A DNA stretch of 64,000 nt. Origin: Escherichia coli. Lineage in GTDB: Bacteria; Pseudomonadota; Gammaproteobacteria; Enterobacterales; Enterobacteriaceae. The notes beneath the pieces were generated by a model that made no database searches, had not been told where the DNA came from, and worked only from the letters and a program-made list of their open reading frames with translations. The position numbers and the translations under genes are program-made. Numbering within the stretch: position 1 is the stretch's first letter; each line of letters opens with the position of its first letter. The stretch lies in NCBI RefSeq assembly GCF_011045215.1, contig NZ_CP049201.1; one strand, 5' to 3'. Of this stretch, positions 1 through 64,000 are shown piece by piece.

Positions 1-936
1 CTCCCGTACCCCGAAGCCCCGTGTGATAAAGCGCACTTCCGCCCCCGCTTTCAGCAATACCGGTCGGCAGGGCAGCGTTATCGTCATCTGACGCCCCGCT
101 TTCTGCACCCGCTTTACCTTCGACTGTGCACAATGTTCTGCCGTGCCCTGGTCTGGCTGGGTGAAGGGATGACGCTTGTCTGTGGACTCCACATCCACTT
201 TAAGTTCACGCGTGCGACCATCAGACGGAGTAAAGTACCTGACACCAACCTTTCCCCCTTTTCCGCCTCCGGATGCCCCCTGCCGATCGCCCTCCCGGTA
301 ATCCCAGTCTGACACCATATCCGGTGTGATAGTCATCACAGGGGCATCCCTGCCTCCGGTACTCTGCGACGCACCATACTCCAGAAATAACCAGTAACCG
401 TTCGTCGGTTTACTGGTGGCACCGTACATCCCTGCAAGCCGGGAAAGCAGGGACGCATCCGACTCAGATGACTGCATCACCCACGGAATACGAATTTCCT
501 CCAGTACCGGAGATACCCGCGCCACCAGATTATTTTCAGTGGCGATCGTTTTTACCAGGTCACCCAGCGTGACATCGCTGAAGGCGCGGGTTTTCAGTGC
601 AGTCACATCTGCACCATGCCTGGACGCATTCATGGGGGCTGCGGTGGCATAAATGGTGATCCGGCGGGGAGGGCCACCGCTTGCCACCTGACAGACAGTA
701 AAGCTACCCTTATTCACCAGACGTCCGTTAAACCCCAGCCCCAGCGTTAATACTGCGCCTTTCGGTGGCAATGCCAGCGTTTCACTGAACAGCGTTATCA
801 TTAACTCATCAGCCCGCTTTGTGGCAGCACCATTATCGGTATAACGCAGTTCAGCCAGTCCGCGTTTTATTGCTTTCGTGATATCCTCGCCTTCCACCGT
901 CAGACTGAAATCCGGCTGATATTCATTCAGTCCCAT
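1..936 (-). CDS. Tail protein D-like (P2 gpD family), partial; C-terminus beyond window
   Basis: Minus frame open from ATG at 936 to window edge (MGLNEYQPDFSLTVEGEDIT...); follows U and X as in P2/phiCTX tail clusters. Confidence 0.55.
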   Translation of the reverse strand, partial: MGLNEYQPDFSLTVEGEDITKAIKRGLAELRYTDNGAATKRADELMITLFSETLALPPKGAVLTLGLGFNGRLVNKGSFTVCQVASGGPPRRITIYATAAPMNASRHGADVTALKTRAFSDVTLGDLVKTIATENNLVARVSPVLEEIRIPWVMQSSESDASLLSRLAGMYGATSKPTNGYWLFLEYGASQSTGGRDAPVMTITPDMVSDWDYREGDRQGASGGGKGGKVGVRYFTPSDGRTRELKVDVESTDKRHPFTQPDQGTAEHCAQSKVKRVQKAGRQMTITLPCRPVLLKAGAEVRFITRGFGVRE

Positions 937-1145
937 AACTGAAACGTCTCCTTCTCTTCCGGCTCATATGTCCAGTCCGGTAACACAATTTCCACCCCGG
1001 ACGGATACACCGGACCAAGGTCAGCCAGCCCGGGATTGGCTTCCAGTACCGCCGCCAGTGACTGGTTGAGCCCGGCGCTGCCGTAGTGTCTCTGACAGAT
1101 ATCATCCAGCATATCGCCGTCAGTGGTCCGCCAGTTTTTCGCCAT
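927..1145 (-). CDS. Tail protein X (LysM-like, P2 gpX family)
   Basis: 72 aa; ...AVLEANPGLADLGPVYPSGVEIVLPD... resembles P2 gpX; sits between U and D. Confidence 0.65.
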   Translation of the reverse strand: MAKNWRTTDGDMLDDICQRHYGSAGLNQSLAAVLEANPGLADLGPVYPSGVEIVLPDWTYEPEEKETFQLWD

Positions 1146-1614
1146 AGTATTTCAGCTCCAGTGTGAACGTTTTGTTTTTCGGCGCACCGCCGGGAAGAAA
1201 GGACGTGGTGTTATCTGAATAGGCGGTTACAACAAAATACCCCATCACATCCCCCGTCCCGGAAACCAGCAGATGCGGCGCAGGATTTTTATCCACCATC
1301 TGAACCAGCGTATCAAGGGCATCCATCCCCACACCGTCACGAAATCCCGCATGAACCATCCCTTCAAGGCTTATCGTTCTGGCCCCCTTACCGGTATACT
1401 GCAGCAGATCATTTTTTCCGATTAACTGCTGCTCATCCCATCGCCATTCCATGGTGCGCTTCATGGCGTTATACGCCGCTGAATCAATACTGAACTCAAA
1501 CTCACCAAACGACAGCATGACCCGCGAGGCCACATCGGTTAATGAACCAATCCTGTCCCATGCCCTGCGCTCAATCATGTTTGCGCCAAAGCCAACAAAA
1601 TCCACCATCATCAC
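1120..1614 (-). CDS. Tail protein U (P2 gpU family)
   Basis: 164 aa starting MMM..., gpU-like; immediately downstream of tape measure gene. Confidence 0.65.
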   Translation of the reverse strand: MMMVDFVGFGANMIERRAWDRIGSLTDVASRVMLSFGEFEFSIDSAAYNAMKRTMEWRWDEQQLIGKNDLLQYTGKGARTISLEGMVHAGFRDGVGMDALDTLVQMVDKNPAPHLLVSGTGDVMGYFVVTAYSDNTTSFLPGGAPKNKTFTLELKYYGEKLADH

Positions 1615-3266
1615 CCCCAGAATGCATAACTGTCGGTCATGCTGGCCCGCTGGCCAAAATCAATATCACCCAGATTTTTCGTCACCCTGTCTGCCAGCTG
1701 TCCGGCATCCTCGCCGGGCTTCTGGGTGAGGTTAAATTCAGCCCGTATCTGATACGTGGGTTTTACTTCCACCTGGCTGATACTGCCCGGAACGTAGTGA
1801 AGCGCAGAAAGAGGATCCGTTTTTTCCTGCCCCTGTTTTGTAGCGGGTGGGGTGTCATACTTCGCGAGGACATCAAGCGCTTTCTTTTCCCATCCGTCAA
1901 AGTCCGGATCGTCTTCTGGCCCCAGAAAAGGCTCGAGGGACGCCTCAAATTTTTTATCGTCATCACTCAGGAAACCGCGTGTGTCTGTATACGCCTTCAC
2001 AACCTGCTTCGTCAGATCGGGATTTTTTTTAAGCTGATCATCAAACCATTTATCCTGCCCGTTCCTCTTCGCCACTGCCCTTGCCAGCTCTGGCGAGCCT
2101 GTTTTTGCCAGATATTCCAGCACCTCACGCCGGTCACTCCGTGGATCTTCAGCCAGCCCCCACTCGATGGCCTTTTCAGTGAGCCCGGCAATGACTTTTC
2201 CAAAATTCCACGCCCAGGCCGTCACCTTGATCAACATCGGCAGCGCGTCCTCTCTGATAAATGTATTGATTTTTTCCAGCCCGCCGTTTTTAAACCAGTC
2301 CGCCAGGTCGTCCGTGACCTGCTGAATATTCGGTGCCAGCTCTTTCCCCAGCTGTCCACAGATTTCATCAATGGACGAACCCAGAACACCGGTGAGGTTT
2401 GAGACGGCGATATGTCCCCGGACGGCACCATCCGCCCCTTCCCTGGTCACCAGGTTATAGCGCTTCTGCTCCTCAATAAGCTCCCGGTAAGTTTTTCCTG
2501 ACAGACGCATCCAGGTCAGGATCTTATTACCCTCACCACCAAACAATGCATCCGCCATCCCGGCAGCCTTTTGTTCATCCTTCACCTGCAGCAATCGGTC
2601 AAAAAGAAATTCAACCTGCTCCTGGTTGTTTTTTCCCGCCATCGCCCCGGCTTTCAGCCCCAGCGCCCCGAAGACCTGCTGTATGGCACCTTTATCCGAT
2701 GCGCCATTATCATCATCAAAAACCTTGTTGCGGTACTCCTCAAACAGATCCCCGAAGTTTTCCCCGTTCAGCCCCATCTGCTTACCCAGCGAATCCCACG
2801 CTGCATACGTCTCATAATCCACACCGTAACTCCGGGCTATCCCTGCCCGCTCTGCAGTTTCACTGTTCCGGCTAAATGCTGCACCGGCAGCGCCTGCCAG
2901 TGTCAGTCCTGCCCCGACCGAAAGCCCTAACCCCGCTTTCAGAGCGGTCTTTCCACGCCCTTTCCAGCGTTCCAGACGTTCCGCACGTGCCAGCTTACGG
3001 TTAAATTTATCCTGCTCTCCGGTGGCATCATGAATTTTTTTGCCCAGCTTTTCATACTGCTTTCGCAGTTCAGTAATATCCTGCCCTGCCAGTACGCCAG
3101 CCTGAATTTTTCGTTTCAGTACATCCTGCTGGCGAGTCAGGCGAGCCACTTCCTGCGTTGCCCCTGATAATCCGTGCTTCAGTCCATCAACCGATTTTTT
3201 CCACGACGGATCTATCGTGCCGCCGATCCTGATATTCGCTTTCAGGTTATCGCCCACCGTTGCCAT
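1611..3266 (-). CDS. Tail tape measure protein
   Basis: 551 aa, coiled-coil N-terminus and Gly/Ala-rich hydrophobic segment; follows E/E' chaperone gene. Confidence 0.8.
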   Translation of the reverse strand: MATVGDNLKANIRIGGTIDPSWKKSVDGLKHGLSGATQEVARLTRQQDVLKRKIQAGVLAGQDITELRKQYEKLGKKIHDATGEQDKFNRKLARAERLERWKGRGKTALKAGLGLSVGAGLTLAGAAGAAFSRNSETAERAGIARSYGVDYETYAAWDSLGKQMGLNGENFGDLFEEYRNKVFDDDNGASDKGAIQQVFGALGLKAGAMAGKNNQEQVEFLFDRLLQVKDEQKAAGMADALFGGEGNKILTWMRLSGKTYRELIEEQKRYNLVTREGADGAVRGHIAVSNLTGVLGSSIDEICGQLGKELAPNIQQVTDDLADWFKNGGLEKINTFIREDALPMLIKVTAWAWNFGKVIAGLTEKAIEWGLAEDPRSDRREVLEYLAKTGSPELARAVAKRNGQDKWFDDQLKKNPDLTKQVVKAYTDTRGFLSDDDKKFEASLEPFLGPEDDPDFDGWEKKALDVLAKYDTPPATKQGQEKTDPLSALHYVPGSISQVEVKPTYQIRAEFNLTQKPGEDAGQLADRVTKNLGDIDFGQRASMTDSYAFWG

Positions 3267-3427
3267 AACGTCGCCGCCTCTCTTCCGATTCCTCCAGCAT
3301 CATTGACACAAAATCTGCATACGGCAGCGCCATCACATCTCCGGGAGACCACCCGAACCAGGCACCGGCGCGCCGTATCGCTGTCAGGATGCTGTCTTCT
3401 TCCGCCTGACCGGCGGCAGCAAAAAAA
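3247..3427 (-). other. Predicted -1 programmed frameshift extension (E+E')
   Basis: Coding-strand T TTT TTG at 3427-3421; -1 frame stays open 59 codons to a stop at 3249-3247, overlapping the tape measure start. Confidence 0.55.
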
Positions 3428-3686
3428 CATTAAACTGCCGCTCCAGGGCCAGGTAATCACACGCTTCCATATTCATCATGTCCGCCGCATCCATTCCGCA
3501 CAGGCCGGCTATCATATCCAGATCGGCTTCTGCTTCCGGCTTGGTACTCCGGCGATGTAACAGACGATCGCGGACGGTGGGTGCACGCATGGTGACATGC
3601 GAGATTGTCTGACCTGACGCAGTGACATACGGCACGGATAACACAATCTCCACGCTGCTGCAGGGAATACTGTTTATCTCTGGCAT
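3384..3686 (-). CDS. Tail assembly chaperone E (P2 gpE-like)
   Basis: 100 aa ORF between tube and tape measure genes; slippery heptamer near its 3' end. Confidence 0.6.
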   Translation of the reverse strand: MPEINSIPCSSVEIVLSVPYVTASGQTISHVTMRAPTVRDRLLHRRSTKPEAEADLDMIAGLCGMDAADMMNMEACDYLALERQFNVFLLPPVRRKKTAS

Positions 3687-3746
3687 ATTGATTTCCTCTT
3701 AAAAAGAAAAGGCGGCCTGAACCGCCTGAATGACCACTTCTCCGGA

Positions 3747-4265
3747 TCACACCCGGATAATTTTTTTCAGATCCGACAGCACATTCACACCGTTAATGCG
3801 CCGTACAAACTGCTCCGGAATAATGCAGATGGTCTCCAGTCCATCGACAGCCTGGCGGTAATAACTCAGTGACATTTCCACCGACACCGCTGCTTCTGCC
3901 TGCGAGGTGGACGGACGCGCATCCGGCGTGATACTGGTGATCATCCCCTGAAGGGTTTCCACCAGACCGCTTGTTGCACCGCCCACCTGATACGCCTGAC
4001 GGACAACAATTTCTGGCGAATAAATCCCTGCCTGCAATCCCAGCAGAGTCAGTATGGCCACGTCGTATCCGTAAATTTTAAACGAGCAGGTCAGCGCCTC
4101 CATACCGTCATCCACTGACACCGGCGCATCCATCGCACCGGTTTTGATGTCCACCTTCGTGATATTGATGGCCGGAGGCGTGTACTCATGTGCCCCCTGA
4201 AGGCGAATACCACCCGGCAGAAAGAGCGCCCATGCCCGTAGCAGTTTTTTTTCGCACGACATCAT
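3747..4265 (-). CDS. Tail tube protein (P2 FII-like)
   Basis: 172 aa, same length and position as P2 FII downstream of sheath. Confidence 0.75.
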   Translation of the reverse strand: MMSCEKKLLRAWALFLPGGIRLQGAHEYTPPAINITKVDIKTGAMDAPVSVDDGMEALTCSFKIYGYDVAILTLLGLQAGIYSPEIVVRQAYQVGGATSGLVETLQGMITSITPDARPSTSQAEAAVSVEMSLSYYRQAVDGLETICIIPEQFVRRINGVNVLSDLKKIIRV

Positions 4266-5737
4266 ACTGTCAGTTCCTCCTGTGCCAGTTTATTGTTGAT
4301 CATTGTACGCAGCGTCAGGCGTTCCAGTGGTGACTTCGGCCCGAAGTCATAGTCGATATACAACTGCCCGGCAGCCAGGGTTTCTGCTGTATTCAGTTCG
4401 TCGTTCAGCCATGCGCTACCACCGTGGATCGCGCCCAGATTTTTAAGCTGGCGCATGTAGGCATTAATACTGCCGAGAATATCGTCCGCAACATCCCGAT
4501 CAATCGGACGGTCAACATAAGGCAACATGGATTCCTGAACACTGTCTTCAATCACATCAGCCGTACGGCGCACGGACTCAAAGCGCAACTGGCTATGAGA
4601 TGTGCACAGGCGGTTACCCCAGTGTTTAAAACCGTCATGACGAATAATGGTGGAGATGTTTTCCATGTTCAGCAGATTTGCCGTGCAGTTCTGCTCCCCG
4701 AGAATAAATGTATCCACCTGCTCAAGACCGGTGATATTCATCACGTCCTGATTTGATTTGGACCACCACCATCCTTTTTCATAATCAATACGGGCACGCA
4801 GTCCGGCAGCGCGTGCCGAATACGGGCGAAACACTGTTTGTCCGCTGTCATCCGTCACCGACACGCGCGGACGAAGCAGTTCAACACGCCCACCAAATAA
4901 CGTCCGGCGCTGAACCACATCCTGCGGCGTTACCATTGAGGGGGAGTCAATATAGGCAACAGCCCGCAGTTTCGCGGCATACGTTTCCAGCGCCTTTGCC
5001 ACACCATCATCCTCGCTGTAGCCAGTGGCGACAAGAATACGCGGCTGGTAGCCTGTTACGCCTTTGCTCTTCGTCAGAGCTTCCATGGCCTTAATCACTG
5101 CGGCACGCTGTTCTGCCTCCTTCGCTTTCGGTTTGCTTTCCGCACGTACCACAATCACCAGCGCACCGGTCTGGTCAAAAATATCACGCAGGGCAGGATA
5201 CAGCGTTCCGGAAGCCCCCAGCTTTCCGGCCTGCGTGAGTGCCCCCGCCACCACCACCGGCGTATTAACCGGAAATGCCTCATCCTCACCGCCGGACAAC
5301 GTCAGGGTAAAGGGAGATACCACTCCTTCCCCGACAGAATCTGCATTCAGCATGCTGGTATCGGCCATCACCGGTGAATCCTCCAGCGCATTCACAACCT
5401 CCTTCACACGTGACGCAGTGGCATTCGTCTCACCATGTTCATCTGTGCCCAGTGTGATCGTCAGGGTGTTTCCCTCCAGAGCCGCGGTTGTCTCTGCGTT
5501 TTGCTGCGTGCTTCCGTTGGCCACAACTGAAATCTCATTGCCGGACCGCCCGGCTTTTTTCGCTGTAAAATCCAGCGCGGAACTCAACAACCATGATCCG
5601 GCAGTACCGGAAGCACACACACCGCCGGAGGCGTCCGGCGCTGTCCCCACGAGGCCAATCACTGCCGTGGAGACGGTCTGCACGGCCACCGTGCCTGTCG
5701 TCAGTTCAATGGTTTCCACACCATGTAGTCCGGACAT
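4262..5737 (-). CDS. Contractile tail sheath protein (P2 FI-like)
   Basis: N-terminus MSGLHGVETIEL...VSTAVIGLVGTA and C-terminus ...LYIDYDFGP...LTLR resemble P2 FI; ORF track start 5824 is probably an upstream extension. Confidence 0.85.
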   Translation of the reverse strand: MSGLHGVETIELTTGTVAVQTVSTAVIGLVGTAPDASGGVCASGTAGSWLLSSALDFTAKKAGRSGNEISVVANGSTQQNAETTAALEGNTLTITLGTDEHGETNATASRVKEVVNALEDSPVMADTSMLNADSVGEGVVSPFTLTLSGGEDEAFPVNTPVVVAGALTQAGKLGASGTLYPALRDIFDQTGALVIVVRAESKPKAKEAEQRAAVIKAMEALTKSKGVTGYQPRILVATGYSEDDGVAKALETYAAKLRAVAYIDSPSMVTPQDVVQRRTLFGGRVELLRPRVSVTDDSGQTVFRPYSARAAGLRARIDYEKGWWWSKSNQDVMNITGLEQVDTFILGEQNCTANLLNMENISTIIRHDGFKHWGNRLCTSHSQLRFESVRRTADVIEDSVQESMLPYVDRPIDRDVADDILGSINAYMRQLKNLGAIHGGSAWLNDELNTAETLAAGQLYIDYDFGPKSPLERLTLRTMINNKLAQEELTV

Positions 5738-5792
5738 ACATTTCTCCCATAAAAAAACCGCCCCTGAGGCGGTCAGTTGATTTACTTCTTTT

Positions 5793-6338
5793 TCAGGTGT
5801 TTTGTGGAGGTACTGGCCACTCAATGGCGTTATATGAGGTTTTATCAGTGATGGTGCTGAAATCCATCGCCTGCAGCGATTTCGCGTAAATGCGGTACGC
5901 TTTCAGCTTTTCCCTGTCCTCGTCGCTGATTAATCCCAGCAACAGGTCTTTTTCCCATTCGCTGGTCATTATACTGACCTGTTTTAACAGGGCATCACGC
6001 TCGTCTTCCGCTTTAAGTTTGTAGTCGAAAACAAATTCATCATTGCGGTAAAACCAGTAGCCTGATGCTTCAATGCGACGATTAGCGGTAATATCCGGCA
6101 ACTCAATCACGCTTTTATTTTCCGGGCAGATTGAGGTGATGTCTTTTCCGACCCAGACCACTTCGCCAGTTTCAACATAAATAACTTTCAGGGTGTCTGG
6201 TAGAAATTTTTCCTGGGCTTCGTGCCATTCCTGTCCATCATCTGAGAACAGCCACAATAAAAATTTATGCTGTCGCGCCAGCTGGTATTGCTCAATTGTT
6301 TTAGGGTTTTGTACCGTAATATTTTTTAAGTGCATCAT
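5793..6338 (-). CDS. Tail fiber assembly protein (Tfa/gpG-like)
   Basis: 181 aa directly downstream of tail fiber gene; C-terminal ...IEWPVPP typical of Tfa chaperones. Confidence 0.6.
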   Translation of the reverse strand: MMHLKNITVQNPKTIEQYQLARQHKFLLWLFSDDGQEWHEAQEKFLPDTLKVIYVETGEVVWVGKDITSICPENKSVIELPDITANRRIEASGYWFYRNDEFVFDYKLKAEDERDALLKQVSIMTSEWEKDLLLGLISDEDREKLKAYRIYAKSLQAMDFSTITDKTSYNAIEWPVPPQNT

Positions 6339-6340
6339 GA

Positions 6341-7714
6341 TTACAAACTCGCTACATTTCTCCAGACGCCATTAATCAGAACCTGCACCGGGCGTGCATT
6401 GGCCCAGTCCACACTTTCACCGCCATCAACACCACTCAGTAAATGACCTGATGGCGCATTTCCCCCGCGTCCAATACCAATGGCGCTTCCCAGACGTACA
6501 TCCTGCACGCCGCCTGTTTTGGTCTGATAGCGGGCATCAAAGTTTCCGTAGTTTGATGGAGTTATCTGCCCATTTACAGCGAATGTGACGCTACCGTCTG
6601 TATTTCTCTGACTGTAGAAATGCCAGCCGGAATCATCACCAAGCTCTGCAACTACAGGTCTGGATGGATTACCCCATAAATTAAACCCTACGTTCTTCGT
6701 GGAGCTGTTGGAGCTGGATAGCGTGAATTTTTTACTATCCCCGGCCTGAACGTTTTTAAAAGCAATAGCAACTCCATTCTGAAAGCGAAATACGCGCTGA
6801 TTATTAGCATAAACATCCAGAATGCCGTCGCCGTTTTGTTTTATACCTGTATCGTTATCACCGAGAGTAATAGAATTACCACCCAATGCGTTATTCGTAC
6901 CAAGCGCCAGCCCACCATCAATTTTTGCACCGTGGCTGACTGATATAGCGCCTGTTCTCAGATTTATAGCAAATGGCCTTAATGGGCCGATATCACCGTT
7001 TTCGCCCCGTCCTTCAGACGTCGGGATAAAATGAAGATATTCTTCCGAACGACGAAAAATCAGGCCAAAAGCATCGTCGAAAATTCGCAGCGCATTCACC
7101 GTGCCAATTTTCAGCTCCCCGGTCATGGTGTCACCACCGCGCTGAACGGCATTTTTCGCTTTATCCACCGTAGGTTTTAATCCGAGGTTATCAACCGCTT
7201 CATCTTTATCTTCCACATCGGCAAGATTCTCGCCGATGCGCAGATAGCGTTTATCTCCGGCCTCCTGCGTGATAATCGCCCTGTGAGGATCCACCTCCAG
7301 CGTCACACTCTGTGTATGTGTAAGCGCAAGAACCAGTGTCAGTATCACCTCCTTGATAACGGAATCCGTCTGTGCCGGTAAATACGTATCCGGATAACGA
7401 CCATACGCAATCAGCGTGCCACGGCGACTCACCATCCCCAGCTCGCGCAGGGTCTTTCCCGGGTATGACTGACAGTCAATGACAATATCCCCGCTGATAA
7501 AACCTTCGTCCACCACGCCGCCTGAAAAGGGCTCCCGACCAAACTCACCACACAACATGACCATCGCCGCCATCTCATCCGGCGTTGAGGGCAGTGTTTT
7601 CCCGCCCCCGTCACCAATCATCACCTGACTGATGGTCACCACCTCACCGGCATGATATGCAGCTTCAATTTCGGCTGCCCCGGCTGTTGTCAAAACTAGT
7701 CCATGCATACCCAC
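6341..7714 (-). CDS. Tail fiber protein (P2 gpH-like N-terminus)
   Basis: 457 aa; conserved gpH-type N-terminal domain, Gly/Asn-rich distal part. Confidence 0.75.
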   Translation of the reverse strand: MGMHGLVLTTAGAAEIEAAYHAGEVVTISQVMIGDGGGKTLPSTPDEMAAMVMLCGEFGREPFSGGVVDEGFISGDIVIDCQSYPGKTLRELGMVSRRGTLIAYGRYPDTYLPAQTDSVIKEVILTLVLALTHTQSVTLEVDPHRAIITQEAGDKRYLRIGENLADVEDKDEAVDNLGLKPTVDKAKNAVQRGGDTMTGELKIGTVNALRIFDDAFGLIFRRSEEYLHFIPTSEGRGENGDIGPLRPFAINLRTGAISVSHGAKIDGGLALGTNNALGGNSITLGDNDTGIKQNGDGILDVYANNQRVFRFQNGVAIAFKNVQAGDSKKFTLSSSNSSTKNVGFNLWGNPSRPVVAELGDDSGWHFYSQRNTDGSVTFAVNGQITPSNYGNFDARYQTKTGGVQDVRLGSAIGIGRGGNAPSGHLLSGVDGGESVDWANARPVQVLINGVWRNVASL

Positions 7715-7717
7715 AAC

Positions 7718-8299
7718 TCACTCCACCCACTCATCCCGGATACCCCGGGTATCATCAGCACTGATACCACTGACTTTTTCTGTTGCCATCACATAACCGT
7801 AACCAAAAATACGCCCCCTGCTGTTTCCGTAAAGATGAACACTGAACCAGCTGCGCAGATTTTTGGCACGGAGCACCGCATGCTTCAGATCCTGATAGTC
7901 ATTCATCTGTACCGGTAAATCCTTCTGCTCCACATTCAACCGGAAGGTATAGGGTTCACCTGGTGGCGTCTGCTCATACCACTCCACAATCTGTGACCGG
8001 AACGGGCTGTCTGTCAGTGATTCGTTCAGAGCGGCTTTTGTTCCCCGGTGACGATGGATATAAGCGGCACGTTTTATCGCCGCTCTTTTTTCCGCCTCCG
8101 TCCAGTGTTCATTCCAGGCGTCCACCGACATTTCCCAGGCCAGCCATGGCAGCAATTCCGTCGGACATAAATCGGGATTTTTTACATAGCGGATCAGACA
8201 GACCGCGATTTCCGCCAGCATATCACCGGCGGTACTGTCCACCACCCGCTCTGCCCGGCTGGCGCTGACAGGAAGTATGCTTCTGATGATGTCATTCAT
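7718..8299 (-). CDS. Baseplate/tail formation protein I
   Basis: 193 aa between J and tail fiber, as in P2. Confidence 0.65.
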   Translation of the reverse strand: MNDIIRSILPVSASRAERVVDSTAGDMLAEIAVCLIRYVKNPDLCPTELLPWLAWEMSVDAWNEHWTEAEKRAAIKRAAYIHRHRGTKAALNESLTDSPFRSQIVEWYEQTPPGEPYTFRLNVEQKDLPVQMNDYQDLKHAVLRAKNLRSWFSVHLYGNSRGRIFGYGYVMATEKVSGISADDTRGIRDEWVE

Positions 8300-9206
8300 C
8301 GGTTGCCTCCACCTTGTTCAGTGTGACTGAGCGACACCATGGAGCCTGTCCCATCGCCGGAACAATATCACTGGCCGGCGATTTCAGTGCCACCGTAATC
8401 ACCCCCGTCTGATGCAGGGCTCCGTCCATACCGGAGCAGGACGCCACAGAACCAATCCGGTGAACACTGTCAGTGTATGTCTGCAGCGCCTGACGGGCAT
8501 TTTTCATCACCAGTTCACCATCCAGCCCGTAGGGAATATGAATATCTGCAACCACATCGTAGAGAATAATTTCTGCCGCACGGACACTGACAAAATCCGT
8601 CAGAGGTCGAATTTCATCATCATTGACTGACGCTGCCACCTTATCCAGCAGGGGTTGCGATGCCGTACCGTTTCCGGTTCGCGATAACACATAAAGAAAA
8701 ACACGCCCTTCCTGTGAATGCGTTTCCGGCCCGTAGGCTTTCACATCCAGCACATCAGGATCAGCACTCTGTGCAAAATAATGGTAAGCATTTTTCGCAC
8801 CGGCTGTACTGAGTCGCGCCCACGACAACTGAATACGCTCACGAAAGGCATCATCCCCTTCATACACCGCCGGTGTGGGCGGGATAGTGCTGTCATCTGC
8901 CGGAGTAATCACCAGACGTTGCACCTGAAAATTCGCACCAATCTGATCCAGATCGTTCCTGCGGGCACTGGCAAGCAGTACAGCCCGGACTGCATCATTG
9001 ACCTGCTGGCGCATCAGCGCCACCCGAAAAGCAAGCGCCTCCGCCCATTTATACGCCGGATCTGATTCCACCAGGGCCGAAAACAACGTGTCCAGTTCCT
9101 GATATTTCGCCACTATCTGAGTGACCAGCACAGCGGTGTCCGGCACCTCCACCGCATCCGGTACAGGTATCGCGGACAAATCAATAATGGCCTGAGACGT
9201 TGTCAA
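8292..9206 (-). CDS. Baseplate assembly protein J
   Basis: 304 aa, gpJ-like, between W and I. Confidence 0.8.
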   Translation of the reverse strand: MTTSQAIIDLSAIPVPDAVEVPDTAVLVTQIVAKYQELDTLFSALVESDPAYKWAEALAFRVALMRQQVNDAVRAVLLASARRNDLDQIGANFQVQRLVITPADDSTIPPTPAVYEGDDAFRERIQLSWARLSTAGAKNAYHYFAQSADPDVLDVKAYGPETHSQEGRVFLYVLSRTGNGTASQPLLDKVAASVNDDEIRPLTDFVSVRAAEIILYDVVADIHIPYGLDGELVMKNARQALQTYTDSVHRIGSVASCSGMDGALHQTGVITVALKSPASDIVPAMGQAPWCRSVTLNKVEATDE

Positions 9207-9537
9207 TTCTGATTTCCTCCAGACGAATTGTTTCCTGTGTTTCGTTATTCACGCCCAAAAGCGTCAACATGACATTTCCCTCACCGCCGAAGCTCACCTC
9301 CACACGGCGGATCGTCAGTCTCGGTTCCCAGCGTTCAAGAGCGGTAACCGTCTCACGGACAATCCTCACCCGTGTGAAATCATCCTGCGGGTTATCAAGC
9401 AGACTGAACAACCTGCTGCCGTATTCCCTGAGAAGTACCCGGCTGCCGACTGGTGTTGACAAAATATCGGTGACGGACTGACGCAGATGTTCGTTACCGT
9501 GCAGATATCTGCCGGTGGCGGAATCAATACCAATCAT
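9181..9537 (-). CDS. Baseplate protein W (GPW/gp25 family)
   Basis: about 118 aa from MIGIDSATGRY...; between V and J. Confidence 0.7.
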   Translation of the reverse strand: MIGIDSATGRYLHGNEHLRQSVTDILSTPVGSRVLLREYGSRLFSLLDNPQDDFTRVRIVRETVTALERWEPRLTIRRVEVSFGGEGNVMLTLLGVNNETQETIRLEEIRIDNVSGHY

Positions 9538-9571
9538 GAAATTTTTCCGAAAAAAAACGCCGGTGCGGCGT

Positions 9572-10195
9572 TCACATTTCCTGGTTAGGTTTACGGGTGG
9601 TTCCCCCGCTGTCGCCAGGGTGATCATGAGTATTATAAATTTCGCGAATTTTACTCATGCTGCCGGTTTTATCGGTGATCTCCTGTGAGGCACCGATATT
9701 GCCCAGAACCTGCGTATCGGCATTAATCTTCGTTTCTCCCTGCACAGTCAGGGTATCCGTGATTTCCACCGGACCGTCCAGCGTTCCCCTGCCGGTGATT
9801 TTATAGCTGCCGCTTTCAGCCAGCGTGATGGACAGGGCATTGGCTTTACGGTCGTAACGGATTTCCGTTCCGGTATCAAACAAAATAACATGCTCGTGTT
9901 CACTGCCCGCCGGTACAGGAATGGCGTCAATATTCGCCCCCGGATACACACGACCGTTACGCAGATCGCCCGCCTCCGATATCACCGTGACCGCATCTCC
10001 TGGTGCCGGGTAATTACTGACCTGCATGTAACGCCCGGACTGCATCTGAATCCAGGGCAACGGCGGCGAAAGCACATCTCCGATATCCACCCGAACCATC
10101 ACCGGGTTACCCGGGATCACCTCTTCCACCACGCCGCGACGGATCATGTCCGCCACCCTGCGGCGTAACTCTGCCACTTCATCCGCCAGACTCAT
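9572..10195 (-). CDS. Baseplate spike/assembly protein V
   Basis: Start MSLADEVAELRRRVADMIRRG... resembles P2 gpV N-terminus; ORF track 5' extension to 10354 unlikely to be coding. Confidence 0.75.
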   Translation of the reverse strand: MSLADEVAELRRRVADMIRRGVVEEVIPGNPVMVRVDIGDVLSPPLPWIQMQSGRYMQVSNYPAPGDAVTVISEAGDLRNGRVYPGANIDAIPVPAGSEHEHVILFDTGTEIRYDRKANALSITLAESGSYKITGRGTLDGPVEITDTLTVQGETKINADTQVLGNIGASQEITDKTGSMSKIREIYNTHDHPGDSGGTTRKPNQEM

Positions 10196-10711
10196 CGCCG
10201 GTGCCCTCCGCTTTCCAGATAAGACGATAATCCTGCACATGCTTTTTACCGGTTTCCGGTACTTTACCCAGCCAGACTTCCTGTAACGGCACACCTGCCG
10301 GAGCCGCAAACGGATCTTCGCCGACCGGAATGTCCTGTTCAAAAGAGAAAGCAAACAAACAAGATAATAAGTTGAATTTAAAGGAATAAAAAAGGCATCA
10401 TTTTTGCTTTTGGTACAAATTCTAGTCCGTATAAACGCGGAAAAATCCGCTAAATTAAGATAAAAAAGATGCTTAGATAGTTACTATGTTTAGCTTCATG
10501 GCTACGGGGAGTAAGTTTGCTCTTTGCTTAATCTCGGTTATGGAAATCCCCATATCGGCATCATGCCCACCAGCGTGACGCATTTTTTTTAATTTCGCGG
10601 GTATAAAAATTTGACGAGGCGGGCGGTCCCATAAGCAATGGGGTGTAGGGATTCCGATCCCCCTGGGGGGGGTATTAAACACCCACCCTATTTAAATACC
10701 GTCTTTTTTGT

Positions 10712-10757
10712 CACTGTGTGTCACTGGTTGTCACTCTCCGTCACGGTATGCCACCAT
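10712..10757. repeat. Clustered GTCAC(T) direct repeats
   Basis: tgtcactgtgtgtcactggttgtcactctccgtcacgg: four copies within 46 bp in a noncoding stretch between tail and island. Confidence 0.6.
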
Positions 10758-10760
10758 AAG

Positions 10761-11075
10761 TTAACGTCGTAACCGCTCCGGCTTCTTCCAGTGGTAAGTA
10801 ATTTTTTCTTTCTCCTGGTACATCTGCACGCGGCGACGGTATGACAACATCTCCAGAACTCTGGTGCGTATATTGCGCATATCCACGCCGTTAAGCTCAA
10901 TACCGTCACGGCGCATCACCTCAGCCACCACACGCGCGTAATTTTCGGCTATCACGCTGTCCGGCTGCGTGGCCTCCTGTTTGCCTGCTGGTGGTCTGAT
11001 TCCGGCAGCACGGCGAATCATTTTGAGCATTTCGGCTTCGGTCATTGTCATGGCCTCCGTGGTGATGGAAAACAA
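10761..11075 (-). CDS. Hypothetical protein
   Basis: 104 aa ORF (probable start MTMTEAEMLKMI...) just downstream of island terS; no family recognised. Confidence 0.4.
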   Translation of the reverse strand: MFSITTEAMTMTEAEMLKMIRRAAGIRPPAGKQEATQPDSVIAENYARVVAEVMRRDGIELNGVDMRNIRTRVLEMLSYRRRVQMYQEKEKITYHWKKPERLRR

Positions 11076-11084
11076 TGCCGTAAT

Positions 11085-11310
11085 TGTGGCGGGTCCTTCC
11101 TGGAAAATGAAACACCGGGGGTGGCCATACGCGCAATTCTTAACTGTTTATGAAAATTTTTCGGGAAAAGTCAGATCCGTTCTTCTTCTCTGTAACTCAT
11201 TGTTTAATGGTAAAATCATCAAAAAAAGAAAGGATCTGGCAGTGGTCATTCTGGGCCCAAAATGACGTTATCAGATCCTTTCTCAGTTTTGTTCAATAAT
11301 TGCGCGGTTG
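11085..11310 (+). other. cos-like site, inverted copy (cosQ-cosN-cosB-like)
   Basis: Plus strand GGGTCCTTCCTGG..GAAACACCGGGGGTGGCCATACGCGC..TTTATGAAAATTTTTCGGG..CCGTTCTTCTTC aligns with phage lambda cos as I recall it; opposite orientation to the other two cos sites. Confidence 0.55.
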
Positions 11311-11895
11311 TCACTCAGCTCTCTGTTGCCGTAACTTCTCCGGCACGTTTCCGGTTGTTTCCATCAGATAATCTTCCAGAATGCGGGGCAGGTTATCGGC
11401 AGTTTTAGCGCACGCATTACAGGCGCGTGCTGTTTCCCTCCTCAGGCCATCGATCATTGCCGGAGTCATCGCGGGAAACTGCCTTTGCATCGTAAGGGGC
11501 AAGCTATTCATGATGGTTGAAATCTGTTGCGCCAGTTTAGACAGTGCATACATACAAAAGCCGGTATCTATAACCTCTCCTGTCTCCCTGGCGTTCTTCA
11601 GTTCCTGCCCGTCAGCCTGTGCTTTAGTGAGACGGTATCGTTCGTACTCTGTTGTGCCTGGCTGTAAATCTGATTCACCAACGGCACGTAAATCATCAAG
11701 CTCACTGCGGAGTTTTTCTTTTTCGATCTCCTTCTCCCTCTGTACATACCATTCGATCACCTGTGAAGAGTCGAAAGTCACCTCCATACCTTTTCCGCCA
11801 CCAGATACATGGGGGAGCCCTTGCATCTGCCAACGTTCAATTGTGCGCGGATCAACACCGAAAATCTCTGCCAGTCTCTTTTTGTTAACATTCAT
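11311..11895 (-). CDS. Terminase small subunit (lambda Nu1-like)
   Basis: MNVNKKRLAEIFGVDPRTIERWQMQGLP...GGGKG...LQPGTTEYERYRL... closely resembles lambda Nu1 throughout. Confidence 0.85.
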   Translation of the reverse strand: MNVNKKRLAEIFGVDPRTIERWQMQGLPHVSGGGKGMEVTFDSSQVIEWYVQREKEIEKEKLRSELDDLRAVGESDLQPGTTEYERYRLTKAQADGQELKNARETGEVIDTGFCMYALSKLAQQISTIMNSLPLTMQRQFPAMTPAMIDGLRRETARACNACAKTADNLPRILEDYLMETTGNVPEKLRQQRAE

Positions 11896-12130
11896 TTATC
11901 AAATCCTCATCAAAAACCACCTCCGACATGAAACGCCTGAAAAACGGGATTTTCCGGCGTTATGGTGTCGTATGTTTATTATAGTTAATTTAAATAAAAA
12001 CATAATGTTACATGCAAGAAGTACCGACATGCTTTTTCCCTGAAAAATTTTCATAAATAGTGAAAATCTGCGCGTCTGCCGCCCCGCGGTGTTTCTGATT
12101 CTGGAAAGGACCCGTGAAAATTGGGGCGAT
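11896..12130 (-). other. cos site of island (cosQ-cosN-cosB)
   Basis: Minus strand ACGGGTCCTTTCC..GAAACACCGC GGGGCGGCAGAC GCGCAG..CTATTTATGAAAATTTTTCAGG about 190 nt upstream of terS start, matching lambda cos geometry. Confidence 0.6.
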
Positions 12131-12194
12131 CACCACCGTTCCGGATACAAAAAAAATCGCGAGACCTTGCCAGCCTCGCGAACGTTCATTTCAG

Positions 12195-12620
12195 TTACTT
12201 AACAGACAGCAACAGCTTTTCATCTTCGGTCAGTCCGGCGTTGCCATCACCGGCTGCTGGCCCAACACATTTCGGGCTGTGCTTTTCCATGTACGCTTCA
12301 AACAGAAAAGCCGTTTTCTTTTCCTGCATCATTGCCTGGGCATCCACGGCAGCCAGTAACGTTTGTGCATAGGTTACTGTCATTACTTCAGAACCACACT
12401 CAATCAGCTTACTGGTGAACTCAGGGTATTTTGATGCCAGCGGTAACGCCTTGATACCCTCTATGCGCTGTTTATCACTCTCAGCCTTTGCAGTAAGCAC
12501 CGTTCGGGCTTCTGTCAGTGATGCGCCATTATTTGCGAGATTTTCCGCAAGCGTCGGGTATTTCTGCGCCTCAGGCAGTGCCATGATCAATGCTCTGGTT
12601 GAATTTGCTTTCTCAGTCAT
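12195..12620 (-). CDS. Scaffolding protein (Nu3-like)
   Basis: 141 aa; ALPEAQKYPTLAENL.../ALPLASKYPEFTSKL... repeats resemble the C-terminal repeat region of the prophage C protein (24914-26395). Confidence 0.5.
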   Translation of the reverse strand: MTEKANSTRALIMALPEAQKYPTLAENLANNGASLTEARTVLTAKAESDKQRIEGIKALPLASKYPEFTSKLIECGSEVMTVTYAQTLLAAVDAQAMMQEKKTAFLFEAYMEKHSPKCVGPAAGDGNAGLTEDEKLLLSVK

Positions 12621-12634
12621 AAATCACCACAAAA

Positions 12635-12964
12635 TTATTGCCCTAAAGGCTGCACGGAAATACCGGAACCAACAAAAGACGACACTTTTTTCTCGAACGT
12701 GTCCGCTGTATCAGGCCAGTTAATTTCATCGATATTAAAAACCCCGCACTTATAAACCTGTGCGCGGTTTTTTGTGGCCGTGTTAATGTCCGATATGGTC
12801 AGATACACCGCCTTACCGGGTGTACCGTCCCACTCAACCATCAGGCCCGCGCCGTTCTGCATCAGCGGAGTTCTCGCTTTAATTTCTCCGGCACTGGCAA
12901 AACAGGCCAGCGTGCTGACCAGTTCCTGCGTGCCGGAAAGGAATTGCGTGTAAGGTGTTGGCAT
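12635..12964 (-). CDS. Head decoration protein (lambda gpD-like), divergent second copy
   Basis: 109 aa; TPLM...GLMVEWDG...VYKCGVF...WPD...GSGISV pattern matches gpD. Confidence 0.75.
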   Translation of the reverse strand: MPTPYTQFLSGTQELVSTLACFASAGEIKARTPLMQNGAGLMVEWDGTPGKAVYLTISDINTATKNRAQVYKCGVFNIDEINWPDTADTFEKKVSSFVGSGISVQPLGQ

Positions 12965-12974
12965 ACGATCCCCT

Positions 12975-14030
12975 TTATTTCACTTCGACGGTAACAAAGC
13001 GACCAATATCCACGGGTACTGGCTGCGGGGCGCTGTGCGTCTGCACGTATTCAATCGCCGGATCGCCCGGTACGATATAATTTTTCGGGTAGTACATCCC
13101 CTCAGAAAATCCCTCGCGTGCCGCGTCCTGATCCATGATGGCACCATAAGCAACAAGGCCTTTATTTTCGGTATTGCCGAAAACCATCATGTTTTGTTTC
13201 AGGAAATATTGCTGCTGCCCGTTTTCGTCGTCATAACGACCGGAATAAACCACGATCGCCACATCACCGAGATACCCCTTGAAGCTGACAACGCCGCCCA
13301 AATCTTTTAGCGCAAGTTCAAGTGACGAGTTTGAACCGCGACGCGTGTCCATTAGTTCGCGGAATCGACGGAACGAGCGCAAAATACGCCAGGCTTCGCC
13401 ACCCATGACGATAATATTTACCGTACCTTCGGAAAAATCAGCGTAAGCCTCAATGTCGCTTATCGGATCAAACGTTTCGGCATCCTGTTTTGACCATTCT
13501 TTCCCGCCAGCCTGCGTAATATGATTGGTTTCGGGTAATCCCCAGTCAATTTCATAACGCTCAATGCCTTCGCCCTCAATAACGTTACGGCCTGTTGTGA
13601 TGGCATTGACCGCCAGCCATTCAACACGCGCTTTGATGGCAGCAAGCTGTTTTTTCTGGCTGTCGTGAACCATTTTTACGCGGCGTAGTGCCGGGGAAGA
13701 CTGACCATTGCCGATCTGTTCTCCAGGCATGCGCATGATTGTTTTGGTGGGATCAATAACGTGTTTGGGCTTCATATAACCCGGCGTGAACGTGTTCGTT
13801 GTGAAACCTTTGTCACGCATAACCTGGCTGCCTGACATTGGAGAACAAAACGGACTCATGACCACGTTTTCAATATCCAGCGTATCAAGTGCAATATCTC
13901 TGGTGCTGAAAGTAGCGACGTTCGGAAAGAACAACGTAGTAAAGAGTGGATTAAATTTAAATTCCGGCACATCTTCGCGCCCGATATTTTTCAGTAGCGT
14001 TGGTGTGCTTACCAGTTGCGGCGCTGTCAT
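12975..14030 (-). CDS. Major capsid protein (lambda gpE-like), divergent second copy
   Basis: 351 aa; TPGYMKPKH, NITQAGGKEWSKQDAETFDP, DTRRGSNSSLELALKDLG motifs shared with lambda E and the prophage E at 23439-24467. Confidence 0.85.
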   Translation of the reverse strand: MTAPQLVSTPTLLKNIGREDVPEFKFNPLFTTLFFPNVATFSTRDIALDTLDIENVVMSPFCSPMSGSQVMRDKGFTTNTFTPGYMKPKHVIDPTKTIMRMPGEQIGNGQSSPALRRVKMVHDSQKKQLAAIKARVEWLAVNAITTGRNVIEGEGIERYEIDWGLPETNHITQAGGKEWSKQDAETFDPISDIEAYADFSEGTVNIIVMGGEAWRILRSFRRFRELMDTRRGSNSSLELALKDLGGVVSFKGYLGDVAIVVYSGRYDDENGQQQYFLKQNMMVFGNTENKGLVAYGAIMDQDAAREGFSEGMYYPKNYIVPGDPAIEYVQTHSAPQPVPVDIGRFVTVEVK

Positions 14031-14236
14031 TACTCACCCCCATGAGGCTGATTCATACCAAGCGCAGCGCGTAAATGGCTGCGTACCATCCAGCCGACTG
14101 ACGGCTTCACCAGGCACAACGGATCAAGGCCGATTTTTTTTCCTGCCTCTGCGTTCTCCTCAAAGCGCGCATTAAGTGCGGCGATAATATCGGGGCTGAT
14201 GTACACGGATACACCGCCCGGCTTCTGTGTTCCCAT
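14030..14236 (-). CDS. Hypothetical protein
   Basis: Small ORF immediately upstream of island capsid gene; no family recognised. Confidence 0.3.
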   Translation of the reverse strand: MGTQKPGGVSVYISPDIIAALNARFEENAEAGKKIGLDPLCLVKPSVGWMVRSHLRAALGMNQPHGGE

Positions 14237-14494
14237 AAATGAGATTCCTCTTTGACTAAAAAACAAACATAACGAAAAGTCATGTCATGATTTTAATTAT
14301 CGTTGCACTTTTTGCAATATAATTGACTATTGTTGCGAATAATGAAATCATTATGTCGTGGTTTTAATCCTTGTACCACAGAGTTGTTTAGCATTAATCA
14401 CGTTAGCGGCGTGAAATCCCCCGGAACCTCATCCCGGGGGATTTTTTTGCGCACAAAAAAGCCGGGAAAAATCCCGGCTTCTGTCACTCGTTGC

Positions 14495-14917
14495 TTAAAA
14501 CGGTATTTCATCCCCGTACGGATCATCATTTCCCGCCTGTTGTTTTGCTCTGCTCAGTGCATCAGTAGCCTGCCCCTGTTGGCCTTTTTTGCCGCCCGGT
14601 CGCGCCGTTCTGGCACTGATTACACTGTCTGCGATAACCTGCCAGCTCTGCCGCGTTTCGCCGTTCTGGCCTGTCCACTGGCTTACCTGCATGTTACCCG
14701 CCACGCTCACCAGTTCGCCTTTGCGGTGTTTTGCCAGTGCGTCGGCCTGTCTGCCAAACGCCAGGACGGATAACCACATCGTCGCCGTTCCGTCATCTGC
14801 CTGGCTGCACGGCAGGGGAACCGCCATACTCGCCATCGCCATTTGTGTTCCCTTGCTGGTGGTCTTTAACTGCGGGTCAGCCACCAGCCGCCCGTAAGCT
14901 GCTATCTGTGCTGTCAT
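14495..14917 (-). CDS. ssb: Single-stranded DNA-binding protein
   Basis: 140 aa with Gly/Gln-rich linker and acidic C-terminal tip ...DDPYGDEIPF typical of SSB. Confidence 0.7.
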   Translation of the reverse strand: MTAQIAAYGRLVADPQLKTTSKGTQMAMASMAVPLPCSQADDGTATMWLSVLAFGRQADALAKHRKGELVSVAGNMQVSQWTGQNGETRQSWQVIADSVISARTARPGGKKGQQGQATDALSRAKQQAGNDDPYGDEIPF

Positions 14918-15165
14918 GCTGTCTGCTCTCCGGTTTTAACGTTGATGGTTGTCACCTGTTCCGCTTCGGCAATCTCCCGCTCTGTCAGCGTGGCAAAGTT
15001 TGCCGCCGCTGTGGTCATGAATGCGCTTATCAGTTCGGGATGTGCTTTTGCGTATCCTTCTCCGGCATGGCGGTCTATTGTTCTGATTGCCACCTTTAAG
15101 GCGTGCTCTGTCATGTCTAACGCTTTATATTTTGGCGCTGTCTTATCTCTGGTTTTTTTGGTCAT
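14914..15165 (-). CDS. Hypothetical protein
   Basis: 83 aa ORF between replication gene/iterons and ssb. Confidence 0.4.
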   Translation of the reverse strand: MTKKTRDKTAPKYKALDMTEHALKVAIRTIDRHAGEGYAKAHPELISAFMTTAAANFATLTEREIAEAEQVTTINVKTGEQTA

Positions 15166-15188
15166 TTCTCACTATTCCCCACTTTTTC

Positions 15189-15367
15189 GCCTCACTTTTT
15201 AAGCTCCCAACATGATTTCCAACCTTGTTTTTTTGTGATTCTAATATGTTGTTTTTCAATGTGTTTTTTATTCCTCACTTTTGAGCCTATATACAGGTTG
15301 AAAAGTGAGGGGCGCGGTTGCTTTTTGTTCAGTTTCTGCTATCCCCTCACTTTTGTGCCTCACTTTT
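15189..15367. repeat. Iteron cluster (putative island replication origin)
   Basis: CCTCACTTTT at 15189, 15273, 15345, 15358 plus inverted copy AAAAGTGAGG at 15301, directly 3' of helicase-primase gene. Confidence 0.55.
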
Positions 15368-16782
15368 TACAGTGGGCGCACATCATCACCGTCAATAGTG
15401 ATAACGCCGTCTCTTTCCAGCTTGTACAGCCAGCGCCGAAAGTTTTTCATCTCATACCCCAGCTTTTTCATATCATCACGCAATAACGGGATAGTGCATT
15501 TATCGCCGCGCTGTGTGCGTGAACGGATACAGCCCCATAGCGCGGCGTGATTCTCCGTCTTGTTTCCGGCCTCCTCAATGCGCTCCAGTTCAACAGGTGG
15601 GCGCGGCTTATCCACTACCACCAGCGACGTGATTAACTCCTTGTCAGCGTCGATAAAAAGCTCCACCACGCGTAAATCGTATGCGGCCTCTTTCAGTTCC
15701 TCTGCGTCCTTCATTTTGGTGCAGGAGATAACCAGGGCTTCACTGTCTGCACCTTCCCGGCGAATACGGTATTCAGCGTCCAGAGATGCACGAAATGCAC
15801 TGGAACCACGCGCCCCCTTTGTTTCATCCTTGCCGGAATGGTGAACCACCAGTACCGTGGCCCCTGTGCGTCGTTTCAGTTCGTCACATCCACGGATAAA
15901 CGCCCCCATATCCCGCGCGTCATTTTCATCATTACCGCCAAAACACCGCGCCAGCGTATCCAGAATAATCATGCGTACCGGTTTACCCGTTTCCCTTTCA
16001 ACCTGGCGGGAAGCGATGACCATTTCATCAATATCAAACTGTGCTGCCGGAAAAATCGGGCGGTTTACCAGGTACAGATTTTTCACCCGTTCATCATTAA
16101 CGATTTCCCATGCTTTGATACGACGAGGGACACCAATGCCACCTTCACCGACGACATACATCACCGAACCATGCGCCACCCTGCGGCCTCCCCAGTGGCG
16201 ACCCGTGGCAACATGACACGCCCAGGAACACGCGAGGAATGATTTATAGGAACCGCTCGCGCCGTATGTGCTGCACAACGAATTAGCCGGAATCACGCCC
16301 TTAACGACATAATCAAGCTGTGTGTCGTACCCTGCAGATCCAATACTCATTGGTAGCGTGGTTTTTCGCTGGTCGTTTTTTTCTTCCTCCGGTATCTCTC
16401 CGGACCGTCTTTTCTGGCGCTCTCGTTCCAGATATTCGCGCCACCCCTCCCGCTTCTGGCTGTGCATTCCCTCAGGGTAATAATTCGCATCCCGTACACC
16501 TGCCGCTGCCAGCTTTTGCCCGATGGCATTAATATTTGACGGCTTGATGTGGCCTGCCTTGTACAGCCGGACACAATAGCGACCATCGTCGATAATTTTC
16601 AGGTCAGCCAGTTCGTCAAGATGGCTGTCTCCAAGCCATACAGGCGGAACATTGTCGCCAGCAAGTCGCCCGTCCTGCTCCTGCCATTGTTTCGCGTGCG
16701 CCCAGGCATCACTACCCGCAAAAATAATGACTTCGGTCATTTTGTCGTGCGGCTGTTTTTTTAAGTTCGGTGCCAGTTTCAT
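15367..16782 (-). CDS. Replication protein, RepA-like helicase/primase (AAA_25-type P-loop NTPase)
   Basis: 471 aa; Walker A GASGSYKS, Walker B RMIILDTLARCF, ...VLVVHHSGKDE...; N-terminal extra domain. Confidence 0.7.
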   Translation of the reverse strand: MKLAPNLKKQPHDKMTEVIIFAGSDAWAHAKQWQEQDGRLAGDNVPPVWLGDSHLDELADLKIIDDGRYCVRLYKAGHIKPSNINAIGQKLAAAGVRDANYYPEGMHSQKREGWREYLERERQKRRSGEIPEEEKNDQRKTTLPMSIGSAGYDTQLDYVVKGVIPANSLCSTYGASGSYKSFLACSWACHVATGRHWGGRRVAHGSVMYVVGEGGIGVPRRIKAWEIVNDERVKNLYLVNRPIFPAAQFDIDEMVIASRQVERETGKPVRMIILDTLARCFGGNDENDARDMGAFIRGCDELKRRTGATVLVVHHSGKDETKGARGSSAFRASLDAEYRIRREGADSEALVISCTKMKDAEELKEAAYDLRVVELFIDADKELITSLVVVDKPRPPVELERIEEAGNKTENHAALWGCIRSRTQRGDKCTIPLLRDDMKKLGYEMKNFRRWLYKLERDGVITIDGDDVRPL

Positions 16783-17078
16783 TTTTTACCCCTGAATGCG
16801 TTAATCATGTTTTTCATTTTCTGAATGTTCGCCCGTGCCTTTGCGTTGCTGGTGGGCTGTTTGCATGGCGTGGCCTGTATCAGTGAAAAATCACGCCGGA
16901 ACTGATAAACAGGCATCACGCAGTCATAGCCGTACCCATCACGGCGGTAAGTAACGCACCGTCCCGCCACGCTTTTAATCGTTACCGTGCCGCCGTAGTT
17001 ATCCCGGAAAATATCGCCGGGGCGGATTTCAGGCCGAGCGGGGCCGCTGGCAGTAAAGCCAGAAATTTTCTGTTTCAT
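16779..17078 (-). CDS. Hypothetical protein
   Basis: 99 aa ORF, start overlaps helicase-primase gene. Confidence 0.4.
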   Translation of the reverse strand: MKQKISGFTASGPARPEIRPGDIFRDNYGGTVTIKSVAGRCVTYRRDGYGYDCVMPVYQFRRDFSLIQATPCKQPTSNAKARANIQKMKNMINAFRGKK

Positions 17079-17094
17079 GGTTTTTATTCCTCTG

Positions 17095-17294
17095 CGCGGG
17101 TCTTGTTGTGTATTTCCATAACCGCGTTTAATTCATCAATAACCGGGGTTAACAGAGTGCTGAAAGCAGAAAATAAATCCCCCCCCCTGTTCGGCATGAA
17201 CTTCGGTTAATTTAATTAATACCGCTTTCATTTCCAGTGCCCGGTTTAATGCATTCTCAGAATGAATAAGAACATCGAAAGGGATTTTATCCAT
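17095..17294 (-). pseudogene. Small ORF interrupted at G9 homopolymer (frameshift or phase-variable)
   Basis: ATG at 17294 reads MDKIPFDVLIHSENALNRALEMKAVLIKLTEVHAEQGGG then poor frame; with G8 it continues ...DLFSAFSTLLTPVIDELNAVMEIHNKTRAEE to a stop 5 nt before next gene. Confidence 0.35.
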
Positions 17295-17753
17295 GGCTTA
17301 CATCCTCCGGGAATTTTCTTCTGTAACGCGCCTCTGCAACATATTCCGCATAGTCCGACGCAATATTGAGAATCTCCACACCCTCTGACCTGTAGCCACT
17401 GGTACTGATAAGAAAAAATGCGGCTTTCATCATGTCGGCAACGCATAACAACGCATCGCCTGTATGTTCCGGTGCGCCATCAAATTCCTGTTTCAGGGCA
17501 TTAAAACGATCATCACGCATAACCCCCCCCCATTTTCACAATCAGTAATCAGGATGGCTTTAGCCTCATTCAGTGCCATATCAGCACTAAATTGCATAAC
17601 AGCCAGTGAGTGAGGAACGAAATCCCCGGCATATTCTGTTTCGCTGGTGGCGTGCTTATGTGCCCTGTCCGCGATAACAGAAATATCAATCAGCGCGTGC
17701 ATCAGCGTTTTGATGGCTTCGGCGGCTGCGTCCTGACGGGTGTTATTGCACAT
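17287..17753 (-). pseudogene. Gene split by G9 homopolymer (86-aa + 77-aa ORFs; fuse with G10)
   Basis: ORF 17493-17753 ends ...CENGGGLCVMIVLMP; one extra G in the tract at 17523-17531 gives ...GGGVMRDDRFNALKQEF... continuous with ORF 17287-17520. Confidence 0.4.
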
Positions 17754-17949
17754 GGCGCACCTCCTGACGAATACGGGCGGCGAATACCATCACGCAGCCA
17801 TCAGGAGATTGCTGACGCGCTTCCTGTTCGTTGGTGGCCTCAATGGTAATCACGCGCGGTTGTGCCGTGCTCAGGGCGATAAAACGCCAGATGTATTTAT
17901 TCAGGTTGTGCGAGTCCCGCCCTTGCGGGTGTGTGGTATGATTTAACAT
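17743..17949 (-). CDS. Small protein, first gene of leftward island operon (Cro-like position)
   Basis: 68 codons (MLNHTTHPQGRD...RHVQ) with RBS GAGGT; divergent from RHH gene across operator region; not in ORF track as a separate ORF. Confidence 0.4.
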   Translation of the reverse strand: MLNHTTHPQGRDSHNLNKYIWRFIALSTAQPRVITIEATNEQEARQQSPDGCVMVFAARIRQEVRHVQ

Positions 17950-18088
17950 AGCTACCTCGATAATCTTGCTATCGTTGGTGGTTAGACGCCCTGCATGTGT
18001 ACCACCACTGCGGGGCGTTGCGTTTTTTGATGTGCACGTGTTAAGGTGTACACCTAACGAACCAAAACATAACGCCATAGGTGTACAC
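17950..18088. promoter_or_regulatory. Divergent promoter/operator region of island
   Basis: Perfect palindrome GGTGTACACC at 18045-18054 and GGTGTACAC at 18080-18088 just before the RHH start; CACGTG at 18033. Confidence 0.5.
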
Positions 18089-18283
18089 ATGTCAACAGTT
18101 ATTAAGCGCGATAAAAAACAAAAAGGCACAGGAAAGGCCCCACCATTCCATATGCGTATAGTCCCTGAATTGAAGGAGCAGTTTGATAACGAAGCCAGTA
18201 ACGATGGAGTAAGTCTTGCCAACTGGCTTAAAGAGTTAGGGCGCAAAGAACTGCTACGGCGCGGAATTGAACCAAAGGGATAA
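18089..18283 (+). CDS. Ribbon-helix-helix-like DNA-binding protein (putative island repressor or antitoxin)
   Basis: 64 aa from MSTVIKRDKKQKG...; basic N-terminus, start right after operator palindromes. Confidence 0.45.
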   Translation: MSTVIKRDKKQKGTGKAPPFHMRIVPELKEQFDNEASNDGVSLANWLKELGRKELLRRGIEPKG

Positions 18284-18292
18284 CTATCACTA

Positions 18293-18823
18293 ATGTCGCA
18301 ACCAGAGGAGTTGCGACTCCGAAGATTACATAGGAAATTAATGATTATGGGATTCGTCATTTTCATTGCGATCGTAATTTTATCCATTTACGTTCTTACC
18401 AAATTATTTATTTCAGAAAATTCACACGACAAAATTAGAGCCGAGGCATCCAGAAGAATTGCACAAGAAGAGGCCGAACGGGCTAAGTTGTATGAAGAGA
18501 GAAAGGAATCATCTGATAATCCTGTTAATAAACAAAAACGAATAACAACACACGAAGATCATTTTTATATGGATATTCATGGTGGTCACAAATATATATG
18601 TGTTGATGCTAAGTTAGTTTTTGAATATGCAAATTTAAAACACAACTATTTTCTTCACGCCTCTCACTATTTCCCTGAGTTAGAGTATGTTTATGGAAAA
18701 AACGAACATGGGAAAATAGTTAGAGTAGATTTGTACGATAAAAAAATTCAAGCTATTAACCCCGATACTGGCGAAAAAATACCTGGTGTGAGACGTTATC
18801 TACGACAGCACAAGATAAAATAG
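18293..18823 (+). CDS. Hypothetical membrane-anchored protein (AT-rich cargo gene)
   Basis: 176 aa; N-terminal TM helix MIMGFVIFIAIVILSIYVLTKLF; markedly AT-rich; followed by hairpin+T-run terminators. Confidence 0.45.
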   Translation: MSQPEELRLRRLHRKLMIMGFVIFIAIVILSIYVLTKLFISENSHDKIRAEASRRIAQEEAERAKLYEERKESSDNPVNKQKRITTHEDHFYMDIHGGHKYICVDAKLVFEYANLKHNYFLHASHYFPELEYVYGKNEHGKIVRVDLYDKKIQAINPDTGEKIPGVRRYLRQHKIK

Positions 18824-19238
18824 CCCACCGGAATTTTTTTCCGGTTACGCTTTGCCCACCAGCCGCAAATGTGGCATTGTTGGCTATGCTCATGCGTTGG
18901 GGATAACGCGCAATTAGTGTTGAAGGGCCACCGTAGCGGGTGGCCTTTGTTTTGCCTGTTATCCGGCAATTGTGGCGCTTCGCCACACGGTTGATATAAT
19001 CCTCCTGCACAGATTCATTTTTTGCGCAGCAGGTTAATTGTTCGCAAGGGCGCTCCGGCAACTGGGCGCTTTTTGTTTTTACCCACCAGCACAATAAAAA
19101 TCTTCATTTTCCATTTTTGCAAAATTTCATGCTTTCCGGACGACTGGCCATATGTCATTTTTTAGCAGAAGATTTTGCCTTGCTGGTGGGTAGCTTCCCG
19201 GTTAACACGATGTACCGTATAATCAGCACCGCACGCGG

Positions 19239-19820
19239 TTACTGAATACGCTCACCAAAGTAAAACTCAGGCTGATATTCACGTATCAGCCTTTTTTCTT
19301 CTTCCTCCAGCTCACGCTTTTTGCGCTTACATGCCTGTAGTTCCCTCCCCTTCTCGCTGGCACTTATCTGGTATTGCTCTTTGCGACGGGAAAAATCCTG
19401 TAATGCGCCCCACGGGATACCATAAGCCCCCGTTTTTCTGATACCCGGTATCACATTTCTGAATACCCAGTTACTGAAACGATGGGCGAACGTGCCAGGA
19501 GTAGCAGCTTTTCGACTTCTGGCAATCAGCTTGTAAAAACCAGATTCAGAAACGACGCTATGATTTGGATTTCCGCGAATACCGTAAGTTAAAGTTACGG
19601 TATTACTTTCATCATCATCCAGAGCTTGCAACGCCATGCGTGAATTAGTCAGTTCCAGCGCAGCGCAGACATCCTTTGCAACAAACCACGGATCGCCGTT
19701 CAGATACACCACGCGAACGTTCACACTATCAAAGCGCAGAACGACCAGATCACGAATATCACAGAATTTTTTCACTGGACGTGCGTCACCCTTGCCAGTC
19801 ACGGCAATATTTTTATTCAT
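19239..19820 (-). CDS. Bro-N domain protein (putative antirepressor)
   Basis: 193 aa; N-terminal ...GDPWFVAKDVCAALEL... Bro-N-like; coiled-coil C-terminus. Confidence 0.55.
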   Translation of the reverse strand: MNKNIAVTGKGDARPVKKFCDIRDLVVLRFDSVNVRVVYLNGDPWFVAKDVCAALELTNSRMALQALDDDESNTVTLTYGIRGNPNHSVVSESGFYKLIARSRKAATPGTFAHRFSNWVFRNVIPGIRKTGAYGIPWGALQDFSRRKEQYQISASEKGRELQACKRKKRELEEEEKRLIREYQPEFYFGERIQ

Positions 19821-19870
19821 CGCTTTTTACCTCACATACAAAAAACCCCGCATTGCGCGGGGTATATCAA

Positions 19871-20080
19871 TCATTGACGATATTCATTAGCTTGTTTTCG
19901 TTGTCTTTCCAGCCACGATGCAACATCATCACGATGCCATGCGTTGCGTCGCCCAATCTTAAAGGGGCGTGGAAATTTATTTTTTTCATCATTCATGAAA
20001 GCGTAAAATGCACTCATTGCACCGTAGCGAAGCTCTGCCATCACGTCTTTGGTAAATAGAATATTGCCGTTAGTGCTCAT
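19871..20080 (-). CDS. AlpA-family transcriptional regulator/excisionase-like
   Basis: 69 aa, ...RRNAWHRDDVASWLE... typical AlpA/Xis HTH; immediately downstream of P4-type int. Confidence 0.75.
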   Translation of the reverse strand: MSTNGNILFTKDVMAELRYGAMSAFYAFMNDEKNKFPRPFKIGRRNAWHRDDVASWLERQRKQANEYRQ

Positions 20081-20086
20081 ATTGCC

Positions 20087-21319
20087 TCACATATTCACTA
20101 CTTTTAGCCCCTGATGACCACCAGAACGACGGATAATTCCCTTTCTGGCATCATCAACAAAATCACCAATCCATTGCATCATGATCTTACGTTGCTCAAA
20201 ATATTTTGAGCGATTATAAATATCACGAATAGCATCGCCGCTTTTATGGGCTAATGCTGCCTCAATAACATCTGGGTTAAACCCTTCTTCGTTGAGTAAC
20301 GTACTCCACATAGCCCGGAATCCGTGGGCAGTTGCAATACCATAAAATTGTCCATCTTTGAAACACTTATGACGCAACACGCTTGATATAGCTTTCCCCG
20401 GATTCTTTGGAGAAAAAAATATATAGCTACCACATTTTATTTTATTCATTTCATTTAAAATATCCACGGCTTGCCGTGAAAGCGGAACTACGTGTTCACG
20501 TCCACACTTCATTCTTTCAGGGGGAATTGTCCAGATACAATTTTCTAAATCAATTTCCTCCCATTTTGCCTCCCTTGCTTCACATGGTCGTACCATAGTG
20601 AAAATCTGGAACAAAAGAGAGCATCTTATAGAGATATTACTTGTAGTATCCCACCAGTTCAAAAATTCTGATAACAGTTCAACTGGTAATGCCTTTAATG
20701 GGGTATGTTTTTTTGTTGCAAATGCATTTCTTATTGTTGATAGCGGGTTATTTTTAATTACTCCAGAGTTAACACAGTAATTCATTATTTCATTAATTTT
20801 TGAAATAATTTTATCCAATACAGAATTACGATCAGAAAATTGATTAAGCAATGGTATGACCACAGGCGCGGTCATATCATGTATGTACACATTTCCAAAT
20901 ACAGGGATTATATGTCTGTTCAATAACTCTTCTATTGTCTGTAAAGTCGACAGTCGCAAATCACCTTTTTTCTTAAAATTAAACCATTCAATTGCAATAG
21001 CACCAAACGTCTGTAAGTGCTTTCTTTTAGCCTCGAGTCGTTTTTCTGCCCGGTATGATAACGGATCTATATCCCGTGCCAACAATCTGCGCAGATTATC
21101 GCGTTCTTCTCTGGCTTCAACCAGCGTGAAATCGGGGTATCGCCCTATAGTGTATGTTTGCCGCTTCTTCGTAAAAGGTTGTACATAACGAAAACGCCAC
21201 GATTTACTACCGGCTTTTGACACATAAAGCAAAAGCCCAAACCCATCATATAGAGCGTAATCTTTCTCTCGTGGCCTGGCGCTTTTTACCTCTGATGCAG
21301 TAAGAGGCTTCACCGACAT
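20087..21319 (-). CDS. Tyrosine integrase, P4/CP4-57 type
   Basis: N-terminus MSVKPLTASEVKSARPREKDYALYDGFGLLLYVSKAGSKSWRFRY typical of P4-like integrases; C-terminal catalytic domain ...AHGFRAMWSTLLNE... Confidence 0.9.
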   Translation of the reverse strand: MSVKPLTASEVKSARPREKDYALYDGFGLLLYVSKAGSKSWRFRYVQPFTKKRQTYTIGRYPDFTLVEAREERDNLRRLLARDIDPLSYRAEKRLEAKRKHLQTFGAIAIEWFNFKKKGDLRLSTLQTIEELLNRHIIPVFGNVYIHDMTAPVVIPLLNQFSDRNSVLDKIISKINEIMNYCVNSGVIKNNPLSTIRNAFATKKHTPLKALPVELLSEFLNWWDTTSNISIRCSLLFQIFTMVRPCEAREAKWEEIDLENCIWTIPPERMKCGREHVVPLSRQAVDILNEMNKIKCGSYIFFSPKNPGKAISSVLRHKCFKDGQFYGIATAHGFRAMWSTLLNEEGFNPDVIEAALAHKSGDAIRDIYNRSKYFEQRKIMMQWIGDFVDDARKGIIRRSGGHQGLKVVNM

Positions 21320-21433
21320 ACAAGCACTCCAATACAAATTTTTTCTAGTCCATGCGCTGGTTCCTTTTGCCAGAATACTGGCGATAAAAAAGCGAAAAAC
21401 AAGGAACAATGCACACAATGAAAAAACCGCAAC

Positions 21434-21898
21434 TTATTGAATAAGAAGAAAAACAAAAAGAAACGGTAACGAAAGATAATGATTGCATAGTCCAAAAGAG
21501 ACACGGAAAACGATGTAGTCGTCCAGCAGTCGGTCGAAGGTATCCACCTCAGCATCAATAAAAACCGCCGGATCAACGTTATCCAGCCCGAACGTGGCTC
21601 CATCAATCCAGTCAGATAAATCCATTGCCAGACAGCGGGCAAATATCTGCGGTTTTGGCACGTTTTCCGTCTTTCCGGCCCGATCAGTCACCACAAACAG
21701 ATCGCATTTCAGCGTGACCCGTGTCTGCCCGTCGGCAAACTGAGCCTTGTCCCAGCCGGGTACATCCACAAACACGGCAGGCGTCACCAGTTGCGTCACT
21801 TTTTCCGGGTACTCATCGGCATCTTCCACCCAGGGAATTTGTTTCAGACTGTCAATCACTGCCTGATGCCAGGTTCCCATCATCAATGGTTCCATCAT
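21434..21898 (-). CDS. Putative tail-completion/head-tail adaptor-like protein, C-terminus atypical at island junction
   Basis: 154 aa after Z-like gene; last about 20 residues (LCNHYLSLPFLFVFLLIQ) are low-complexity and read into the A-rich junction next to island int. Confidence 0.4.
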   Translation of the reverse strand: MMEPLMMGTWHQAVIDSLKQIPWVEDADEYPEKVTQLVTPAVFVDVPGWDKAQFADGQTRVTLKCDLFVVTDRAGKTENVPKPQIFARCLAMDLSDWIDGATFGLDNVDPAVFIDAEVDTFDRLLDDYIVFRVSFGLCNHYLSLPFLFVFLLIQ

Positions 21899-22617
21899 TC
21901 CATCCCCTTAAATACCCGGAATTTCAGTTCATGCTCAAAATTTTTCAGGATCAGTGCTTCCGCATCAGGGAAAACAAAATCCTCTATACGGTTCAGCATG
22001 GCTTCATAAATATCAATTTCCGCTTCGCGCACCCTTCGTCGTCCGGATGCCTGCCGGACCAGTACCGTCTTACGTCGTGAAATGCGTCCGCGCCGGTTTT
22101 CAGACTCAAACTCATTAACAAAAGCCTCGTCACCTGACCAGGTGGTGACCGGTATTGCCTCCCCGGCGGGCTTAAAACGTATCTCCGGCGCTTTCCTGCG
22201 ACGGGAAGCCGGTGCAAAACGCCCCCGTTCATCACGCAGCTGATGGCGTTCACCGCGTCGCCCCCCACTGATGCGTCCGCGCAGATCACGCACTTTGATG
22301 GCGTTCAGGCCGAACCACACCTTTACCTCATCAAACTCATCGCCATTTCGACGAATGATAAAAGCATTCAGGACACGTTTTTTGATCATTTTCTGGCTGC
22401 GTGGCGCAACCTGTTTTTTAAACTCTGCCATGGCCTTCATCCGCAGTGCGGACGCGGCTCTTTTCAGCGCCACGCCCCAGGCTTTACGGATCTGGCTTTT
22501 TGAACCACCCAGTTTAGCGATAATTTTCAGCACATCATCCTCGTCAATATCGACGACGAGGTTTCGTGCCAGCCGTCGCTGCCGGACAGTGCTTCGTTCA
22601 TGCTCTCTGACTGTCAT
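21895..22617 (-). CDS. Head-tail joining/virion morphogenesis protein (gpZ-like position)
   Basis: About 240 aa basic protein following FII-like gene. Confidence 0.45.
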   Translation of the reverse strand: MTVREHERSTVRQRRLARNLVVDIDEDDVLKIIAKLGGSKSQIRKAWGVALKRAASALRMKAMAEFKKQVAPRSQKMIKKRVLNAFIIRRNGDEFDEVKVWFGLNAIKVRDLRGRISGGRRGERHQLRDERGRFAPASRRRKAPEIRFKPAGEAIPVTTWSGDEAFVNEFESENRRGRISRRKTVLVRQASGRRRVREAEIDIYEAMLNRIEDFVFPDAEALILKNFEHELKFRVFKGME

Positions 22618-23005
22618 AACGTTTACTCGGTCGGACAGGGGCGGCGGGTGTACTTCTTCCGGGTTCTCCCCGCGCAAGAGTAATGGTAATCACACCATGA
22701 CCCGCAGTGCCTGACTCATCCCAGCCAGGATCGACCACCTGGTAGGGTTCGCCGTGGATCATGACCCTGTCATATTTTTTCAGTCCGGCAACCCATGCGC
22801 TCCGGGTAAATAACACCGGTGCAGTATCACGAATTTCGCCGCTGCCAGTGTTCATCCCGGTGTTATCTGCCGGGGCATCAAAAACAGCACGGATTTTTCT
22901 TTCCGTGCCGCCCGGATATATGCTGATTTCCGTCCCCATCGTATCCAGGATGATGTCATCCGCATCACTCATGGCCTGATCGAACAGATTATCGGACATC
23001 ATCAC
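22598..23005 (-). CDS. Head-tail connector protein (lambda FII-like)
   Basis: N-terminus MMMSDNLFDQA... resembles gpFII; follows FI-like gene. Confidence 0.55.
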   Translation of the reverse strand: MMMSDNLFDQAMSDADDIILDTMGTEISIYPGGTERKIRAVFDAPADNTGMNTGSGEIRDTAPVLFTRSAWVAGLKKYDRVMIHGEPYQVVDPGWDESGTAGHGVITITLARGEPGRSTPAAPVRPSKRYDSQRA

Positions 23006-23388
23006 TCCCGGATTTTTTCTGCCAGACCATCCGCCAGCAACGCAGGAACTGTGGCTTCATTAACCAGCACAACACTGGAGGCCCGGGCGAACATCAACAT
23101 TTTGCCCGTCACCGCATCACGGGACGGCATATGTGCCGTTTTCAGCATGCGCACCCGAACGAGTCCCCGCTCAGAATACACCTCATTACGGGCATCCCCT
23201 CCGGATGCATCACGCTGTTCATCATGCACATCATCCTGTTCTGTCCCTTCCCCATCGAATCCGGCGGCCTCCTCTTCCCATTCCGCCAGGCGCTGTTCAA
23301 GATCGGCTTTTGAACCTGAAATATCTGCTTCACGCCCCAGAATCTCTGCCAGCTCCTGCAGGCGTTCAGTCATCTGCTCTTTTGTCAT
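23002..23388 (-). CDS. DNA packaging protein (lambda FI-like)
   Basis: Start MTKEQMTERLQELAE...; acidic linker; position after E as in lambda. Confidence 0.6.
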   Translation of the reverse strand: MTKEQMTERLQELAEILGREADISGSKADLEQRLAEWEEEAAGFDGEGTEQDDVHDEQRDASGGDARNEVYSERGLVRVRMLKTAHMPSRDAVTGKMLMFARASSVVLVNEATVPALLADGLAEKIRE

Positions 23389-23438
23389 CACATTTCTCCC
23401 GTGCGATAAAGAAAAAGGCGGGAATATCCCGCCTGACC

Positions 23439-24467
23439 TTATTTCACCTGAACCACCACAAACGCGTCCGGATCCGGCAACACCATCAACGGCGCAGACT
23501 GCGTCATGGTATATTCGCACCCCGGGTCCCCCACCTCTAACCAGTGTTTCGGATAACGAATTGCAGAGGTGATCCCTTCACTCAGCGCCTGGTTATCCTG
23601 GATTGCGCCATAACAACGGACACCCTCCACCTGAGTGTTTCCAAGAATCAGTGTGCCTTCCGGCAGATAACGCTGCTCATCCCCGTTTTCATCAACATAC
23701 GTTGTTTTCGCCACCATGATGGCCAGATCACCGTAATAACCTTTAAAAGAAACCACGGAACCCAGATCTTTCAGCGCGGTTTCCAGTTCAGATTTTGAGC
23801 CACGGCGGGTATCCAGTTTTTCACGAAACAGCTTAAAACCGTTCAGCATACGCCAGACAGTACCGTCCATAATCGCAATATTGATGGTACCGGAAGCAAA
23901 ATCGCAGTACGCATCCAGATCATGCGTCGGATCAAAGGTGTCAGCATTCTGTTTTGACCATTCGCGTCCCCCTGCCTGCGTTATGTTATTGGCGGCAGAA
24001 CGTCCAAAATCCACTTCCACCGTCTCAAACTGTTCACCGCTCATGGTGTACTTACCCTGCAGAACAGCGCTGACCGCCTGCATTTCTTCCACCTGCACAA
24101 TCGCCTGCTCTTCCTGTTTCAGGTTATCAGTCAGAATACGCAGGCGACGGTAGGCCGGGTCATTAAGACGGGCCGGATCTTCCCCCGGAAGACGCTCCAC
24201 CGCCTGCTGATAATCCAGCCGGTGTTTTGGTTTAACATAGCCGGGGCGTAACACGCGGGTTTCACCACCACGACTGCGCAGTACCTTACCTGACACAACC
24301 GGAGACACATATGCCGCAACCGGTGTTTTTCCGGTGATTTTATCCAGCATCACTTCCTGAGTATGGAAAGTGACCGTACGACGAAAAAACAGCTCCAGAA
24401 ACAGCGCACGGAATTTCACTTTCTGCTCGGTGTAGCCGAGCAACTGACGCGTGGTAAATAACCCCAT
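23439..24467 (-). CDS. Major capsid protein (lambda gpE-like)
   Basis: ...AAYVSPVVSGKVLRSRGG...PGYVKPKH...VQVEEMQAVSAVLQGKYTMSGE...DTRRGSKSELETALKDLG very close to lambda E as recalled. Confidence 0.9.
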   Translation of the reverse strand: MGLFTTRQLLGYTEQKVKFRALFLELFFRRTVTFHTQEVMLDKITGKTPVAAYVSPVVSGKVLRSRGGETRVLRPGYVKPKHRLDYQQAVERLPGEDPARLNDPAYRRLRILTDNLKQEEQAIVQVEEMQAVSAVLQGKYTMSGEQFETVEVDFGRSAANNITQAGGREWSKQNADTFDPTHDLDAYCDFASGTINIAIMDGTVWRMLNGFKLFREKLDTRRGSKSELETALKDLGSVVSFKGYYGDLAIMVAKTTYVDENGDEQRYLPEGTLILGNTQVEGVRCYGAIQDNQALSEGITSAIRYPKHWLEVGDPGCEYTMTQSAPLMVLPDPDAFVVVQVK

Positions 24468-24537
24468 AATTGACTTTCCTTTAAAAACACAAACGAACCG
24501 CATCACGACCCGTTTTTTTCAGTTAATCACTTCACCA

Positions 24538-24903
24538 TCAGGCGTGGCTGATGGCACTTCCCACAAACGCGTTGGCTTTTTTCACCGCATCCACCGAATC
24601 CGGCCAGACCAGCGATTCGGTGGCAAACGTACCGCTTTTGTAGTACGTCAGTGTGGGCTCGGTCCCGGCCAGCGCCAGTGCCAGTACCCCCACAGCCGTT
24701 CCGGCTTTCTGACCATCCCATGCCACCAGTTTTCCGCTGGCGTCATCCAGCATCAGTGGCGTCAGTGAAGGCGTGGCAACACTGATACCGCTGGTACCTG
24801 TTGCGGTATACACCGGATCGCTTCCGGCAAAAATGCGCCCGTCCGCACGCTTTTCTGTGGTGGTTTTAATCATTTTCTCAGTCTCCTGATTTATCTGAAT
24901 CAC
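24538..24903 (-). CDS. Head decoration protein (lambda gpD-like)
   Basis: ...TPLMLDDASGKLVAWDG...YYKSGTFATESLVWPD...GSAISHA matches gpD. Confidence 0.85.
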   Translation of the reverse strand: MIQINQETEKMIKTTTEKRADGRIFAGSDPVYTATGTSGISVATPSLTPLMLDDASGKLVAWDGQKAGTAVGVLALALAGTEPTLTYYKSGTFATESLVWPDSVDAVKKANAFVGSAISHA

Positions 24904-24913
24904 GGATCCCCGC

Positions 24914-26395
24914 TTACGGCATACTCATCAGCAGTTCTTCTTCCCCGTTCCCGGCAGTTCCGCCACCGGAAACGGCACTGGCGGCATGCTGTGCCATGAA
25001 GCGCTCAAAAAGTGTTACCTGTGACGGTTGCGATACTGATGGCGCAGCTGCCAGCAGTGTTTTCGCCTGGTCCACTGTCATTCCCGGCTGTTCAGCCAGC
25101 GCCTGTGCCAGTTTTTCGCGTCCTTTTGCTTCCGGAAGTGCCATTATCTGCTCGCCGGTACTTGCCGCACCGGTTGCCGGTGCCGCTGCCAGTAACATTT
25201 TCGCCTGTTCCACCGTCATTCCCGGCTGTTCAGCCAGCGTCCGTGCCAGTTGTTCACGCCCTTTTGCTTCCGGAAGTGCCACAATCTGATCGCCAGTACT
25301 GTCAGTACCGGCAACCGGTGCCGCTGCCAGTAACGTTTTCGCCTGCTCAACTGACATTCCCTGCTGACCTGCCAGCATCTGCGCCAGTTTTTCGCGTCCT
25401 TTCGCCTCCTGACAATTCAGGATCCCCATCACGCGCTGATTTTCCTGGGACACCGCTTCAGCAACGGTGAGATTTTTTGTTGTCATCGTATTCTCCTGTG
25501 TAACAGAGTCGTTCAGAGCAGAAACCATTACATCAACGGCATCTGCAGCATTAATCAGTTGATCAGCCAGGCCTGTATCAATGCCTGCCTGACCGTCATA
25601 AACGGCAGCCTCGGTATTCATCACCACCTCTGAACTCAGCCCCGTATAAAGTGCCACCTTGTCGACAAACATCCGGCGGGCCTCATCAATACGGCGCTGA
25701 AAATCCGCACGCACACCTGTCGGCAACGCCTGAATACTGTTGCCGTCAACCTTGTGCTGCCCGGAGTAAATCAGCGTGATATCCACCCCTTCCTGTGCCA
25801 GTTGTTTCTCATAACTGATGTGCGCCATCATCACACCAATCGAACCAATTTTTGCCGTCTGCGTGACCAGCCGACGCGTACAGGCTGCCGCCAGCAACAT
25901 GGCGGCTGAACAGGCCATGTCATTACACAGCGCCCACACGGGCTTCTGTTCCCGCAGACGGTAAATCATGTCAGCACAGTCAAACGCCCCGGCAGCCTGA
26001 CCGCCAGGACTGTCGATATCCAGCAAAATACCGCGCACATCCGGATCATTCACCGCCAGCTGAAGACGGGCGGTAAGACCGTCATAGCCTGTCATGCCAG
26101 AGTAAGGCCTCAGGGTACCCATTTTATGTACCAGCGTGCCGCTCACCGGCAGAATGGCGATGCCATTTTTCACCTGATAGCATTTTTCAGGACGCCGGCC
26201 ACCAGACATATAGTCCGCCACCGCCAGTTGCATACCGTCGGCATCAAGCTGAACATCCAGTTGCGGAACGGAAAGACTGCCCGCCCCCATCTCCTTACCC
26301 AGCGCGCAAAAGAAAACCCGCGCATAGGCGGGTTCCAGTAAAAGCGGTTCATTAAATGCCATGGCGGCAATATGCGATAAATTACGACGCATCAC
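24914..26395 (-). CDS. Head maturation protease/scaffold (lambda gpC-Nu3-like, S49 peptidase family)
   Basis: 493 aa; SppA/ClpP-like core ...GILLDIDSPGGQAAG...; C-terminal repeated scaffold-like segment. Confidence 0.85.
   Translation of the reverse strand: MMRRNLSHIAAMAFNEPLLLEPAYARVFFCALGKEMGAGSLSVPQLDVQLDADGMQLAVADYMSGGRRPEKCYQVKNGIAILPVSGTLVHKMGTLRPYSGMTGYDGLTARLQLAVNDPDVRGILLDIDSPGGQAAGAFDCADMIYRLREQKPVWALCNDMACSAAMLLAAACTRRLVTQTAKIGSIGVMMAHISYEKQLAQEGVDITLIYSGQHKVDGNSIQALPTGVRADFQRRIDEARRMFVDKVALYTGLSSEVVMNTEAAVYDGQAGIDTGLADQLINAADAVDVMVSALNDSVTQENTMTTKNLTVAEAVSQENQRVMGILNCQEAKGREKLAQMLAGQQGMSVEQAKTLLAAAPVAGTDSTGDQIVALPEAKGREQLARTLAEQPGMTVEQAKMLLAAAPATGAASTGEQIMALPEAKGREKLAQALAEQPGMTVDQAKTLLAAAPSVSQPSQVTLFERFMAQHAASAVSGGGTAGNGEEELLMSMP
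25030..25390 (-). repeat. Three in-frame tandem repeats of about 108 bp within the protease/scaffold gene
   Basis: Protein repeats ...GMTVEQAKxLLAAAP...TGxQIxALPEAKGREKLAxxLAEQP... x3; DNA repeats read directly. Confidence 0.6.
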
Positions 26396-27953
26396 CTTTT
26401 TCTCCCGTTGTCTGACGGATCTGCTGCTGAAACGCGTCCTTTATCCAGACCGGACGCGGAAGACCGGCAGCCTGTCGCTCCTGAGTTTCCCGTAGCTGCT
26501 GGCGGAAAATCTCCTGATAGTCATCCCCCATCAGGGCCAGCTCTTTCTCGTATGTACTCAGGCCGCCTTCAATGCGCATCACCGCTTCCTGCACTTCCTT
26601 AAGGCCATCAATCGCCATACGACCGGCACCAATCCACTCGGCACGGCACCACCCGGAACGGGCCTCCCAGAATGAGAAACGGGATTTCGGCGGACGGATC
26701 ACACCACGAATAAGGGCTTCCTCCAGCCAGCAGGCAAACATCTGTGACGCCAGGCGACTGGCCACAAATTTTCGTTTTCCCATAAAATACCGCCACGACT
26801 CATTGGCGGATGCCCTGGCACTGGAATAACTGACCTGTGAATAATCACGGGAAAGCTGCTCATAGGACACGCCCAGTCCGGCAGCTATGTAACGTAACAG
26901 CGCCTTTTCCAGTTCAGAAAAACCATTATCCGCATTCTGGGCTGTCTGCAGATTCAGTGAATCTCCCGGGTAAAGATGCGGAATACGGACCCCGCCCAGT
27001 TTTACCGTATTGGTGGCGTAATAACGCGCGTAGCCTTTCATGATGGTGTTCAGGGGATTTTTACCTCCATCTCCCACTCCGGCGATATATTCAAACGCTT
27101 TTTCCGAATCCAGTGTGGATTCAATCGTCGCGGCGTACATCGCCCGCACCACCGCCGACTGCAGTTGCGTGGCCTGCAGTGTGTCGAGCATCTTGAGACG
27201 CTCCATGACGGAATAAAACTGGTTGGCCCCGCGCGTCTGCCCGTCTTCCTGTGGCTGAAACACATGGATCATTCCCGGTCTCCCGGAAGGCAGTGTTGCC
27301 GTAATTCGTGTCCATTTACTGACACCGTAGCCGGGCCAGCCATCATCCTGAACATGGTAGGCCAGCGCTTTTCCGTGTCGGTTTATTTCCACCCCGGCAC
27401 GCATAAAACGATCGCCGGTACCATAACCGGGTGTACTGACACGCTTCGGGCTGATGGTTTTGAATTTCGTCCGGAATAATGACGTGGATTCCGCATCCCA
27501 TACGGGCTGGACAAAAATTTCACCGTTAAACGTATGGACCCCCACCCCTTCACGAATGAATTCGGTAAACGAACGACGTCCTTCCACATCCATCGTACCA
27601 AACACCGGATCGCAGTATTCCATCCACGCAGCCTCAACATCTTCAATAAAAGCATGTGAATCTGCTTCCGACATCCCCAGCCAGCGCCAGTTGGGACGGT
27701 AACTCAGACGAAACATGTGCCCGACAATATGATCCTTATGAATTTCCACTGCATTCGATGCAATACCGTTGTTACGGACCAGATCATCCGCGCGGGCGTT
27801 ACCCAGATGAATGGAAGGTAAGAGCGCCACGTCGGCACTTTCCGGTGCAGGCAGCCATTCTGCCATTTGCCCACCGAACCCGGAACCACCACCAGAATAT
27901 CCCATGCTTTGCCGTAAAGGCTGCCCATGAATATCCACCAGTTCCCCGTTCAC
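26382..27953 (-). CDS. Portal protein (lambda gpB-like)
   Basis: 523 aa, position between W and C. Confidence 0.9.
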   Translation of the reverse strand: MNGELVDIHGQPLRQSMGYSGGGSGFGGQMAEWLPAPESADVALLPSIHLGNARADDLVRNNGIASNAVEIHKDHIVGHMFRLSYRPNWRWLGMSEADSHAFIEDVEAAWMEYCDPVFGTMDVEGRRSFTEFIREGVGVHTFNGEIFVQPVWDAESTSLFRTKFKTISPKRVSTPGYGTGDRFMRAGVEINRHGKALAYHVQDDGWPGYGVSKWTRITATLPSGRPGMIHVFQPQEDGQTRGANQFYSVMERLKMLDTLQATQLQSAVVRAMYAATIESTLDSEKAFEYIAGVGDGGKNPLNTIMKGYARYYATNTVKLGGVRIPHLYPGDSLNLQTAQNADNGFSELEKALLRYIAAGLGVSYEQLSRDYSQVSYSSARASANESWRYFMGKRKFVASRLASQMFACWLEEALIRGVIRPPKSRFSFWEARSGWCRAEWIGAGRMAIDGLKEVQEAVMRIEGGLSTYEKELALMGDDYQEIFRQQLRETQERQAAGLPRPVWIKDAFQQQIRQTTGEKGDAS

Positions 27954-28159
27954 AGCCCCACTCCTGCCGGGCCACGACGCCGTCCGGATACACCCAGCGC
28001 ACTTTCCAGCTCTTCAATATACTGACGCAGTTCACCAATCGTCGCACGCGAATACTGAACCTGCCGTCCGTTCCTGCCGACAGAAACCACAGCACGCCCG
28101 ATCATCAGTTCATGTAATGCCCGACGCGCCTCGCAAAGCATTTCATGCGTATAAACCAT
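27950..28159 (-). CDS. Head-tail joining protein W (lambda gpW-like)
   Basis: 69 aa; ...EARRALHELMIGRAVVSVGRNGRQVQYSRATIGELRQYIEELE...RRRGPAG matches gpW. Confidence 0.8.
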   Translation of the reverse strand: MVYTHEMLCEARRALHELMIGRAVVSVGRNGRQVQYSRATIGELRQYIEELESALGVSGRRRGPAGVGL

Positions 28160-28162
28160 CCT

Positions 28163-30115
28163 TTATCCTCCACTCAGTGCAGCCGCGATCTCTTCCATGC
28201 TCATATCATCCTCATCCTGCTCATCTCTTCGTGCCCTCGCCAGCGCTTCAAGGTCCAGTTGCCACCGCTGTACCGAAACGCGCAGGGCGGCATAAGCATA
28301 TACCAGGCAGTCGAGGGCTTCGTTGCGTCGCCCTTTTTTATCCCACAGCAGTTTCACCCTGCCGTTAACCACCTTTTCCACCAGTTCTTCCGCTACGATT
28401 TGACGCGCCTCTTCTTCCGAAAAAATGTCCGGGTTATCCGGAAAACGGAAGGTATACGGGGCTGCTTCACTTGCAGAAACCACCGGCAGGGCAAAACGCG
28501 CATACAGCATTTCCTTGACGGTATCGGAGCCCACCTCACACAAAAACACACCACGCTGGTTGCGCTTTTTGGGCATGGTGATCACCGGCTTGCCATACAC
28601 CGATGCCCCTTTTATGGGAAGCACAAAAAAAGTGCCGTGTTTCCTGGAACGCTGATACACAATGTCCTGGTCGATACCACCGGTATCCCAGCAGACGCGG
28701 GAAATGGAAATTTCAGTACCGTCAGCATGGCGGTATTTTTTCCGGATCACCGCATCAACACGTTTAAGGGTGTCCTCGTCCTCCGGTCGCCCCATGATAA
28801 TTTGCTTGTCAATCAGAAAGGCTTCTTCGCCGGGAGCCCAGCCCCAGACATAAATTTCATAGCGATCTTTCTGGGAGTCGATCCCGGCAGTCAGGTAAAC
28901 CACCCGCAGGGGAACCTGCGCATCATAGTGGCAGACTTTTTCCAGCAACAACTCAAAGCTCAGTTTTTCTGCCACGGCCTCTTCATAGGGCTCCCCGAGC
29001 GTGGTGTTAATAAACGTCTTGACACCGTTCGGATCCTTCAGCGCATCCAGCCAGTCATAAACAATCTGTACCCAGGTGGTGAACGGACTGTACGCTGTCC
29101 ACACGTGGTACGTGATTGAGCGCGGTGGCGGCATCTCCTCATCACCGGCGCTGTAAAATGCCAGGCCGTCACGCGTCCACATCCCGGTATTGTCACAAAT
29201 CCAGCGCCCGTCGGTCTGGTCAAGCTCCGACTGCCGGATCACACAGCCATTATGTTCACACAGGTAATACACCGTTTCCGGTTTACCCTTCTCCCATTTC
29301 AGGCCAAAGGTTGTCGCATCATCGCCAAACTTAAGATACTGGGCTTCACCACAATGAGGGCATGGCACATAAAACCGCATAAAATGTGCAGATTCGTTCG
29401 CGGCTTTTTCAATCTGACAGGAACCTTTAATTTTTGGCGTTGAGCCGCGTATGGATTTAGGCCATACCGAACCTTCGATACGTTTATCGCCAAGCAGCGT
29501 TGGCGAGCCTTCCTTTTCCACATCCGGTTCAAACGAGGAGAGTTCGTCATAGCAGACCACATCCACTGATTTTTCACGGTAGTTTTTAGCAGCGGCACCC
29601 CCCAGGCACCAGAACCCCACGCCGGAGGAGAAACGCTTCAGGGTGAGTGTGTTGTCACGATGTTTTCTGCCCAGCCATGGCGATAACGCTTTAAGGCTGG
29701 GGACATCCCGGAGCGTTGCTTCCACATGCGCTTTCATAAAATCTTCAGCTGCGGAATCTGTCGGCTGGAAGAGCAGGCTGTTACGGGATTTATGCTCAAT
29801 AAAATACCCGACCACGCCCAGCAGCATTTTGGTGTAACCCACACGCGCCGATTTAATCAGATTAACAGTGCGGATCCTGTCGTGCCCCATGCTGTTCATA
29901 ATGGCGACCTGGAACGGCAGTGTTTTCCATTCCCCATCACCGTATGACGATTCTTTAGGCAGATAATAATTTTGATCAGCCCATTCAACTGCCGTCATCG
30001 GTACAACCCTGACCAGAGGCTGCAGCGCAACTGAAACAGCAGCCATCATATTATTCAGCTGTAGTTCGGATATATTCATCGAGTAACTCCGGCAATTTAT
30101 CCCCTGTCCGCGCAC
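28163..30115 (-). CDS. Terminase large subunit (lambda gpA-like)
   Basis: 650 aa; ATPase and nuclease domains, lambda-A length, overlaps terS end. Confidence 0.92.
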   Translation of the reverse strand: MRGQGINCRSYSMNISELQLNNMMAAVSVALQPLVRVVPMTAVEWADQNYYLPKESSYGDGEWKTLPFQVAIMNSMGHDRIRTVNLIKSARVGYTKMLLGVVGYFIEHKSRNSLLFQPTDSAAEDFMKAHVEATLRDVPSLKALSPWLGRKHRDNTLTLKRFSSGVGFWCLGGAAAKNYREKSVDVVCYDELSSFEPDVEKEGSPTLLGDKRIEGSVWPKSIRGSTPKIKGSCQIEKAANESAHFMRFYVPCPHCGEAQYLKFGDDATTFGLKWEKGKPETVYYLCEHNGCVIRQSELDQTDGRWICDNTGMWTRDGLAFYSAGDEEMPPPRSITYHVWTAYSPFTTWVQIVYDWLDALKDPNGVKTFINTTLGEPYEEAVAEKLSFELLLEKVCHYDAQVPLRVVYLTAGIDSQKDRYEIYVWGWAPGEEAFLIDKQIIMGRPEDEDTLKRVDAVIRKKYRHADGTEISISRVCWDTGGIDQDIVYQRSRKHGTFFVLPIKGASVYGKPVITMPKKRNQRGVFLCEVGSDTVKEMLYARFALPVVSASEAAPYTFRFPDNPDIFSEEEARQIVAEELVEKVVNGRVKLLWDKKGRRNEALDCLVYAYAALRVSVQRWQLDLEALARARRDEQDEDDMSMEEIAAALSGG

Positions 30116-30560
30116 ACTGATTCGCGCCTTTTGCGATAAGGGTTTTCAGATAATCGATATGACGCGGGGTTAAATCCGGGAACTGTCGCTGCATGGATAA
30201 AGGAATGGAATCAAGCGTACTGGACAATGCCATCGCCAGTTTGCTGAGAGCGAAAACGCAGAACCCAGAATCAATGAGCTTGCCTTCGGTTACCTGATTT
30301 TTTAATTGCTGTGCTATTGCCTGTTCTTCAGTCAATTTCCATCTGGCGATAAGTAATTTTTCTTCGTAATCGCTATTTCCATCGTCATCAGTATCGCTTC
30401 TTCCTTTGCGTTTAAGGTATGAAATATAAAAATATCGCCAGGCATCAATATCGTATTCACCACGCTTTCGATTTTTTGGCGCTCCCGGGTGCTTCTGAAG
30501 ATCCCGCAACCAGCGTTCAGTTATACCAAGATGCTCGGCTACCTCCGCCTGCGTTGCCAT
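30051..30560 (-). CDS. Terminase small subunit (Nu1-like C-terminal half, divergent N-terminal HTH)
   Basis: 169 aa; C-terminal ...GKLIDSGFCVFALSKL...LSMQRQFPDLTPRHIDYL... similar to island TerS and lambda Nu1. Confidence 0.8.
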   Translation of the reverse strand: MATQAEVAEHLGITERWLRDLQKHPGAPKNRKRGEYDIDAWRYFYISYLKRKGRSDTDDDGNSDYEEKLLIARWKLTEEQAIAQQLKNQVTEGKLIDSGFCVFALSKLAMALSSTLDSIPLSMQRQFPDLTPRHIDYLKTLIAKGANQCARTGDKLPELLDEYIRTTAE

Positions 30561-30790
30561 ACACCCTCTTTAGCTGTTCACTTTACACTCAACTCCGTTT
30601 TTGCCGCTATTTTCCCACAAACTGGTCGGACTTCCGGTTTTCTTGATAACTAAAAACAATATAATCAATTGGTTAGATAATTAAAAAACCGGAAGTGGAA
30701 CTCGAAAAATTTTCATAAATAGCGCGTTTTTGCGCGTCCTACGACCCCCGGTGTTTCAGATTCCGGAAAGGACCCGCGCAAATGAGAGCA
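30561..30790 (-). other. cos site of prophage (cosQ-cosN-cosB)
   Basis: Minus strand GGGTCCTTTCCGGAATCTGAAACACCG GGGGTCGTAGGA CGCGCAAAAACGCGCTATTTATGAAAATTTTTCG, about 180 nt upstream of terS. Confidence 0.6.
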
Positions 30791-31421
30791 TTTATCATTA
30801 ACATTTACAGATAAGATGACGTACATCATTGCAACGCCATTCAGCCATATACCTGTGGCATTCGTTGTTGCACTCCGTAACCCTGCGACTAAAGTTGAAA
30901 GCATGGCCATCTTTTGCCACCGGCAAATCTTCAATGGATTTCCCCTGCCGGTTTTTTATTTTCGTCGATGCATAACATTGCATTTACATCAATACCGTCT
31001 ATTGTCATAAGTATGTTGTACCGATGCTCGGGTGATATTGGCGGTCTTCGCCAGCCGGTTCTGTGTAGCTGCTCCCTGTGACCGGTTTTTTATTTCTCAC
31101 ATTATCGCAGCCCCTCACTGAAGGGCTGCTGTAATGCCTGTTACTCACAAATCAAACGAACATGCTGACCACTCATTTCAATGCGTAAGTATTGTGGCTT
31201 GCCGTCAATCAACGCGGTGATTAACTTGTCACCTGTAGGTTTCCACATAATTTTCTCCTGTTTTAATGCCCCTTGCCGCCGGGCAGTTGATCAAAGTTCA
31301 TCTTGATTCGACAAGATTTAGAATGAATAAGATAAAATTGGCACAAGCAGCAGAATTTCATGCTTTCTGGACGCTGGCGCACCCTTCATTTTTCAGCAAA
31401 ATATTCTGCTCTTACAGGCGA

Positions 31422-31577
31422 TCAGTTCTGCATACACTGCCGAACACCGTCGACAATTTCACAGACCTGAGAAGCTGTATCGAAAAGCTGGCGCGCCTTA
31501 TCCAGGCTGACGCACCCCACCAATAAAAAAGGCACCAGTATCGCTACCAGTGCCCATTTCGCCGCCGTTCGCGGCAT
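31422..31577 (-). CDS. Small lipoprotein (possible o-spanin or moron)
   Basis: 51 aa; signal peptide with lipobox LLVGC; last gene of lysis region. Confidence 0.35.
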   Translation of the reverse strand: MPRTAAKWALVAILVPFLLVGCVSLDKARQLFDTASQVCEIVDGVRQCMQN

Positions 31578-31873
31578 TCTGTGTGTCCAGTGTTTTCGGC
31601 TCATGTCACCACCACCTGACCGCACTAACCAACTGTGCAATACCATACAAACACAAGCAAAACGCTCCAGCCTTGATTAACCAGGCGGTAGCTACACTGA
31701 TTTCGCTCGTCACCGGAGCTTTCAGTTCAGGGCCGTTTTTCATTGTCAACCTCAGCAGTATTCTTTTATACTTTCCCACGAGGATTTTTTCCGTATTCAC
31801 TGAGCACAATTTCCTTTTCATCGCGTGATAACTAAAAACCCCGGACTGTTCCAGCAGCCGGGGTTTTATTTTT

Positions 31874-32155
31874 TTATTTACTGGTATGAGTGCGGCATCG
31901 GGCTATTTCATTCCGGGCCTTACTGTCACCGCGACAGATGCAACGCACCGTATCGCCGTTCAGTGTGGTAATGTAAGCCTCATCCTCTTTTTCTACCGGA
32001 ATACATGGAATATCCCCGCCCCGGCAATACTCAATTTTTGCAGCAAGATGAGTGTCACGCGGATAGAACTCCAGACGATACATATCCCCCAGGACATGCA
32101 CTTCCTCAACCTGACGGCCATCTTTAGTTACCGTTATTTTTTTCAGTGCGTACAT
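31874..32155 (-). CDS. Hypothetical Cys-rich protein
   Basis: 93 aa from MYALKKITVTKDG... with GGAGG RBS; several Cys pairs; downstream of endolysin. Confidence 0.35.
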   Translation of the reverse strand: MYALKKITVTKDGRQVEEVHVLGDMYRLEFYPRDTHLAAKIEYCRGGDIPCIPVEKEDEAYITTLNGDTVRCICRGDSKARNEIARCRTHTSK

Positions 32156-32222
32156 ACGTACCTCCGTTCTTTCGTTTTTTGAGTAATAAAAAAGGCCGCC
32201 ACAGCGACCTTTGCCAGTACGT

Positions 32223-32789
32223 TTACAAACCAACGCGCGCTTTCATCCAGCCATAGACAAACGACTCATTGGCCTCGCGTTTCTCTGCCAGCTCCAGATA
32301 ACGCTCGCCCTGCGTACAGTTCAGGGCTTTCACCAGTACCAGTTCACCATCCCTGCTGCGATTTTTCAGATATGCCCGTAACGCATTAAGAGTACGCGGT
32401 CCGATGCGTCCATCTGCATCCATATCCGGATAGAGTTTCCCGCGCAGGTTAAAAACATTCAGCCAGCGCTGAAGCATTCTGGACGCCACGGCTGGTCCCA
32501 TGTTCACGCCCGTGTCGCACAACTCTGCGGCAATATCCGGAGACAGATTCTCAACCTGGTCGAATCGTGGTCCGTACCAGTAGTCCGCCTCGAGTATTTC
32601 CAGCGCCTGCCCACGCGTCAGGTCACGCATATCGCCCTGATAACCGTGTGCACGGGCAACTTTTTCAGTGATGCCCCATTTAGTCGGACCACCTTTATCA
32701 TCCGGGTGATTGACGTAACCGCCCTCTTTTCCCAGAATTTCGTCAAAAATTTCATCTTTCGACTTCATATCAGCGCCTTCGTAATACAA
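32223..32789 (-). CDS. Endolysin (GH108-like muramidase with peptidoglycan-binding domain)
   Basis: 188 aa; ...EGGYVNHPDDKGGPTKWGIT... typical GH108 N-terminus; follows holin-like genes. Confidence 0.75.
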   Translation of the reverse strand: MYYEGADMKSKDEIFDEILGKEGGYVNHPDDKGGPTKWGITEKVARAHGYQGDMRDLTRGQALEILEADYWYGPRFDQVENLSPDIAAELCDTGVNMGPAVASRMLQRWLNVFNLRGKLYPDMDADGRIGPRTLNALRAYLKNRSRDGELVLVKALNCTQGERYLELAEKREANESFVYGWMKARVGL

Positions 32790-33060
32790 GGATTTTTGAT
32801 ACGTTCCCGCGTGCTCGTATCACCAGCACGCAGAACACCAGGTTAATCAGGACGACCAGCCAGTTACCGGGTGGAAAGCGACCACACAGATAACAAAGCG
32901 GCGCAAAGGCATAAAGCAGCATCAGCAGCCAGGCCAGCCACGACATCAGCGGTTTATGTCTCGACTCACCACGACGATAAAAAAAGAGCGTCAGCACGAT
33001 AACCGTGCTTAACACCACATTCAGTAATCCGGGAAGGTTACTTAACATTACCGCCTCCAC
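32770..33060 (-). CDS. Holin/antiholin-like membrane protein
   Basis: 96 aa with 2-3 predicted TM helices, immediately upstream of endolysin. Confidence 0.5.
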   Translation of the reverse strand: MEAVMLSNLPGLLNVVLSTVIVLTLFFYRRGESRHKPLMSWLAWLLMLLYAFAPLCYLCGRFPPGNWLVVLINLVFCVLVIRARGNVSKILVLRRR

Positions 33061-33427
33061 CCCGCAGACGGGAGAACAGCCCGGATACCAGCGATGCGAT
33101 ATCCTGCTGGTGGATGAATGAGAGAATCTTCACTGACACCACCGATACCAGTACCGCACAAAGCGCGTCGAGAGATGTGCTGTGGAGATTCAGTTTTTCA
33201 ACCAGGTAAGACGCCATCACATCCGCCCCCAGCACGCCAACAATGAACGACACCAGAAAATGCGCTGCCACACGCCAGACAGAAATCTTCTGTGGTATCG
33301 TGGCCACAAACAGCGCCCCTGCGAATGCACCAAACACAATCCCGAAATCCGTTCCGGTAAACAGCCCGAATACCGTCGCCCCGCCGAGCGCCGCAGCCGT
33401 GCCGGAACCGGATAAGGGTTCAGACAT
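33038..33427 (-). CDS. Putative holin
   Basis: About 130 aa from MSEPLSGSG...; Gly/Ala-rich TM helices; ORF track start 33640 probably over-extended. Confidence 0.5.
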   Translation of the reverse strand: MSEPLSGSGTAAALGGATVFGLFTGTDFGIVFGAFAGALFVATIPQKISVWRVAAHFLVSFIVGVLGADVMASYLVEKLNLHSTSLDALCAVLVSVVSVKILSFIHQQDIASLVSGLFSRLRGGGGNVK

Positions 33428-33896
33428 ACTTTTTCTCCTGTAAATAAAAAAGGGCCGCTGTCGGCCCGTAAAAAAACACCCCGTCAAAGGCACCCGCAGA
33501 TGCCTTTTGTGTGGTGTTATCTGGTGTTTTCTGATGTGGTGTGTGCAGGACACAGATGTGAAAAAGGTCCGCCGGTACGAACCCTGTGTATGGATAAAAA
33601 AATGCCCGTCATGAGACGGGCTAACGCATTCATCATGCAAGAGTTAAGCAGGATTACCTGTATCGAATTATCGGTATCAGAATGAGTCGTCAACCTGCAA
33701 CGCAATTCTGACGAATCGTAGACCCCGGTTCAGGCGACGACTCATTCTGATAACGCATACCATTAACAATGTAAAAAACACAGCACTGAAACTGTAACCG
33801 GCCAGGCATTACAGAATGAAGAAAATAAAGTGTCCGCAACCAGATTCTTCACGAAAATTCGTCAGTGCTGATAAAGCTATGACTCATCAGTTTTAC

Positions 33897-33972
33897 TGGA
33901 GAACGGTGGCGGGAATCGAACCCACATCATCAGCCTGGAAAGCTGAGGTAATAGCCATTATACGATACCCGC
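33897..33972 (-). tRNA. tRNA-Gly(UCC)-like sequence, acceptor stem imperfect (possible pseudo-tRNA)
   Basis: Minus strand GCGGGTATCGTATAATGGCTATTACCTCAGCTTTCCAGGCTGATGATGTGGGTTCGATTCCCGCCACCGTTCTCCA: D-, anticodon- and T-arms like E. coli glyT, but 3' acceptor strand CACCGTTC does not pair with 5' GCGGGTA. Confidence 0.5.
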
Positions 33973-34190
33973 ATACTGTGCTGGCTTCCGGAATCACACG
34001 AATTACCGGGAAAGCCAGCACTGGTCTTTCCGGTGGCAAGCAACACCCCTGTGAACATAAAGACAACCACCTTCCGGACCAGTCAGAATACTAACGACAG
34101 TTTTTCAGACATCAAAAATATATTTGGTGTTCAGTTTTAAATATGTGTATACATCTGTATCAGAAATATACAACTTATATCATCACTGAA

Positions 34191-35237
34191 TTAAAAATCT
34201 TTCGTTATTTCTCTGACCGTCTGATTAAAACGTTCCTCTTCCAGTTCCACGCCAATCGCCCTGCGTCCCAGCAACAGTGCCGCTTTTATCGTGGAACCTG
34301 ACCCCATAAAAAAATCTGCGACCAAATCGCCTGGACGGCTGCTGGCAGTAATTATCTGACGCAACATATCCGCCGGTTTTTCACAGGGATGTTTGCCCGG
34401 ATAATACTGCACGGGCTTGTGCGTCCAGACATCCGTATAAGGAACGACAGCCGATACGGAAAAATAACGCCGCAGTGATTTGTATTCCTCCAGCAGGCTG
34501 ACATATTGCCGGTTCAGTTCGCTGTATGTGCTGACCAGCTGGTGATGTGGCTGCTCCAGTTCACCGCGCTGGTGTTTTTCTGCCGCCACACGTGCAAACA
34601 GCGCCTGCAGTTTACTGTAATCGGCCTCATTCGGTAACTGCCACTGACTGGTACCAAACCAGTGCGAAACCATGTTTTTCTTTCCGGTGGCTTCAGCTAT
34701 CTGTTTTGACGTTATCCCCAGTGATTCACGCGCATCACGGAAGTAAGAAATCAGCGGGGCCATCACGTGCTGTTTAAGCTCGCGCCCCTTTGCCGCATAG
34801 CCGTCATTTTTTGGCTGGTATGGCCCCTGATAATGTTCAGCAAACAGAATGCGCTCTGTTGCCGGGAAATACGCCCGCAGGCTTTCCTTGTTGCACCCGT
34901 TCCAGCGTCCGGACGGCTTCGCCCAGATAATGTGGTTCAGCACATTAAAGCGCTCACGCATCATGATTTCGGTGTCAGATGCCAGGCGATGACCACAGAA
35001 CAGGTAAAGACTTCCGGCAGGCTTCAGTACCCGCCAGAACTGCGCCAGACATCGGTCCAGCCATTGCAGGTAATCATCGTCGCCCTTCCACTGGTTATCC
35101 CAGCCCTCGGGCTTCACTTTAAAGTATGGCGGGTCTGTGACTATCAGATCGACAGAGTTTTCCGGTAATGTCCGGATAAATTCCAGGCAATCCGCGTTGA
35201 TTAACTCACAACTGGATATTTTTACAGTATTAGCCAT
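34191..35237 (-). CDS. DNA methyltransferase (DPPY motif; N6-adenine or N4-cytosine), orphan
   Basis: 348 aa; IVTDPPYF near N-terminus and FMGSGST near C-terminus; no adjacent restriction endonuclease gene. Confidence 0.85.
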   Translation of the reverse strand: MANTVKISSCELINADCLEFIRTLPENSVDLIVTDPPYFKVKPEGWDNQWKGDDDYLQWLDRCLAQFWRVLKPAGSLYLFCGHRLASDTEIMMRERFNVLNHIIWAKPSGRWNGCNKESLRAYFPATERILFAEHYQGPYQPKNDGYAAKGRELKQHVMAPLISYFRDARESLGITSKQIAEATGKKNMVSHWFGTSQWQLPNEADYSKLQALFARVAAEKHQRGELEQPHHQLVSTYSELNRQYVSLLEEYKSLRRYFSVSAVVPYTDVWTHKPVQYYPGKHPCEKPADMLRQIITASSRPGDLVADFFMGSGSTIKAALLLGRRAIGVELEEERFNQTVREITKDF

Positions 35238-35387
35238 AGATCAATAAGCACTTCTCTGATAGGCTCATACCGCTTTTGCGCAAAGCAGATGGGCCTGAGG
35301 TTTGCTTGTGACCCCAACGCATGAGCAGATGGCTGGCAGGTGCCGCTAACACCCACCAGCCGCCCATTACCACAAATTAAAAAGCCT

Positions 35388-35585
35388 TCACTGCGAAAGG
35401 CGTCTGTAACAACCGAACTGATAATCTGCCAGACCCGCCATAACAAGCTGGGTCAGTATTAACTGGCAGCGTTCGCGTGAAAGGTAAGTATTCTGCGCAA
35501 TTTCCCCGACGGTCGCCGGTTCGGTGACGCTTAATTCATTAAACACCACTCTGGCGGTTTTGGTCATATCCTGCTGTTTTAGCAT
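35388..35585 (-). CDS. Hypothetical small protein
   Basis: About 65 aa from MLKQQDMTKTARVV...; ORF track 139-aa version likely over-extended. Confidence 0.3.
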   Translation of the reverse strand: MLKQQDMTKTARVVFNELSVTEPATVGEIAQNTYLSRERCQLILTQLVMAGLADYQFGCYRRLSQ

Positions 35586-35902
35586 GTCTTTTTCCCTATT
35601 CCGGTTAACGTGACATACCAATAACTCTTGTCTGAAAAGCCAGCAAGCTGAAAAACCGGTATTCGTAACCACCAGCGCGTTTAACGTACTGCACCACTTT
35701 TCGGGCACAAAAAACCCGCCTAACGGCGAGCTTAAGCTGTGTAGCGAAGTAACCACTCTTAACACACTAAGCGAAAAAATGCGGACCGCGTTAGTGATTT
35801 TTAGCAAGTTTTGCTTTATTTTTCCTACGTACAGTAAAAATAAGAAATCAATTCCAGCCAGGCTGGCTGAGTTAACACAGGTCTTAGAATGAGGGAACTT
35901 CT

Positions 35903-36913
35903 TTGTACGAAATACATTACGACGTTGAGTCTGAACAGCAAGCTTTTGAATTACTTGAACGTTACCTAAACGGACAAGCTTTACCCGAAAAAATTAGTTT
36001 CAATGGTTGGCCAAGTCTAACCATCAGGTTGACTGGTGAAAAATTCAACAAATCACTCACACCTTCAGTTATGAAAGGATTTGTTGAAATGCAATCGCAA
36101 CTCAATAAGTCTTATGCGCTAGCAAAGTTCGGAACTCCTGATGTCCGCAGGCTAACAAAAGAAGAACTTGATGCTTTAGAAATTGAAGTTACAGTAGAGC
36201 AAGGTTCATCTCTTGTAGAGATTAACATTGATGGCTTCCTAAGCAAGCTTACGCACGAACTGGTAGGGAAAATGAACGCCACAGAGATTGTATTTACGGT
36301 TCTCGGTGCTGCCGTTATATGGGGCGGTGTAACCGTCTTCAAACGCTATCTGGATAACCGTAAAGATACTCGGTTGGCTGAAATTGCTAAAGAAGGCGAC
36401 AAAGAACACCTACGCGCAATGCAAGTGATGACACAGGAGGAAACAAAACGCCTCCAAATCATCTCAGAAATGGTGGCTAAAAAACCTCTACTCGACAATA
36501 TGGATCGAATGTCTTATGACGCTAAAACCACCATGGTTAAATCTTTCGTGCGTTCAGATTCAGCAGAAATTGACGGTGTCACAATAGATTCAGAAACGGC
36601 AAAAGAGCTAGTAACAAATGCTCGTCGACGCTCAGTTGAAATGAGAATAGACGGTATATACCGTATCGAAGAAGTGAATAATACCGACCCCGAAAGCTTC
36701 AAAGTTAAGGTTCGAAAGGTCGATTCTGATCAACGTTTGACCTGCGTTGTTCAGGATATATTCCTTGATGAATCAGGGAACAAAGAAGCCTTACAGCGAG
36801 CTGAATGGGAAAGAAAGCCTGTGCATTTAAGCATCAATGCCAAACACATTGATGGAGATATCAAGTCCGCCGTAATTTTACATGTGAAAGATGTTGAAGA
36901 TAAGCCCGAGTAA
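35903..36913 (+). CDS. Hypothetical protein, reverse-oriented AT-rich moron downstream of Q
   Basis: 336 aa, opposite strand to all flanking late genes, one central hydrophobic segment (IVFTVLGAAVIWGGVTVF), low GC; no family recognised. Confidence 0.5.
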   Translation: MYEIHYDVESEQQAFELLERYLNGQALPEKISFNGWPSLTIRLTGEKFNKSLTPSVMKGFVEMQSQLNKSYALAKFGTPDVRRLTKEELDALEIEVTVEQGSSLVEINIDGFLSKLTHELVGKMNATEIVFTVLGAAVIWGGVTVFKRYLDNRKDTRLAEIAKEGDKEHLRAMQVMTQEETKRLQIISEMVAKKPLLDNMDRMSYDAKTTMVKSFVRSDSAEIDGVTIDSETAKELVTNARRRSVEMRIDGIYRIEEVNNTDPESFKVKVRKVDSDQRLTCVVQDIFLDESGNKEALQRAEWERKPVHLSINAKHIDGDIKSAVILHVKDVEDKPE

Positions 36914-36928
36914 TCGGGCTGTCTGGTT

Positions 36929-37318
36929 TCAAGATTCCACTTCGGCATCCATTTCTAAACTTACATCCAACATACTCAGGCAACCGTCGATAAACCCTTC
37001 AGCCATCTGTATCTCTATACGTATCAATTTCTCATCCTTCCAACGCGCCTTTGCAATCTTGCGCTTGGATATCCTGTATAAATAATGTGCCACAAGAAGC
37101 GAATGCTCATAAGGCCTTTTTTGCTTTAAACAAGCAAGACAACCTTCAATAATTAATGCGTCACTATCTGAACAAGCCAGGCGTTTCTTACTGGTATAGG
37201 GCAGAAGTCCCTTAAACCCGGCAGCTATAGGTGAATAGTCCACACCCGAGCTATCACTAGCCGCCCATGCCCCCCAACGCTCAAGAACCATCTGAATATC
37301 ACGCGCCATCGTTACCAC
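36929..37318 (-). CDS. Antitermination protein Q-like
   Basis: 129 aa immediately upstream of late/lysis region and downstream of RusA, Cys-containing; lambdoid Q position. Confidence 0.6.
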   Translation of the reverse strand: MVTMARDIQMVLERWGAWAASDSSGVDYSPIAAGFKGLLPYTSKKRLACSDSDALIIEGCLACLKQKRPYEHSLLVAHYLYRISKRKIAKARWKDEKLIRIEIQMAEGFIDGCLSMLDVSLEMDAEVES

Positions 37319-37670
37319 CTGTAATTTCGTAAATCTTCACACCCAGCCGACCACCAGGTACGCGCTGACCGCGCACAATATTAATTTCATCAAACTGCTC
37401 GTCGTCGATAAGCAACCCCGCATGTGTCAGTGCATCCAGTGGTGCTTTCAGAATATTGTCCAGGTCACGACGGCGCTTATCCGGTGGCTCTGCAGTAATT
37501 TTTATTGCCAGCCTTCCGGACAGATTTAATTTCAGCCGCTGCTGGCGAACAATGAGCGCCACATCACGGCGATAACGCTCACCGGCTTTTGATACAAAAT
37601 ATGTGCTGCCACGACGTCGCCAGTAGGTGTTTACCGTCGGCGGGTAAGGCAAAACAAACTCTATACGCAT
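37299..37670 (-). CDS. rusA: Holliday junction resolvase RusA
   Basis: 123 aa; MRIEFVLPYPPTVNTYW...DLDNILKAPLDALTHAGLLIDD typical RusA. Confidence 0.85.
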   Translation of the reverse strand: MRIEFVLPYPPTVNTYWRRRGSTYFVSKAGERYRRDVALIVRQQRLKLNLSGRLAIKITAEPPDKRRRDLDNILKAPLDALTHAGLLIDDEQFDEINIVRGQRVPGGRLGVKIYEITGGNDGA

Positions 37671-37682
37671 CAGTAACCTCTT

Positions 37683-38732
37683 TTACCCGAGCACGCCGGT
37701 TGCAAAGGCGTGATCAAGAAAACGAAAAATTAAATCAACCTGGGAACCATGCTTTTCTTCGAACGCCAGCGGATCCGCATGAAGTTCGTTGTGATGTTCC
37801 CGGCATAACGGTAGCGTGAAAATATCGTGGGATTTTGTTCCCATTCCGCCCTGACCATGACCAATCAGGTGATGGGGATCGTCGGCTGGCTTACCACAGC
37901 ACGCACACGGCTGTGTCTTTACCCAGCGTGTATATTTCTCATTTATCCAACGGCGACGTTTAGGTCGCTTCATGAAAGATTCCGGAGACTCCGGATCTAC
38001 GGCAATGCTGACCACCGTCTTTTCCTGTGGTGCGTTCTGTTGCTGGTGGGCGTGAGGTGGTAGCGCAATATTTTTTGTGCGCTGCTTCAGTATGCTGGTA
38101 GCTGTCTGCTCTCCCGGTACGATGTCGCTTTCGCGGTATACTGAGTGGATTTTTTCACCCGGAAGCTTCAGGATTCGACGCGCCATATTTTCGGTCATGG
38201 CATCCACTACATCATTTACAGCAGCCCAGCAGTACAGTTCAGCCAGCGATAATTCCCGCTCCTGTGTACCGCTTATTGCGTGACGTATGACGTCAATCAT
38301 CCAGGCTGTCAGATTTTGTTGAGCAAGCTGCCCGAGTGATTCGGAGGTCTGGTCACGCAGCTGGTTGTCGCAGTGCCAGCACAACACCATCGCGCCGGTG
38401 CCGTAACGATGTATGACGGTTTCACTGTGATGATAGTCACCATGAGGCCACTGGCAGGATTTGACATGACGCAACAGCCAGTCAGACAGTGCGCCAGCGC
38501 CGCCAGCAGCACGAATCACCCGCTCATCGCTGAAAAATGGCAGTAATGATTTATCTTCCGCCAGCGGCTGGCGAACAGCAGGAACAACTCCGAACGGCAG
38601 ACCGCGCATGCTTTTCGGTTCCGGTTCCACCAGCACTCGAGGGTTATGAAATACCTGCATGGATTCACGACCAGGCTTAAGGACCACCAGCCCGAGTTCC
38701 GGTACCGGAACAGGTCGAAGTAATACCCGCAC
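37683..38732 (-). CDS. DUF968-like phage protein with C-terminal Cys/His motif
   Basis: 349 aa; C-terminal ...TQPCACCGKPADDPHHLIGHG...CREHHNELH HNH/zinc-binding-like. Confidence 0.55.
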   Translation of the reverse strand: MRVLLRPVPVPELGLVVLKPGRESMQVFHNPRVLVEPEPKSMRGLPFGVVPAVRQPLAEDKSLLPFFSDERVIRAAGGAGALSDWLLRHVKSCQWPHGDYHHSETVIHRYGTGAMVLCWHCDNQLRDQTSESLGQLAQQNLTAWMIDVIRHAISGTQERELSLAELYCWAAVNDVVDAMTENMARRILKLPGEKIHSVYRESDIVPGEQTATSILKQRTKNIALPPHAHQQQNAPQEKTVVSIAVDPESPESFMKRPKRRRWINEKYTRWVKTQPCACCGKPADDPHHLIGHGQGGMGTKSHDIFTLPLCREHHNELHADPLAFEEKHGSQVDLIFRFLDHAFATGVLG

Positions 38733-38733
38733 G

Positions 38734-39006
38734 TTACCTCCAGATGCGTTGCTGGAATGTGCGGGATGGACGCGGTGGGCGTTCGGAATAAGGGAGCCTG
38801 ACTGAAATTATCCAGTGTCGGAAGTCAGGGCTGAGGTCTTTCTGAAACTCGTACCCACGTCTGCGGTAGTTCTGTATCAGCCATTCGGCCTGTTCTTCAG
38901 TGCAGGGGTCATGCTGATACCAGTCATATTTGAATGTGTGAGAACGCCGCCCGTATCTGCTGGCAGGGGCGGCATCAGAATTGTTAATTTTCTTGTAATG
39001 CACCAC
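38734..39006 (-). CDS. Hypothetical protein
   Basis: 90 aa ORF in nin-like region. Confidence 0.35.
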   Translation of the reverse strand: MVHYKKINNSDAAPASRYGRRSHTFKYDWYQHDPCTEEQAEWLIQNYRRRGYEFQKDLSPDFRHWIISVRLPYSERPPRPSRTFQQRIWR

Positions 39007-39492
39007 TACTATCCTCGTAATGGTGCGACAGACGCCAGTTGTTCAGGCTGGCTTTAACTACAACATTATAATCTAGTCTTTCTTAATGCTGAAGTGACTG
39101 ACCGAATCCGCATGTGATTCTTTGGTGATCAGAATAACATCGGATGGCAATGGCATTACGATAAACTCACCATTCTCAAGAACTATTACTTCATAATTAC
39201 CTGGTATAGAAAGCGCAGCAATTAATTCCTTATCGTTCATAACCAAAATCCCGTGAACTTTAAACACCTCCCCTTAAGGGGACCATCCTTCTTCTCCCTG
39301 CGCGCCAATCAAGTAATGAGATTCTATTTCCCCCGTAATTAGCCTCAAGAACAACAAATCACAAAAACACAAAAAGCCTGTTTGATTAAAAATAATCGTA
39401 ACAAAAAACCCGCCGAAGCGGGTTAAGTGCGGGTGCGTTGAGGATGCCTGACACATCAGAGGTGGCGAGGGATTTCTCCCCCGCCAGGTCTC

Positions 39493-39648
39493 TTACTCCT
39501 CAGATTCGTAAGCTGTGAAGACAGCGACCTCCGTCTGGCCGGTTCGGATTCGTACCTCGCAGAGGTCTTTCCTCATTACCAGTGCCGTCACTATGACGGT
39601 TAAACAGATGACGATCAGGGCGATTAACATCGCCTTTTGCTGCTTCAT
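39493..39648 (-). CDS. hok: Hok/Gef family type I toxin
   Basis: MKQQKAMLIALIVICLTVIVTALVMRKDLCEVRIRTGQTEVAVFTAYESEE; upstream in-frame mok-like extension and hairpin-rich leader. Confidence 0.8.
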   Translation of the reverse strand: MKQQKAMLIALIVICLTVIVTALVMRKDLCEVRIRTGQTEVAVFTAYESEE

Positions 39649-40102
39649 AGCCTGCTTCTCCTTGCCTTTCGGCACGTAAGAGGCTAACCTACGTTTGTGT
39701 AGCATAGATTGGGCCTCAGATTAATGTTAAGCGTCTTGCCGGACGCGTAATGTTAACTGGGGCTTTTCTCTGTCTGCCTTACAGTGGCATGCCCGAGGCA
39801 GACAGCCTCAGGCACCCGCAACAATCTTACCGACACCGATAAGAAAACGCTATTTTTTATTGCCAGAACCTTCTGCCCAGGCTAATGTATCCGCGTCAGA
39901 ACGGCGCAATGCGCTCGCCTGAGATACGTTTACTTGTCATTGGTGGCAACAGATAACGGCAATTGTTGTTTCTGTTTGTTTCCTTCAAAAACCCCGGACC
40001 ATCAATCCGGGGTTTTTGTTTGTTATCCCCAGCGGCAAATCGAATACACCATCAGCGCCACCGCCATCGCAATTCCTGCCGTTGTGAATGCTTCAGGCCA
40101 GG

Positions 40103-40465
40103 TCATCGTAAAATATCCTCCACGCTTATCAGTCCGTTTCGCTCCAGGTAGTCCATCACCTTATCCGGCAGTTTGCAGTCCGGCTTCGCTTTCCTCAGTT
40201 GCCAGGTTAACTGCTTTACCTGCATGGTTAACTCGTCGACCAGACGCTGATACCCCACTGGTTTGTATTCATAAAATTTACCAACTGGCGCTGCTGCCAG
40301 CGATTGCAGTGCAATTTCCAGAACAGCAATATCCATCTTATATGCGCGAATGAGGTCATGGTCGATTGTACCTGGTATGCACAGTCTCTGTGATTCAATA
40401 GTCTCCTCTGCGTGGGCTATTAACTGCTCTTTGGTAAACCGTTCTTCTTTGGTCAAAGTCGCCAT
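40103..40465 (-). CDS. Hypothetical protein
   Basis: 120 aa ORF. Confidence 0.4.
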
Positions 40466-41088
40466 TTTATTCTTCCTCTTCGTCTTTTATTTCGTGATAT
40501 GAGTAATTGCAGTGATTAAAGAAAACATCAATTGCCTCGTTTTCTATTTCCTCAGGAATCGCGTCATCATCCACTTCAAATACATCTTCACGCACGCCAC
40601 CAACAATCCTCGTTTCGATAACTATTTTGAATTTTCGCATTGTCTTACCACCATTTCTGGCAGTCTCCTGATGTTCTGAGGGTGCAGAAATCCCTCCGGT
40701 TAAGGATTTTATTTTCGATAATAATATTGGTTATTCTGGTCTGGTTTTTGTCGCCCTGCGTATCCGCGCTTTCACATTGCGCTCAATCTGAATTAGCTTT
40801 TCTATATTTTTACGTCTTTCCCGTTCCTCCTGACGCAATTGTTTTACATCATCTGCCAGTCTGGTTTCTCTTTTCGCCACAGAGAGCATCCAGTCAAATG
40901 GCTCCACAACTGCACCGCAGATTTTACAACGGACCTGACGCTCTTTTTCATCAACCCTGACAGAGGCGTGATGGCAATATGGTTTCTCCGATGACTCATA
41001 AAGAAAATTAACCTGATTACGTGGGTCATCCTCTTTTACCGGAAATAAAACAATATTACTTAACTCATCTTCTGGTTTTATTTCCACG

Positions 41089-41418
41089 TCACTCTCCTTT
41101 GATGCGAATACCTGCCACACGTAGTGCATGCTCCAAATCAGCCAGATAAAGCCAGCGTCCATGCTCTCTGGGCATCATGACATATTGCTCATCGGCATTT
41201 ATCGGATGACCCCTTCGAAGGTCATAGCAAGTCGGTAACTGCACTGTCCTTGCTTCCAGCTCTGCAATGCGTTTATCTCTGGCTTCCAGTTCGTCCAGTA
41301 ACGCCAGCACAACCTGCGGTGTGACTTTCATGCGAAACGCCAGCAGTTTCTGAGGTGTGGACACTGTTTTTATTGCCTCTGCCACATCACGCAACGCCTG
41401 GTTGTTAATCTGATTCAC
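41089..41418 (-). CDS. Hypothetical protein
   Basis: 109 aa ORF, coiled-coil segment. Confidence 0.4.
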   Translation of the reverse strand: MNQINNQALRDVAEAIKTVSTPQKLLAFRMKVTPQVVLALLDELEARDKRIAELEARTVQLPTCYDLRRGHPINADEQYVMMPREHGRWLYLADLEHALRVAGIRIKGE

Positions 41419-41756
41419 TGCATCACCTCACGATTCCTCAACCAGATACAAACCGGTCCATCCTCGGTGTCATGAATGGAGCCAATAAACCAGCCCTCAC
41501 CCTCTGGTCGTTCAGGTTCCCATGCGGAAATATCGGGACCATCTGCATCCGGGTTAAAATCATCTTCATCCATACTGCGAATAGTCCACTGAAGATTATT
41601 TACCTTCATCCAGGCGTTAAATTCTTCCGTCGAAATATACTCCCGGCCATCACAAAATTTTTCATATTCAGGATGCGTCCAGCAGCCATATTCATCACGT
41701 TCTACCGGCAGTTCTTTGATTTCAATCAAAACATTAACTCCATTAAGATAATGCAA
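41415..41756 (-). CDS. Hypothetical protein
   Basis: 113 aa acidic ORF. Confidence 0.4.
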   Translation of the reverse strand: MHYLNGVNVLIEIKELPVERDEYGCWTHPEYEKFCDGREYISTEEFNAWMKVNNLQWTIRSMDEDDFNPDADGPDISAWEPERPEGEGWFIGSIHDTEDGPVCIWLRNREVMQ

Positions 41757-41921
41757 AACAAATTAACCACACCACGACAACCGATGCTATTAACACCCTG
41801 ATTGCAAACAGCGGGCTGATATGTCGAAAAGGATTTTCCCAGATAATAAAAGCCGCTGCCAGAAATGCACTGATAAGTAAAACAATAACAAACAGCTCAA
41901 TTTTGATTATCCAGAACATAT

Positions 41922-42212
41922 TCACTGCATCGCCTTCTGTAAAATAACCGCATGCCCCAGCTTCTCCGCCAGCGCCAGTTCTGCCTTAGCACCCGCCGAC
42001 CGCTGCCAGCCATTCAGCATGTAAATCGCATCCACGCAACGTATCATCGCCATGCAGATATCCATGTACTGCGACTGAGTCAGTCCGTCCGGAAGTACTG
42101 CCGGGTTTAAGACGGTATGCCCTTCCCGTTTCAGTTCCTCTTCCGCTTTGTGAAACGCCTCACGGTTGAAGTTTTCATGGCCAGTCATCGGCCCTGCGAC
42201 ATAAACCTTCAT
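41922..42212 (-). CDS. DUF4406-like protein (nucleoside 2-deoxyribosyltransferase-like fold)
   Basis: 96 aa; MKVYVAGPMTG...N...A pattern. Confidence 0.55.
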   Translation of the reverse strand: MKVYVAGPMTGHENFNREAFHKAEEELKREGHTVLNPAVLPDGLTQSQYMDICMAMIRCVDAIYMLNGWQRSAGAKAELALAEKLGHAVILQKAMQ

Positions 42213-42658
42213 ATCGTTTTTACTGTCCCTTTATTGTCCCTGTAAAACATCAAAACCCGCTGCATAACATCGCTATTCCGGCACTCACGACAGATTATGT
42301 TCTGACGCCTGTCATAGCGGCGTATTTCTCCATCTGGTAATGAATAAATCAGGTCTGGGTCGCTCTTTTTCTTCGCTCTGTTTTTCTTCACTCCCCCTTT
42401 CGCGATCTTTTGGTGAGCCCTTTCCCAGTCCCTGTGCGCCTGCTCAGACGGAAATACCCCGTAGTCAGAGTTGTACACCTCACCGCTGGCAGCAAGCTCT
42501 CTGGATAAGCGACCGGTAGTGACTCTGCTGACACCCGTTTTATCTGCCAACTGCTGATGTGTTTCTCGCCCACTCTGGCGTACGAGCTCCACAATGCGCG
42601 CCTTCACTTCTTCCCGTTGTTCGTGTGTGAAAGGTTTTGCCATAAGCGCCTCCGGCAA
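42209..42658 (-). CDS. Hypothetical protein
   Basis: 149 aa ORF. Confidence 0.4.
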   Translation of the reverse strand: MPEALMAKPFTHEQREEVKARIVELVRQSGRETHQQLADKTGVSRVTTGRLSRELAASGEVYNSDYGVFPSEQAHRDWERAHQKIAKGGVKKNRAKKKSDPDLIYSLPDGEIRRYDRRQNIICRECRNSDVMQRVLMFYRDNKGTVKTI

Positions 42659-43429
42659 TCACTTTTCTGATGCAACACGGCGGGAAGAATCAGTCATCTG
42701 CCGGAAAATATCCCGGTGCTTGTTCAGCTCCCGCAGCGCAGCGCAGACACGTTCCCACTTCCGGATATGACTTTTTGCCCGGCGCAGTTCACGGTTTGCC
42801 ATATGTAGCGATGGCAGCATTACATAGTCGGTATGTTTTTCGGTGAACAATGGCAGTGACTGCACAATATCCGCCACCGTTTCTGTTTTAATTTCTTCCT
42901 GTGTTGCAACCTCCTGTACTGGTAACGCAACCCCCGCTGGCTGAGGAAAGGCTTTACCATCAGTTTCCGCTACCGATGCGGCTTTCAGTTCTGCTGGTAA
43001 ATTCTCGCCTGGCATGCAGTAACGAAATTTACCGTTCTGATTAACGCGTGCCAGTCGCCCTGTTGAGGTTACTACCGCCAGCGTGGAAGCAACCTTGCGA
43101 ATGCTGACACCGAACTTACCCGCCAGTTCCTCACACGTTTTAGCCCCCTCCTGGCCGATAAACTCAATCATCATGTCAGCGGTAACTTTTTGTTCGCCCA
43201 CCCCGGTTAGCACATCCGGTGCTTCAGATTGTACTGGCTGCTCTTCGGTTACCCCGGATTCACCTTCGCCAGCCAGAAACCAGGTGTGGCCAGTTTTATC
43301 AACGACGCCATTTCTTTTGAGTTCCCACAGCTCGTTCAGAACTTCTTCACGACTGATTTCAAGTCGTGCGACCAGTTCCACCGACGTGGCTTTTCCCATT
43401 GCTTTCAGTGCATCAAAAACGGTCTCCAT
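42659..43429 (-). CDS. Hypothetical protein
   Basis: 256 aa ORF downstream of DnaC-like gene. Confidence 0.4.
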
Positions 43430-43468
43430 TAAAATTTCCTCCCGGTAAAATTATTTCTCAATTCCTGG

Positions 43469-44197
43469 CTAACCAACATTTGAACGCCAGCTCTCCCAGT
43501 TAAAATTCACCCAGCGACCACCGTTCATGGTCATGCGGTCCATCACGCGCTCGCCAAGCAGCGTATTCATTGCCGTATGGTTCAGGTTCGTCAGCATCCC
43601 GACGCTGTGCATCGAGGCTGTTCTGCGATCGACTATCTGGTTCAGTGTGACCTGTTCGTTACGCGTATCCCGCTGCATACCAATTTCATCCAGGACAAGC
43701 AGGTCAACTTCACACAACCCCTGCAAAAATTTTTCGCCCGAGTTTTTGTTGTCGTAGTTGCCGTGTAACGCCAGCATCACATCCGCCACCGTCACCACAA
43801 TCACGCTGCGACCTTTCGCCAGAAGATGGTTGCCAATGGCTGCTGCCAGATGATTCTTTCCGGTACCCGGCTTACCGCTGAACACGAAATTTGTGCATCC
43901 GGTCATCATTTCTTCCGCGATGGATTTTGCCTGGCTCAGCGCGTGGCGTTGGCCATCGTTCTTCACCTGGTAATTCGCAAACGAACACTTCTGGTGCAAC
44001 AGTTGGATACCGGAACGCTTCATAATTTTCTCCACCCGGATCTGGCGATTCTGGCGGTTAATTTCCTCACTACGCTTTCGCCCTTCTGCAAGCTGCCACT
44101 CTCGCCACTCGTCCACTGTCCGGTACGGCGCGGTTACATGCTGCGGGGCCAGCTTACGGATACGCTCAAGAACACCACCTGCCGCAATATTTTTCAT
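43469..44197 (-). CDS. DnaC-like helicase loader (IstB-like ATPase)
   Basis: 242 aa; Walker A GKPGTGKNHLAAAIG, Walker B LLVLDEIG. Confidence 0.8.
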   Translation of the reverse strand: MKNIAAGGVLERIRKLAPQHVTAPYRTVDEWREWQLAEGRKRSEEINRQNRQIRVEKIMKRSGIQLLHQKCSFANYQVKNDGQRHALSQAKSIAEEMMTGCTNFVFSGKPGTGKNHLAAAIGNHLLAKGRSVIVVTVADVMLALHGNYDNKNSGEKFLQGLCEVDLLVLDEIGMQRDTRNEQVTLNQIVDRRTASMHSVGMLTNLNHTAMNTLLGERVMDRMTMNGGRWVNFNWESWRSNVG

Positions 44198-44203
44198 AAC
44201 CCG

Positions 44204-45313
44204 TTACCCCCTGAATCCCGGCGGAATTTCGGTATCCGGTTCAGAAATATGATTCACACAACGCTGGTTGTTCGTGCCGCTTACCGGGAGCAACCAGGGG
44301 TTTTCAAAATTCCGGTCCGGTCCAAAAAACGTCGTCGCTCGCTGAACAAATTCCGTTCCCGCTTTCCCGGTCGCCGCCAGGTATCTCGCGTAACGCCTCA
44401 CACCATCCAGCATGGTCTCTGGTGGCACCCCCTCGCGCAATCTGGCCTTCCAGGCACTGAATGCGGATTTCTTCGGGTTTGCCCCGGCACGCAACGGGTA
44501 TTCCCGCCAGACCTGTTCGAACACATCCGGATAATCCACTCGTCCCACAGGCCGCCCGGTGTTTTCCGGGACTACCCGATCGGCTTCCCGCTGAATGGCG
44601 GAATCGGCTTCAGGCTGCTGCAGTTGGTGTGATTGCTCCGACCCTGCGGTCATCACCTGCTGCACAGCGCCCGAATCGGTTTTCAGCGCATACGCCGAAT
44701 CGGCTTCCGGTGTCGTGCCTGCTGGCTGACCAGAATTTACGGTCTGAACATCCCCTGCCTGGTTCGTGGTGTTTTTTTCGCCATGAGCTATAGTGTTTTT
44801 GTCCTGTTCTTTCTCCTGCTCCTGTTCCTGTTCTTGGCTTCGAAGCCCCTTAAAAGCCCCTTCGAAGCCCCTTACCGAATTTCGGCTATTATTCCGCCTC
44901 ACATCCAGATGGAAATCCGTTTTATATCTGTCGTAAAACGCTGACAGAAAAGCGTTTTCAGGTAATGATGCATACTCATTCCTGACACCTGCACAACGGT
45001 TATCGCCAGGCTTCAACGTTTCCCCAACCTGCCAGGCTGCCATTTCATGGACCCAGACCATCTCGGCATCATGGTCATAGCTACAAAAACCAGCTTCAAC
45101 AGCCCTTTTAAGCCCCTTTGAAGCCCCTTCCAGACCAAGCCCGGTTTCATGAGCAAGGTATAAAACTGGCAGGTAATACAAACCCAGCATATTTGCGTGA
45201 GGGGATGTCATCAGGTAAAAAGCAACAACTTGCGCTTCTGCACCCGCCTTTCTAAGTTCTCTCCCCGTTTCTCCCAGCCAGAATCGCGGAGAAACTTTTG
45301 CGTAATCACGCAT
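44204..45313 (-). CDS. Replication initiator/replisome organizer (lambda O-like role) with internal iterons
   Basis: About 369 aa from MRDYAKVSPRFW...; central low-complexity QEQEQEQEK linker; iterons inside coding sequence. Confidence 0.6.
   Translation of the reverse strand: MRDYAKVSPRFWLGETGRELRKAGAEAQVVAFYLMTSPHANMLGLYYLPVLYLAHETGLGLEGASKGLKRAVEAGFCSYDHDAEMVWVHEMAAWQVGETLKPGDNRCAGVRNEYASLPENAFLSAFYDRYKTDFHLDVRRNNSRNSVRGFEGAFKGLRSQEQEQEQEKEQDKNTIAHGEKNTTNQAGDVQTVNSGQPAGTTPEADSAYALKTDSGAVQQVMTAGSEQSHQLQQPEADSAIQREADRVVPENTGRPVGRVDYPDVFEQVWREYPLRAGANPKKSAFSAWKARLREGVPPETMLDGVRRYARYLAATGKAGTEFVQRATTFFGPDRNFENPWLLPVSGTNNQRCVNHISEPDTEIPPGFRG
44838..45135. repeat. Two clusters of AAGCCCCTT iterons inside the replication initiator gene (putative ori)
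   Basis: cgAAGCCCCTTaaAAGCCCCTTcgAAGCCCCTT at 44838-44876 and agCCCTTTTAAGCCCCTTTGAAGCCCCTT at 45100-45135. Confidence 0.55.
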
Positions 45314-45530
45314 GGCTACCTCATCTGGTGCCGAACCTTCCTCCGGATATAATCTGTGGTTCCCAATCGACAGAACCAGAGGAGGTTCGACATGTATTTT
45401 TTGAAAAGCCTTTATCAGGCTCATGTATTAAATGTTGCAGCAACAAACCGCTGGTGTAACAGCCCCGAAATGCTCCCGGATTACAGAGCCTGGCTGCGCG
45501 CCGAAACATACCTTCGTCTCGACATATTGA

Positions 45531-46040
45531 TTAGCGAACTTCAAAAAGAGACTGCATCCATTCATAACCTTCAGGGTATCGACGCTGTTCGCATTCTGGT
45601 ATCGCGCCATAGTGCTCTCTCAATAATTGAAGTGCGTCATCTCTCTTTTTCTGAACTGATTTTCTTGCTTCAACCAGCTCTGGAATCAGCGAATATCCCA
45701 CCGAAAGTGATCCAATACCCACCTCATGTTGACGAGCAGTTACAAGATGTGCCATACAACCAGCGTGCTGGATTGACTCCCTGCTCAGAGGCTGAATGGG
45801 ATCACTCTCTGCTGAAGAAATACCAAGATTTGTATAATCCTCAATAAGCCCGGCACACGCTTCTGCATCAGCCAGCTTTATTCTGGTTTCCTTGCGCTGC
45901 TCTCTGGCTGACAAACGCCAGAGCAGCGCATTAGCTTTATGTATCAACCACTCTGCCAGCTCCACATCAGATAAACCGCCACGCCAGATGTGCGGACTGT
46001 TTTCGTAAACGCTCAGTGTCAATTTTTTGTCATTACTCAT
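45531..46040 (-). CDS. Hypothetical protein
   Basis: About 169 aa from MSNDKKLTLSVYE... Confidence 0.4.
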   Translation of the reverse strand: MSNDKKLTLSVYENSPHIWRGGLSDVELAEWLIHKANALLWRLSAREQRKETRIKLADAEACAGLIEDYTNLGISSAESDPIQPLSRESIQHAGCMAHLVTARQHEVGIGSLSVGYSLIPELVEARKSVQKKRDDALQLLREHYGAIPECEQRRYPEGYEWMQSLFEVR

Positions 46041-46053
46041 ATTTATTACCCAA

Positions 46054-46479
46054 TTAATGCACAGCCAGAGTGTTTCCTGCCGGGCCACCACGATTCATCT
46101 GATCGAACAGAACGATCGCTGATGCAACGAAATCATCAATATCTTTCACCAGCCGTTCCTTCGTCTCTACCAACTCCCGAAAATAAGCGGAACTGTGGCT
46201 GCGCATTCGGGCCACCAGCGGAGGCGGCATTGCTTTTTCGATCGCTGGTAACAACGCCTGAATTTTTTTAACCGCATCAGGGGTGTCTTTATCCAGCCAA
46301 CGGAAAATTTTCTGGGTATTACGAGCCAGCGCTTCCGGATGCCTGTCGTCATATAGCTCCGGGAACGTCATACCCAGCTCAAAATAAGCCTGGGTTATTT
46401 CAGCTGCCGGAACTTTTTCACCGTCCGGATGCGCCCAGGCATTCATCGCCATACGGATGTGTTCATGCTTGATTTTCAT
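46054..46479 (-). CDS. YdaT-like protein (Rac-type)
   Basis: 141 aa MKIKHEHIRMAMNAWAHPDGEK...; follows Cro-like gene as ydaT follows ydaS in Rac (from memory). Confidence 0.5.
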   Translation of the reverse strand: MKIKHEHIRMAMNAWAHPDGEKVPAAEITQAYFELGMTFPELYDDRHPEALARNTQKIFRWLDKDTPDAVKKIQALLPAIEKAMPPPLVARMRSHSSAYFRELVETKERLVKDIDDFVASAIVLFDQMNRGGPAGNTLAVH

Positions 46480-46738
46480 GAATCAACTCCGGTGTATTTG
46501 GTGTGTTAGCCTTATCTCCAGCAGGCAACCCGTCAGTTGGATTCGGGTATAAATCTGGTCGCAATTCATGAGGAGTCACCCCAGTTGCAATATAAATTTG
46601 ACGAACCCGTTCCCCCGTCGGAACTCGACCATTGTATTCATTTGCCCATTTGTGTATTTGAGATGGCCAAGCCCCTATTGCACGCCCTAGTGGACGAATA
46701 CCACCAGCAATCTTTATTGCTTTGTCCAATGCTGTCAT
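46463..46738 (-). CDS. YdaS/Cro-like HTH regulator
   Basis: 91 aa, first gene of rightward early operon, divergent from repressor gene. Confidence 0.55.
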   Translation of the reverse strand: MTALDKAIKIAGGIRPLGRAIGAWPSQIHKWANEYNGRVPTGERVRQIYIATGVTPHELRPDLYPNPTDGLPAGDKANTPNTPELIHENQA

Positions 46739-46841
46739 ACAACCTCCAGTTCAACTAATCATAACAATTGTTCACTTAAAACGAACATAAGTCAACACCT
46801 CGAGGAATTGTTAGTGTTCACTGAACGGTTATAATTGCTAA
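46739..46841. promoter_or_regulatory. Immunity-region divergent promoter/operators
   Basis: Palindrome GTTCACTGAAC and related TTGTTCACTT half-sites between divergent repressor and cro-like genes. Confidence 0.45.
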
Positions 46842-47231
46842 ATGGACATGAGAAAAAAGCAATACGACACCCCGCTAGCAGAAAGGTTAGATGCGATCTC
46901 TCAACAGCATCATTTAAGTGGTTCAGATTTAGCGCGTATCGCTGGTGTAGGTCGTTCATCAGTCAACGCATGGAAAAAAAGAGGAACAATCAGTAAAGAT
47001 TCCGCAGCCAAAATTGCAGAAGCCACAAACGTTTCCCTTTCTTGGCTACTGACAGGGAAAGAAGAGACAAATAGAGAAGCGCTTGATGATGACGAGAAGG
47101 CCCTGCTTGATGTTTACAGAAACCTGCCACCTGTAGAACGTAGAAATATGCTGGCAGCTTTTCAAATGCGACTTCAAAAACTGACCGAATTTTACTCAGA
47201 ATACGTCGACCCAATAACACGACAAAAATAA
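46842..47231 (+). CDS. Prophage repressor, HTH (RacR-like; no S24 peptidase domain)
   Basis: 129 aa; N-terminal HTH ...LSGSDLARIAGVGRSSVNAWKK... Confidence 0.6.
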   Translation: MDMRKKQYDTPLAERLDAISQQHHLSGSDLARIAGVGRSSVNAWKKRGTISKDSAAKIAEATNVSLSWLLTGKEETNREALDDDEKALLDVYRNLPPVERRNMLAAFQMRLQKLTEFYSEYVDPITRQK

Positions 47232-47399
47232 TTCTTTATTTTACAGAATCATACCGCCGCAAGGCGGTTTTTTTTACCTTTTACGTATTCATAATGTTGA
47301 CTTTTGTTCACCCAAAGAGAACAATGTATTCCATCAAAGCACAACGGTGCGACAGGTCTTAGTTCCGCTACCCCGGCGTTAAGGGGAAATGAGGTCAAC

Positions 47400-47555
47400 A
47401 TGGATACTATCGATCTTGGCAACAACGAATCTCTGGTATACGGCGTGTTCCCCAACCAGGACGGCACGTTCACCGCCATGACGTATACCAAAAGCAAAAC
47501 GTTTAAAACCGAATCTGGCGCGCGTCGCTGGCTGGAAAGAAACTCAGGTGAGTGA
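47400..47555 (+). CDS. YdaF-like small protein
   Basis: 51 aa MDTIDLGNNESLVYGVFPNQDGTFTAM... with good RBS. Confidence 0.45.
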   Translation: MDTIDLGNNESLVYGVFPNQDGTFTAMTYTKSKTFKTESGARRWLERNSGE

Positions 47556-47556
47556 T

Positions 47557-47685
47557 ATGGATTTCGACACAATCATGGAAAAGGCTTACGAAGAATACTT
47601 CGAAGGCCTTGCCGAAGGCGAAGAAGCTCTCAGCTTCAGCGAATTTAAACAGGCGCTTTCCAGTTCGGTAAAATCTAACGGCTGA
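47557..47685 (+). CDS. YdaG-like small protein
   Basis: 42 aa MDFDTIMEKAYEEYFEGLAEGEE...; below ORF-track length cutoff, read directly. Confidence 0.35.
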   Translation: MDFDTIMEKAYEEYFEGLAEGEEALSFSEFKQALSSSVKSNG

Positions 47686-47714
47686 TAAGCGAAGCGGCAC
47701 CGCGAGGAATCAGT

Positions 47715-47933
47715 ATGCAGAAACGAGAACCCCTCATCATCGCACCAGACTATACCGATGATGAACTTTATGAGTGGATGCGCGGGAAGATACGCGCCAT
47801 TAATGACCTGAAGCAGGCCACTGACCACAAAGAGCGCCTCTCTGAAACACTGACGTCAGTGACGCAGGATATTATCGCTCTGGCAAAAAGCGCGGCATTA
47901 AACGTTTCGCGACCGGTAAAAACAACTGACTAA
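47715..47933 (+). CDS. Hypothetical protein
   Basis: 72 aa ORF. Confidence 0.4.
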   Translation: MQKREPLIIAPDYTDDELYEWMRGKIRAINDLKQATDHKERLSETLTSVTQDIIALAKSAALNVSRPVKTTD

Positions 47934-48102
47934 TGAGGTTAACCATGAATGAGGCAGAACTGAGACACGTTATAGCATTGCTTCTGGAAGATGCAAAACG
48001 TCTACATGAACTGGAACCAAATGCAGGCACAGGGGCCCGTATTTTGTTAGCAAAAAAATGTCTTGCTTCACAAGTGGTAAAAGCAACTGAACAGCGAGGT
48101 TA

Positions 48103-48741
48103 ATGATGGAATTTAAAGATTTACCGCTATCAATCCAGGGGATTGCAGCACACACACTACGTCAACGTCTGAACGAAGCTATGGCTGAATCTGCAACGAA
48201 AGAAACCATTGATAACATGGCTCGTAATGTGCACGATGCGTTTACCGGATTGTATTTCTGTGCGTCTGTAAATAAACACGACCCAGAGAGTGTGGCAAAG
48301 AAAATTGCAGAAACGACAGTGCAAAACATCAATACGAAACCAACCGAAGACGAAATTGACCAGCCTGCCAGTGAACAAAAGAAAGAAAAATCGCCATATG
48401 CGGGGAACATGTTTGTTTATGACAAACTTATCCGAATTCGTGGCGAAATTCCGACTGAATACCTGGCAAAAATTCACCAGGCATTACTTAAAAATCTGGA
48501 AACGGAAGTATTTGATGGCAACACCAACGGCTCCTTCGTGGTGTCAGCCCTCACAAAAGAATGGGATACAGATAATCGCCGGAATGTTGCTACATGGTTA
48601 TTCAGCAACAAAGCTGCTGCCCTGGAAGCTGCGGCCTGTATTTGCGACCTGCTAAGGACAGACCGCAAATACAACCTGGATGTGTATAGCTATATTTATG
48701 CTGAACACTATCCACTCTGGATTGACTGGTTTAAAGGGTAA
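48103..48741 (+). CDS. Hypothetical protein
   Basis: 212 aa ORF in leftward early region. Confidence 0.45.
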   Translation: MMEFKDLPLSIQGIAAHTLRQRLNEAMAESATKETIDNMARNVHDAFTGLYFCASVNKHDPESVAKKIAETTVQNINTKPTEDEIDQPASEQKKEKSPYAGNMFVYDKLIRIRGEIPTEYLAKIHQALLKNLETEVFDGNTNGSFVVSALTKEWDTDNRRNVATWLFSNKAAALEAAACICDLLRTDRKYNLDVYSYIYAEHYPLWIDWFKG

Positions 48742-49983
48742 CACCTGCGGGACCGAGCCGACCAGCACCACGATTATTTTATCCTCCATTAAGGGGTGAA
48801 TTAAAAATGGAGACCAACACGCTGCTACGTGTGGTCGTGCGCCGGACACGGATAACCTTCCGGCATGCTCTTTAACAATCTGGATATCCACAACAGCAAT
48901 AACCTACGGATTGCTGCTCAATGCTCTACCTATCTCTTCTTCAGATGGGGGCGGTATATAGTCATCATTGCGTTCAAATTTAAAGCGCGAATCACATTTC
49001 AGGCATTTAGAAATATGGAACTTATCATGCTCACCAATTTCAACAGGTTGAAGTATTGCTATTACACCATGCTGATAGCAATTGGGACAGGCATAGTGAA
49101 AACATGTGTCTTCTTCGTCGAGGCTGTTCCTGAAAGCATAGACAAAATGCCCAAAACCAGTTTTGTGTATCGTATAGCATTCAAGTTTTCGATTACGCTC
49201 GTCAATTTCATGACATTTTTACTTAAGCAAGAGTATTTCCTCGTACTGAAGCGCGAGCGTTTTCGCTAGCTCTGCGTTCTGTATTTGTAAGTCTGCCAGT
49301 TGGCGACGCATTTCGTAGACAGCCTTTTCACGTTCAGATTGGCTTTTTGCATCAAGTATTACCTGTAATAAATCAATCGAGACTTTAATTGCCGTTATTG
49401 ATGAAGTTATTCCAGATAGCATTCTTAACTCTCTTTGTTGTTGGGGTATCCGGATTATACAAAATTCTTGTTGTTGGGGAACAACAGGAACCACCTCGCC
49501 TGATGTGGTTAAAAGCAGGCACACAACACGAAAGCGCACGGCGAAGGTTTCTTTTCCTTAGAAGGCTTGTCGTTAGATTTCTTCGGCCGTGCGCTTCCGG
49601 TTGTGGCAATCCGCGAAATGGCGCGGCGGTAAGTATGGCGGGGTTATCCTTACCCCCACTGGTAGCACCGGGTTGTCAGGTTGACCATACGCTTAAGTGA
49701 CAACCCCGCTACAACATCTCCATGTTGAGGCTTGTGTGAGACCTTTGGCGGCATCAGTTTAATTGCTGGCTGATGTCCGCCCTTTTTAAAGTGAATTTTG
49801 TGATGTGGTGAATGCGGCTAAGCGCACGCGGAACAGTTAAAAGACCATTTGTTCTCCGTATCAATACTTATGGGTAGGTACTTGCAGGCGGGTCCCTGTA
49901 TTCCGGCGTTAATTGTTAACTGGTTAACGTCACCTGGAGGCACCAGGCACCGCATCACAAAATTCATTGTTGAGGACGCGATA

Positions 49984-50172
49984 ATGGAAACGTTATTACT
50001 CAATTCCACTACGCCTGAGACTCGTTTTGAAATTGGCGTTATCACTGGCGATAAAAACTTTATTGAGGATGCCATTAATCAGATAAAGCATGAGCCAGAT
50101 TCATCAAATGAGATATGCATTGCTTCAATGCTGGCCCGTTTACGCCCGACGCAAAAAGGATGCTGGCAATGA
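49984..50172 (+). CDS. Hypothetical protein
   Basis: About 62 aa from METLLLNSTTPE... Confidence 0.35.
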   Translation: METLLLNSTTPETRFEIGVITGDKNFIEDAINQIKHEPDSSNEICIASMLARLRPTQKGCWQ

Positions 50173-50372
50173 ATACCACATTTGCACTTGTTCTGACGGT
50201 TTTTCTTGTTTCCGGTGAACCAGTTGACATGGTTATTGGCGTATACAGCTCAATGAAAGAATGCATGGCTGCCGCAGATGAACAGAAAATTCCCGGTAAC
50301 TGTTATCCGGTCGATAAAGTTATTCACCAGGATAATAACGAAATCCCGGCAGGACTTAAAACAGCGCCGTAA
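50169..50372 (+). CDS. Hypothetical small secreted/membrane protein
   Basis: About 67 aa from MNTTFALVLTVFLVSG... signal-peptide-like. Confidence 0.4.
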   Translation: MNTTFALVLTVFLVSGEPVDMVIGVYSSMKECMAAADEQKIPGNCYPVDKVIHQDNNEIPAGLKTAP

Positions 50373-50449
50373 TTGATATTCGGTTTCATTTTTATATGTC
50401 AGCAATGACAGGGATTTGTTCACCCTTAAATCTGTAATGAGGTTTATCA

Positions 50450-52885
50450 ATGAGCACTGATAAAGAAGAATTTGCATTATATTGTGAAGCAAAAAATGAC
50501 AAAGTCAGAAAACGCCTTGGAATTAAAGGTGGTTTTTACTGGACTACAGCAAAAAAATTATCTGTTGCCATCTCCCGCTGCATTACCGCAATGGATGACA
50601 ACGATTATGATGAAGACGACTTTAAAAAACCCGTCCGCGTCCATTTACCCGTTGTGAATGACCTTCCACCTGAAGGCGTGTTTGATACTGAATTCTGTAA
50701 CCGTTACGAAAAAGGCGGGGAAGATGGCATCACAATGGTATTTATCGCGCCCTCACCCTCTGCGCAGGACAAACCAGCCAACATTGACAATACCAACGTC
50801 AACGGCGAAGACATGACTGAGATTGAGGAGAACATGCTCCTGCCGGTTTCAGGTCAGATTCTGCCTGTTCGATGGCTGGCACAGCACGGCAGCAAAAAAC
50901 CGATCACACACGTTTCGCGGGACGAACTGCGCGCATTACATAACGCACAGGATGAAAAACTTCCCGCCGTTACCGCGCTGGCTATCTCAAATAAAGCAGC
51001 GCAACTCGAACCGCTGGAGATTCGCGATCTCCACAAACTGGTGCGAGACACTGACAAAGTTTTCCCCGCCCCCGTAAATTCGGACCTGGGACTGATAACC
51101 TCTTTTATCGAAGCATACCTAGACGCCGACTACACCGATCGCGGTCTGCTGACAAAAGAGTGGATGAAAGGAAATCGTGTTTCGCGTATCACCCGTACGG
51201 CTTCCGGTGCAAATGCCGGTGGCGGGAACAAAACCGATCGCAATCCGAATTTAGTACACACCTTCGATACGCTGGATGTGGAGATTGCAACAGCCACACT
51301 TCCGATGGATTTTAATATTTATGAAATTCCGGGCAGCGTTTATCGTCGCGCAAAAGAAATCGTCCTGAAAAGAGAAAGTCCGTTCAAAGAATGGTCCGCA
51401 GCACTTCGCGCAACCCCGGGTATTCTGGATTATTCCCGCGCCGCTATTTTTGCACTTATCCGGAGCGCTCACCCTGAGTTTTATCACTACCCGGGACGCC
51501 TTCAGGGGTATATCAACGCCCACTTAACGGAGACTGATCACGAGAACCCCAGCAAGGAAACTCTCACTGCTGCACGACATACACCGGAAAAAGACATCCT
51601 GGAAGAAGTTAACCGCGAACTGGCTGCTGAACGCGAAACAGAAGAAGAAAAAAATAATGAGGAAAAATCACAACCGTCTGACGCAATGGCAGATGAACAG
51701 GCAACGACTGAAGCAATGGGACAGGATACAACTGAATATCGCCAGGACACACAATCGCTGGATACTCAGGCACAGATAAATCCGGTTAATCAGGTAAAAG
51801 TTACCGCTGACGAAGTAAACAAAATTATGCAGGCAGCCAATATCAACCAGCCTGATGCCGACAAAATACTGGCAGTCCATCGCGGTGAATTCGTTGACGG
51901 AATTAGCGACCCGAATGATCCGAAATGGGTTAAGGGGATTGAAACCCGCGATTCTGTGAACCAGAACCAGCCCGAATCGGAACAAAACAGCCAAAATGCG
52001 TTACAAAACGAGCCAGAAACGAAACAGCCTGAACCAGAAGAGCAACAAGAACCGGAAAAAGTCTGCACCGCCTGCGGTCAGACCGGCGGCGGCAACTGTC
52101 CTGACTGTGGCGCGGTGATGGGCGACGCAACATACCAGGAAACATTCGATGAAAAAAATCAGGCTGAAGTTCAGGAAGATGATCCGGAGGAAATGGAAGG
52201 CGCTGAACATCCGAACAATGAGAATGCTGGTAACGATCAGTATCACGCCAGCGATAGTGAAACTGGCGAGGCGACAGATCCCTTAATTAATGTGAACGGT
52301 CATCACGAAATCACATCCACCAGCAGTACGTGTGACCATCTAATGATCGACCTTGAAACCATGGGAAAAAATCCTGATGCCCCGATTATCTCAATAGGTG
52401 CAATATTTTTCGATCCGCAAACCGGAGATATGGGACCGGAATTTAGTAAGACTATAGATCTGGAAACAGCTGGCGGAGTCATTGATCGTGACACCATTAA
52501 ATGGTGGCTTAAGCAATCACGCGAGGCGCAATCTGCCATTCTGACCGATGAAATCCCGTTAGATGATGCACTGTTGCAATTGCGGGAATTTATCGACGAA
52601 AACTCCGGCGAATTTTTTGTTCGTGTCTGGGGAAATGGAGCCAGCTTCGACAACGTAATTTTACGCCGTTCATATGAACGGCAGGGGATCCCCTGCCCGT
52701 GGCGTTACTACAACGATCGCGATGTACGCACAATTCTTGAACTGGGAAAAGCCATAGACTTCGATGCCAGAACGGCTATTCCATTCGAAGGCGTACCCCA
52801 CAATGCGCTGGACGATGCCCGTCACCAGGCAAAACAAGTTTCAGCTATCTGGCAAAACCTGATCCCGAGTCAGGCTGATTTTTAA
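50450..52885 (+). CDS. RecE-like protein with C-terminal DEDDh (DnaQ-type) 3'-5' exonuclease domain
   Basis: 811 aa; N-terminal two-thirds resemble Rac RecE non-catalytic region (recollection); C-terminus has IDLETMG, GNGASFDN, HNALDDARH exonuclease motifs. Confidence 0.65.
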   Translation: MSTDKEEFALYCEAKNDKVRKRLGIKGGFYWTTAKKLSVAISRCITAMDDNDYDEDDFKKPVRVHLPVVNDLPPEGVFDTEFCNRYEKGGEDGITMVFIAPSPSAQDKPANIDNTNVNGEDMTEIEENMLLPVSGQILPVRWLAQHGSKKPITHVSRDELRALHNAQDEKLPAVTALAISNKAAQLEPLEIRDLHKLVRDTDKVFPAPVNSDLGLITSFIEAYLDADYTDRGLLTKEWMKGNRVSRITRTASGANAGGGNKTDRNPNLVHTFDTLDVEIATATLPMDFNIYEIPGSVYRRAKEIVLKRESPFKEWSAALRATPGILDYSRAAIFALIRSAHPEFYHYPGRLQGYINAHLTETDHENPSKETLTAARHTPEKDILEEVNRELAAERETEEEKNNEEKSQPSDAMADEQATTEAMGQDTTEYRQDTQSLDTQAQINPVNQVKVTADEVNKIMQAANINQPDADKILAVHRGEFVDGISDPNDPKWVKGIETRDSVNQNQPESEQNSQNALQNEPETKQPEPEEQQEPEKVCTACGQTGGGNCPDCGAVMGDATYQETFDEKNQAEVQEDDPEEMEGAEHPNNENAGNDQYHASDSETGEATDPLINVNGHHEITSTSSTCDHLMIDLETMGKNPDAPIISIGAIFFDPQTGDMGPEFSKTIDLETAGGVIDRDTIKWWLKQSREAQSAILTDEIPLDDALLQLREFIDENSGEFFVRVWGNGASFDNVILRRSYERQGIPCPWRYYNDRDVRTILELGKAIDFDARTAIPFEGVPHNALDDARHQAKQVSAIWQNLIPSQADF

Positions 52886-52949
52886 TGTTCAACCCCGGTC
52901 GTCGCCCACTAGCTATAGTGGTGGCGACCATGATTAGCGAACGACGCTC

Positions 52950-53198
52950 ATGGCAAGACTTATTCTGCTCACTGAGTGGGCAAAAGAGGAATTCAGCGAT
53001 CCGGTCCCTACTCCGGGCACGTTAAGTAAATACGCTAAAGCCGGAATGATATTTCCTCTCCCCAAAAAAGTTGGAAGACACTGGCGAGTGGATCCACGAG
53101 CTCGCTTTGTCGGAATGGTAAACAAGCCGGAGGTGATCGCCACAGATCACCCTGCTTTGAAGAGGATACTGGAAGATGGCGCGCCCGCGAAAATATAA
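52950..53198 (+). CDS. Excisionase-like protein
   Basis: 82 aa directly upstream of and overlapping int. Confidence 0.6.
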   Translation: MARLILLTEWAKEEFSDPVPTPGTLSKYAKAGMIFPLPKKVGRHWRVDPRARFVGMVNKPEVIATDHPALKRILEDGAPAKI

Positions 53199-54306
53199 AA
53201 CCGAAGTTCCGGGACTATCTCCGTATTTTGACAAAAGAAATAACAAAGTTTACTGGCGTTACAGGCATCCCATAACAGGCAAAAATCACGGTCTCGGCAG
53301 TATTGACCAGAAACTGGCAGAAACTATTGCAGCAGAAGCGAACAGCCGTCTTGCCAGGCAGCAAATGGAACAAATGCTCAGTCTGCAGGAGAAAATTATT
53401 AATGATACCGGCGGTTCATCAACCGTTTCCATTTTTCTGAATAATTACAGAAAAATTCAACAGGAAAGATATGAAAACGGAGAGATCAAACTCAACACGC
53501 TGAAACAAAAAGCGGCCCCTCTCAGGGTATTTGATGAACGTTTTGGCACCAGACCGTTAGATGCCATAACTGTAAAAGATGTGGTATCGGTGCTGGAAGA
53601 GTACAAGGCCAGAGGACATAACAGAATGGGGCAAATTTTCAGGAAGGTACTGATCGATGTTTTCCGGGAAGCTCAGCAAACAGGCGATGTTCCGCCAGGC
53701 TTTAACCCTGCAGAATCGGCAAAAAAACCGCAGGTGCGGATATCAAGACAGCGACTGACTTTTGATGAGTGGATGATGATTTATAACGCAGCGGAAAAGG
53801 ATGGTTACTTTTTACAGCGCGGCATGCTGCTGGCACTGATGACAGGCCAGCGCCTTTCAGATATTTGCAAAATGCAATTTTCGGATATCCGGGATGGTTA
53901 TCTTCATGTCGAACAGCAAAAAACAGGAACCCGGATTGCCATCCCTCTTGCTCTGCGTTGCAATAAATTAAATCTCACCCTGGATGATGTGGTGTCATCC
54001 TGTCGCGATTGCGTTCTTAGTCCGTGGCTATTGCACCACCATCATGCGAAAGGGACAGCCAAGCGCGGCGGGATGGTTAAGCCAGCAACGTTAACAGTTG
54101 CATTTAAAAAAGCGCGGGATTCTGTGGATTACAACTGGCGTGCTAATGGCACCCCACCCTCTTTCCATGAGCAGAGATCTTTATCAGAGCGATTGTTCAG
54201 AGAGCAGGGAATTGATACCCAAATTTTGCTGGGTCATTCGAATCAAAAAATGACCGATATTTACAACGATGCACGCGGCAAGGAGTGGAAAAAACTGGTC
54301 ATTTGA
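53176..54306 (+). CDS. Tyrosine integrase, lambda type
   Basis: 376 aa; MARPRKYKTEVPGLSPY... N-terminal arm-binding domain; catalytic ...LLGHSNQKMTDIY...; last prophage gene before ompW. Confidence 0.9.
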   Translation: MARPRKYKTEVPGLSPYFDKRNNKVYWRYRHPITGKNHGLGSIDQKLAETIAAEANSRLARQQMEQMLSLQEKIINDTGGSSTVSIFLNNYRKIQQERYENGEIKLNTLKQKAAPLRVFDERFGTRPLDAITVKDVVSVLEEYKARGHNRMGQIFRKVLIDVFREAQQTGDVPPGFNPAESAKKPQVRISRQRLTFDEWMMIYNAAEKDGYFLQRGMLLALMTGQRLSDICKMQFSDIRDGYLHVEQQKTGTRIAIPLALRCNKLNLTLDDVVSSCRDCVLSPWLLHHHHAKGTAKRGGMVKPATLTVAFKKARDSVDYNWRANGTPPSFHEQRSLSERLFREQGIDTQILLGHSNQKMTDIYNDARGKEWKKLVI

Positions 54307-54351
54307 TGACCAGTTTTGCAGAGGAGTTTTGCAGAGATTTTGCAGAGAAAA
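54307..54351. repeat. Three TTTTGCAGAG direct repeats at prophage-chromosome junction (att region?)
   Basis: agTTTTGCAGAGgagTTTTGCAGAGatTTTGCAGAGaaaa between int stop and ompW stop. Confidence 0.45.
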
Positions 54352-54990
54352 TTAAAAGCGGTACCCGGCAGAGAACATAAACACCCACGGATCCAGTCGT
54401 ACCGCGTCTTTCACGGGTGTTCCGTTAGATTTATAGCTGGCTGTGGTATCGATATCCATGTACCACACTGACATGTTAACCAACCAGTCACGGTTAATCA
54501 GATAATCAACCCCCACCTGCCCGGCAGCTCCCCAGGAATCTTTCAGACTGAGATCGGAAAGCCCCGCCTCTTTGCCATGATCGTTAAATCCATTATCAAA
54601 GAAGGTGGTGTAGTTAATACCTGCCCCAACATAAGGACGGAATTTGCTGCTGGCATCACCAAAATACCACTGCGCCATCAGTGTTGGCGGCAGATGATGA
54701 ACGGTTGCAATATCGCCGGTCGCCCGGGTGCCGATTTTATGGCGGAACGGCGTCGCTGCCAGTAATTCCACACCAATGTTGTCGGTCGCCATATAAGTAA
54801 ACGTCAGGCCCAGTTGAGTGTTATTGGTCACGCTGAATCCACCCAGACTTCCTAACGTACCACCAGCACCTTCTGTTGGACGTACGGTTGCAGAACCTGC
54901 ACGCATAAAAAATTCGCCTGCTTCATGCGCAAAGGCACTGCCAGAGAGAAGAGTTGTTACTGCCAAAGCCGCCACTGTTAACTTTTTCAT
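54352..54990 (-). CDS. ompW: Outer membrane protein W
   Basis: 212 aa; MKKLTVAALAVTTLLSGSAFA signal peptide; ...SAGYRF C-terminus. Confidence 0.95.
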   Translation of the reverse strand: MKKLTVAALAVTTLLSGSAFAHEAGEFFMRAGSATVRPTEGAGGTLGSLGGFSVTNNTQLGLTFTYMATDNIGVELLAATPFRHKIGTRATGDIATVHHLPPTLMAQWYFGDASSKFRPYVGAGINYTTFFDNGFNDHGKEAGLSDLSLKDSWGAAGQVGVDYLINRDWLVNMSVWYMDIDTTASYKSNGTPVKDAVRLDPWVFMFSAGYRF

Positions 54991-55346
54991 ATCCGCTCCG
55001 TCGTTATGGTTATAAAAACGTGACGAATATACCTACATTGGAGTAACAAATGATCCTACATAGATCACATTACATATGATAATTCACCATTTATTGATCT
55101 GGATTAATTTAGAAGTTGCATTGAGAATCCTGGTTAACGTGATTTAAATCAATTTTTAAATATTTTCGCTACGCAAATATTAACTCGTTCGCCACTTGCC
55201 GCGGTTTGCCCACGCCTGAAGGCCAGCAATTACCTCCGCTTTACAAAGATATGCTTTTCCATACAAGACCTGATGCTGCCACCCGAGGCTTAACCAGGGT
55301 ACAATTGCCCGCTAATTAACACCTGCATAAAACTCAAGGAGAGTGC

Positions 55347-56090
55347 ATGTCTATCACGGCGCAGTCCGTATACCGTGACACCGGAAATTTCTTCCGTAAT
55401 CAATTTATGACCATTCTGTTGGTATCGTTGCTATGTGCGTTTATCACAGTGGTGTTAGGGCATGTTTTCTCACCCAGTGATGCACAGCTTGCGCAGCTCA
55501 ATGACGGCGTGCCCGTTAGCGGCAGTAGTGGGTTGTTCGACCTGGTTCAGAATATGTCACCGGAACAGCAACAAATTTTGCTGCAGGCTTCAGCGGCGTC
55601 CACTTTTTCAGGATTAATCGGTAACGCCATTCTCGCCGGAGGCGTAATATTAATTATCCAGCTGGTGTCTGCGGGTCAGAGAGTCAGTGCGCTGCGAGCT
55701 ATTGGTGCCAGTGCGCCGATATTGCCAAAGTTATTTATTCTGATTTTTCTGACTACCCTTTTAGTACAGATTGGCATCATGCTGGTGGTCGTTCCGGGAA
55801 TTATCATGGCCATATTACTGGCCCTGGCACCGGTGATGTTGGTACAGGACAAAATGGGCGTTTTTGCCTCGATGCGTAGCAGTATGCGGCTGACTTGGGC
55901 GAATATGCGTCTGGTGGCACCCGCAGTACTGAGCTGGTTGCTGGCAAAAACACTGTTGCTGCTTTTTGCCTCTTCTTTTGCCGCATTAACCCCGGAAATT
56001 GGTGCCGTACTGGCGAACACCTTGAGCAACCTGATTTCAGCCATATTGCTCATCTATCTGTTCCGCCTGTATATGTTGATTCGCCAATAA
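55347..56090 (+). CDS. yciC: Inner membrane protein YciC
   Basis: 247 aa multi-TM protein; K-12 synteny. Confidence 0.9.
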
Positions 56091-56119
56091 CCTTAAGCAT
56101 TTGATTACGGAATCGTAAA

Positions 56120-56659
56120 ATGAAGCAGTTTCTTGATTTTTTACCGCTGGTTGTCTTTTTCGCGTTTTACAAGATTTATGACATCTATGCGGCTACTGCG
56201 GCGCTGATCGTCGCCACGGCGATTGTGCTTATCTATAGCTGGGTTCGCTTTCGTAAGGTTGAGAAGATGGCCCTGATCACTTTTGTTCTGGTGGTCGTCT
56301 TCGGTGGCTTGACGCTGTTCTTCCACAATGATGAGTTTATAAAATGGAAGGTTACTGTCATTTATGCCCTGTTTGCGGGTGCCCTGTTAGTCAGCCAATG
56401 GGTGATGAAAAAGCCGCTAATTCAGCGGATGCTGGGTAAAGAACTCACGCTGCCGCAACCGGTATGGTCGAAGCTGAATCTGGCCTGGGCTGTTTTCTTT
56501 ATCCTTTGCGGTCTGGCAAACATCTACATCGCATTCTGGCTGCCGCAAAATATTTGGGTCAACTTTAAAGTCTTTGGCCTGACCGCCCTTACCTTAATCT
56601 TCACATTGTTAAGCGGTATCTATATCTACCGCCACATGCCGCAGGAAGATAAATCCTAA
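56120..56659 (+). CDS. yciB: Inner membrane protein YciB (septation protein A family)
   Basis: 179 aa; synteny yciC-yciB-yciA. Confidence 0.9.
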
Positions 56660-56763
56660 CCAGACTGCCAGTCCTTCGGGGCTGGCGCTGTATCTCCTCT
56701 GTTCTCCTCAGGAAAATCATAGTAGCATCGCGCCTGTGATTTTCCTTTTAAGTCGGTTTTACC

Positions 56764-57162
56764 ATGTCTACAACACATAACGTCCCTCAGGGCGATCTTG
56801 TTTTACGTACTTTAGCCATGCCCGCCGATACCAATGCCAATGGTGACATCTTTGGTGGTTGGTTAATGTCACAAATGGATATTGGCGGCGCTATTCTGGC
56901 GAAAGAAATTGCCCACGGTCGCGTAGTGACTGTGCGGGTTGAAGGAATGACTTTCTTACGGCCGGTTGCGGTCGGCGATGTGGTGTGCTGCTATGCACGC
57001 TGTGTCCAGAAAGGGACGACATCGGTCAGCATTAATATTGAAGTGTGGGTGAAAAAAGTAGCGTCTGAACCAATCGGGCAACGCTATAAAGCGACAGAAG
57101 CATTATTTAAGTATGTCGCGGTTGATCCTGAAGGAAAACCTCGCGCCTTACCTGTTGAGTAA
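56764..57162 (+). CDS. yciA: Acyl-CoA thioesterase YciA
   Basis: 132 aa hotdog-fold thioesterase; synteny. Confidence 0.9.
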   Translation: MSTTHNVPQGDLVLRTLAMPADTNANGDIFGGWLMSQMDIGGAILAKEIAHGRVVTVRVEGMTFLRPVAVGDVVCCYARCVQKGTTSVSINIEVWVKKVASEPIGQRYKATEALFKYVAVDPEGKPRALPVE

Positions 57163-57201
57163 TAGTCAAAAGCCTCCGGTCGGAGGCTTTTGACTTTCTG
57201 C

Positions 57202-57921
57202 TTACTGAATTTCGGTGGTGCCGTTAATTTTAAACAGGATATTCACCACAATCCCACTGCCTGGCTTACCCGGCTCATAACGCCATCTGCGCATCGCATT
57301 TTTCACCTCACGCTCAAACATGTTCGCAGGCTTGGCTGAGAGGATTTGTACGTTATCCACGCGACCATCCGGCGTGACGTCAAATTTAACTTTAACCTGC
57401 CCTTCAATGCGCAATGCCTGTGCTCGTGCCGGATACTGCGGCTGATTACGGCTTAATGCGCGTGGTCCTGAAGCCACACTGGTAACCGGCTTGCTGGTTG
57501 CAGCCGTTGCTGTACTTGATGTCGGGCGTGCCGGTGTCGTATTTTCAAACGGTGATGCCGGACGCGACTCTACGGGTTTGACATCGCGTTTTGGCTGCTC
57601 CTGTACCTTTTTCACCGGCTTCGGTTTTGGCTTAGGTTTCGGCTTCGGCTTTTCAATGACCACCGGTGCTTCTTTTGGCGGTTCAGGAATCGGCTCAGGT
57701 TCCGGTTCTGGCTCTACCACCGGCTCCGGTGGCGGCTGAACGGCTTGTGGCGGTTCGAGATCAGCAGGCGCAACCATCGTGACAGAAATCGGCTGCGCAG
57801 GCGCAGGTAGTTCAATAACCTGATGTACCGAGGTATAGAGCAGACCCGCCACAACAGCACCATGAATGCAGACCGAAAGTAACGTCGGCCAGGGGAAGCG
57901 GCGAGGTAAATCAAGGGTCAT
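57202..57921 (-). CDS. tonB: TonB energy transducer
   Basis: [21 protein letters not shown]...; (EP)n and (KP)n repeats; 239 aa from internal Met of ORF-track ORF. Confidence 0.95.
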
Positions 57922-58144
57922 TGAAGTCATAATCATTTCAGTAGAAAAACCAGGTCTCGATTTTAAATGCAAATAGCAATCATATTCAATAAGGCAAGAC
58001 GATCAGGATCAGTGAAAATGTCATTTTTGGCGTAATTGACCTTACTTTATGCATGGTCTTAACAAAGACATCATCTTTCCGTTGCAGATCTTCGCCCTTT
58101 CAAATAACGTACTTTACAACTTTCCCGAACAAGGAGTTGTGCCC

Positions 58145-58441
58145 GTGTTGTATGTTATTTACGCTCAAGACAAAGCTGATAGCCTCGAAAAACGCCTTTC
58201 CGTTCGTCCGGCACATTTAGCACGTTTACAGTTACTGCATGATGAAGGTCGTTTGTTGACAGCTGGTCCAATGCCAGCGGTAGACAGTAACGATCCAGGG
58301 GCTGCGGGATTTACTGGCTCAACCGTTATTGCTGAATTTGAATCGCTGGAAGCAGCTCAGGCCTGGGCCGATGCTGACCCGTACGTAGCGGCAGGAGTCT
58401 ATGAACACGTTTCAGTGAAACCATTTAAGAAAGTGTTCTGA
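58145..58441 (+). CDS. yciI: YciI-like protein
   Basis: 98 aa from GTG 58145 preceded by AAGGAG; synteny between tonB and kch. Confidence 0.8.
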
Positions 58442-58741
58442 GTAGAGATCCAATATTTAAGGGCACGGTTTTTGCAACCGTGTTCTTGTTTGGCCTTTCC
58501 TTATAGGTCGGTCATTGCATTCACCACCACAAGCAGATAATAACTTTATCTGTATTTCTTTATATGATGTGAGCATGTTCAGGAAAAATGCCCTTTCCTG
58601 ACGCAGAGTTGCTCACTCAAAACCTTTGATTACTGCAGATAAAGTCATCTACTATTGTTTAACACATTCACGTGTCGCATGTATGTTCAGAAAATGTGCA
58701 CGTTAAGATAATTAAACAAAATTGTGGTTACAGAGGTATCA

Positions 58742-59995
58742 GTGAGTCACTGGGCTACATTCAAACAAACAGCAACAAATTTATGGGTGACCCTACGGCA
58801 CGACATTCTCGCGCTGGCCGTCTTTTTAAATGGGTTGCTTATTTTTAAAACAATCTATGGTATGTCGGTCAATTTGCTTGATATTTTCCATATCAAAGCA
58901 TTTTCAGAGTTGGATCTCTCCTTGCTGGCAAACGCCCCACTATTTATGCTCGGCGTCTTTCTTGTCCTGAACTCCATTGGCTTACTGTTCCGGGCAAAGC
59001 TCGCATGGGCAATCAGTATCATTTTGTTGTTGATAGCGCTAATTTACACCCTGCATTTTTATCCCTGGCTGAAATTTAGTATTGGATTTTGCATTTTTAC
59101 GCTGGTGTTTTTACTGATACTGCGCAAAGACTTCTCCCACAGTAGCGCCGCAGCCGGGACAATTTTTGCATTTATTAGTTTCACGACATTACTGTTTTAC
59201 TCAACCTACGGTGCGCTTTATTTAAGCGAAGGTTTTAATCCGCGAATAGAAAGTTTGATGACCGCGTTCTATTTTTCGATAGAAACCATGTCAACCGTCG
59301 GCTATGGAGATATTGTCCCTGTTTCTGAATCAGCACGATTGTTCACTATTTCGGTCATTATTTCCGGCATTACCGTTTTTGCCACATCTATGACCTCAAT
59401 TTTTGGTCCGCTTATCCGCGGGGGATTCAACAAACTTGTAAAAGGAAACAATCATACAATGCATCGTAAAGATCATTTTATTGTTTGCGGACATTCGATT
59501 CTCGCTATCAATACGATCCTGCAACTGAATCAACGCGGACAAAACGTAACGGTTATCAGCAACTTGCCTGAAGATGATATCAAGCAACTTGAGCAACGCT
59601 TAGGCGATAACGCTGATGTTATCCCCGGTGACAGTAATGACAGTTCAGTATTAAAGAAAGCGGGAATCGATCGTTGCCGGGCCATTCTGGCGCTGAGTGA
59701 TAACGATGCAGATAACGCGTTTGTTGTACTCTCGGCAAAAGATATGAGCAGTGATGTCAAAACAGTTCTCGCCGTCAGTGATAGCAAAAACCTGAATAAG
59801 ATTAAGATGGTACATCCGGATATCATTCTCTCACCGCAACTGTTTGGCAGCGAAATTCTGGCGCGAGTTTTAAATGGTGAAGAGATTAATAATGATATGC
59901 TCGTTTCAATGTTGTTGAACTCAGGTCATGGTATTTTCAGCGATAACGATGAACAAGAAACGAAAGCTGACAGTAAAGAATCGGCGCAAAAATAG
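58742..59995 (+). CDS. kch: Voltage-gated potassium channel Kch
   Basis: 417 aa from GTG (MSHWATFKQT...); selectivity filter TVGYGD; RCK domain. Confidence 0.9.
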   Translation: MSHWATFKQTATNLWVTLRHDILALAVFLNGLLIFKTIYGMSVNLLDIFHIKAFSELDLSLLANAPLFMLGVFLVLNSIGLLFRAKLAWAISIILLLIALIYTLHFYPWLKFSIGFCIFTLVFLLILRKDFSHSSAAAGTIFAFISFTTLLFYSTYGALYLSEGFNPRIESLMTAFYFSIETMSTVGYGDIVPVSESARLFTISVIISGITVFATSMTSIFGPLIRGGFNKLVKGNNHTMHRKDHFIVCGHSILAINTILQLNQRGQNVTVISNLPEDDIKQLEQRLGDNADVIPGDSNDSSVLKKAGIDRCRAILALSDNDADNAFVVLSAKDMSSDVKTVLAVSDSKNLNKIKMVHPDIILSPQLFGSEILARVLNGEEINNDMLVSMLLNSGHGIFSDNDEQETKADSKESAQK

Positions 59996-60049
59996 AGTTT
60001 AAAGACGGAAGAGTAAACTTATTGGGCACCGCAATGGTGCCCAGTACAT

Positions 60050-60223
60050 TTAGATATTGTAGATCGCAAACAATAACGAGTTACGCTGTTTGTTTAGAAT
60101 GCACTTCCTGATGCTGTGGATACGCATATTTCGGCGCGATTGCCCCTCAAGCCAACGCGATTTACGTCGGCTAGCCTGACGCTGCATGCGCCAGCGCCCC
60201 ACTTCCGTTCTACTCCGCTTCAT
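60050..60223 (-). CDS. yciY: Small protein YciY-like
   Basis: 57 aa MKRSRTEVGRWRMQRQASRRK... between kch and clsA; assignment from memory. Confidence 0.4.
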   Translation of the reverse strand: MKRSRTEVGRWRMQRQASRRKSRWLEGQSRRNMRIHSIRKCILNKQRNSLLFAIYNI

Positions 60224-60365
60224 GTTAACTACTCTATGCAATAACAGAATGGTCATTATACCCCCGCCCCCGACGCTGACCAGTGGTTTTCCCGCGTTTT
60301 TATTTGCCAGATGAATCCATATGCGTAAACTCATAACAATGCGCTTTCAAAAGGATTTCTAATCT

Positions 60366-62190
<1,825 letters not shown>

Positions 62191-62242
62191 ATAATCACTT
62201 TCGGCGTGAAAAAGGGCTGACAACTGTCAGCCCTTTTTGTGT

Positions 62243-63247
62243 TTAAAGCGGATCGACTTTCAGGCAAGAAACGGCGTGTCTGAAACTCCCCTCCAGCACA
62301 GGACGTGTTTTGGCACACTCCGGACCGGCAATCGGGCAACGGGTACGGAAAACACAACCGGAAGGCGGGTTGATCGGCGACGGTAATTCTCCTTCCAGTA
62401 ACTGGATGGTTTTGTTCTTCTCCAGATCCGGATCAGGTATGGGGACTGCCGACATCAATGCCCTGGTGTAAGGATGTAGTGGATTGTGGTAGACCTCATC
62501 ATAGGTCCCCAGTTCTACCGCATGGCCGAGATACATCACTAACACACGATCGGAAATGTGTTTTACCACGGCCAGGTCGTGAGCGATAAAAATTAATGAC
62601 AATCCCATCTCACGTTGTAACTGCTGGAGCAGGTTGACCACCTGCGCCTGAATTGACACGTCCAGCGCCGACACCGGCTCATCACAGATAATCAGCTTCG
62701 GTTCAAGAATAAGAGCACGAGCAATCCCGATACGCTGGCACTGCCCACCGGAGAACTCATGCGGATAGCGGTTAATCAGGTTAGGCAATAACCCGACTTT
62801 CAGCATCATCGCCTTCACGCGCTCGCGAACTTCCTGGCGTGACATTTTCGGATGATAGGTACGCAGCGGTTCAGCGATAATCTCGCCGATGGTCATACGC
62901 GGGTTTAGCGATGCCAACGGATCCTGGAAAATCATCTGAATATCACTGCGAACGGCACGCCATTCATCGGGCTTCATGCCCAGCAACTCTTTACCTAACC
63001 AGGCAACATGACCGTCGGTCGCCTTGACCAAACCGATGATGGCGCGAGCAAAGGTGGACTTACCGCATCCCGATTCCCCTACCACACCTAATGTTTCCCC
63101 TTCATACAGGCGAAGAGTTACACCATCGACGGCTTTGAGAGTTTTCGGCGGTTGCCAGAACCACTGTTTGCCATCTTTGATTTCAAAGTGCACTTTCAGA
63201 TCGGCGATTTCGAGGAGGACTTTTCTTCCTTCGGTTACAGCATTCAT
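62243..63247 (-). CDS. oppF: Oligopeptide ABC transporter ATP-binding protein OppF
   Basis: 334 aa; Walker A GESGCGKST, signature LSGGQ, Walker B IICDE. Confidence 0.95.
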   Translation of the reverse strand: MNAVTEGRKVLLEIADLKVHFEIKDGKQWFWQPPKTLKAVDGVTLRLYEGETLGVVGESGCGKSTFARAIIGLVKATDGHVAWLGKELLGMKPDEWRAVRSDIQMIFQDPLASLNPRMTIGEIIAEPLRTYHPKMSRQEVRERVKAMMLKVGLLPNLINRYPHEFSGGQCQRIGIARALILEPKLIICDEPVSALDVSIQAQVVNLLQQLQREMGLSLIFIAHDLAVVKHISDRVLVMYLGHAVELGTYDEVYHNPLHPYTRALMSAVPIPDPDLEKNKTIQLLEGELPSPINPPSGCVFRTRCPIAGPECAKTRPVLEGSFRHAVSCLKVDPL

Positions 63248-64000
63248 AACAGTTCCTCCACCGGTTTAAAGCAAGCACGCAGACGGCCAGGCGTAAACTC
63301 TTCCAGCGGCGGTGCGCTACTACAAATTTCCATCGCATGCGGACAACGTGGCTGGAACGGGCAACCTTTCGGTAATCGCAGCAAGTTTGGCGGATTACCC
63401 GGGATGGTCAACATTGTTTCACCTTCCGCATCAAGACGCGGCACCGCGTTGAGCAAACCGATAGAATAAGGATGAACGGGTTGATAAAAGACATCGCGCG
63501 CATTGCCATATTCCATCGTGCGCCCGGCGTACATTACCAGCACTTTGTCGCAGATCCCCGCCACCACGCCAAGATCGTGGGTGATCATAATGATGGCGGT
63601 ATTAAATTCCCGCTTCAGTTCATTCAATAGCGTCATGATCTGCGCCTGTACGGTGACGTCCAGCGCAGTAGTGGGTTCATCTGCAATCAGCAGCTTAGGT
63701 CGACATAGCAATGCCATCGCAATCATGACTCGCTGACGCATGCCGCCAGAAAATTCGTGCGGGTACATTTTCATGCGTTTACGCGCTTCCGGCATTTTAA
63801 CCGCATCGAGCATCCGCACCGACTCTTCAAACGCCTCAGCTTTGCTCATGTTCTTATGCAGCCTCAGCACTTCCATCAACTGCTCACCGACGCGCATATA
63901 GGGATTCAACGAAGTCATTGGGTCCTGAAAAATCATTGAGATTTGTTCAGCGCGCAGTTTATTGAGTTCACGCTCTGGCAAATTGAGGATTTCACGCCCA
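63244..64000 (-). CDS. oppD: Oligopeptide ABC transporter ATP-binding protein OppD, partial (N-terminus beyond window)
   Basis: ABC ATPase C-terminal part (FSGGMRQR, LLIADEPTTALD); frame open to window edge. Confidence 0.9.
   Translation of the reverse strand, partial: GREILNLPERELNKLRAEQISMIFQDPMTSLNPYMRVGEQLMEVLRLHKNMSKAEAFEESVRMLDAVKMPEARKRMKMYPHEFSGGMRQRVMIAMALLCRPKLLIADEPTTALDVTVQAQIMTLLNELKREFNTAIIMITHDLGVVAGICDKVLVMYAGRTMEYGNARDVFYQPVHPYSIGLLNAVPRLDAEGETMLTIPGNPPNLLRLPKGCPFQPRCPHAMEICSSAPPLEEFTPGRLRACFKPVEELL

Follow-up and report, generated by a model that had tools for sequence, protein, structure and literature searches.

The window, i.e., the whole 64-kb stretch of DNA that was analysed, contains a Rac-like lambdoid prophage. 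Its early operon is ordered as YdaS/cro-like gene, YdaT-like gene, initiator gene, DnaC/IstB-like helicase-loader gene and DUF1627 gene, with a CI-like gene lying divergently. The features of the locus are the following, with positions counted along the window.

46842-47231, plus strand: CI-like repressor gene (identity from Pfam)
46767-46835, no strand assigned: divergent promoter-like pair between the CI-like gene and the cro/YdaS-like gene (from a consensus scan only)
46463-46738, minus strand: cro/YdaS-like gene (identity from Pfam)
44204-45313, minus strand: initiator gene, 369 aa, with its ATG at 45313; the open frame runs on to 45424
44837-45313, minus strand: N-terminal winged-helix domain (aa 1-159), putative origin-binding domain
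45099-45129, minus strand: candidate iteron cluster B, with B1 (45121-45129) and B2 (45110-45118) as exact coding-strand copies of AAGGGGCTT and B3 (45099-45107) degenerate
44876-44985, no strand assigned: inter-cluster stretch bordering on cluster A and relatively rich in AT; putative unwinding region
44843-44873, minus strand: candidate iteron cluster A, with A3 (44865-44873), A2 (44854-44862) and A1 (44843-44851), all exact and 11 bp apart
44832-44840, minus strand: possible fourth, half iteron AAGCCAAGA (coding strand), 11 bp from A1, on the Ser159 and Gln160 codons
44798-44839, minus strand: linker SQEQEQEQEKEQDK between the domains, module junction; all homologues examined have an SQEQEQ-type linker after cluster A
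44207-44797, minus strand: C-terminal domain, 95% nt identity with initiators bearing other N-domains, DnaT-like tail at its end
44207-44263, minus strand: DnaT-like tail RCVNHISEPDTEIPPGFRG, matching the DnaT C-terminus and the tail of Rac YdaU
43469-44197, minus strand: DnaC-like helicase-loader gene directly downstream of the initiator gene (Pfam IstB_IS21, 5.5e-18; phrog_50)

We take the ATG at 45313 as the most likely true start of the initiator gene, since four observations agree on it. The PGAP start in E. coli PE164, whose locus is 99.4% identical, is the equivalent Met; the PHROG profiles start at residue 38 of the long ORF, i.e., at the Met at 45313; all initiator homologues begin with MRDY; and GAGG is found 5 nt upstream of the ATG. 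The initial annotation had suggested that the replication module is intact. This holds at the level of open reading frames only, i.e., the initiator is equal in length to the PGAP-annotated gene of strain PE164, and the loader matches NCBIfam NF009043 (7.8e-145, residues 1-241 of 248) as well as DnaC (1.9e-93). The promoter-like pair at 46767-46835 is probably the early promoter that reads through the initiator gene. Both this promoter-like site and the gene order of the early operon match the lambda type, which counts for an origin at this locus.

The initiator had also been described as O-like. This label is appropriate by analogy but not by domain content or partner: the whole protein has no Pfam match at E <= 0.01, its N-domain has none at E <= 10 (Phage_rep_O included), and the adjacent loader is DnaC-like rather than lambda P. 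The Pfam domains DnaD/DnaB_2 and Phage_rep_org_N are likewise not matched by the window initiator. Respective PHROG labels are 'DnaD-like helicase loader' (PHROG 1701) or 'replication initiation protein'. The N-domain models as a winged helix (wHTH), for which generic wHTH regulators outscore Rep proteins in a fold search. The segment encoded by cluster A forms a low-confidence tail in this model, ahead of the SQEQEQ linker.

At the other end of the protein, the last 19 residues (RCVNHISEPDTEIPPGFRG) align with the very C-terminal end of E. coli DnaT and of Rac YdaU. For the DnaT C-terminus, the respective hits are PDB 6aep, 2ru8 and 9zbt with E 0.002-0.006. The full-length DnaT equivalog NF002770 scores 17.7 bits versus a cut-off of 201, and only the last 24 residues align. 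The initiator, DnaT and YdaU genes are all located upstream of a dnaC or dnaC-like gene, and from their common tail it may be suspected that all three proteins contact the DnaB-DnaC machinery. The recruitment of DnaB/DnaC is a step that the preprimosome structure paper leaves open (PMC13377028).

On the plus strand, the 9-mer AAGCCCCTT is found exactly at 44843, 44854 and 44865 (cluster A) and at 45110 and 45121 (cluster B). These five are all exact copies present on both strands of the 64-kb window, and they are confined to 44843-45129 (<290 bp). As a null model, we used 100 dinucleotide-preserving shuffles of the window. Here, 0.57 +/- 0.77 copies are expected by chance, and five or more copies were reached in 0/100 shuffles. 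A degenerate sixth copy, CAGCCCTTT, is located at 45099-45107, 11 bp from the neighbouring copy. The period inside either cluster is exactly 11 bp, and the gap from cluster A to cluster B is 224 bp. That is, the plus strand reads GCTTCG-AAGCCCCTT-AA-AAGCCCCTT-CG-AAGCCCCTT-ACCG at 44837-44878 and CAGCCCTTT-TA-AGCCCCTT-TG-AAGCCCCTT-CC at 45099-45131. When at most one mismatch is allowed, the 9-mer is not enriched across the whole 64-kb window (13 found vs. 14 expected), so that the signal is the local cluster of exact, phased copies.

Both clusters are part of the minus-strand ORF 44204-45424, with the encoded peptides ...LEGASKGLKRAV... and ...VRGFEGAFKGLRS... The initial annotation had placed two repeat clusters about 220 bp apart within the initiator coding sequence (44838-45135), encoding FEGAFKGL/GASKGL segments; position, translation and distance are all borne out, and the motif search finds the exact copies only there. 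With AAGGGGCTT as the coding-strand unit, the copies of cluster A are translated as (R)GF, EGA and KGL, those of cluster B as EGA, KGL and (K)RA. Thus, cluster A codes for RGFEGAFKGL in the disordered tail of the N-domain, and cluster B for EGASKGLKRA in the predicted recognition helix H3 (codons 62-72). Given the 11-nt period, successive copies fall in three reading frames and cannot be generated by a peptide repeat. Next to A1, the Ser159 and Gln160 codons form AAGCC at a distance of 11 nt, which may be a half-site.

The conservation of the repeats was studied in about 320 related loci gathered from IMG/VR and GenBank phages. They yielded 185 unique coding sequences of the N-domain that share 50% aa identity or more with the window protein, and we built a codon alignment of 83 representatives that share <90% nt identity with each other. 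Among the 185 unique homologues, the motif is nearly confined to two gene positions, i.e., nt ~182-196 and nt ~430-465, and no further motif cluster is present in the 64-kb window or in the flanks of the ~320 related loci. Cluster B is in forward orientation in every one of the 185 unique homologues. About one third of them have a forward cluster A, like the window, and about two thirds an inverted one. Among 76 representatives, cluster A is inverted in 63-68. An inverted cluster A shows AAGCCCCTT on the coding strand, such that the peptide EAP/KPL replaces EGA/KGL and the 9-mer is kept. Single repeats are flipped in a few genomes.

The synonymous codon choice within the repeats is close to frozen. 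The 14 iteron codons have a relative codon entropy of 0.21, the remaining 79 conserved codons one of 0.83 (Mann-Whitney p = 1e-8). Among the iteron codons, Gly is encoded by GGG (81/81), Glu by GAA (79/79), Lys by AAG (80/80) and Leu by CTT (96%). Elsewhere in the N-domain, synonymous Gly and Leu codons are used freely, the four Gly codons being about equally frequent. The repeats are separated by 2-nt spacers that vary, and the Ser codon across such a spacer is free with an entropy of 0.70. The N-domain columns of lowest entropy are almost all iteron codons or the Ser/Gln codons beside cluster A; i.e., the Ser159 codon is AGC in 81/81 and the Gln160 codon CAA in 95% of the representatives. 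For this synonymous conservation of Ser159/Gln160, we have no explanation other than the half-iteron.

Within the family, B1, B2, A2 and A1 are near-invariant copies of AAGGGGCTT (B1 and B2 in 82 representatives). The third copies, B3 and A3, are weaker; the window has a perfect A3 and a degenerate B3. The consensus is AAG-SSS-CTT, i.e., palindromic arms around a centre triplet that takes any G/C. Covariation of the centre triplet between the clusters within genomes (AAGGGCCTT variants) is inconsistent, and thus the centre appears tolerant of any G/C. Taken as a whole, the repeats are almost certainly selected DNA sites. The conservation tests establish some DNA-level function without specifying which.

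The repeat changes together with the N-domain. The Klebsiella phage ST13-OXA48phi12.4 has an N-domain that is only 31% aa identical, combined with a C-domain, DnaC-like loader and DUF977 that have their homologues in the window and the Klebsiella group. Its initiator gene carries GAAAGGGTTTC at nt 176/187 and at 408/419, and this layout of two pairs is kept in 73/81 related loci. That is, the repeat of this second subfamily, AAAGGGTTT, is found at the same two positions as AAGGGGCTT of the first, and the switch from AAG..CTT to AAA..TTT is symmetric and affects both arms. In a third subfamily (Actinobacillus phage pPE4 type), GCCTWAGG is observed once in the equivalent helix-coding segment and one to two times before the linker. 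The period is 12 nt there, a multiple of three, such that the reading-frame argument is not applicable; the pPE4 type lends weak support to a covariation of repeat and N-domain. Phage Tritos, which joins an unrelated N-domain to the common C-domain, shows TGTCACG twice in the N-domain coding part and five times before the acidic linker. In addition, the motif is kept in Acinetobacter and Ralstonia phages, where the neighbours are annotated with different or no product names. Judged by these comparisons, the repeat follows the N-domain, rather than the C-domain or the loader.

Clustering at 90% identity divides the initiator family into 2419 clusters, and 476 of 5426 complete E. coli genomes carry a member. 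Its carriers include O157:H7 prophages and Eru4-type Shiga-toxin phages, and its members, currently without a Pfam domain, go by the annotations 'DNA-binding protein' or 'hypothetical'. Homologues of the N-terminal 160 residues, 57-79% identical, are found in phages of Klebsiella, Shigella (Stx; POCJ13, 75/02), Acinetobacter, E. coli and Ralstonia, where they are combined with differing C-domains. For the C-terminal half (44204-44799), the nt identity is 95% to the initiators of phages with a replisome-organiser-type N-domain, e.g., Tritos, and homology to phages with a different N-domain begins at ~44799, just past cluster A and the linker. N-domain and repeats are thus inherited as one unit with an exchange breakpoint just past the linker, i.e., as one exchange module that moves apart from the C-terminal domain.

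We consider it likely that the repeats are initiator-bound iterons which form, with the AT-richer DNA between them, the replication origin of the prophage. Of the parts of this reading, the recognition of the repeats by the initiator is very probable, and we have lower confidence that the clusters are the initiation site rather than control sites. In such an origin, derepression would be followed by transcription of the cro-like, ydaT-like, initiator and dnaC-like genes from the early rightward-type promoter. The initiator would bind the 9-bp pseudo-palindromes AAG-SSS-CTT, with 2-3 sites at each of two positions ~255 bp apart. The sites being one helical turn apart, all of them would be on one face of the DNA. 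Oligomerisation between the clusters would wrap or loop the intervening DNA and destabilise it, and the C-terminal domain with its DnaT-like tail would recruit host DnaB through the phage DnaC-like loader.

For the intervening DNA, we find a GC content of 0.35-0.40 at 44880-44980 compared to 0.50-0.63 in the flanking gene sequence. Averaged over 75 representatives, relative GC within +/-700 bp falls lowest in the equivalent stretch (-0.127). The 75 representatives come from hosts of widely differing GC. GC3 is only mildly low in this stretch, so part of the dip results from amino-acid composition, and 44876-44985 is a weak candidate for an unwinding element. No DnaA box with at most one mismatch is found between 42509 and 48883 (~2 kb either way), and the GC skew over the region declines monotonically without an origin signal. 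The inter-cluster distance of the representatives changes in steps of ~11-12 nt (244, 255/256, 266/267, 278), and the register modulo 11 is 2-3 in 69/76 representatives. This kept register is compatible with a helical phasing constraint and also with simple homology. A plasmid collection contains ten records with a relative of the initiator. The sole record inspected, NZ_CP069825.1 (32 kb, linear), holds chromosomal genes together with prophage and resembles a misassembled fragment; this one of ten records gave no informative case of an autonomous replicon using the module.

The same sites could instead serve the initiator or another regulator for autoregulation, as a transcriptional roadblock or for copy-number control, with the origin elsewhere in the prophage. 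Conservation and covariation speak for specific protein-DNA recognition without speaking for strand opening, the AT-rich element is weak, and plasmid iterons are known to have control functions as well. However, an origin elsewhere would be without initiator sites, given that the window and the flanks of the ~320 loci hold no other motif cluster. Furthermore, phages with an origin in the initiator gene, as known in lambda and P22, show this same arrangement, with N-domain and repeats inherited jointly. We thus regard a mere control function as unlikely.

A reader other than the initiator, i.e., a host factor or a phage early YdaT-like, DUF1627 or DUF977 protein, is a decidedly poor candidate, although several neighbour genes encode HTH-like proteins. 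The motif switches with the N-domain subfamily, while C-domain, loader and DUF977 remain homologous in ST13-OXA48phi12.4, and it persists in the Acinetobacter and Ralstonia phages irrespective of their differently named or unnamed neighbours.

The exchange breakpoint directly after cluster A and the QE linker, as well as the unusually conserved linker DNA and Ser-Gln codons, would also be expected if the conserved DNA were a recombination joint that promotes mosaic exchange among lambdoid phages and is homogenised by frequent transfer. This explanation is highly improbable, since cluster B lies in the middle of the N-domain with freely varying flanking synonymous sites and variable 2-nt spacers, cluster A is found in both orientations with the same 9-mer, and the architecture is kept in the diverged subfamily with another repeat. 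Finally, a by-product of the peptide motif EGAxKGL without DNA-level role, suggested by its two copies in the window protein and the protein-level conservation of the first across the family, has next to no probability and is excluded by the codon-entropy and orientation results, i.e., three reading frames, GGG in 81/81 and CTT in 96% against roughly even Gly codon use elsewhere, and EAP/KPL encoded by the inverted cluster A.

Within the preferred reading, i.e., an origin formed by initiator-bound iterons, the location of cluster B allows for a further step. The switch from AAG GGG CTT to AAA GGG TTT coincides with G63R, A64V and L68F in H3. The origin might be self-referential, with B1/B2 being codons of the initiator's own predicted recognition helix (E-G-A-S-K-G-L); this idea is speculative and we consider it rather doubtful. 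As site codons are helix codons, a mutation of the binding site simultaneously mutates the reading head. If functional, the coupling of site and helix would provide a built-in route to co-evolving origin specificities and replication incompatibility groups. The candidate family for such a coupling spans phages of E. coli O157, Klebsiella, Acinetobacter and Burkholderiales.

We compared the window with known systems, where the lambda side is based on PMC7466680 and general knowledge. In lambda, ori is located in gene O (similarly in P22 gene 18 and 933W O), i.e., the initiator repeats are inside its own coding sequence as in the window. In both lambda and the window, the repeats are close to the coding sequence of the linker and of the terminal part of the N-terminal DNA-binding domain, each of them shows inverted-repeat symmetry, and the helicase-loader gene is next. 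An AT-richer stretch adjoins as well, in the window a weak candidate for unwinding. Both units are part of an early operon downstream of a cro-like gene, and the N-domain with the ori, putative in the window, is a specificity module exchangeable apart from the C-domain. Several phased, dyad-symmetric repeats in the own initiator gene are thus common to both, in the window as six AAG-SSS-CTT copies. The lambda-like arrangement put forward in the initial annotation is in accordance with the three frames, the frozen synonymous sites, the orientation flips, the covariation of repeat and N-domain and their inheritance as one module.

The differences to lambda are equally clear. The window protein is without sequence homology to O, and its loader is DnaC/IstB-like instead of lambda P. 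The window has 9-bp repeats with an 11-bp period in two clusters 224 bp apart, in contrast to four contiguous 19-bp iterons in lambda. Furthermore, one cluster of the window resides in predicted recognition-helix codons, cluster orientation varies among relatives, and the C-terminus ends in a DnaT-like tail.

The nearest named relative of the window module is the Eru4 replication unit of Stx phages (Shigella phage 75/02 Stx, POCJ13), whose initiator N-domains are 76-79% identical to that of the window (75/02 / POCJ13: 78.6% aa identity by tblastn, 76% in the alignment). As in the window, DnaC-like and DUF1627 genes follow in the Eru4 phages, and AAGGGGCTT takes up the same positions of the gene. 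POCJ13 differs from the window in an inverted linker-proximal cluster (forward in the window) and in an immunity region that is lambda-like (N, CI, CII) compared to the YdaS/YdaT type of the window. The relation refers to initiator homology and an adjacent DnaC-like gene, while the published Eru definition uses the two genes beside cI, which differ here. The Eru4 proteins beside cI are said to be of unknown function (PMC8951638), and neither PMC8044961 nor PMC8951638 mentions iterons or an origin for the Eru4 type. A literature search by the 9-mer returned only unrelated primer/sequence matches, and a keyword search found no described origin for this replication module.

Tritos, whose C-terminal domain is 95% nt identical, likewise carries bipartite repeats inside its own gene. 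Its repeat is TGTCACG and its unrelated N-domain is annotated as Phage_rep_org_N, a Pfam family to which the window protein does not belong. The ydaU-ydaV module of Rac (E. coli K-12) shows the same order racR, ydaS, ydaT, initiator, DnaC-like ydaV. YdaU has the same DnaT-like tail (...PD..IPPGFRG) as the window protein, and ydaU holds the internal repeats GTTCAAACA at its domain junction. The YdaU N-domain is DUF1376, without significant similarity to the window N-domain. We presume that oriJ belongs to this Rac ydaU-ydaV module.

Iteron plasmids with a winged-helix Rep (pPS10, F, R6K, pSK41 RepA) have iterons of 17-22 bp outside rep, usually together with DnaA boxes, whereas the sites of the window are intragenic, 9 bp long and not accompanied by DnaA boxes. 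At 9 bp, a site is short next to the 19 bp of lambda or the 17-22 bp of plasmid iterons. In phage SPP1, whose initiator G38P is of the replisome-organiser type like that of Tritos, oriL is located inside gene 38. By analogy, the window system would work like lambda O/ori, P22 gene 18 and SPP1 G38P/oriL, yet it stands outside those families because it has no O or replisome-organiser domain and its loader is DnaC-like instead of P-like.

The principle of an origin within the initiator gene is classical. The novelty lies in giving a large and un-annotated initiator family of medical relevance a probable origin and binding site, to which may be added the coupling of the site with the helix that may read it. 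Origin recognition is thereby the probable function of this family, along with a probable origin. [quoted passage not shown] In phage Tritos, a comparable bipartite layout goes with an unrelated N-domain. With a 9-bp site defined, incompatibility, origin specificity and the inhibition of replication become directly testable in these prophages, and the bipartite, orientation-flexible layout would widen the picture of phage origins that are built inside initiator genes.

The iterons are not the only repeat in the initiator gene. Two further elements lie in or near its linker-coding part, i.e.:

Window 44579-44614 and 44675-44710: repeat GAATCGGCTTC (coding strand GAAGCCGATTC), four copies, linker/C-domain region of the initiator gene
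Window 44760-44790, plus strand, antisense to the initiator: hairpin with a T-run after it, resembling a terminator, within linker-coding DNA (consensus match only)

The copies of GAATCGGCTTC form two pairs, with a spacing of about 22-24 bp inside a pair and 96 bp from one pair to the other, and a comparison of this repeat with the iteron finds 9/11 positions alike. Since the repeat is locked to codon phase (peptides PEADSA, KTDS and READR) and is also present in phage Tritos, its sequence is probably best read as a peptide repeat.

Next, we consider the C-terminal end of the initiator, RCVNHISEPDTEIPPGFRG (window 44207-44263). Close matches to this tail are found at the very C-terminal end of E. 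coli DnaT (PDB 6aep, 2ru8, 9zbt) and of Rac YdaU. A dnaC or dnaC-like gene is found downstream of all three genes, i.e., those of the initiator, DnaT and YdaU. The common tail may be a docking peptide for the DnaB-DnaC machinery.

The stretch that separates the initiator from the ydaT-like gene upstream of it holds two long ORFs in antisense overlap (window 45392-46091):

45392-45847, plus strand: ORF of 151 aa, NCBIfam NF033230 'ECs1072 family' (E 4.6e-30); the ORF annotated by PGAP
45531-46091, minus strand: ORF of 186 aa, phrog_8304 (E 5e-119)

Each database (NCBIfam vs. PHROG) models one strand only. A similarly positioned antisense pair is formed by gp12 and gp13 of Actinobacillus phage pPE4. 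In the Actinobacillus-type initiator subfamily (L087, L358-L404), AT-rich tandem heptamers (CAGATAA / CAGTAAA, 2-4 copies) are located at about nt 500-540 of the initiator gene, after the linker-proximal repeats, and resemble an unwinding element.

Finally, internal repeats are also carried by the gene at the initiator position in Rac and by the initiator gene of phage Tritos:

L326 (E. coli K-12 Rac) 3120-3977: ydaU (DUF1376), repeat GTTCAAACA at gene nt 394 and 427, inverted at 449
L407 (phage Tritos) gene nt 137-165 and 385-435: TGTCACG repeats, bipartite

The ydaU repeats are located at the domain junction and are candidate iterons for the origin of Rac. Within the Tritos initiator, 2 TGTCACG copies fall into the N-domain coding part and 5 ahead of the DKDTDKD linker. 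This protein shares its C-domain with the window initiator while its N-domain is unrelated, and both genes show bipartite intragenic repeats. A bipartite set of iterons inside the gene may thus be a general feature of this module type.

Follow-up and report, generated by a model that had tools for sequence, protein, structure and literature searches.

A prophage gene of Escherichia coli joins a RecE-type N-terminal region to a DexA-like DEDDh exonuclease domain, with no RecT annealase gene

One protein with a RecE-type N-terminal region is RecE of the Rac prophage of E. coli K-12 (b1350). It ends in a PD-(D/E)XK 5'-3' double-stranded DNA exonuclease (Pfam DUF3799, residues 615–850), and the annealase RecT is encoded next to it. 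In K-12, the Rac-type recET genes are silent. Other proteins carry the same front part without the nuclease: the 'RecE-2' proteins (Zheng et al., 2025; e.g. P0244) have the RecE-type N-terminal region and are encoded at the operon position of the gene described here, but have no nuclease domain of any kind, and a complete Gam-Bet-Exo module comes next. The same study (Zheng et al., Genome Res 2025, PMC12315714) defined a 'Tritos' class of phages having a nuclease, no SAP, no anti-RecBCD protein and abundant top-strand Chi, and noted DnaQ-type nuclease genes close to int. On the nuclease side, T4 DexA (exonuclease A; 8KEL/8KEN) is a free-standing 227-aa enzyme of a lytic phage. An E. coli homolog of DexA, EcD, is reported to degrade T4 DNA while leaving unmodified dsDNA intact, and to protect cells against T4 (Kang et al., NAR 2025, PMC12153337). 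The gene that concerns us is itself already known: it is catalogued, annotated as '3'-5' exonuclease' and common in E. coli prophages. Searches for published functional information on PF16473, on Rv2179c together with phage, or on ydfE found none.

We analyzed a 64-kb stretch of E. coli DNA (hereafter the window) that contains this gene at 50450–52885 on the plus strand, running from an ATG at 50450, with a GAGG Shine-Dalgarno sequence 7 nt 5' of it, to a stop at 52885. The 811-aa product is 100% identical to NCBI protein P0121, named 'exonuclease'. It consists of a RecE-type N-terminal scaffold, an acidic linker with a Zn ribbon and a DEDDh exonuclease domain, all encoded on the plus strand. 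Residues 1–405 (50450..51664) form the folded RecE-type region, with sub-domains at about 1–100 (α/β), 120–250 and 270–405 (both helical); no recognizable fold was found for this scaffold. Residues 406–629 (51665..52336), as delimited by pLDDT and motif conservation, form an acidic and mostly disordered linker of the kind found in RecE, with AF2 pLDDT values below 50 over 406–453 and 495–624. Within it lie the motif GISDPNDPKW (residues 483–492, nt 51896–51925) and a four-cysteine Zn ribbon, CTACGQTGGGNCPDCG (residues 539–554, nt 52064–52111), both of which are kept in K-12 RecE and in the Klebsiella protein P0099. The last domain, residues 630–801 (52337..52852), is identified as a DexA/Rv2179c-like DEDDh 3'-5' exonuclease domain by Pfam, phmmer, alignment and Foldseek.

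The first-pass annotation of this DNA had likened the N-terminus to the non-catalytic part of Rac RecE, and the comparison holds. Pfam Exonuc_VIII (PF06630) matches residues 57–189 (E = 1.6e-27), and BLASTP aligns residues 58–613 with K-12 RecE 50–591 at 56% identity. This shared stretch takes in Exonuc_VIII as well as the acidic linker with its GISDPNDPKW motif and Zn ribbon, and the two genes occupy equivalent slots in Rac/Qin-like early-left operons, 5' of xis-int. K-12 ydfE, which has the matching slot in Qin, was considered as a truncated copy of the exonuclease gene and rejected, as BLASTP showed no similarity. Past residue 613 of the exonuclease, BLASTP finds no similarity to K-12 RecE. 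The end of recE homology, located by blastn and BLASTP at 52287..52288 (+), lies ~24 residues ahead of the start of the RecE DUF3799 nuclease domain at residue 615. Pfam finds no DUF3799 in our protein, and RecE residues 588–866, used as a tblastn query, had no match in the window. In contrast to K-12 RecE, our protein has a DEDDh domain at its C-terminus and no accompanying annealase. The proposed domain swap is therefore real: a DEDDh exonuclease stands in place of the RecE PD-(D/E)XK nuclease, exactly at the domain boundary.

These comparisons also settle whether the gene could encode a canonical RecE, that is, exonuclease VIII acting as a 5'-3' recombination nuclease. Several phage records and databases do call it 'exodeoxyribonuclease VIII', and the NCBIfam RecE model matches the first 600 residues of its product. 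That match (NF007259) scores 887 bits against an equivalog cutoff of 1269, however, and aligns only to model positions 1–602 of 877; together with the missing DUF3799/PD-(D/E)XK domain and the missing RecT this refutes the canonical reading, whose probability we regard as negligible.

Pfam assigns residues 630–801 to the Rv2179c-like family (PF16473) with an E-value of 3.5e-66 and a score of 222.7 bits (cutoff, 27), and the match spans profile positions 2–177 of 177. The family is named for an exoribonuclease. The Exo I (DxE), Exo II (D) and Exo III (Hx4D) motifs that the first pass had reported at the C-terminus are all present. They comprise D634 (52349–52351), E636 (52355–52357), D734 (52649–52651), H784 (52799–52801) and D789 (52814–52816), with D7, E9, D119, H186 and D191 as their DexA counterparts, and all five are invariant in an alignment with T4 DexA and seven other homologs. 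AF2 models the domain with pLDDT mostly >90 across residues 630–805. Foldseek against the PDB returned T4 DexA (8kel) as the best match (E = 2e-9), followed by RNase T and REXO2/Orn, and the top 50 PDB matches are all DEDD exonucleases (DexA, RNase T, REXO2/Orn, ERI-1/3'hExo, ERI3 and CRN-4). A phmmer search of the PDB found only T4 DexA (8kel/8ken), which is therefore the top match both by sequence and by structure. Nevertheless, identity to DexA is only ~25%, DexA has extra loops, and the domain studied here is the C-terminal part of a much longer prophage protein. The enzyme presumably acts with 3'-5' polarity and on DNA.

The genomic context resembles that of other lambdoid prophages carrying this gene. 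Directly 5' of the exonuclease are dicB-like and DUF1482 (ydfD-like) genes (49849..50372, plus strand; Pfam DicB and DUF1482). As reported in the first pass, xis and int follow: the excisionase gene (52950–53198, plus strand; Pfam Exc, phrog_629) starts 64 nt past the exonuclease stop, and the tyrosine integrase ORF (53176–54306, plus strand) comes after it, an arrangement also annotated in RM11911 and in PPompW phages. The prophage end adjoins ompW (54352–54990, minus strand); a search of the window for attL did not find it. The order dicB, ydfD, exonuclease, xis, int is kept in Tritos, mEp460_ev081, vB_EcoS-640R1, L036 and L037. Heading the early-left region is a gene for a CI/RacR/DicA-type repressor (46842..47231, plus strand; Pfam Phage_CI_repr and HTH_3), with divergent ydaS/ydaT-like genes (46054–46738, minus strand; named from the annotation of related prophages), and the exonuclease gene sits 3' of the repressor within the dicB-to-int block. 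A promoter and terminator scan gave sites no more numerous than in shuffled sequence and no clear exonuclease promoter, and Rfam at gathering thresholds detected no RNA family, DicF included, in 45000–55500.

No recombineering partner is encoded nearby, in agreement with the earlier statement that a RecT annealase gene was missing. Across the whole window, tblastn found no RecT, Bet, lambda Exo, Gam or RecE-nuclease homolog, and Pfam and PHROGs found none of these among the scanned early-left, replication and nin ORFs. Rec-module genes are likewise absent from all ten DEDDh-type loci that we examined (the window and nine others), and wherever such a locus reaches beyond the gene, xis/int come straight after. 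Among the comparison loci, RecT comes after a canonical RecE relative and Gam-Bet-Exo after a scaffold-only one.

The Tritos class offers the closest match in organization. The exonucleases of Tritos and mEp460_ev081 have DEDDh domains 92–94% identical, and linkers 66–71% identical, to those of our protein; the two phages share its dicB-to-int gene order, lack an annealase or anti-RecBCD gene, and are rich in Chi. In contrast, their N-terminal 400 residues are just 22–24% identical, and Pfam does not recognize the Tritos front half as Exonuc_VIII, whereas the window's protein has the Rac-RecE-like version. The Rec-module content of the prophage is that of the class: a nuclease is present, SAP and anti-RecBCD are absent, and so is SSB, as judged from Pfam and PHROGs of the scanned ORFs. 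Chi occurs 19 times in window positions 1–54320 vs ~1 expected from composition, an approximate comparison in that the left prophage boundary was not located and the excess at 10–19 kb may partly belong to other DNA. Twelve of these sites are on the phage's conventional top strand (the window minus strand) and seven on the other; in the right-hand 23 kb (31–54 kb), seven are on the strand active from the right cos end vs two. On these sequence features the prophage fits the Tritos class, and its architecture corresponds to the published class of lambdoid phages having a nuclease without an annealase (PMC12315714).

The first-pass annotation implied that the fusion was rare, which proved wrong: a near-full-length copy is present in 1273 of 5426 complete E. 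coli genomes, and among 59 long representatives at 50% identity, 20 carry the DEDDh fusion and 14 the canonical RecE nuclease. The combination of RecE scaffold and DEDDh domain is thus widespread and conserved, and not a one-off swap. The DexA-like domain itself is spread over 685 phage records that include lytic as well as temperate phages and many different hosts. These numbers bear on the possibility of decay, in which a RecE gene would have lost its nuclease and RecT by illegitimate recombination and become a useless relic. Some copies are indeed frameshifted or split, so lysogens can be maintained without the gene; truncated copies also exist, many database entries are partial, and the silence of recET in K-12 would be in keeping with decay. 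However, full-length ORFs are intact in the 1273 complete genomes and in two viable phages, Tritos and mEp460_ev081, none of the catalytic residues varies, and the fusion recurs in 20 distinct 50%-identity clusters. Both halves are under purifying selection, with a dN/dS of 0.08–0.20 for the C domain and 0.13 for the N domain (close comparison). The relic reading is already disfavored, and we consider it very improbable.

What, then, would the enzyme do? A canonical two-metal site formed by the five DEDDh residues would remove nucleotides from 3' ends, the opposite polarity to RecE. Since 3'-5' digestion cannot yield the 3' tails used by an annealase, it is reasonable to infer a role different from that of RecE, and the protein is therefore not half of a RecET-type exonuclease/annealase pair. 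We put at roughly one half the probability of what seems the most likely role, that of a 3'-end-trimming exonuclease, expressed from the early-left operon, of a phage whose recombination depends on the host RecBCD-Chi-RecA pathway. The protein would be a modular nuclease in which the RecE-type scaffold (~600 residues) tethers the DexA-family DEDDh domain. Once the CI/DicA-type repressor is lifted, it would be co-produced with dicB, ydfD, xis and int, and would serve as an accessory enzyme, with phage or host DNA as its target, for the trimming of 3' ends or single-stranded DNA, by analogy with T4 DexA in double-strand-break repair and DNA scavenging; we infer both this timing of expression and this biological role. 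The prophage is rich in Chi sites oriented for RecBCD entry at the right cos end, a pattern that marks lambdoid phages with RecBCD-Chi-RecA recombination-dependent growth. How the enzyme might help such growth is not obvious, because 3'-5' single-strand exonucleases usually inhibit RecA-dependent recombination (Zheng et al., 2025, PMC12315714).

The main rival to a 3'-end-trimming role is an exclusion or defense nuclease of the HREX/EcD kind, in which a prophage DexA-like exonuclease would digest the 5hmC-type DNA of superinfecting T-even-like phages and spare unmodified host DNA. EcD sets the precedent of a DexA homolog acting on T4 DNA (PMC12153337), it is a bacterial or prophage-borne member of the same Pfam family with an intact active site, and defense genes are often carried by prophages. 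For sequence comparison, EcD (HAK9828821.1) was represented by EcD-like ORFs recovered via the published forward primer of Kang et al., which are ~38% identical to the window's domain; the reverse primer matched one unrelated-looking locus, with no DexA-like ORF there. However, the EcD claim comes from one study using plasmid expression, and the cloned EcD start appears to lie several residues inside the natural ORF. The EcD-like genes also differ from ours in encoding free-standing proteins of ~190 aa, without a RecE scaffold, in a different kind of integrative element. Of the pair proposed to read 5hmC in DexA, W152 corresponds to Y754, preserving the aromatic character, and D169 to A768, so that the pair is apparently not kept in full, although the loop alignment is uncertain. 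PADLOC gave no match for the exonuclease protein. Finally, the gene lies within the repressed early-left block, from dicB/ydfD to xis/int, not in a moron position and with no promoter of its own detected, which argues against expression in lysogens. A defense function therefore appears unlikely.

A second alternative places the enzyme in lytic growth, for counter-defense or nucleotide salvage. Here 3'-5' digestion would eliminate single-stranded DNA or oligonucleotide species of the host, such as cDNA of the retron or DRT type, or nicked DNA, either neutralizing immunity or feeding phage replication. T4 DexA does scavenge host DNA (PMC12153337). The occurrence of the domain in both lytic and temperate phages would suit such a function, as would the gene's expression, probably early upon induction. 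Against it, host DNA degradation is, to our knowledge, not known for temperate lambdoid phages, and the purifying selection on the RecE scaffold, linker and Zn ribbon would be left unexplained. We regard this alternative as quite unlikely.

The comparison matters mainly for annotation and for the choice of experiments. In many records the label 'exodeoxyribonuclease VIII' predicts the wrong polarity and an impossible recombineering function for this gene, which is instead a very common candidate for DNA-end handling in Chi-rich lambdoid phages without a Rec module. It also shows the long RecE N-terminal part to be a conserved module that occurs by itself or attached either to RecT or to a nuclease, of one polarity or the other. 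With such varied partners, the function of this module, an open question since RecE was truncated for recombineering, becomes approachable through natural variants. Possibly, though this is more doubtful than the trimming role set out above, the N-terminal ~600 residues of RecE are a nuclease-agnostic targeting scaffold, to which phages would attach a PD-(D/E)XK 5'-3' nuclease, a DEDDh 3'-5' nuclease, a RecT annealase or nothing, and the DEDDh version would supply a one-protein function that cooperates with, or reprograms, RecBCD-Chi recombination. If true, this would be a previously unrecognized form of DNA-end management by a temperate phage, replacing the exonuclease/annealase pair.

The 811-residue protein encoded at 50450–52885 (+ strand) had been described in the first-pass annotation as a RecE-like protein in which a DnaQ-type exonuclease domain had taken the place of the RecE nuclease. 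Pfam places Exonuc_VIII at residues 57–189 (E 1.6e-27) and an Rv2179c-like 3'-5' exonuclease domain at residues 630–801 (E 3.5e-66; 222.7 bits vs. a cutoff of 27). The NCBIfam RecE equivalog model scored 887 against a cutoff of 1269, aligning over only the first 602 of its 877 positions. By BLASTP, identity to K-12 RecE is 56% over residues 58–613 (RecE 50–591) with no match further on, and similarity to recE at the DNA level ends at window position 52287, which is codon 613. Since the PD-(D/E)XK (DUF3799) nuclease domain of K-12 RecE occupies residues 615–850, the replacement of the nuclease falls at a domain boundary. A tblastn search with RecE 588–866 gave no match within the whole 64-kb window. 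The domain swap thus holds, with the RecE match ending at residue 613 and the Rv2179c-like domain following at 630–801, and a canonical RecE function is refuted.

The only solved structures matched by sequence were 8KEL and 8KEN, both of phage T4 DexA. In an alignment with DexA, one EcD-like protein and six free-standing enterobacterial homologues, residues D634, E636, D734, H784 and D789 are invariant and correspond to DexA D7, E9, D119, H186 and D191 (numbering from the DexA structure paper, where a figure legend has E12 in place of the E9 indicated by the alignment). An AlphaFold2 model built with 150 diverse sequences had pLDDT values mostly above 90 for residues 630–805, and a Foldseek search of the PDB returned DexA as the top hit (E 2e-9); RNase T, REXO2/oligoribonuclease and ERI-type enzymes ranked next, and every one of these is a DEDD exonuclease. 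The initial recognition of DnaQ-type Exo motifs was correct, and it is established that the protein is a RecE-type scaffold bearing a DexA-family DEDDh domain whose active site is intact.

A ribosome-binding site, GAGG, lies 7 nt 5' of the ATG. Upstream is a CI/RacR/DicA-type repressor (46842–47231, + strand), followed on the same strand by a DUF1391 gene, several small ORFs without known function, a DicB homologue and a DUF1482 (YdfD-like) gene. Downstream, as the first-pass annotation had noted, excisionase (xis, 52950–53198) and tyrosine integrase (int, 53176–54306) come directly after the exonuclease gene, and chromosomal ompW, yciC, yciB, yciA and tonB follow. The exonuclease gene is therefore the final cargo gene of the early-left operon. 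The prophage is lambdoid and Rac/Qin-like and sits at ompW, a site common to the published PPompW prophages. We found no convincing promoter dedicated to the exonuclease gene. The 64-nt gap between its stop codon and the xis start contains an imperfect inverted repeat, GGTCGTCGCCCAC...GTGGTGGCGACC (52888–52930), which does not look like an intrinsic terminator because no T-run follows it.

Several other features of this region were recorded. The stretch at 49733–49968 has ~75% DNA identity to the kilS sRNA/kilR upstream region of K-12 Rac (L002 8250–8466) and includes a hairpin resembling a terminator (49750–49777); Rfam called neither DicF nor any other family there, although the corresponding position in Tritos carries a DicF annotation. 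A 212-residue early-left ORF (48103–48741, + strand) belongs to PHROG 2151, of unknown function (E 6e-111), with no Pfam or PADLOC match. A 106-residue ORF in the opposite orientation (49219–49539, − strand) lies within an otherwise gene-poor 1.1-kb stretch that looks like a moron-type insertion. In K-12 Qin, the same slot as that of the exonuclease, after dicB-ydfD and before int, holds the pseudogene ydfE (L044:5079–5999), which has no sequence similarity to the exonuclease; two or more unrelated gene families therefore make use of this position.

No RecT, Red-beta, Erf, Rad52-like or Sak-type annealase was detected by Pfam or PHROGs among the plausible early-left, replication and nin-region ORFs, and K-12 RecT and lambda Bet, Exo and Gam gave no tblastn match in the whole window or in nine other loci with a DEDDh-type gene. 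Control loci gave the expected matches, to the RecE nuclease domain in L039 and to Bet, Exo and Gam in L041. The earlier claim that recT is absent was right, and an exonuclease without an annealase partner is established. At every DEDDh-type locus extending beyond the gene, the next genes are xis/int or int: RM11911, NS-NP030, RM13745 (a split copy), PPompW_EH1846 (a frameshifted copy), the viable phages mEp460_ev081 and Tritos, vB_EcoS-640R1 and three metagenomic contigs. Downstream of a canonical, DUF3799-bearing relative come RecT and Lar. A scaffold-only relative of 683 residues, lacking a nuclease domain, lies immediately upstream of a complete lambda-type set of Gam, Bet and lambda-Exo/YqaJ nuclease (together L041:5001–8819), so the scaffold coexists with an independent recombination system. 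P0248 (703 residues) is a natural scaffold::RecT fusion (Exonuc_VIII 2–178, RecT 528–678) in which the two parts are joined directly, with no nuclease domain. These relatives together indicate that the RecE scaffold is a module that can occur alone or be combined with an annealase or with a nuclease of either polarity.

The DEDDh-ended protein is common. An identical protein (100%) is listed at NCBI as 'exonuclease [Escherichia coli]', the same two Pfam domains are seen in more than 100 further clusters at ≥91% identity, and 1273 of 5426 complete E. coli genomes have a match over at least 80% of the gene, named by PGAP 'exonuclease' or '3'-5' exonuclease'. Among 59 proteins of at least 440 residues, query included, from a library of 50%-identity representatives, Exonuc_VIII was found in 49, the Rv2179c-like domain in 20, DUF3799 in 14 and RecT in 2; the DEDDh-ended form has thus diversified at least as much as canonical RecE. 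A free-standing form of the DexA-like domain is present in 685 phage records, which span many hosts. Internally, the exonuclease gene is a mosaic. In the Tritos, mEp460_ev081 and NS-NP030 proteins the DEDDh domain is 92–94% identical and the linker 66–71%, while the first 405 residues are only 22–24% identical (window 50450–51664 compared with L045:3641–4855 of Tritos and with loci L033 and L003), and the Tritos front half has no Exonuc_VIII match in Pfam. vB_EcoS-640R1 has the Rac-like front half in common, at 90% identity. Purifying selection on the protein is established: the C domain has a dN/dS of 0.08–0.20 and the N domain, in the close comparison, one of 0.13, values that argue against a dead relic and make a functionless gene a less likely explanation.

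A survey of 314 lambdoid phages reports DnaQ-like 3'-5' nucleases within Rec modules or close to them, 'usually encoded very near int', as well as 'RecE-2' proteins without a nuclease (Zheng et al., Genome Res 2025, PMC12315714). Its Table 1 includes a class, with Tritos as prototype, that has a nuclease and lacks annealase, SSB and anti-RecBCD; this class has 7–21 top-strand Chi sites, most of them grouped at the right end. A homologue of the exonuclease is the sole nuclease annotated in the examined part of the Tritos early-left region, and is probably the nuclease of that class. Within window 1–54320 there are 19 Chi octamers (GCTGGTGG), vs. ~1 expected from base composition. Twelve of these are on the window minus strand; since this strand bears the head and replication genes, it is the phage's conventional top strand. 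In the right-hand part of the virion map (31–54 kb) the split is 7 vs. 2, biased to the strand that is active when RecBCD enters at the right cos end. This matches the abundance of Chi that Zheng et al. describe in phages without annealase or anti-RecBCD, and a Chi-rich prophage without Gam is established. The Chi density is approximate, since no attL or left prophage end could be located in the window and contractile-tail, baseplate and tail-sheath genes are encoded in its first 10 kb (1–10350). As the head, terminase and early regions are of lambdoid type, the prophage would seem either to have a myovirus-type tail or to adjoin a second element.

The main rival for the role of the exonuclease is an EcD-like defence nuclease. 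The study that solved the DexA structure reported that EcD, a homologue from E. coli, both digests T4 DNA and has a protective effect in cells, a strategy named HREX (Kang et al., NAR 2025, PMC12153337). EcD-like ORFs, recovered in six viral contigs via the primer sequences of that study, are ~38% identical to the DEDDh domain here and, unlike it, are free-standing, in a small integrative element. The defence reading is weakened by the position of the exonuclease gene in a repressed operon, by the apparent non-conservation of DexA D169 (which aligns, in a loop of uncertain alignment, with A768 here; DexA W152 aligns with Y754) and by the lack of a PADLOC match for the exonuclease. In one EcD-like locus (L020:4465–6269, minus strand) the DexA homologue adjoins a Dam-like methyltransferase with a Zn-ribbon motif (CDACGHHGGGYCPDCGPVTGDATY) at its C-terminus, a motif also present in RecE and in the exonuclease studied. 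The published EcD construct (start MIDTET) seems to begin ~7 residues inside the natural ORF (MRIMNHLMIDTET).

We favor a role in which the exonuclease would degrade DNA from 3' ends, would be expressed together with dicB, ydfD, xis and int once repression is lifted, and may have an accessory part in end processing in a phage dependent on host RecBCD-Chi-RecA; counter-defence or nucleotide salvage is less likely. This architecture is abundant, already has the annotation 3'-5' exonuclease and belongs to a class published in 2025. The remaining interest lies in the modular RecE scaffold and in the candidate role of a very common nuclease.

Follow-up and report, generated by a model that had tools for sequence, protein, structure and literature searches.

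What is the role of a short sequence that stands three times over in the narrow gap between a prophage integrase gene and ompW? The question arises in a 64,000-nucleotide stretch of the Escherichia coli contig NZ_CP049201.1 (the whole of it referred to below as the window), where the stop codons of int (TGA, 54304-54306) and ompW (54352-54354) are separated by a gap of 45 bp (54307-54351). A preliminary description of the locus had regarded the repeats in this gap as probably part of the phage attachment site, in its arm or core region. They almost certainly do belong to an arm of that site. The feature is of an ordinary and well-understood kind, and the prophage that carries it belongs to the known PPompW family.

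The repeat array and its neighbourhood

The existence of three direct repeats between the two stop codons, noted in the preliminary description, is confirmed: the ten bases TTTTGCAGAG occur in three exact copies starting at 54314, 54327 and 54338, with start-to-start spacings of 13 and then 11 bp. The features of the locus are listed below in window coordinates.

52950-53198, plus strand: xis (excisionase), 82 amino acids, an open reading frame matching Pfam PF07825 Exc (E 4e-7)
53176-54306, plus strand: int (tyrosine integrase), 376 amino acids, with an N-terminal arm-DNA-binding domain
54291-54317, no strand: hairpin AAAACTGGTCAT-TTG-ATGACCAGTTTT, spanning the int stop codon; on the ompW strand the stem is followed by U6
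54314-54323, plus strand: repeat 1, TTTTGCAGAG, proposed arm-type Int site, outermost from the core
54327-54336, plus strand: repeat 2, TTTTGCAGAG, proposed arm-type Int site
54338-54347, plus strand: repeat 3, TTTTGCAGAG, proposed arm-type Int site, closest to the core
54352-54990, minus strand: ompW, an intact hybrid of 212 amino acids with a host 5′ part and a phage 3′ part; called ompW in homologous records
54352-54442, minus strand: phage-supplied substitute for the ompW 3′ end (stop codon and last ~30 codons), diverged from K-12
54443-54470, no strand: identity block (core) of 28 bp, GTGGTATCGATATCCATGTACCACACTG, alike in phage and host

Simple arithmetic predicts ~0.1 occurrences of any one 10-mer on the two strands of 64 kb, so that three copies of TTTTGCAGAG inside 34 bp are not due to chance. 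No further exact copy occurs elsewhere in the window, and the number of copies with at most one mismatch (seven including the three repeats, against 5.5 expected) is at chance level. Tandem Repeats Finder describes the array as ~3 copies with a period of 11/13 and a score of 58. The repeats fill 30 of the 45 bp, which makes the earlier statement that the interval consists almost entirely of them a mild exaggeration; the remaining 15 bp comprise TGACCAG, four spacer bases and AAAA.

The TGACCAG segment is the 3′ half of the hairpin that spans the int stop codon. The folding energy of this hairpin is -14.9 kcal/mol on the plus strand and -17.0 kcal/mol on the minus strand, where none of 200 shuffles reaches such a value (z -5.0), and in strain DG341-1 its stem carries a compensatory pair of changes, C>T plus G>A. 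A simple scan for terminator patterns did not call the hairpin at 54291-54317. The phage probably brings it in as a terminator that works in both directions, serving the hybrid ompW and, weakly, int.

The integrase belongs to a group for which the partition of DNA contacts has been described: such enzymes bind and cut at core sites and also bind arm-type sites that lie at a distance, in the P and P′ arms, while IHF and Xis bend the intervening DNA (PMC4880445). The enzyme of the window matches PF09003 (Arm-DNA-bind_1) at residues 2-71 (E 2e-21) and the catalytic domain PF00589, together with a match to PF22022 that stays below the Pfam curated cutoff (24.4 vs 27 bits). It aligns with the lambda Int structures 5J0N/1Z1G over residues 12-375 (E 1.5e-55), and its overall identity is 36% with lambda Int, 50% with phage 21 Int and 44% with the Int of vB_EcoS-640R1. 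Over the first 80 residues the identity with lambda Int is only ~34%, and the mode of arm recognition is therefore an assumption. Prophages are assigned to PPompW when their integrase is >90% identical to that of O145:H28 strain 112648 and ompW is split (PMC8112680); the integrase of the window is 98.4% identical to those of PPompW records in amino acids (95.9% in DNA), and a hybrid ompW is present. Homologues of xis are labelled excisionase in the STEC316 and PPompW records.

Conservation of the array was assessed in seven alleles found by BLAST, hence not selected on the repeat. Of the 30 repeat positions, 29 do not vary among these alleles: the last base of repeat 1 is A in two of them, and repeats 2 and 3 are the same in all seven. 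The spacers read GAG or GGG and A or G, which makes two of their four bases variable, and the adjoining ompW substitute is heavily variable. E. coli ST130 (NZ_CP043478.1; locus L007, about 715-770) has four copies, in the order TTTTGCAGAA GAG TTTTGCAGAG G TTTTGCAGAG G TTTTGCAGAG; its substitute ompW end also carries a 15-bp insertion. Nine IMG/VR loci detected through the exact repeat pattern were left out of the conservation count, and an integrase-based search of IMG/VR yielded 80 loci, most of which end exactly at the int stop codon, without downstream DNA. When 100,044 species representatives were scanned for the exact pattern, the triple repeat was found only in Escherichia albertii NBRC 107761. 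In that strain (locus L107, 5632-5900), int, the repeats, the substitute ompW end and the core are all as in the window, and the DNA past ...CACACTG matches neither the ompW continuation nor the known far arms.

Crossover point and duplicated ompW end

Alignment to prophage-free strains had been named beforehand as the test on which a phage origin of the repeats would stand or fall. At the position of the repeats, the K-12 yciE-ompW interval holds unrelated sequence, a terminator hairpin, and the repeats are absent; even with one mismatch allowed, the motif does not occur in 6.4 kb of the K-12 locus. Among the BLAST matches listed, the alignment of prophage-free genomes begins at window position 54350. 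To the right of the repeats, 3.4 kb (ompW, yciC, yciB, yciA, tonB) are 98.5% identical to K-12. The segment 54352-54442 is strongly diverged from K-12, with perfect identity from GTGGTATCGATATCC... onward.

Four related lysogens (STEC316, O111 RM9322, OkiPb01707 and PPompW_132418) reveal both ends of such a prophage. As had been anticipated, the prophage of these intact lysogens separates the yciE side from the rest of the locus: yciE stands at its far end, next to a K-12-type ompW 3′ fragment of ~120 bp; the phage thus brings a separate copy of the ompW end with it. The native fragment ends ...GTGGTATCGATATCCATGTACCACACTG (...CACACTG) in all four and is followed by phage DNA, and in STEC316 the identity of phage and host extends 7 bp more, through ACATGTT.

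On the evidence of these junctions, strand exchange must occur in the 28-bp identity block 54443-54470, inside ompW, and the putative core-type sites and overlap region are placed within the same block. It contains an inverted repeat, GTGGTA-N12-TACCAC, which bears no relation to the TTTTGCAGAG motif. The repeats begin 129, 116 and 105 bp before the core, and their assignment to the core region does not survive such distances. They are phage DNA, absent from the empty site, and represent arm rather than core. Prophage boundaries called at this locus are corrected in the same way, since the boundary lies inside ompW and not after it. The prophage had been described as ending within 45 bp of the ompW 3′ end, by insertion at that end; instead, phage-derived DNA continues for ~91 bp into the ompW frame, up to a crossover that lies inside the coding sequence and not in the ompW-yciE intergenic region, with replacement of the 3′ end.

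This arrangement is in line with the published att duplication, which measures 121 bp and lies inside ompW (Nakamura et al. 2021, PMC8112680). GenBank LC567822 carries an annotated 121-bp 'duplication due to insertion', identical at 96 of 121 positions, which agrees with a crossover inside ompW. An imperfect 121-bp duplication is present at both ends of the prophage in the four lysogens named above. The int-side copy of the window occupies 54350-54470, the far end being beyond the window, and neither a second core copy nor a native ompW fragment occurs in the 64 kb. A 13-bp match at 42057, GATATCCATGTAC, lies inside a phage gene and was judged to be due to chance, with ~0.5 such matches expected in the scanned region. 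The data on the far arm come from relatives, as the left end of the window is still in phage tail genes; at positions 1-4000 the prophage runs off this end, starting in genes for a contractile tail. This contractile-tail module differs from the lambda-like organization described for PPompW prophages (PMC8112680), in whose record tape-measure and host-specificity genes are annotated.

Proposed arm sites in related phages and the reading of the repeats

A search for a matching repeat at the other end of the prophage had been suggested, and in relatives it succeeds, with one copy at 1-2 mismatches; the window's own far junction lies outside the window. In three diverged far arms (62-74% mutual identity), the copy is located 120 bp beyond the core and in the same orientation. 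It reads TTTTGCAGAA in STEC316 and O111 RM9322 and TTTTGCAGGA in OkiPb01707 and PPompW_132418, which have one arm in common. The chance of finding it in shuffled arms is 0.008, 0.008 and 0.08. All these far arms also contain an exact IHF consensus, AATCAGGCAGTTA or AATCAATCAGTTA, at +88-89 (chance ~0.04 per arm). On the int side, no match to the strict IHF pattern, WATCARNNNNTTR, was detected in the stretch from the repeats to the core. Inspection by eye for a second far-arm site like lambda P2, in either orientation and with at most two mismatches, gave nothing convincing.

The two arms are seen joined in four IMG/VR contigs of 29-53 kb (L015, L016, L018, L020), in which the int end of PPompW is connected through the 121-bp att to the opposite, effector-gene end in mid-contig, that is in the attP configuration. 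These contigs could represent prophages in tandem or, alternatively, the 'attB-in-PP_3' of Nakamura et al. (2021); in the second case, that site would structurally be a complete attP with arm sites. The excised attP has been demonstrated by PCR (PMC8112680). About 300 bp past the core, the PPompW far arm (locus L005, 3185-3520; also L006) contains CCGCCACTTTAACTGCATGAC; its reverse complement is the 21-bp sequence that serves Stx2a phages as a secondary attachment site when they insert into PPompW (PMC8112680).

Comparison with other phages extends this picture. The closest prophages are those of PPompW (STEC O145:H28 and relatives; LC567818-LC567841; PMC8112680), which have the same integrase, ompW target, three repeats and spacing, and differ in spacer bases and in the substitute ompW end. 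Phage 21 resembles them in layout. Beginning 11 bp after its int stop codon, it reads CCAG TTTTGGGGAA GGG TTTTGGGGAA AG TTTTGGGGAA, with spacings of 13 and 12 and the same preceding CCAG. After these come, in this order, a terminator, the icd 3′ end as carried by the phage, the core and two far-arm elements: an IHF consensus (+88) and a further exact copy of TTTTGGGGAA (+120), for which the chance is 1e-4. Its far arm aligns with those of the ompW phages with only single-base gaps, the IHF and arm-motif blocks falling in the same columns. The repeats are annotated in GenBank OL657228.1 as 'attP consists of 3 subsites P1P2P3; consensus YYTTCCCCAAAA'. Unlike the window, phage 21 targets icd, carries a substitute of ~163 bp, has its terminator past the repeats, before the gene end, instead of across the int stop codon, and uses a motif that differs from TTTTGCAGAG at positions 6, 7 and 10. 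A location of the phage 21 att on the other side of int (M61865, with an icd pseudogene upstream of xis) was discarded, as the complete genome has the icd substitute and attP downstream of int. In vB_EcoS-640R1, which lies beside potC, the array is TTTTGGGGAA ACG TTTTGGAGAG A TTTTGGAGAA, with spacings of 13 and 11 as in the window. Across these phages the motif family is TTTTG[C/G][A/G]G[A][G/A], and it varies along with the integrase.

In the lambda sequence, three segments (aggtcactat, cagtcaaaat and aaaatcattat) stand in tandem about one helical turn apart and abut or overlap the int stop codon; they correspond to the arm sites P′1-P′3 (Ross & Landy 1982). The P′ arm of lambda is thus alike in having three direct tandem sites of ~10 bp directly by the int stop codon, next to a homologous PF09003 integrase, and in having additional arm site(s) and an IHF consensus on the other arm. 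Differences exist as well. The lambda motif is roughly CAGTCACTAT, as against TTTTGCAGAG here, and its sites lie ~50-80 bp from the core rather than 105-129 bp, the greater distance here arising because the substitute ompW 3′ end intervenes. The far arm of lambda has two sites, whereas one was detected in the ompW phages, with two mismatches in some alleles; no strict IHF consensus was found on the int side of the ompW phage, whose target is a coding sequence where that of lambda is intergenic.

The literature that could be searched does not spell out a motif for this integrase. The term 'arm-type' is absent from PMC8112680, a search for phage 21 or icd arm sites gave nothing useful, and a full-text search for TTTTGCAGAG returned, among the matches listed, unrelated titles that presumably contain primer sequences.

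The repeats are very likely arm-type sites for the N-terminal domain of Int in the P′ arm of a lambdoid prophage of the PPompW family, the counterpart of lambda P′1-P′2-P′3. It is quite unlikely that they bind Xis or another accessory DNA-bending protein instead. An Exc-family xis gene does lie just upstream of int, a spacing of 11-13 bp between three direct repeats would favour cooperative binding as a filament, and lambda Xis also binds three head-to-tail sites ~10 bp apart; the names X1, X1.5 and X2 for the lambda sites are given in PMC4880445. However, the sites of lambda Xis are confined to one arm, the int-distal one, while in phage 21, as in the ompW phages, the motif considered here is found on both attP arms at ~120 bp from the core; its location by the int stop codon is that of lambda P′1-P′3, and the phage 21 record names its repeats P sites. 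A role mainly as RNA, in the 3′ UTR or terminator region of the hybrid ompW or int mRNA, is very improbable. Lying between the ompW stop codon and a strong hairpin with U6, the repeats are very probably transcribed as the ompW 3′ UTR, and the T-run of repeat 1 forms part of an extended stem; yet the 45-nt interval by itself folds no better than random on either strand (z -0.35, +0.07), and such a role leaves the far-arm copy unexplained. In phage 21, moreover, the repeats stand beyond the annotated icd-side terminator, on its int side, so that the conserved feature is a DNA motif with a position in attP and not a place in a transcript.

Two further explanations deny the repeats an arm function altogether. 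That they are a functionless, neutral product of replication slippage is extremely improbable: short tandem arrays do arise in this way, and the copy number varies, reaching four in ST130, but three copies recur at an equivalent position, almost identically spaced, after integrases that are only 44-50% identical, in different surrounding DNA. The motif is kept while spacers vary, and a matching copy occurs at a fixed distance on the other arm. Their position at the apparent boundary between a phage gene and ompW would suggest that the repeats themselves form the end or core of the prophage and the point of crossover with the host. This is hardly conceivable, given an empty site without such sequence, and it is refuted by the junctions, at which the native ompW fragment reaches ...CACACTG, 120 bp beyond the repeats.

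If the repeats are arm-type sites, the N-terminal domain of Int would bind the three of them and the single related site on the other arm, while its C-terminal domains would bind the core, ~100-130 bp off, in the ompW coding sequence. The choice of this domain as the binding moiety and the roles given to individual sites are inferences. Bending of the IHF type would bring arm and core together, and strands would be exchanged within 54443-54470. Integration would then replace the last ~30 ompW codons with the phage copy, the native fragment staying next to yciE. Once integrated, the repeats form part of the int-side junction (attL by the lambda convention) and would be reused, with Xis, for excision.

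The arm-site motif and attP layout obtained in this way apply to an integrase whose gene end is joined to ompW in 1,714 of 5,426 complete E. coli genomes (about one third), including major Shiga-toxin-producing lineages. One attP blueprint, with motifs differing at 2-3 positions, is common to the ompW phages, the potC phage and phage 21, which form a tidy natural set for the study of arm-site specificity. The understanding of lambda-type recombination is unchanged.

The substituted ompW end and the prophage surroundings

The phage-supplied end has consequences for the protein. On the minus strand, the substitute (54355-54442) recodes one short stretch of OmpW only, with invariant flanking residues on both sides. 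This stretch is TTANYKLGGAQQHDSVRL in K-12 and TTASYKSNGTPVKDAVRL in the window, and in other lysogens it is ..SYKFNGTPVKDS.., ..KYKSGVTTVKDS.., ..SYKLNGAPVKDS.. or ..KYKSDGRKLAKGSYSDN.., the last with five additional amino acids. There are at least six versions of the OmpW end, including the native one, and one of them is five residues longer. The recoded stretch is presumably the last surface loop of OmpW. The exchange could be a lysogenic conversion of a surface receptor, in which case lysogeny at a very common site would alter that receptor. It is an unlikely extension of this idea that the int-proximal arm works as a small conversion cassette beyond recombination, in which the Int arm sites double as the 3′ UTR, between the phage-supplied ompW 3′ end and a phage-supplied terminator. 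If so, occupancy by Int or convergent transcription of int could influence ompW expression.

Rearrangements may have affected the ompW prophages of some relatives. In the closest genome, E. coli C5 (NZ_CP010122.1; locus L003, 27956-29221; 99.4% identical), two truncated tail-fibre genes mark the point where the prophage meets another one in opposite orientation, and for this reason the far att junction is not found beside the ompW prophage there. The arrangement suggests recombination or inversion between prophages, events that have been reported at the ompW locus (PMC8112680). In STEC316 (locus L011, 1 to about 30000), which has the closest allele at the att site, Mu-like genes (a Mor activator and a Mu-like gpT head subunit) are located between the int end and the far junction, so that the two att junctions are ~84 kb apart.
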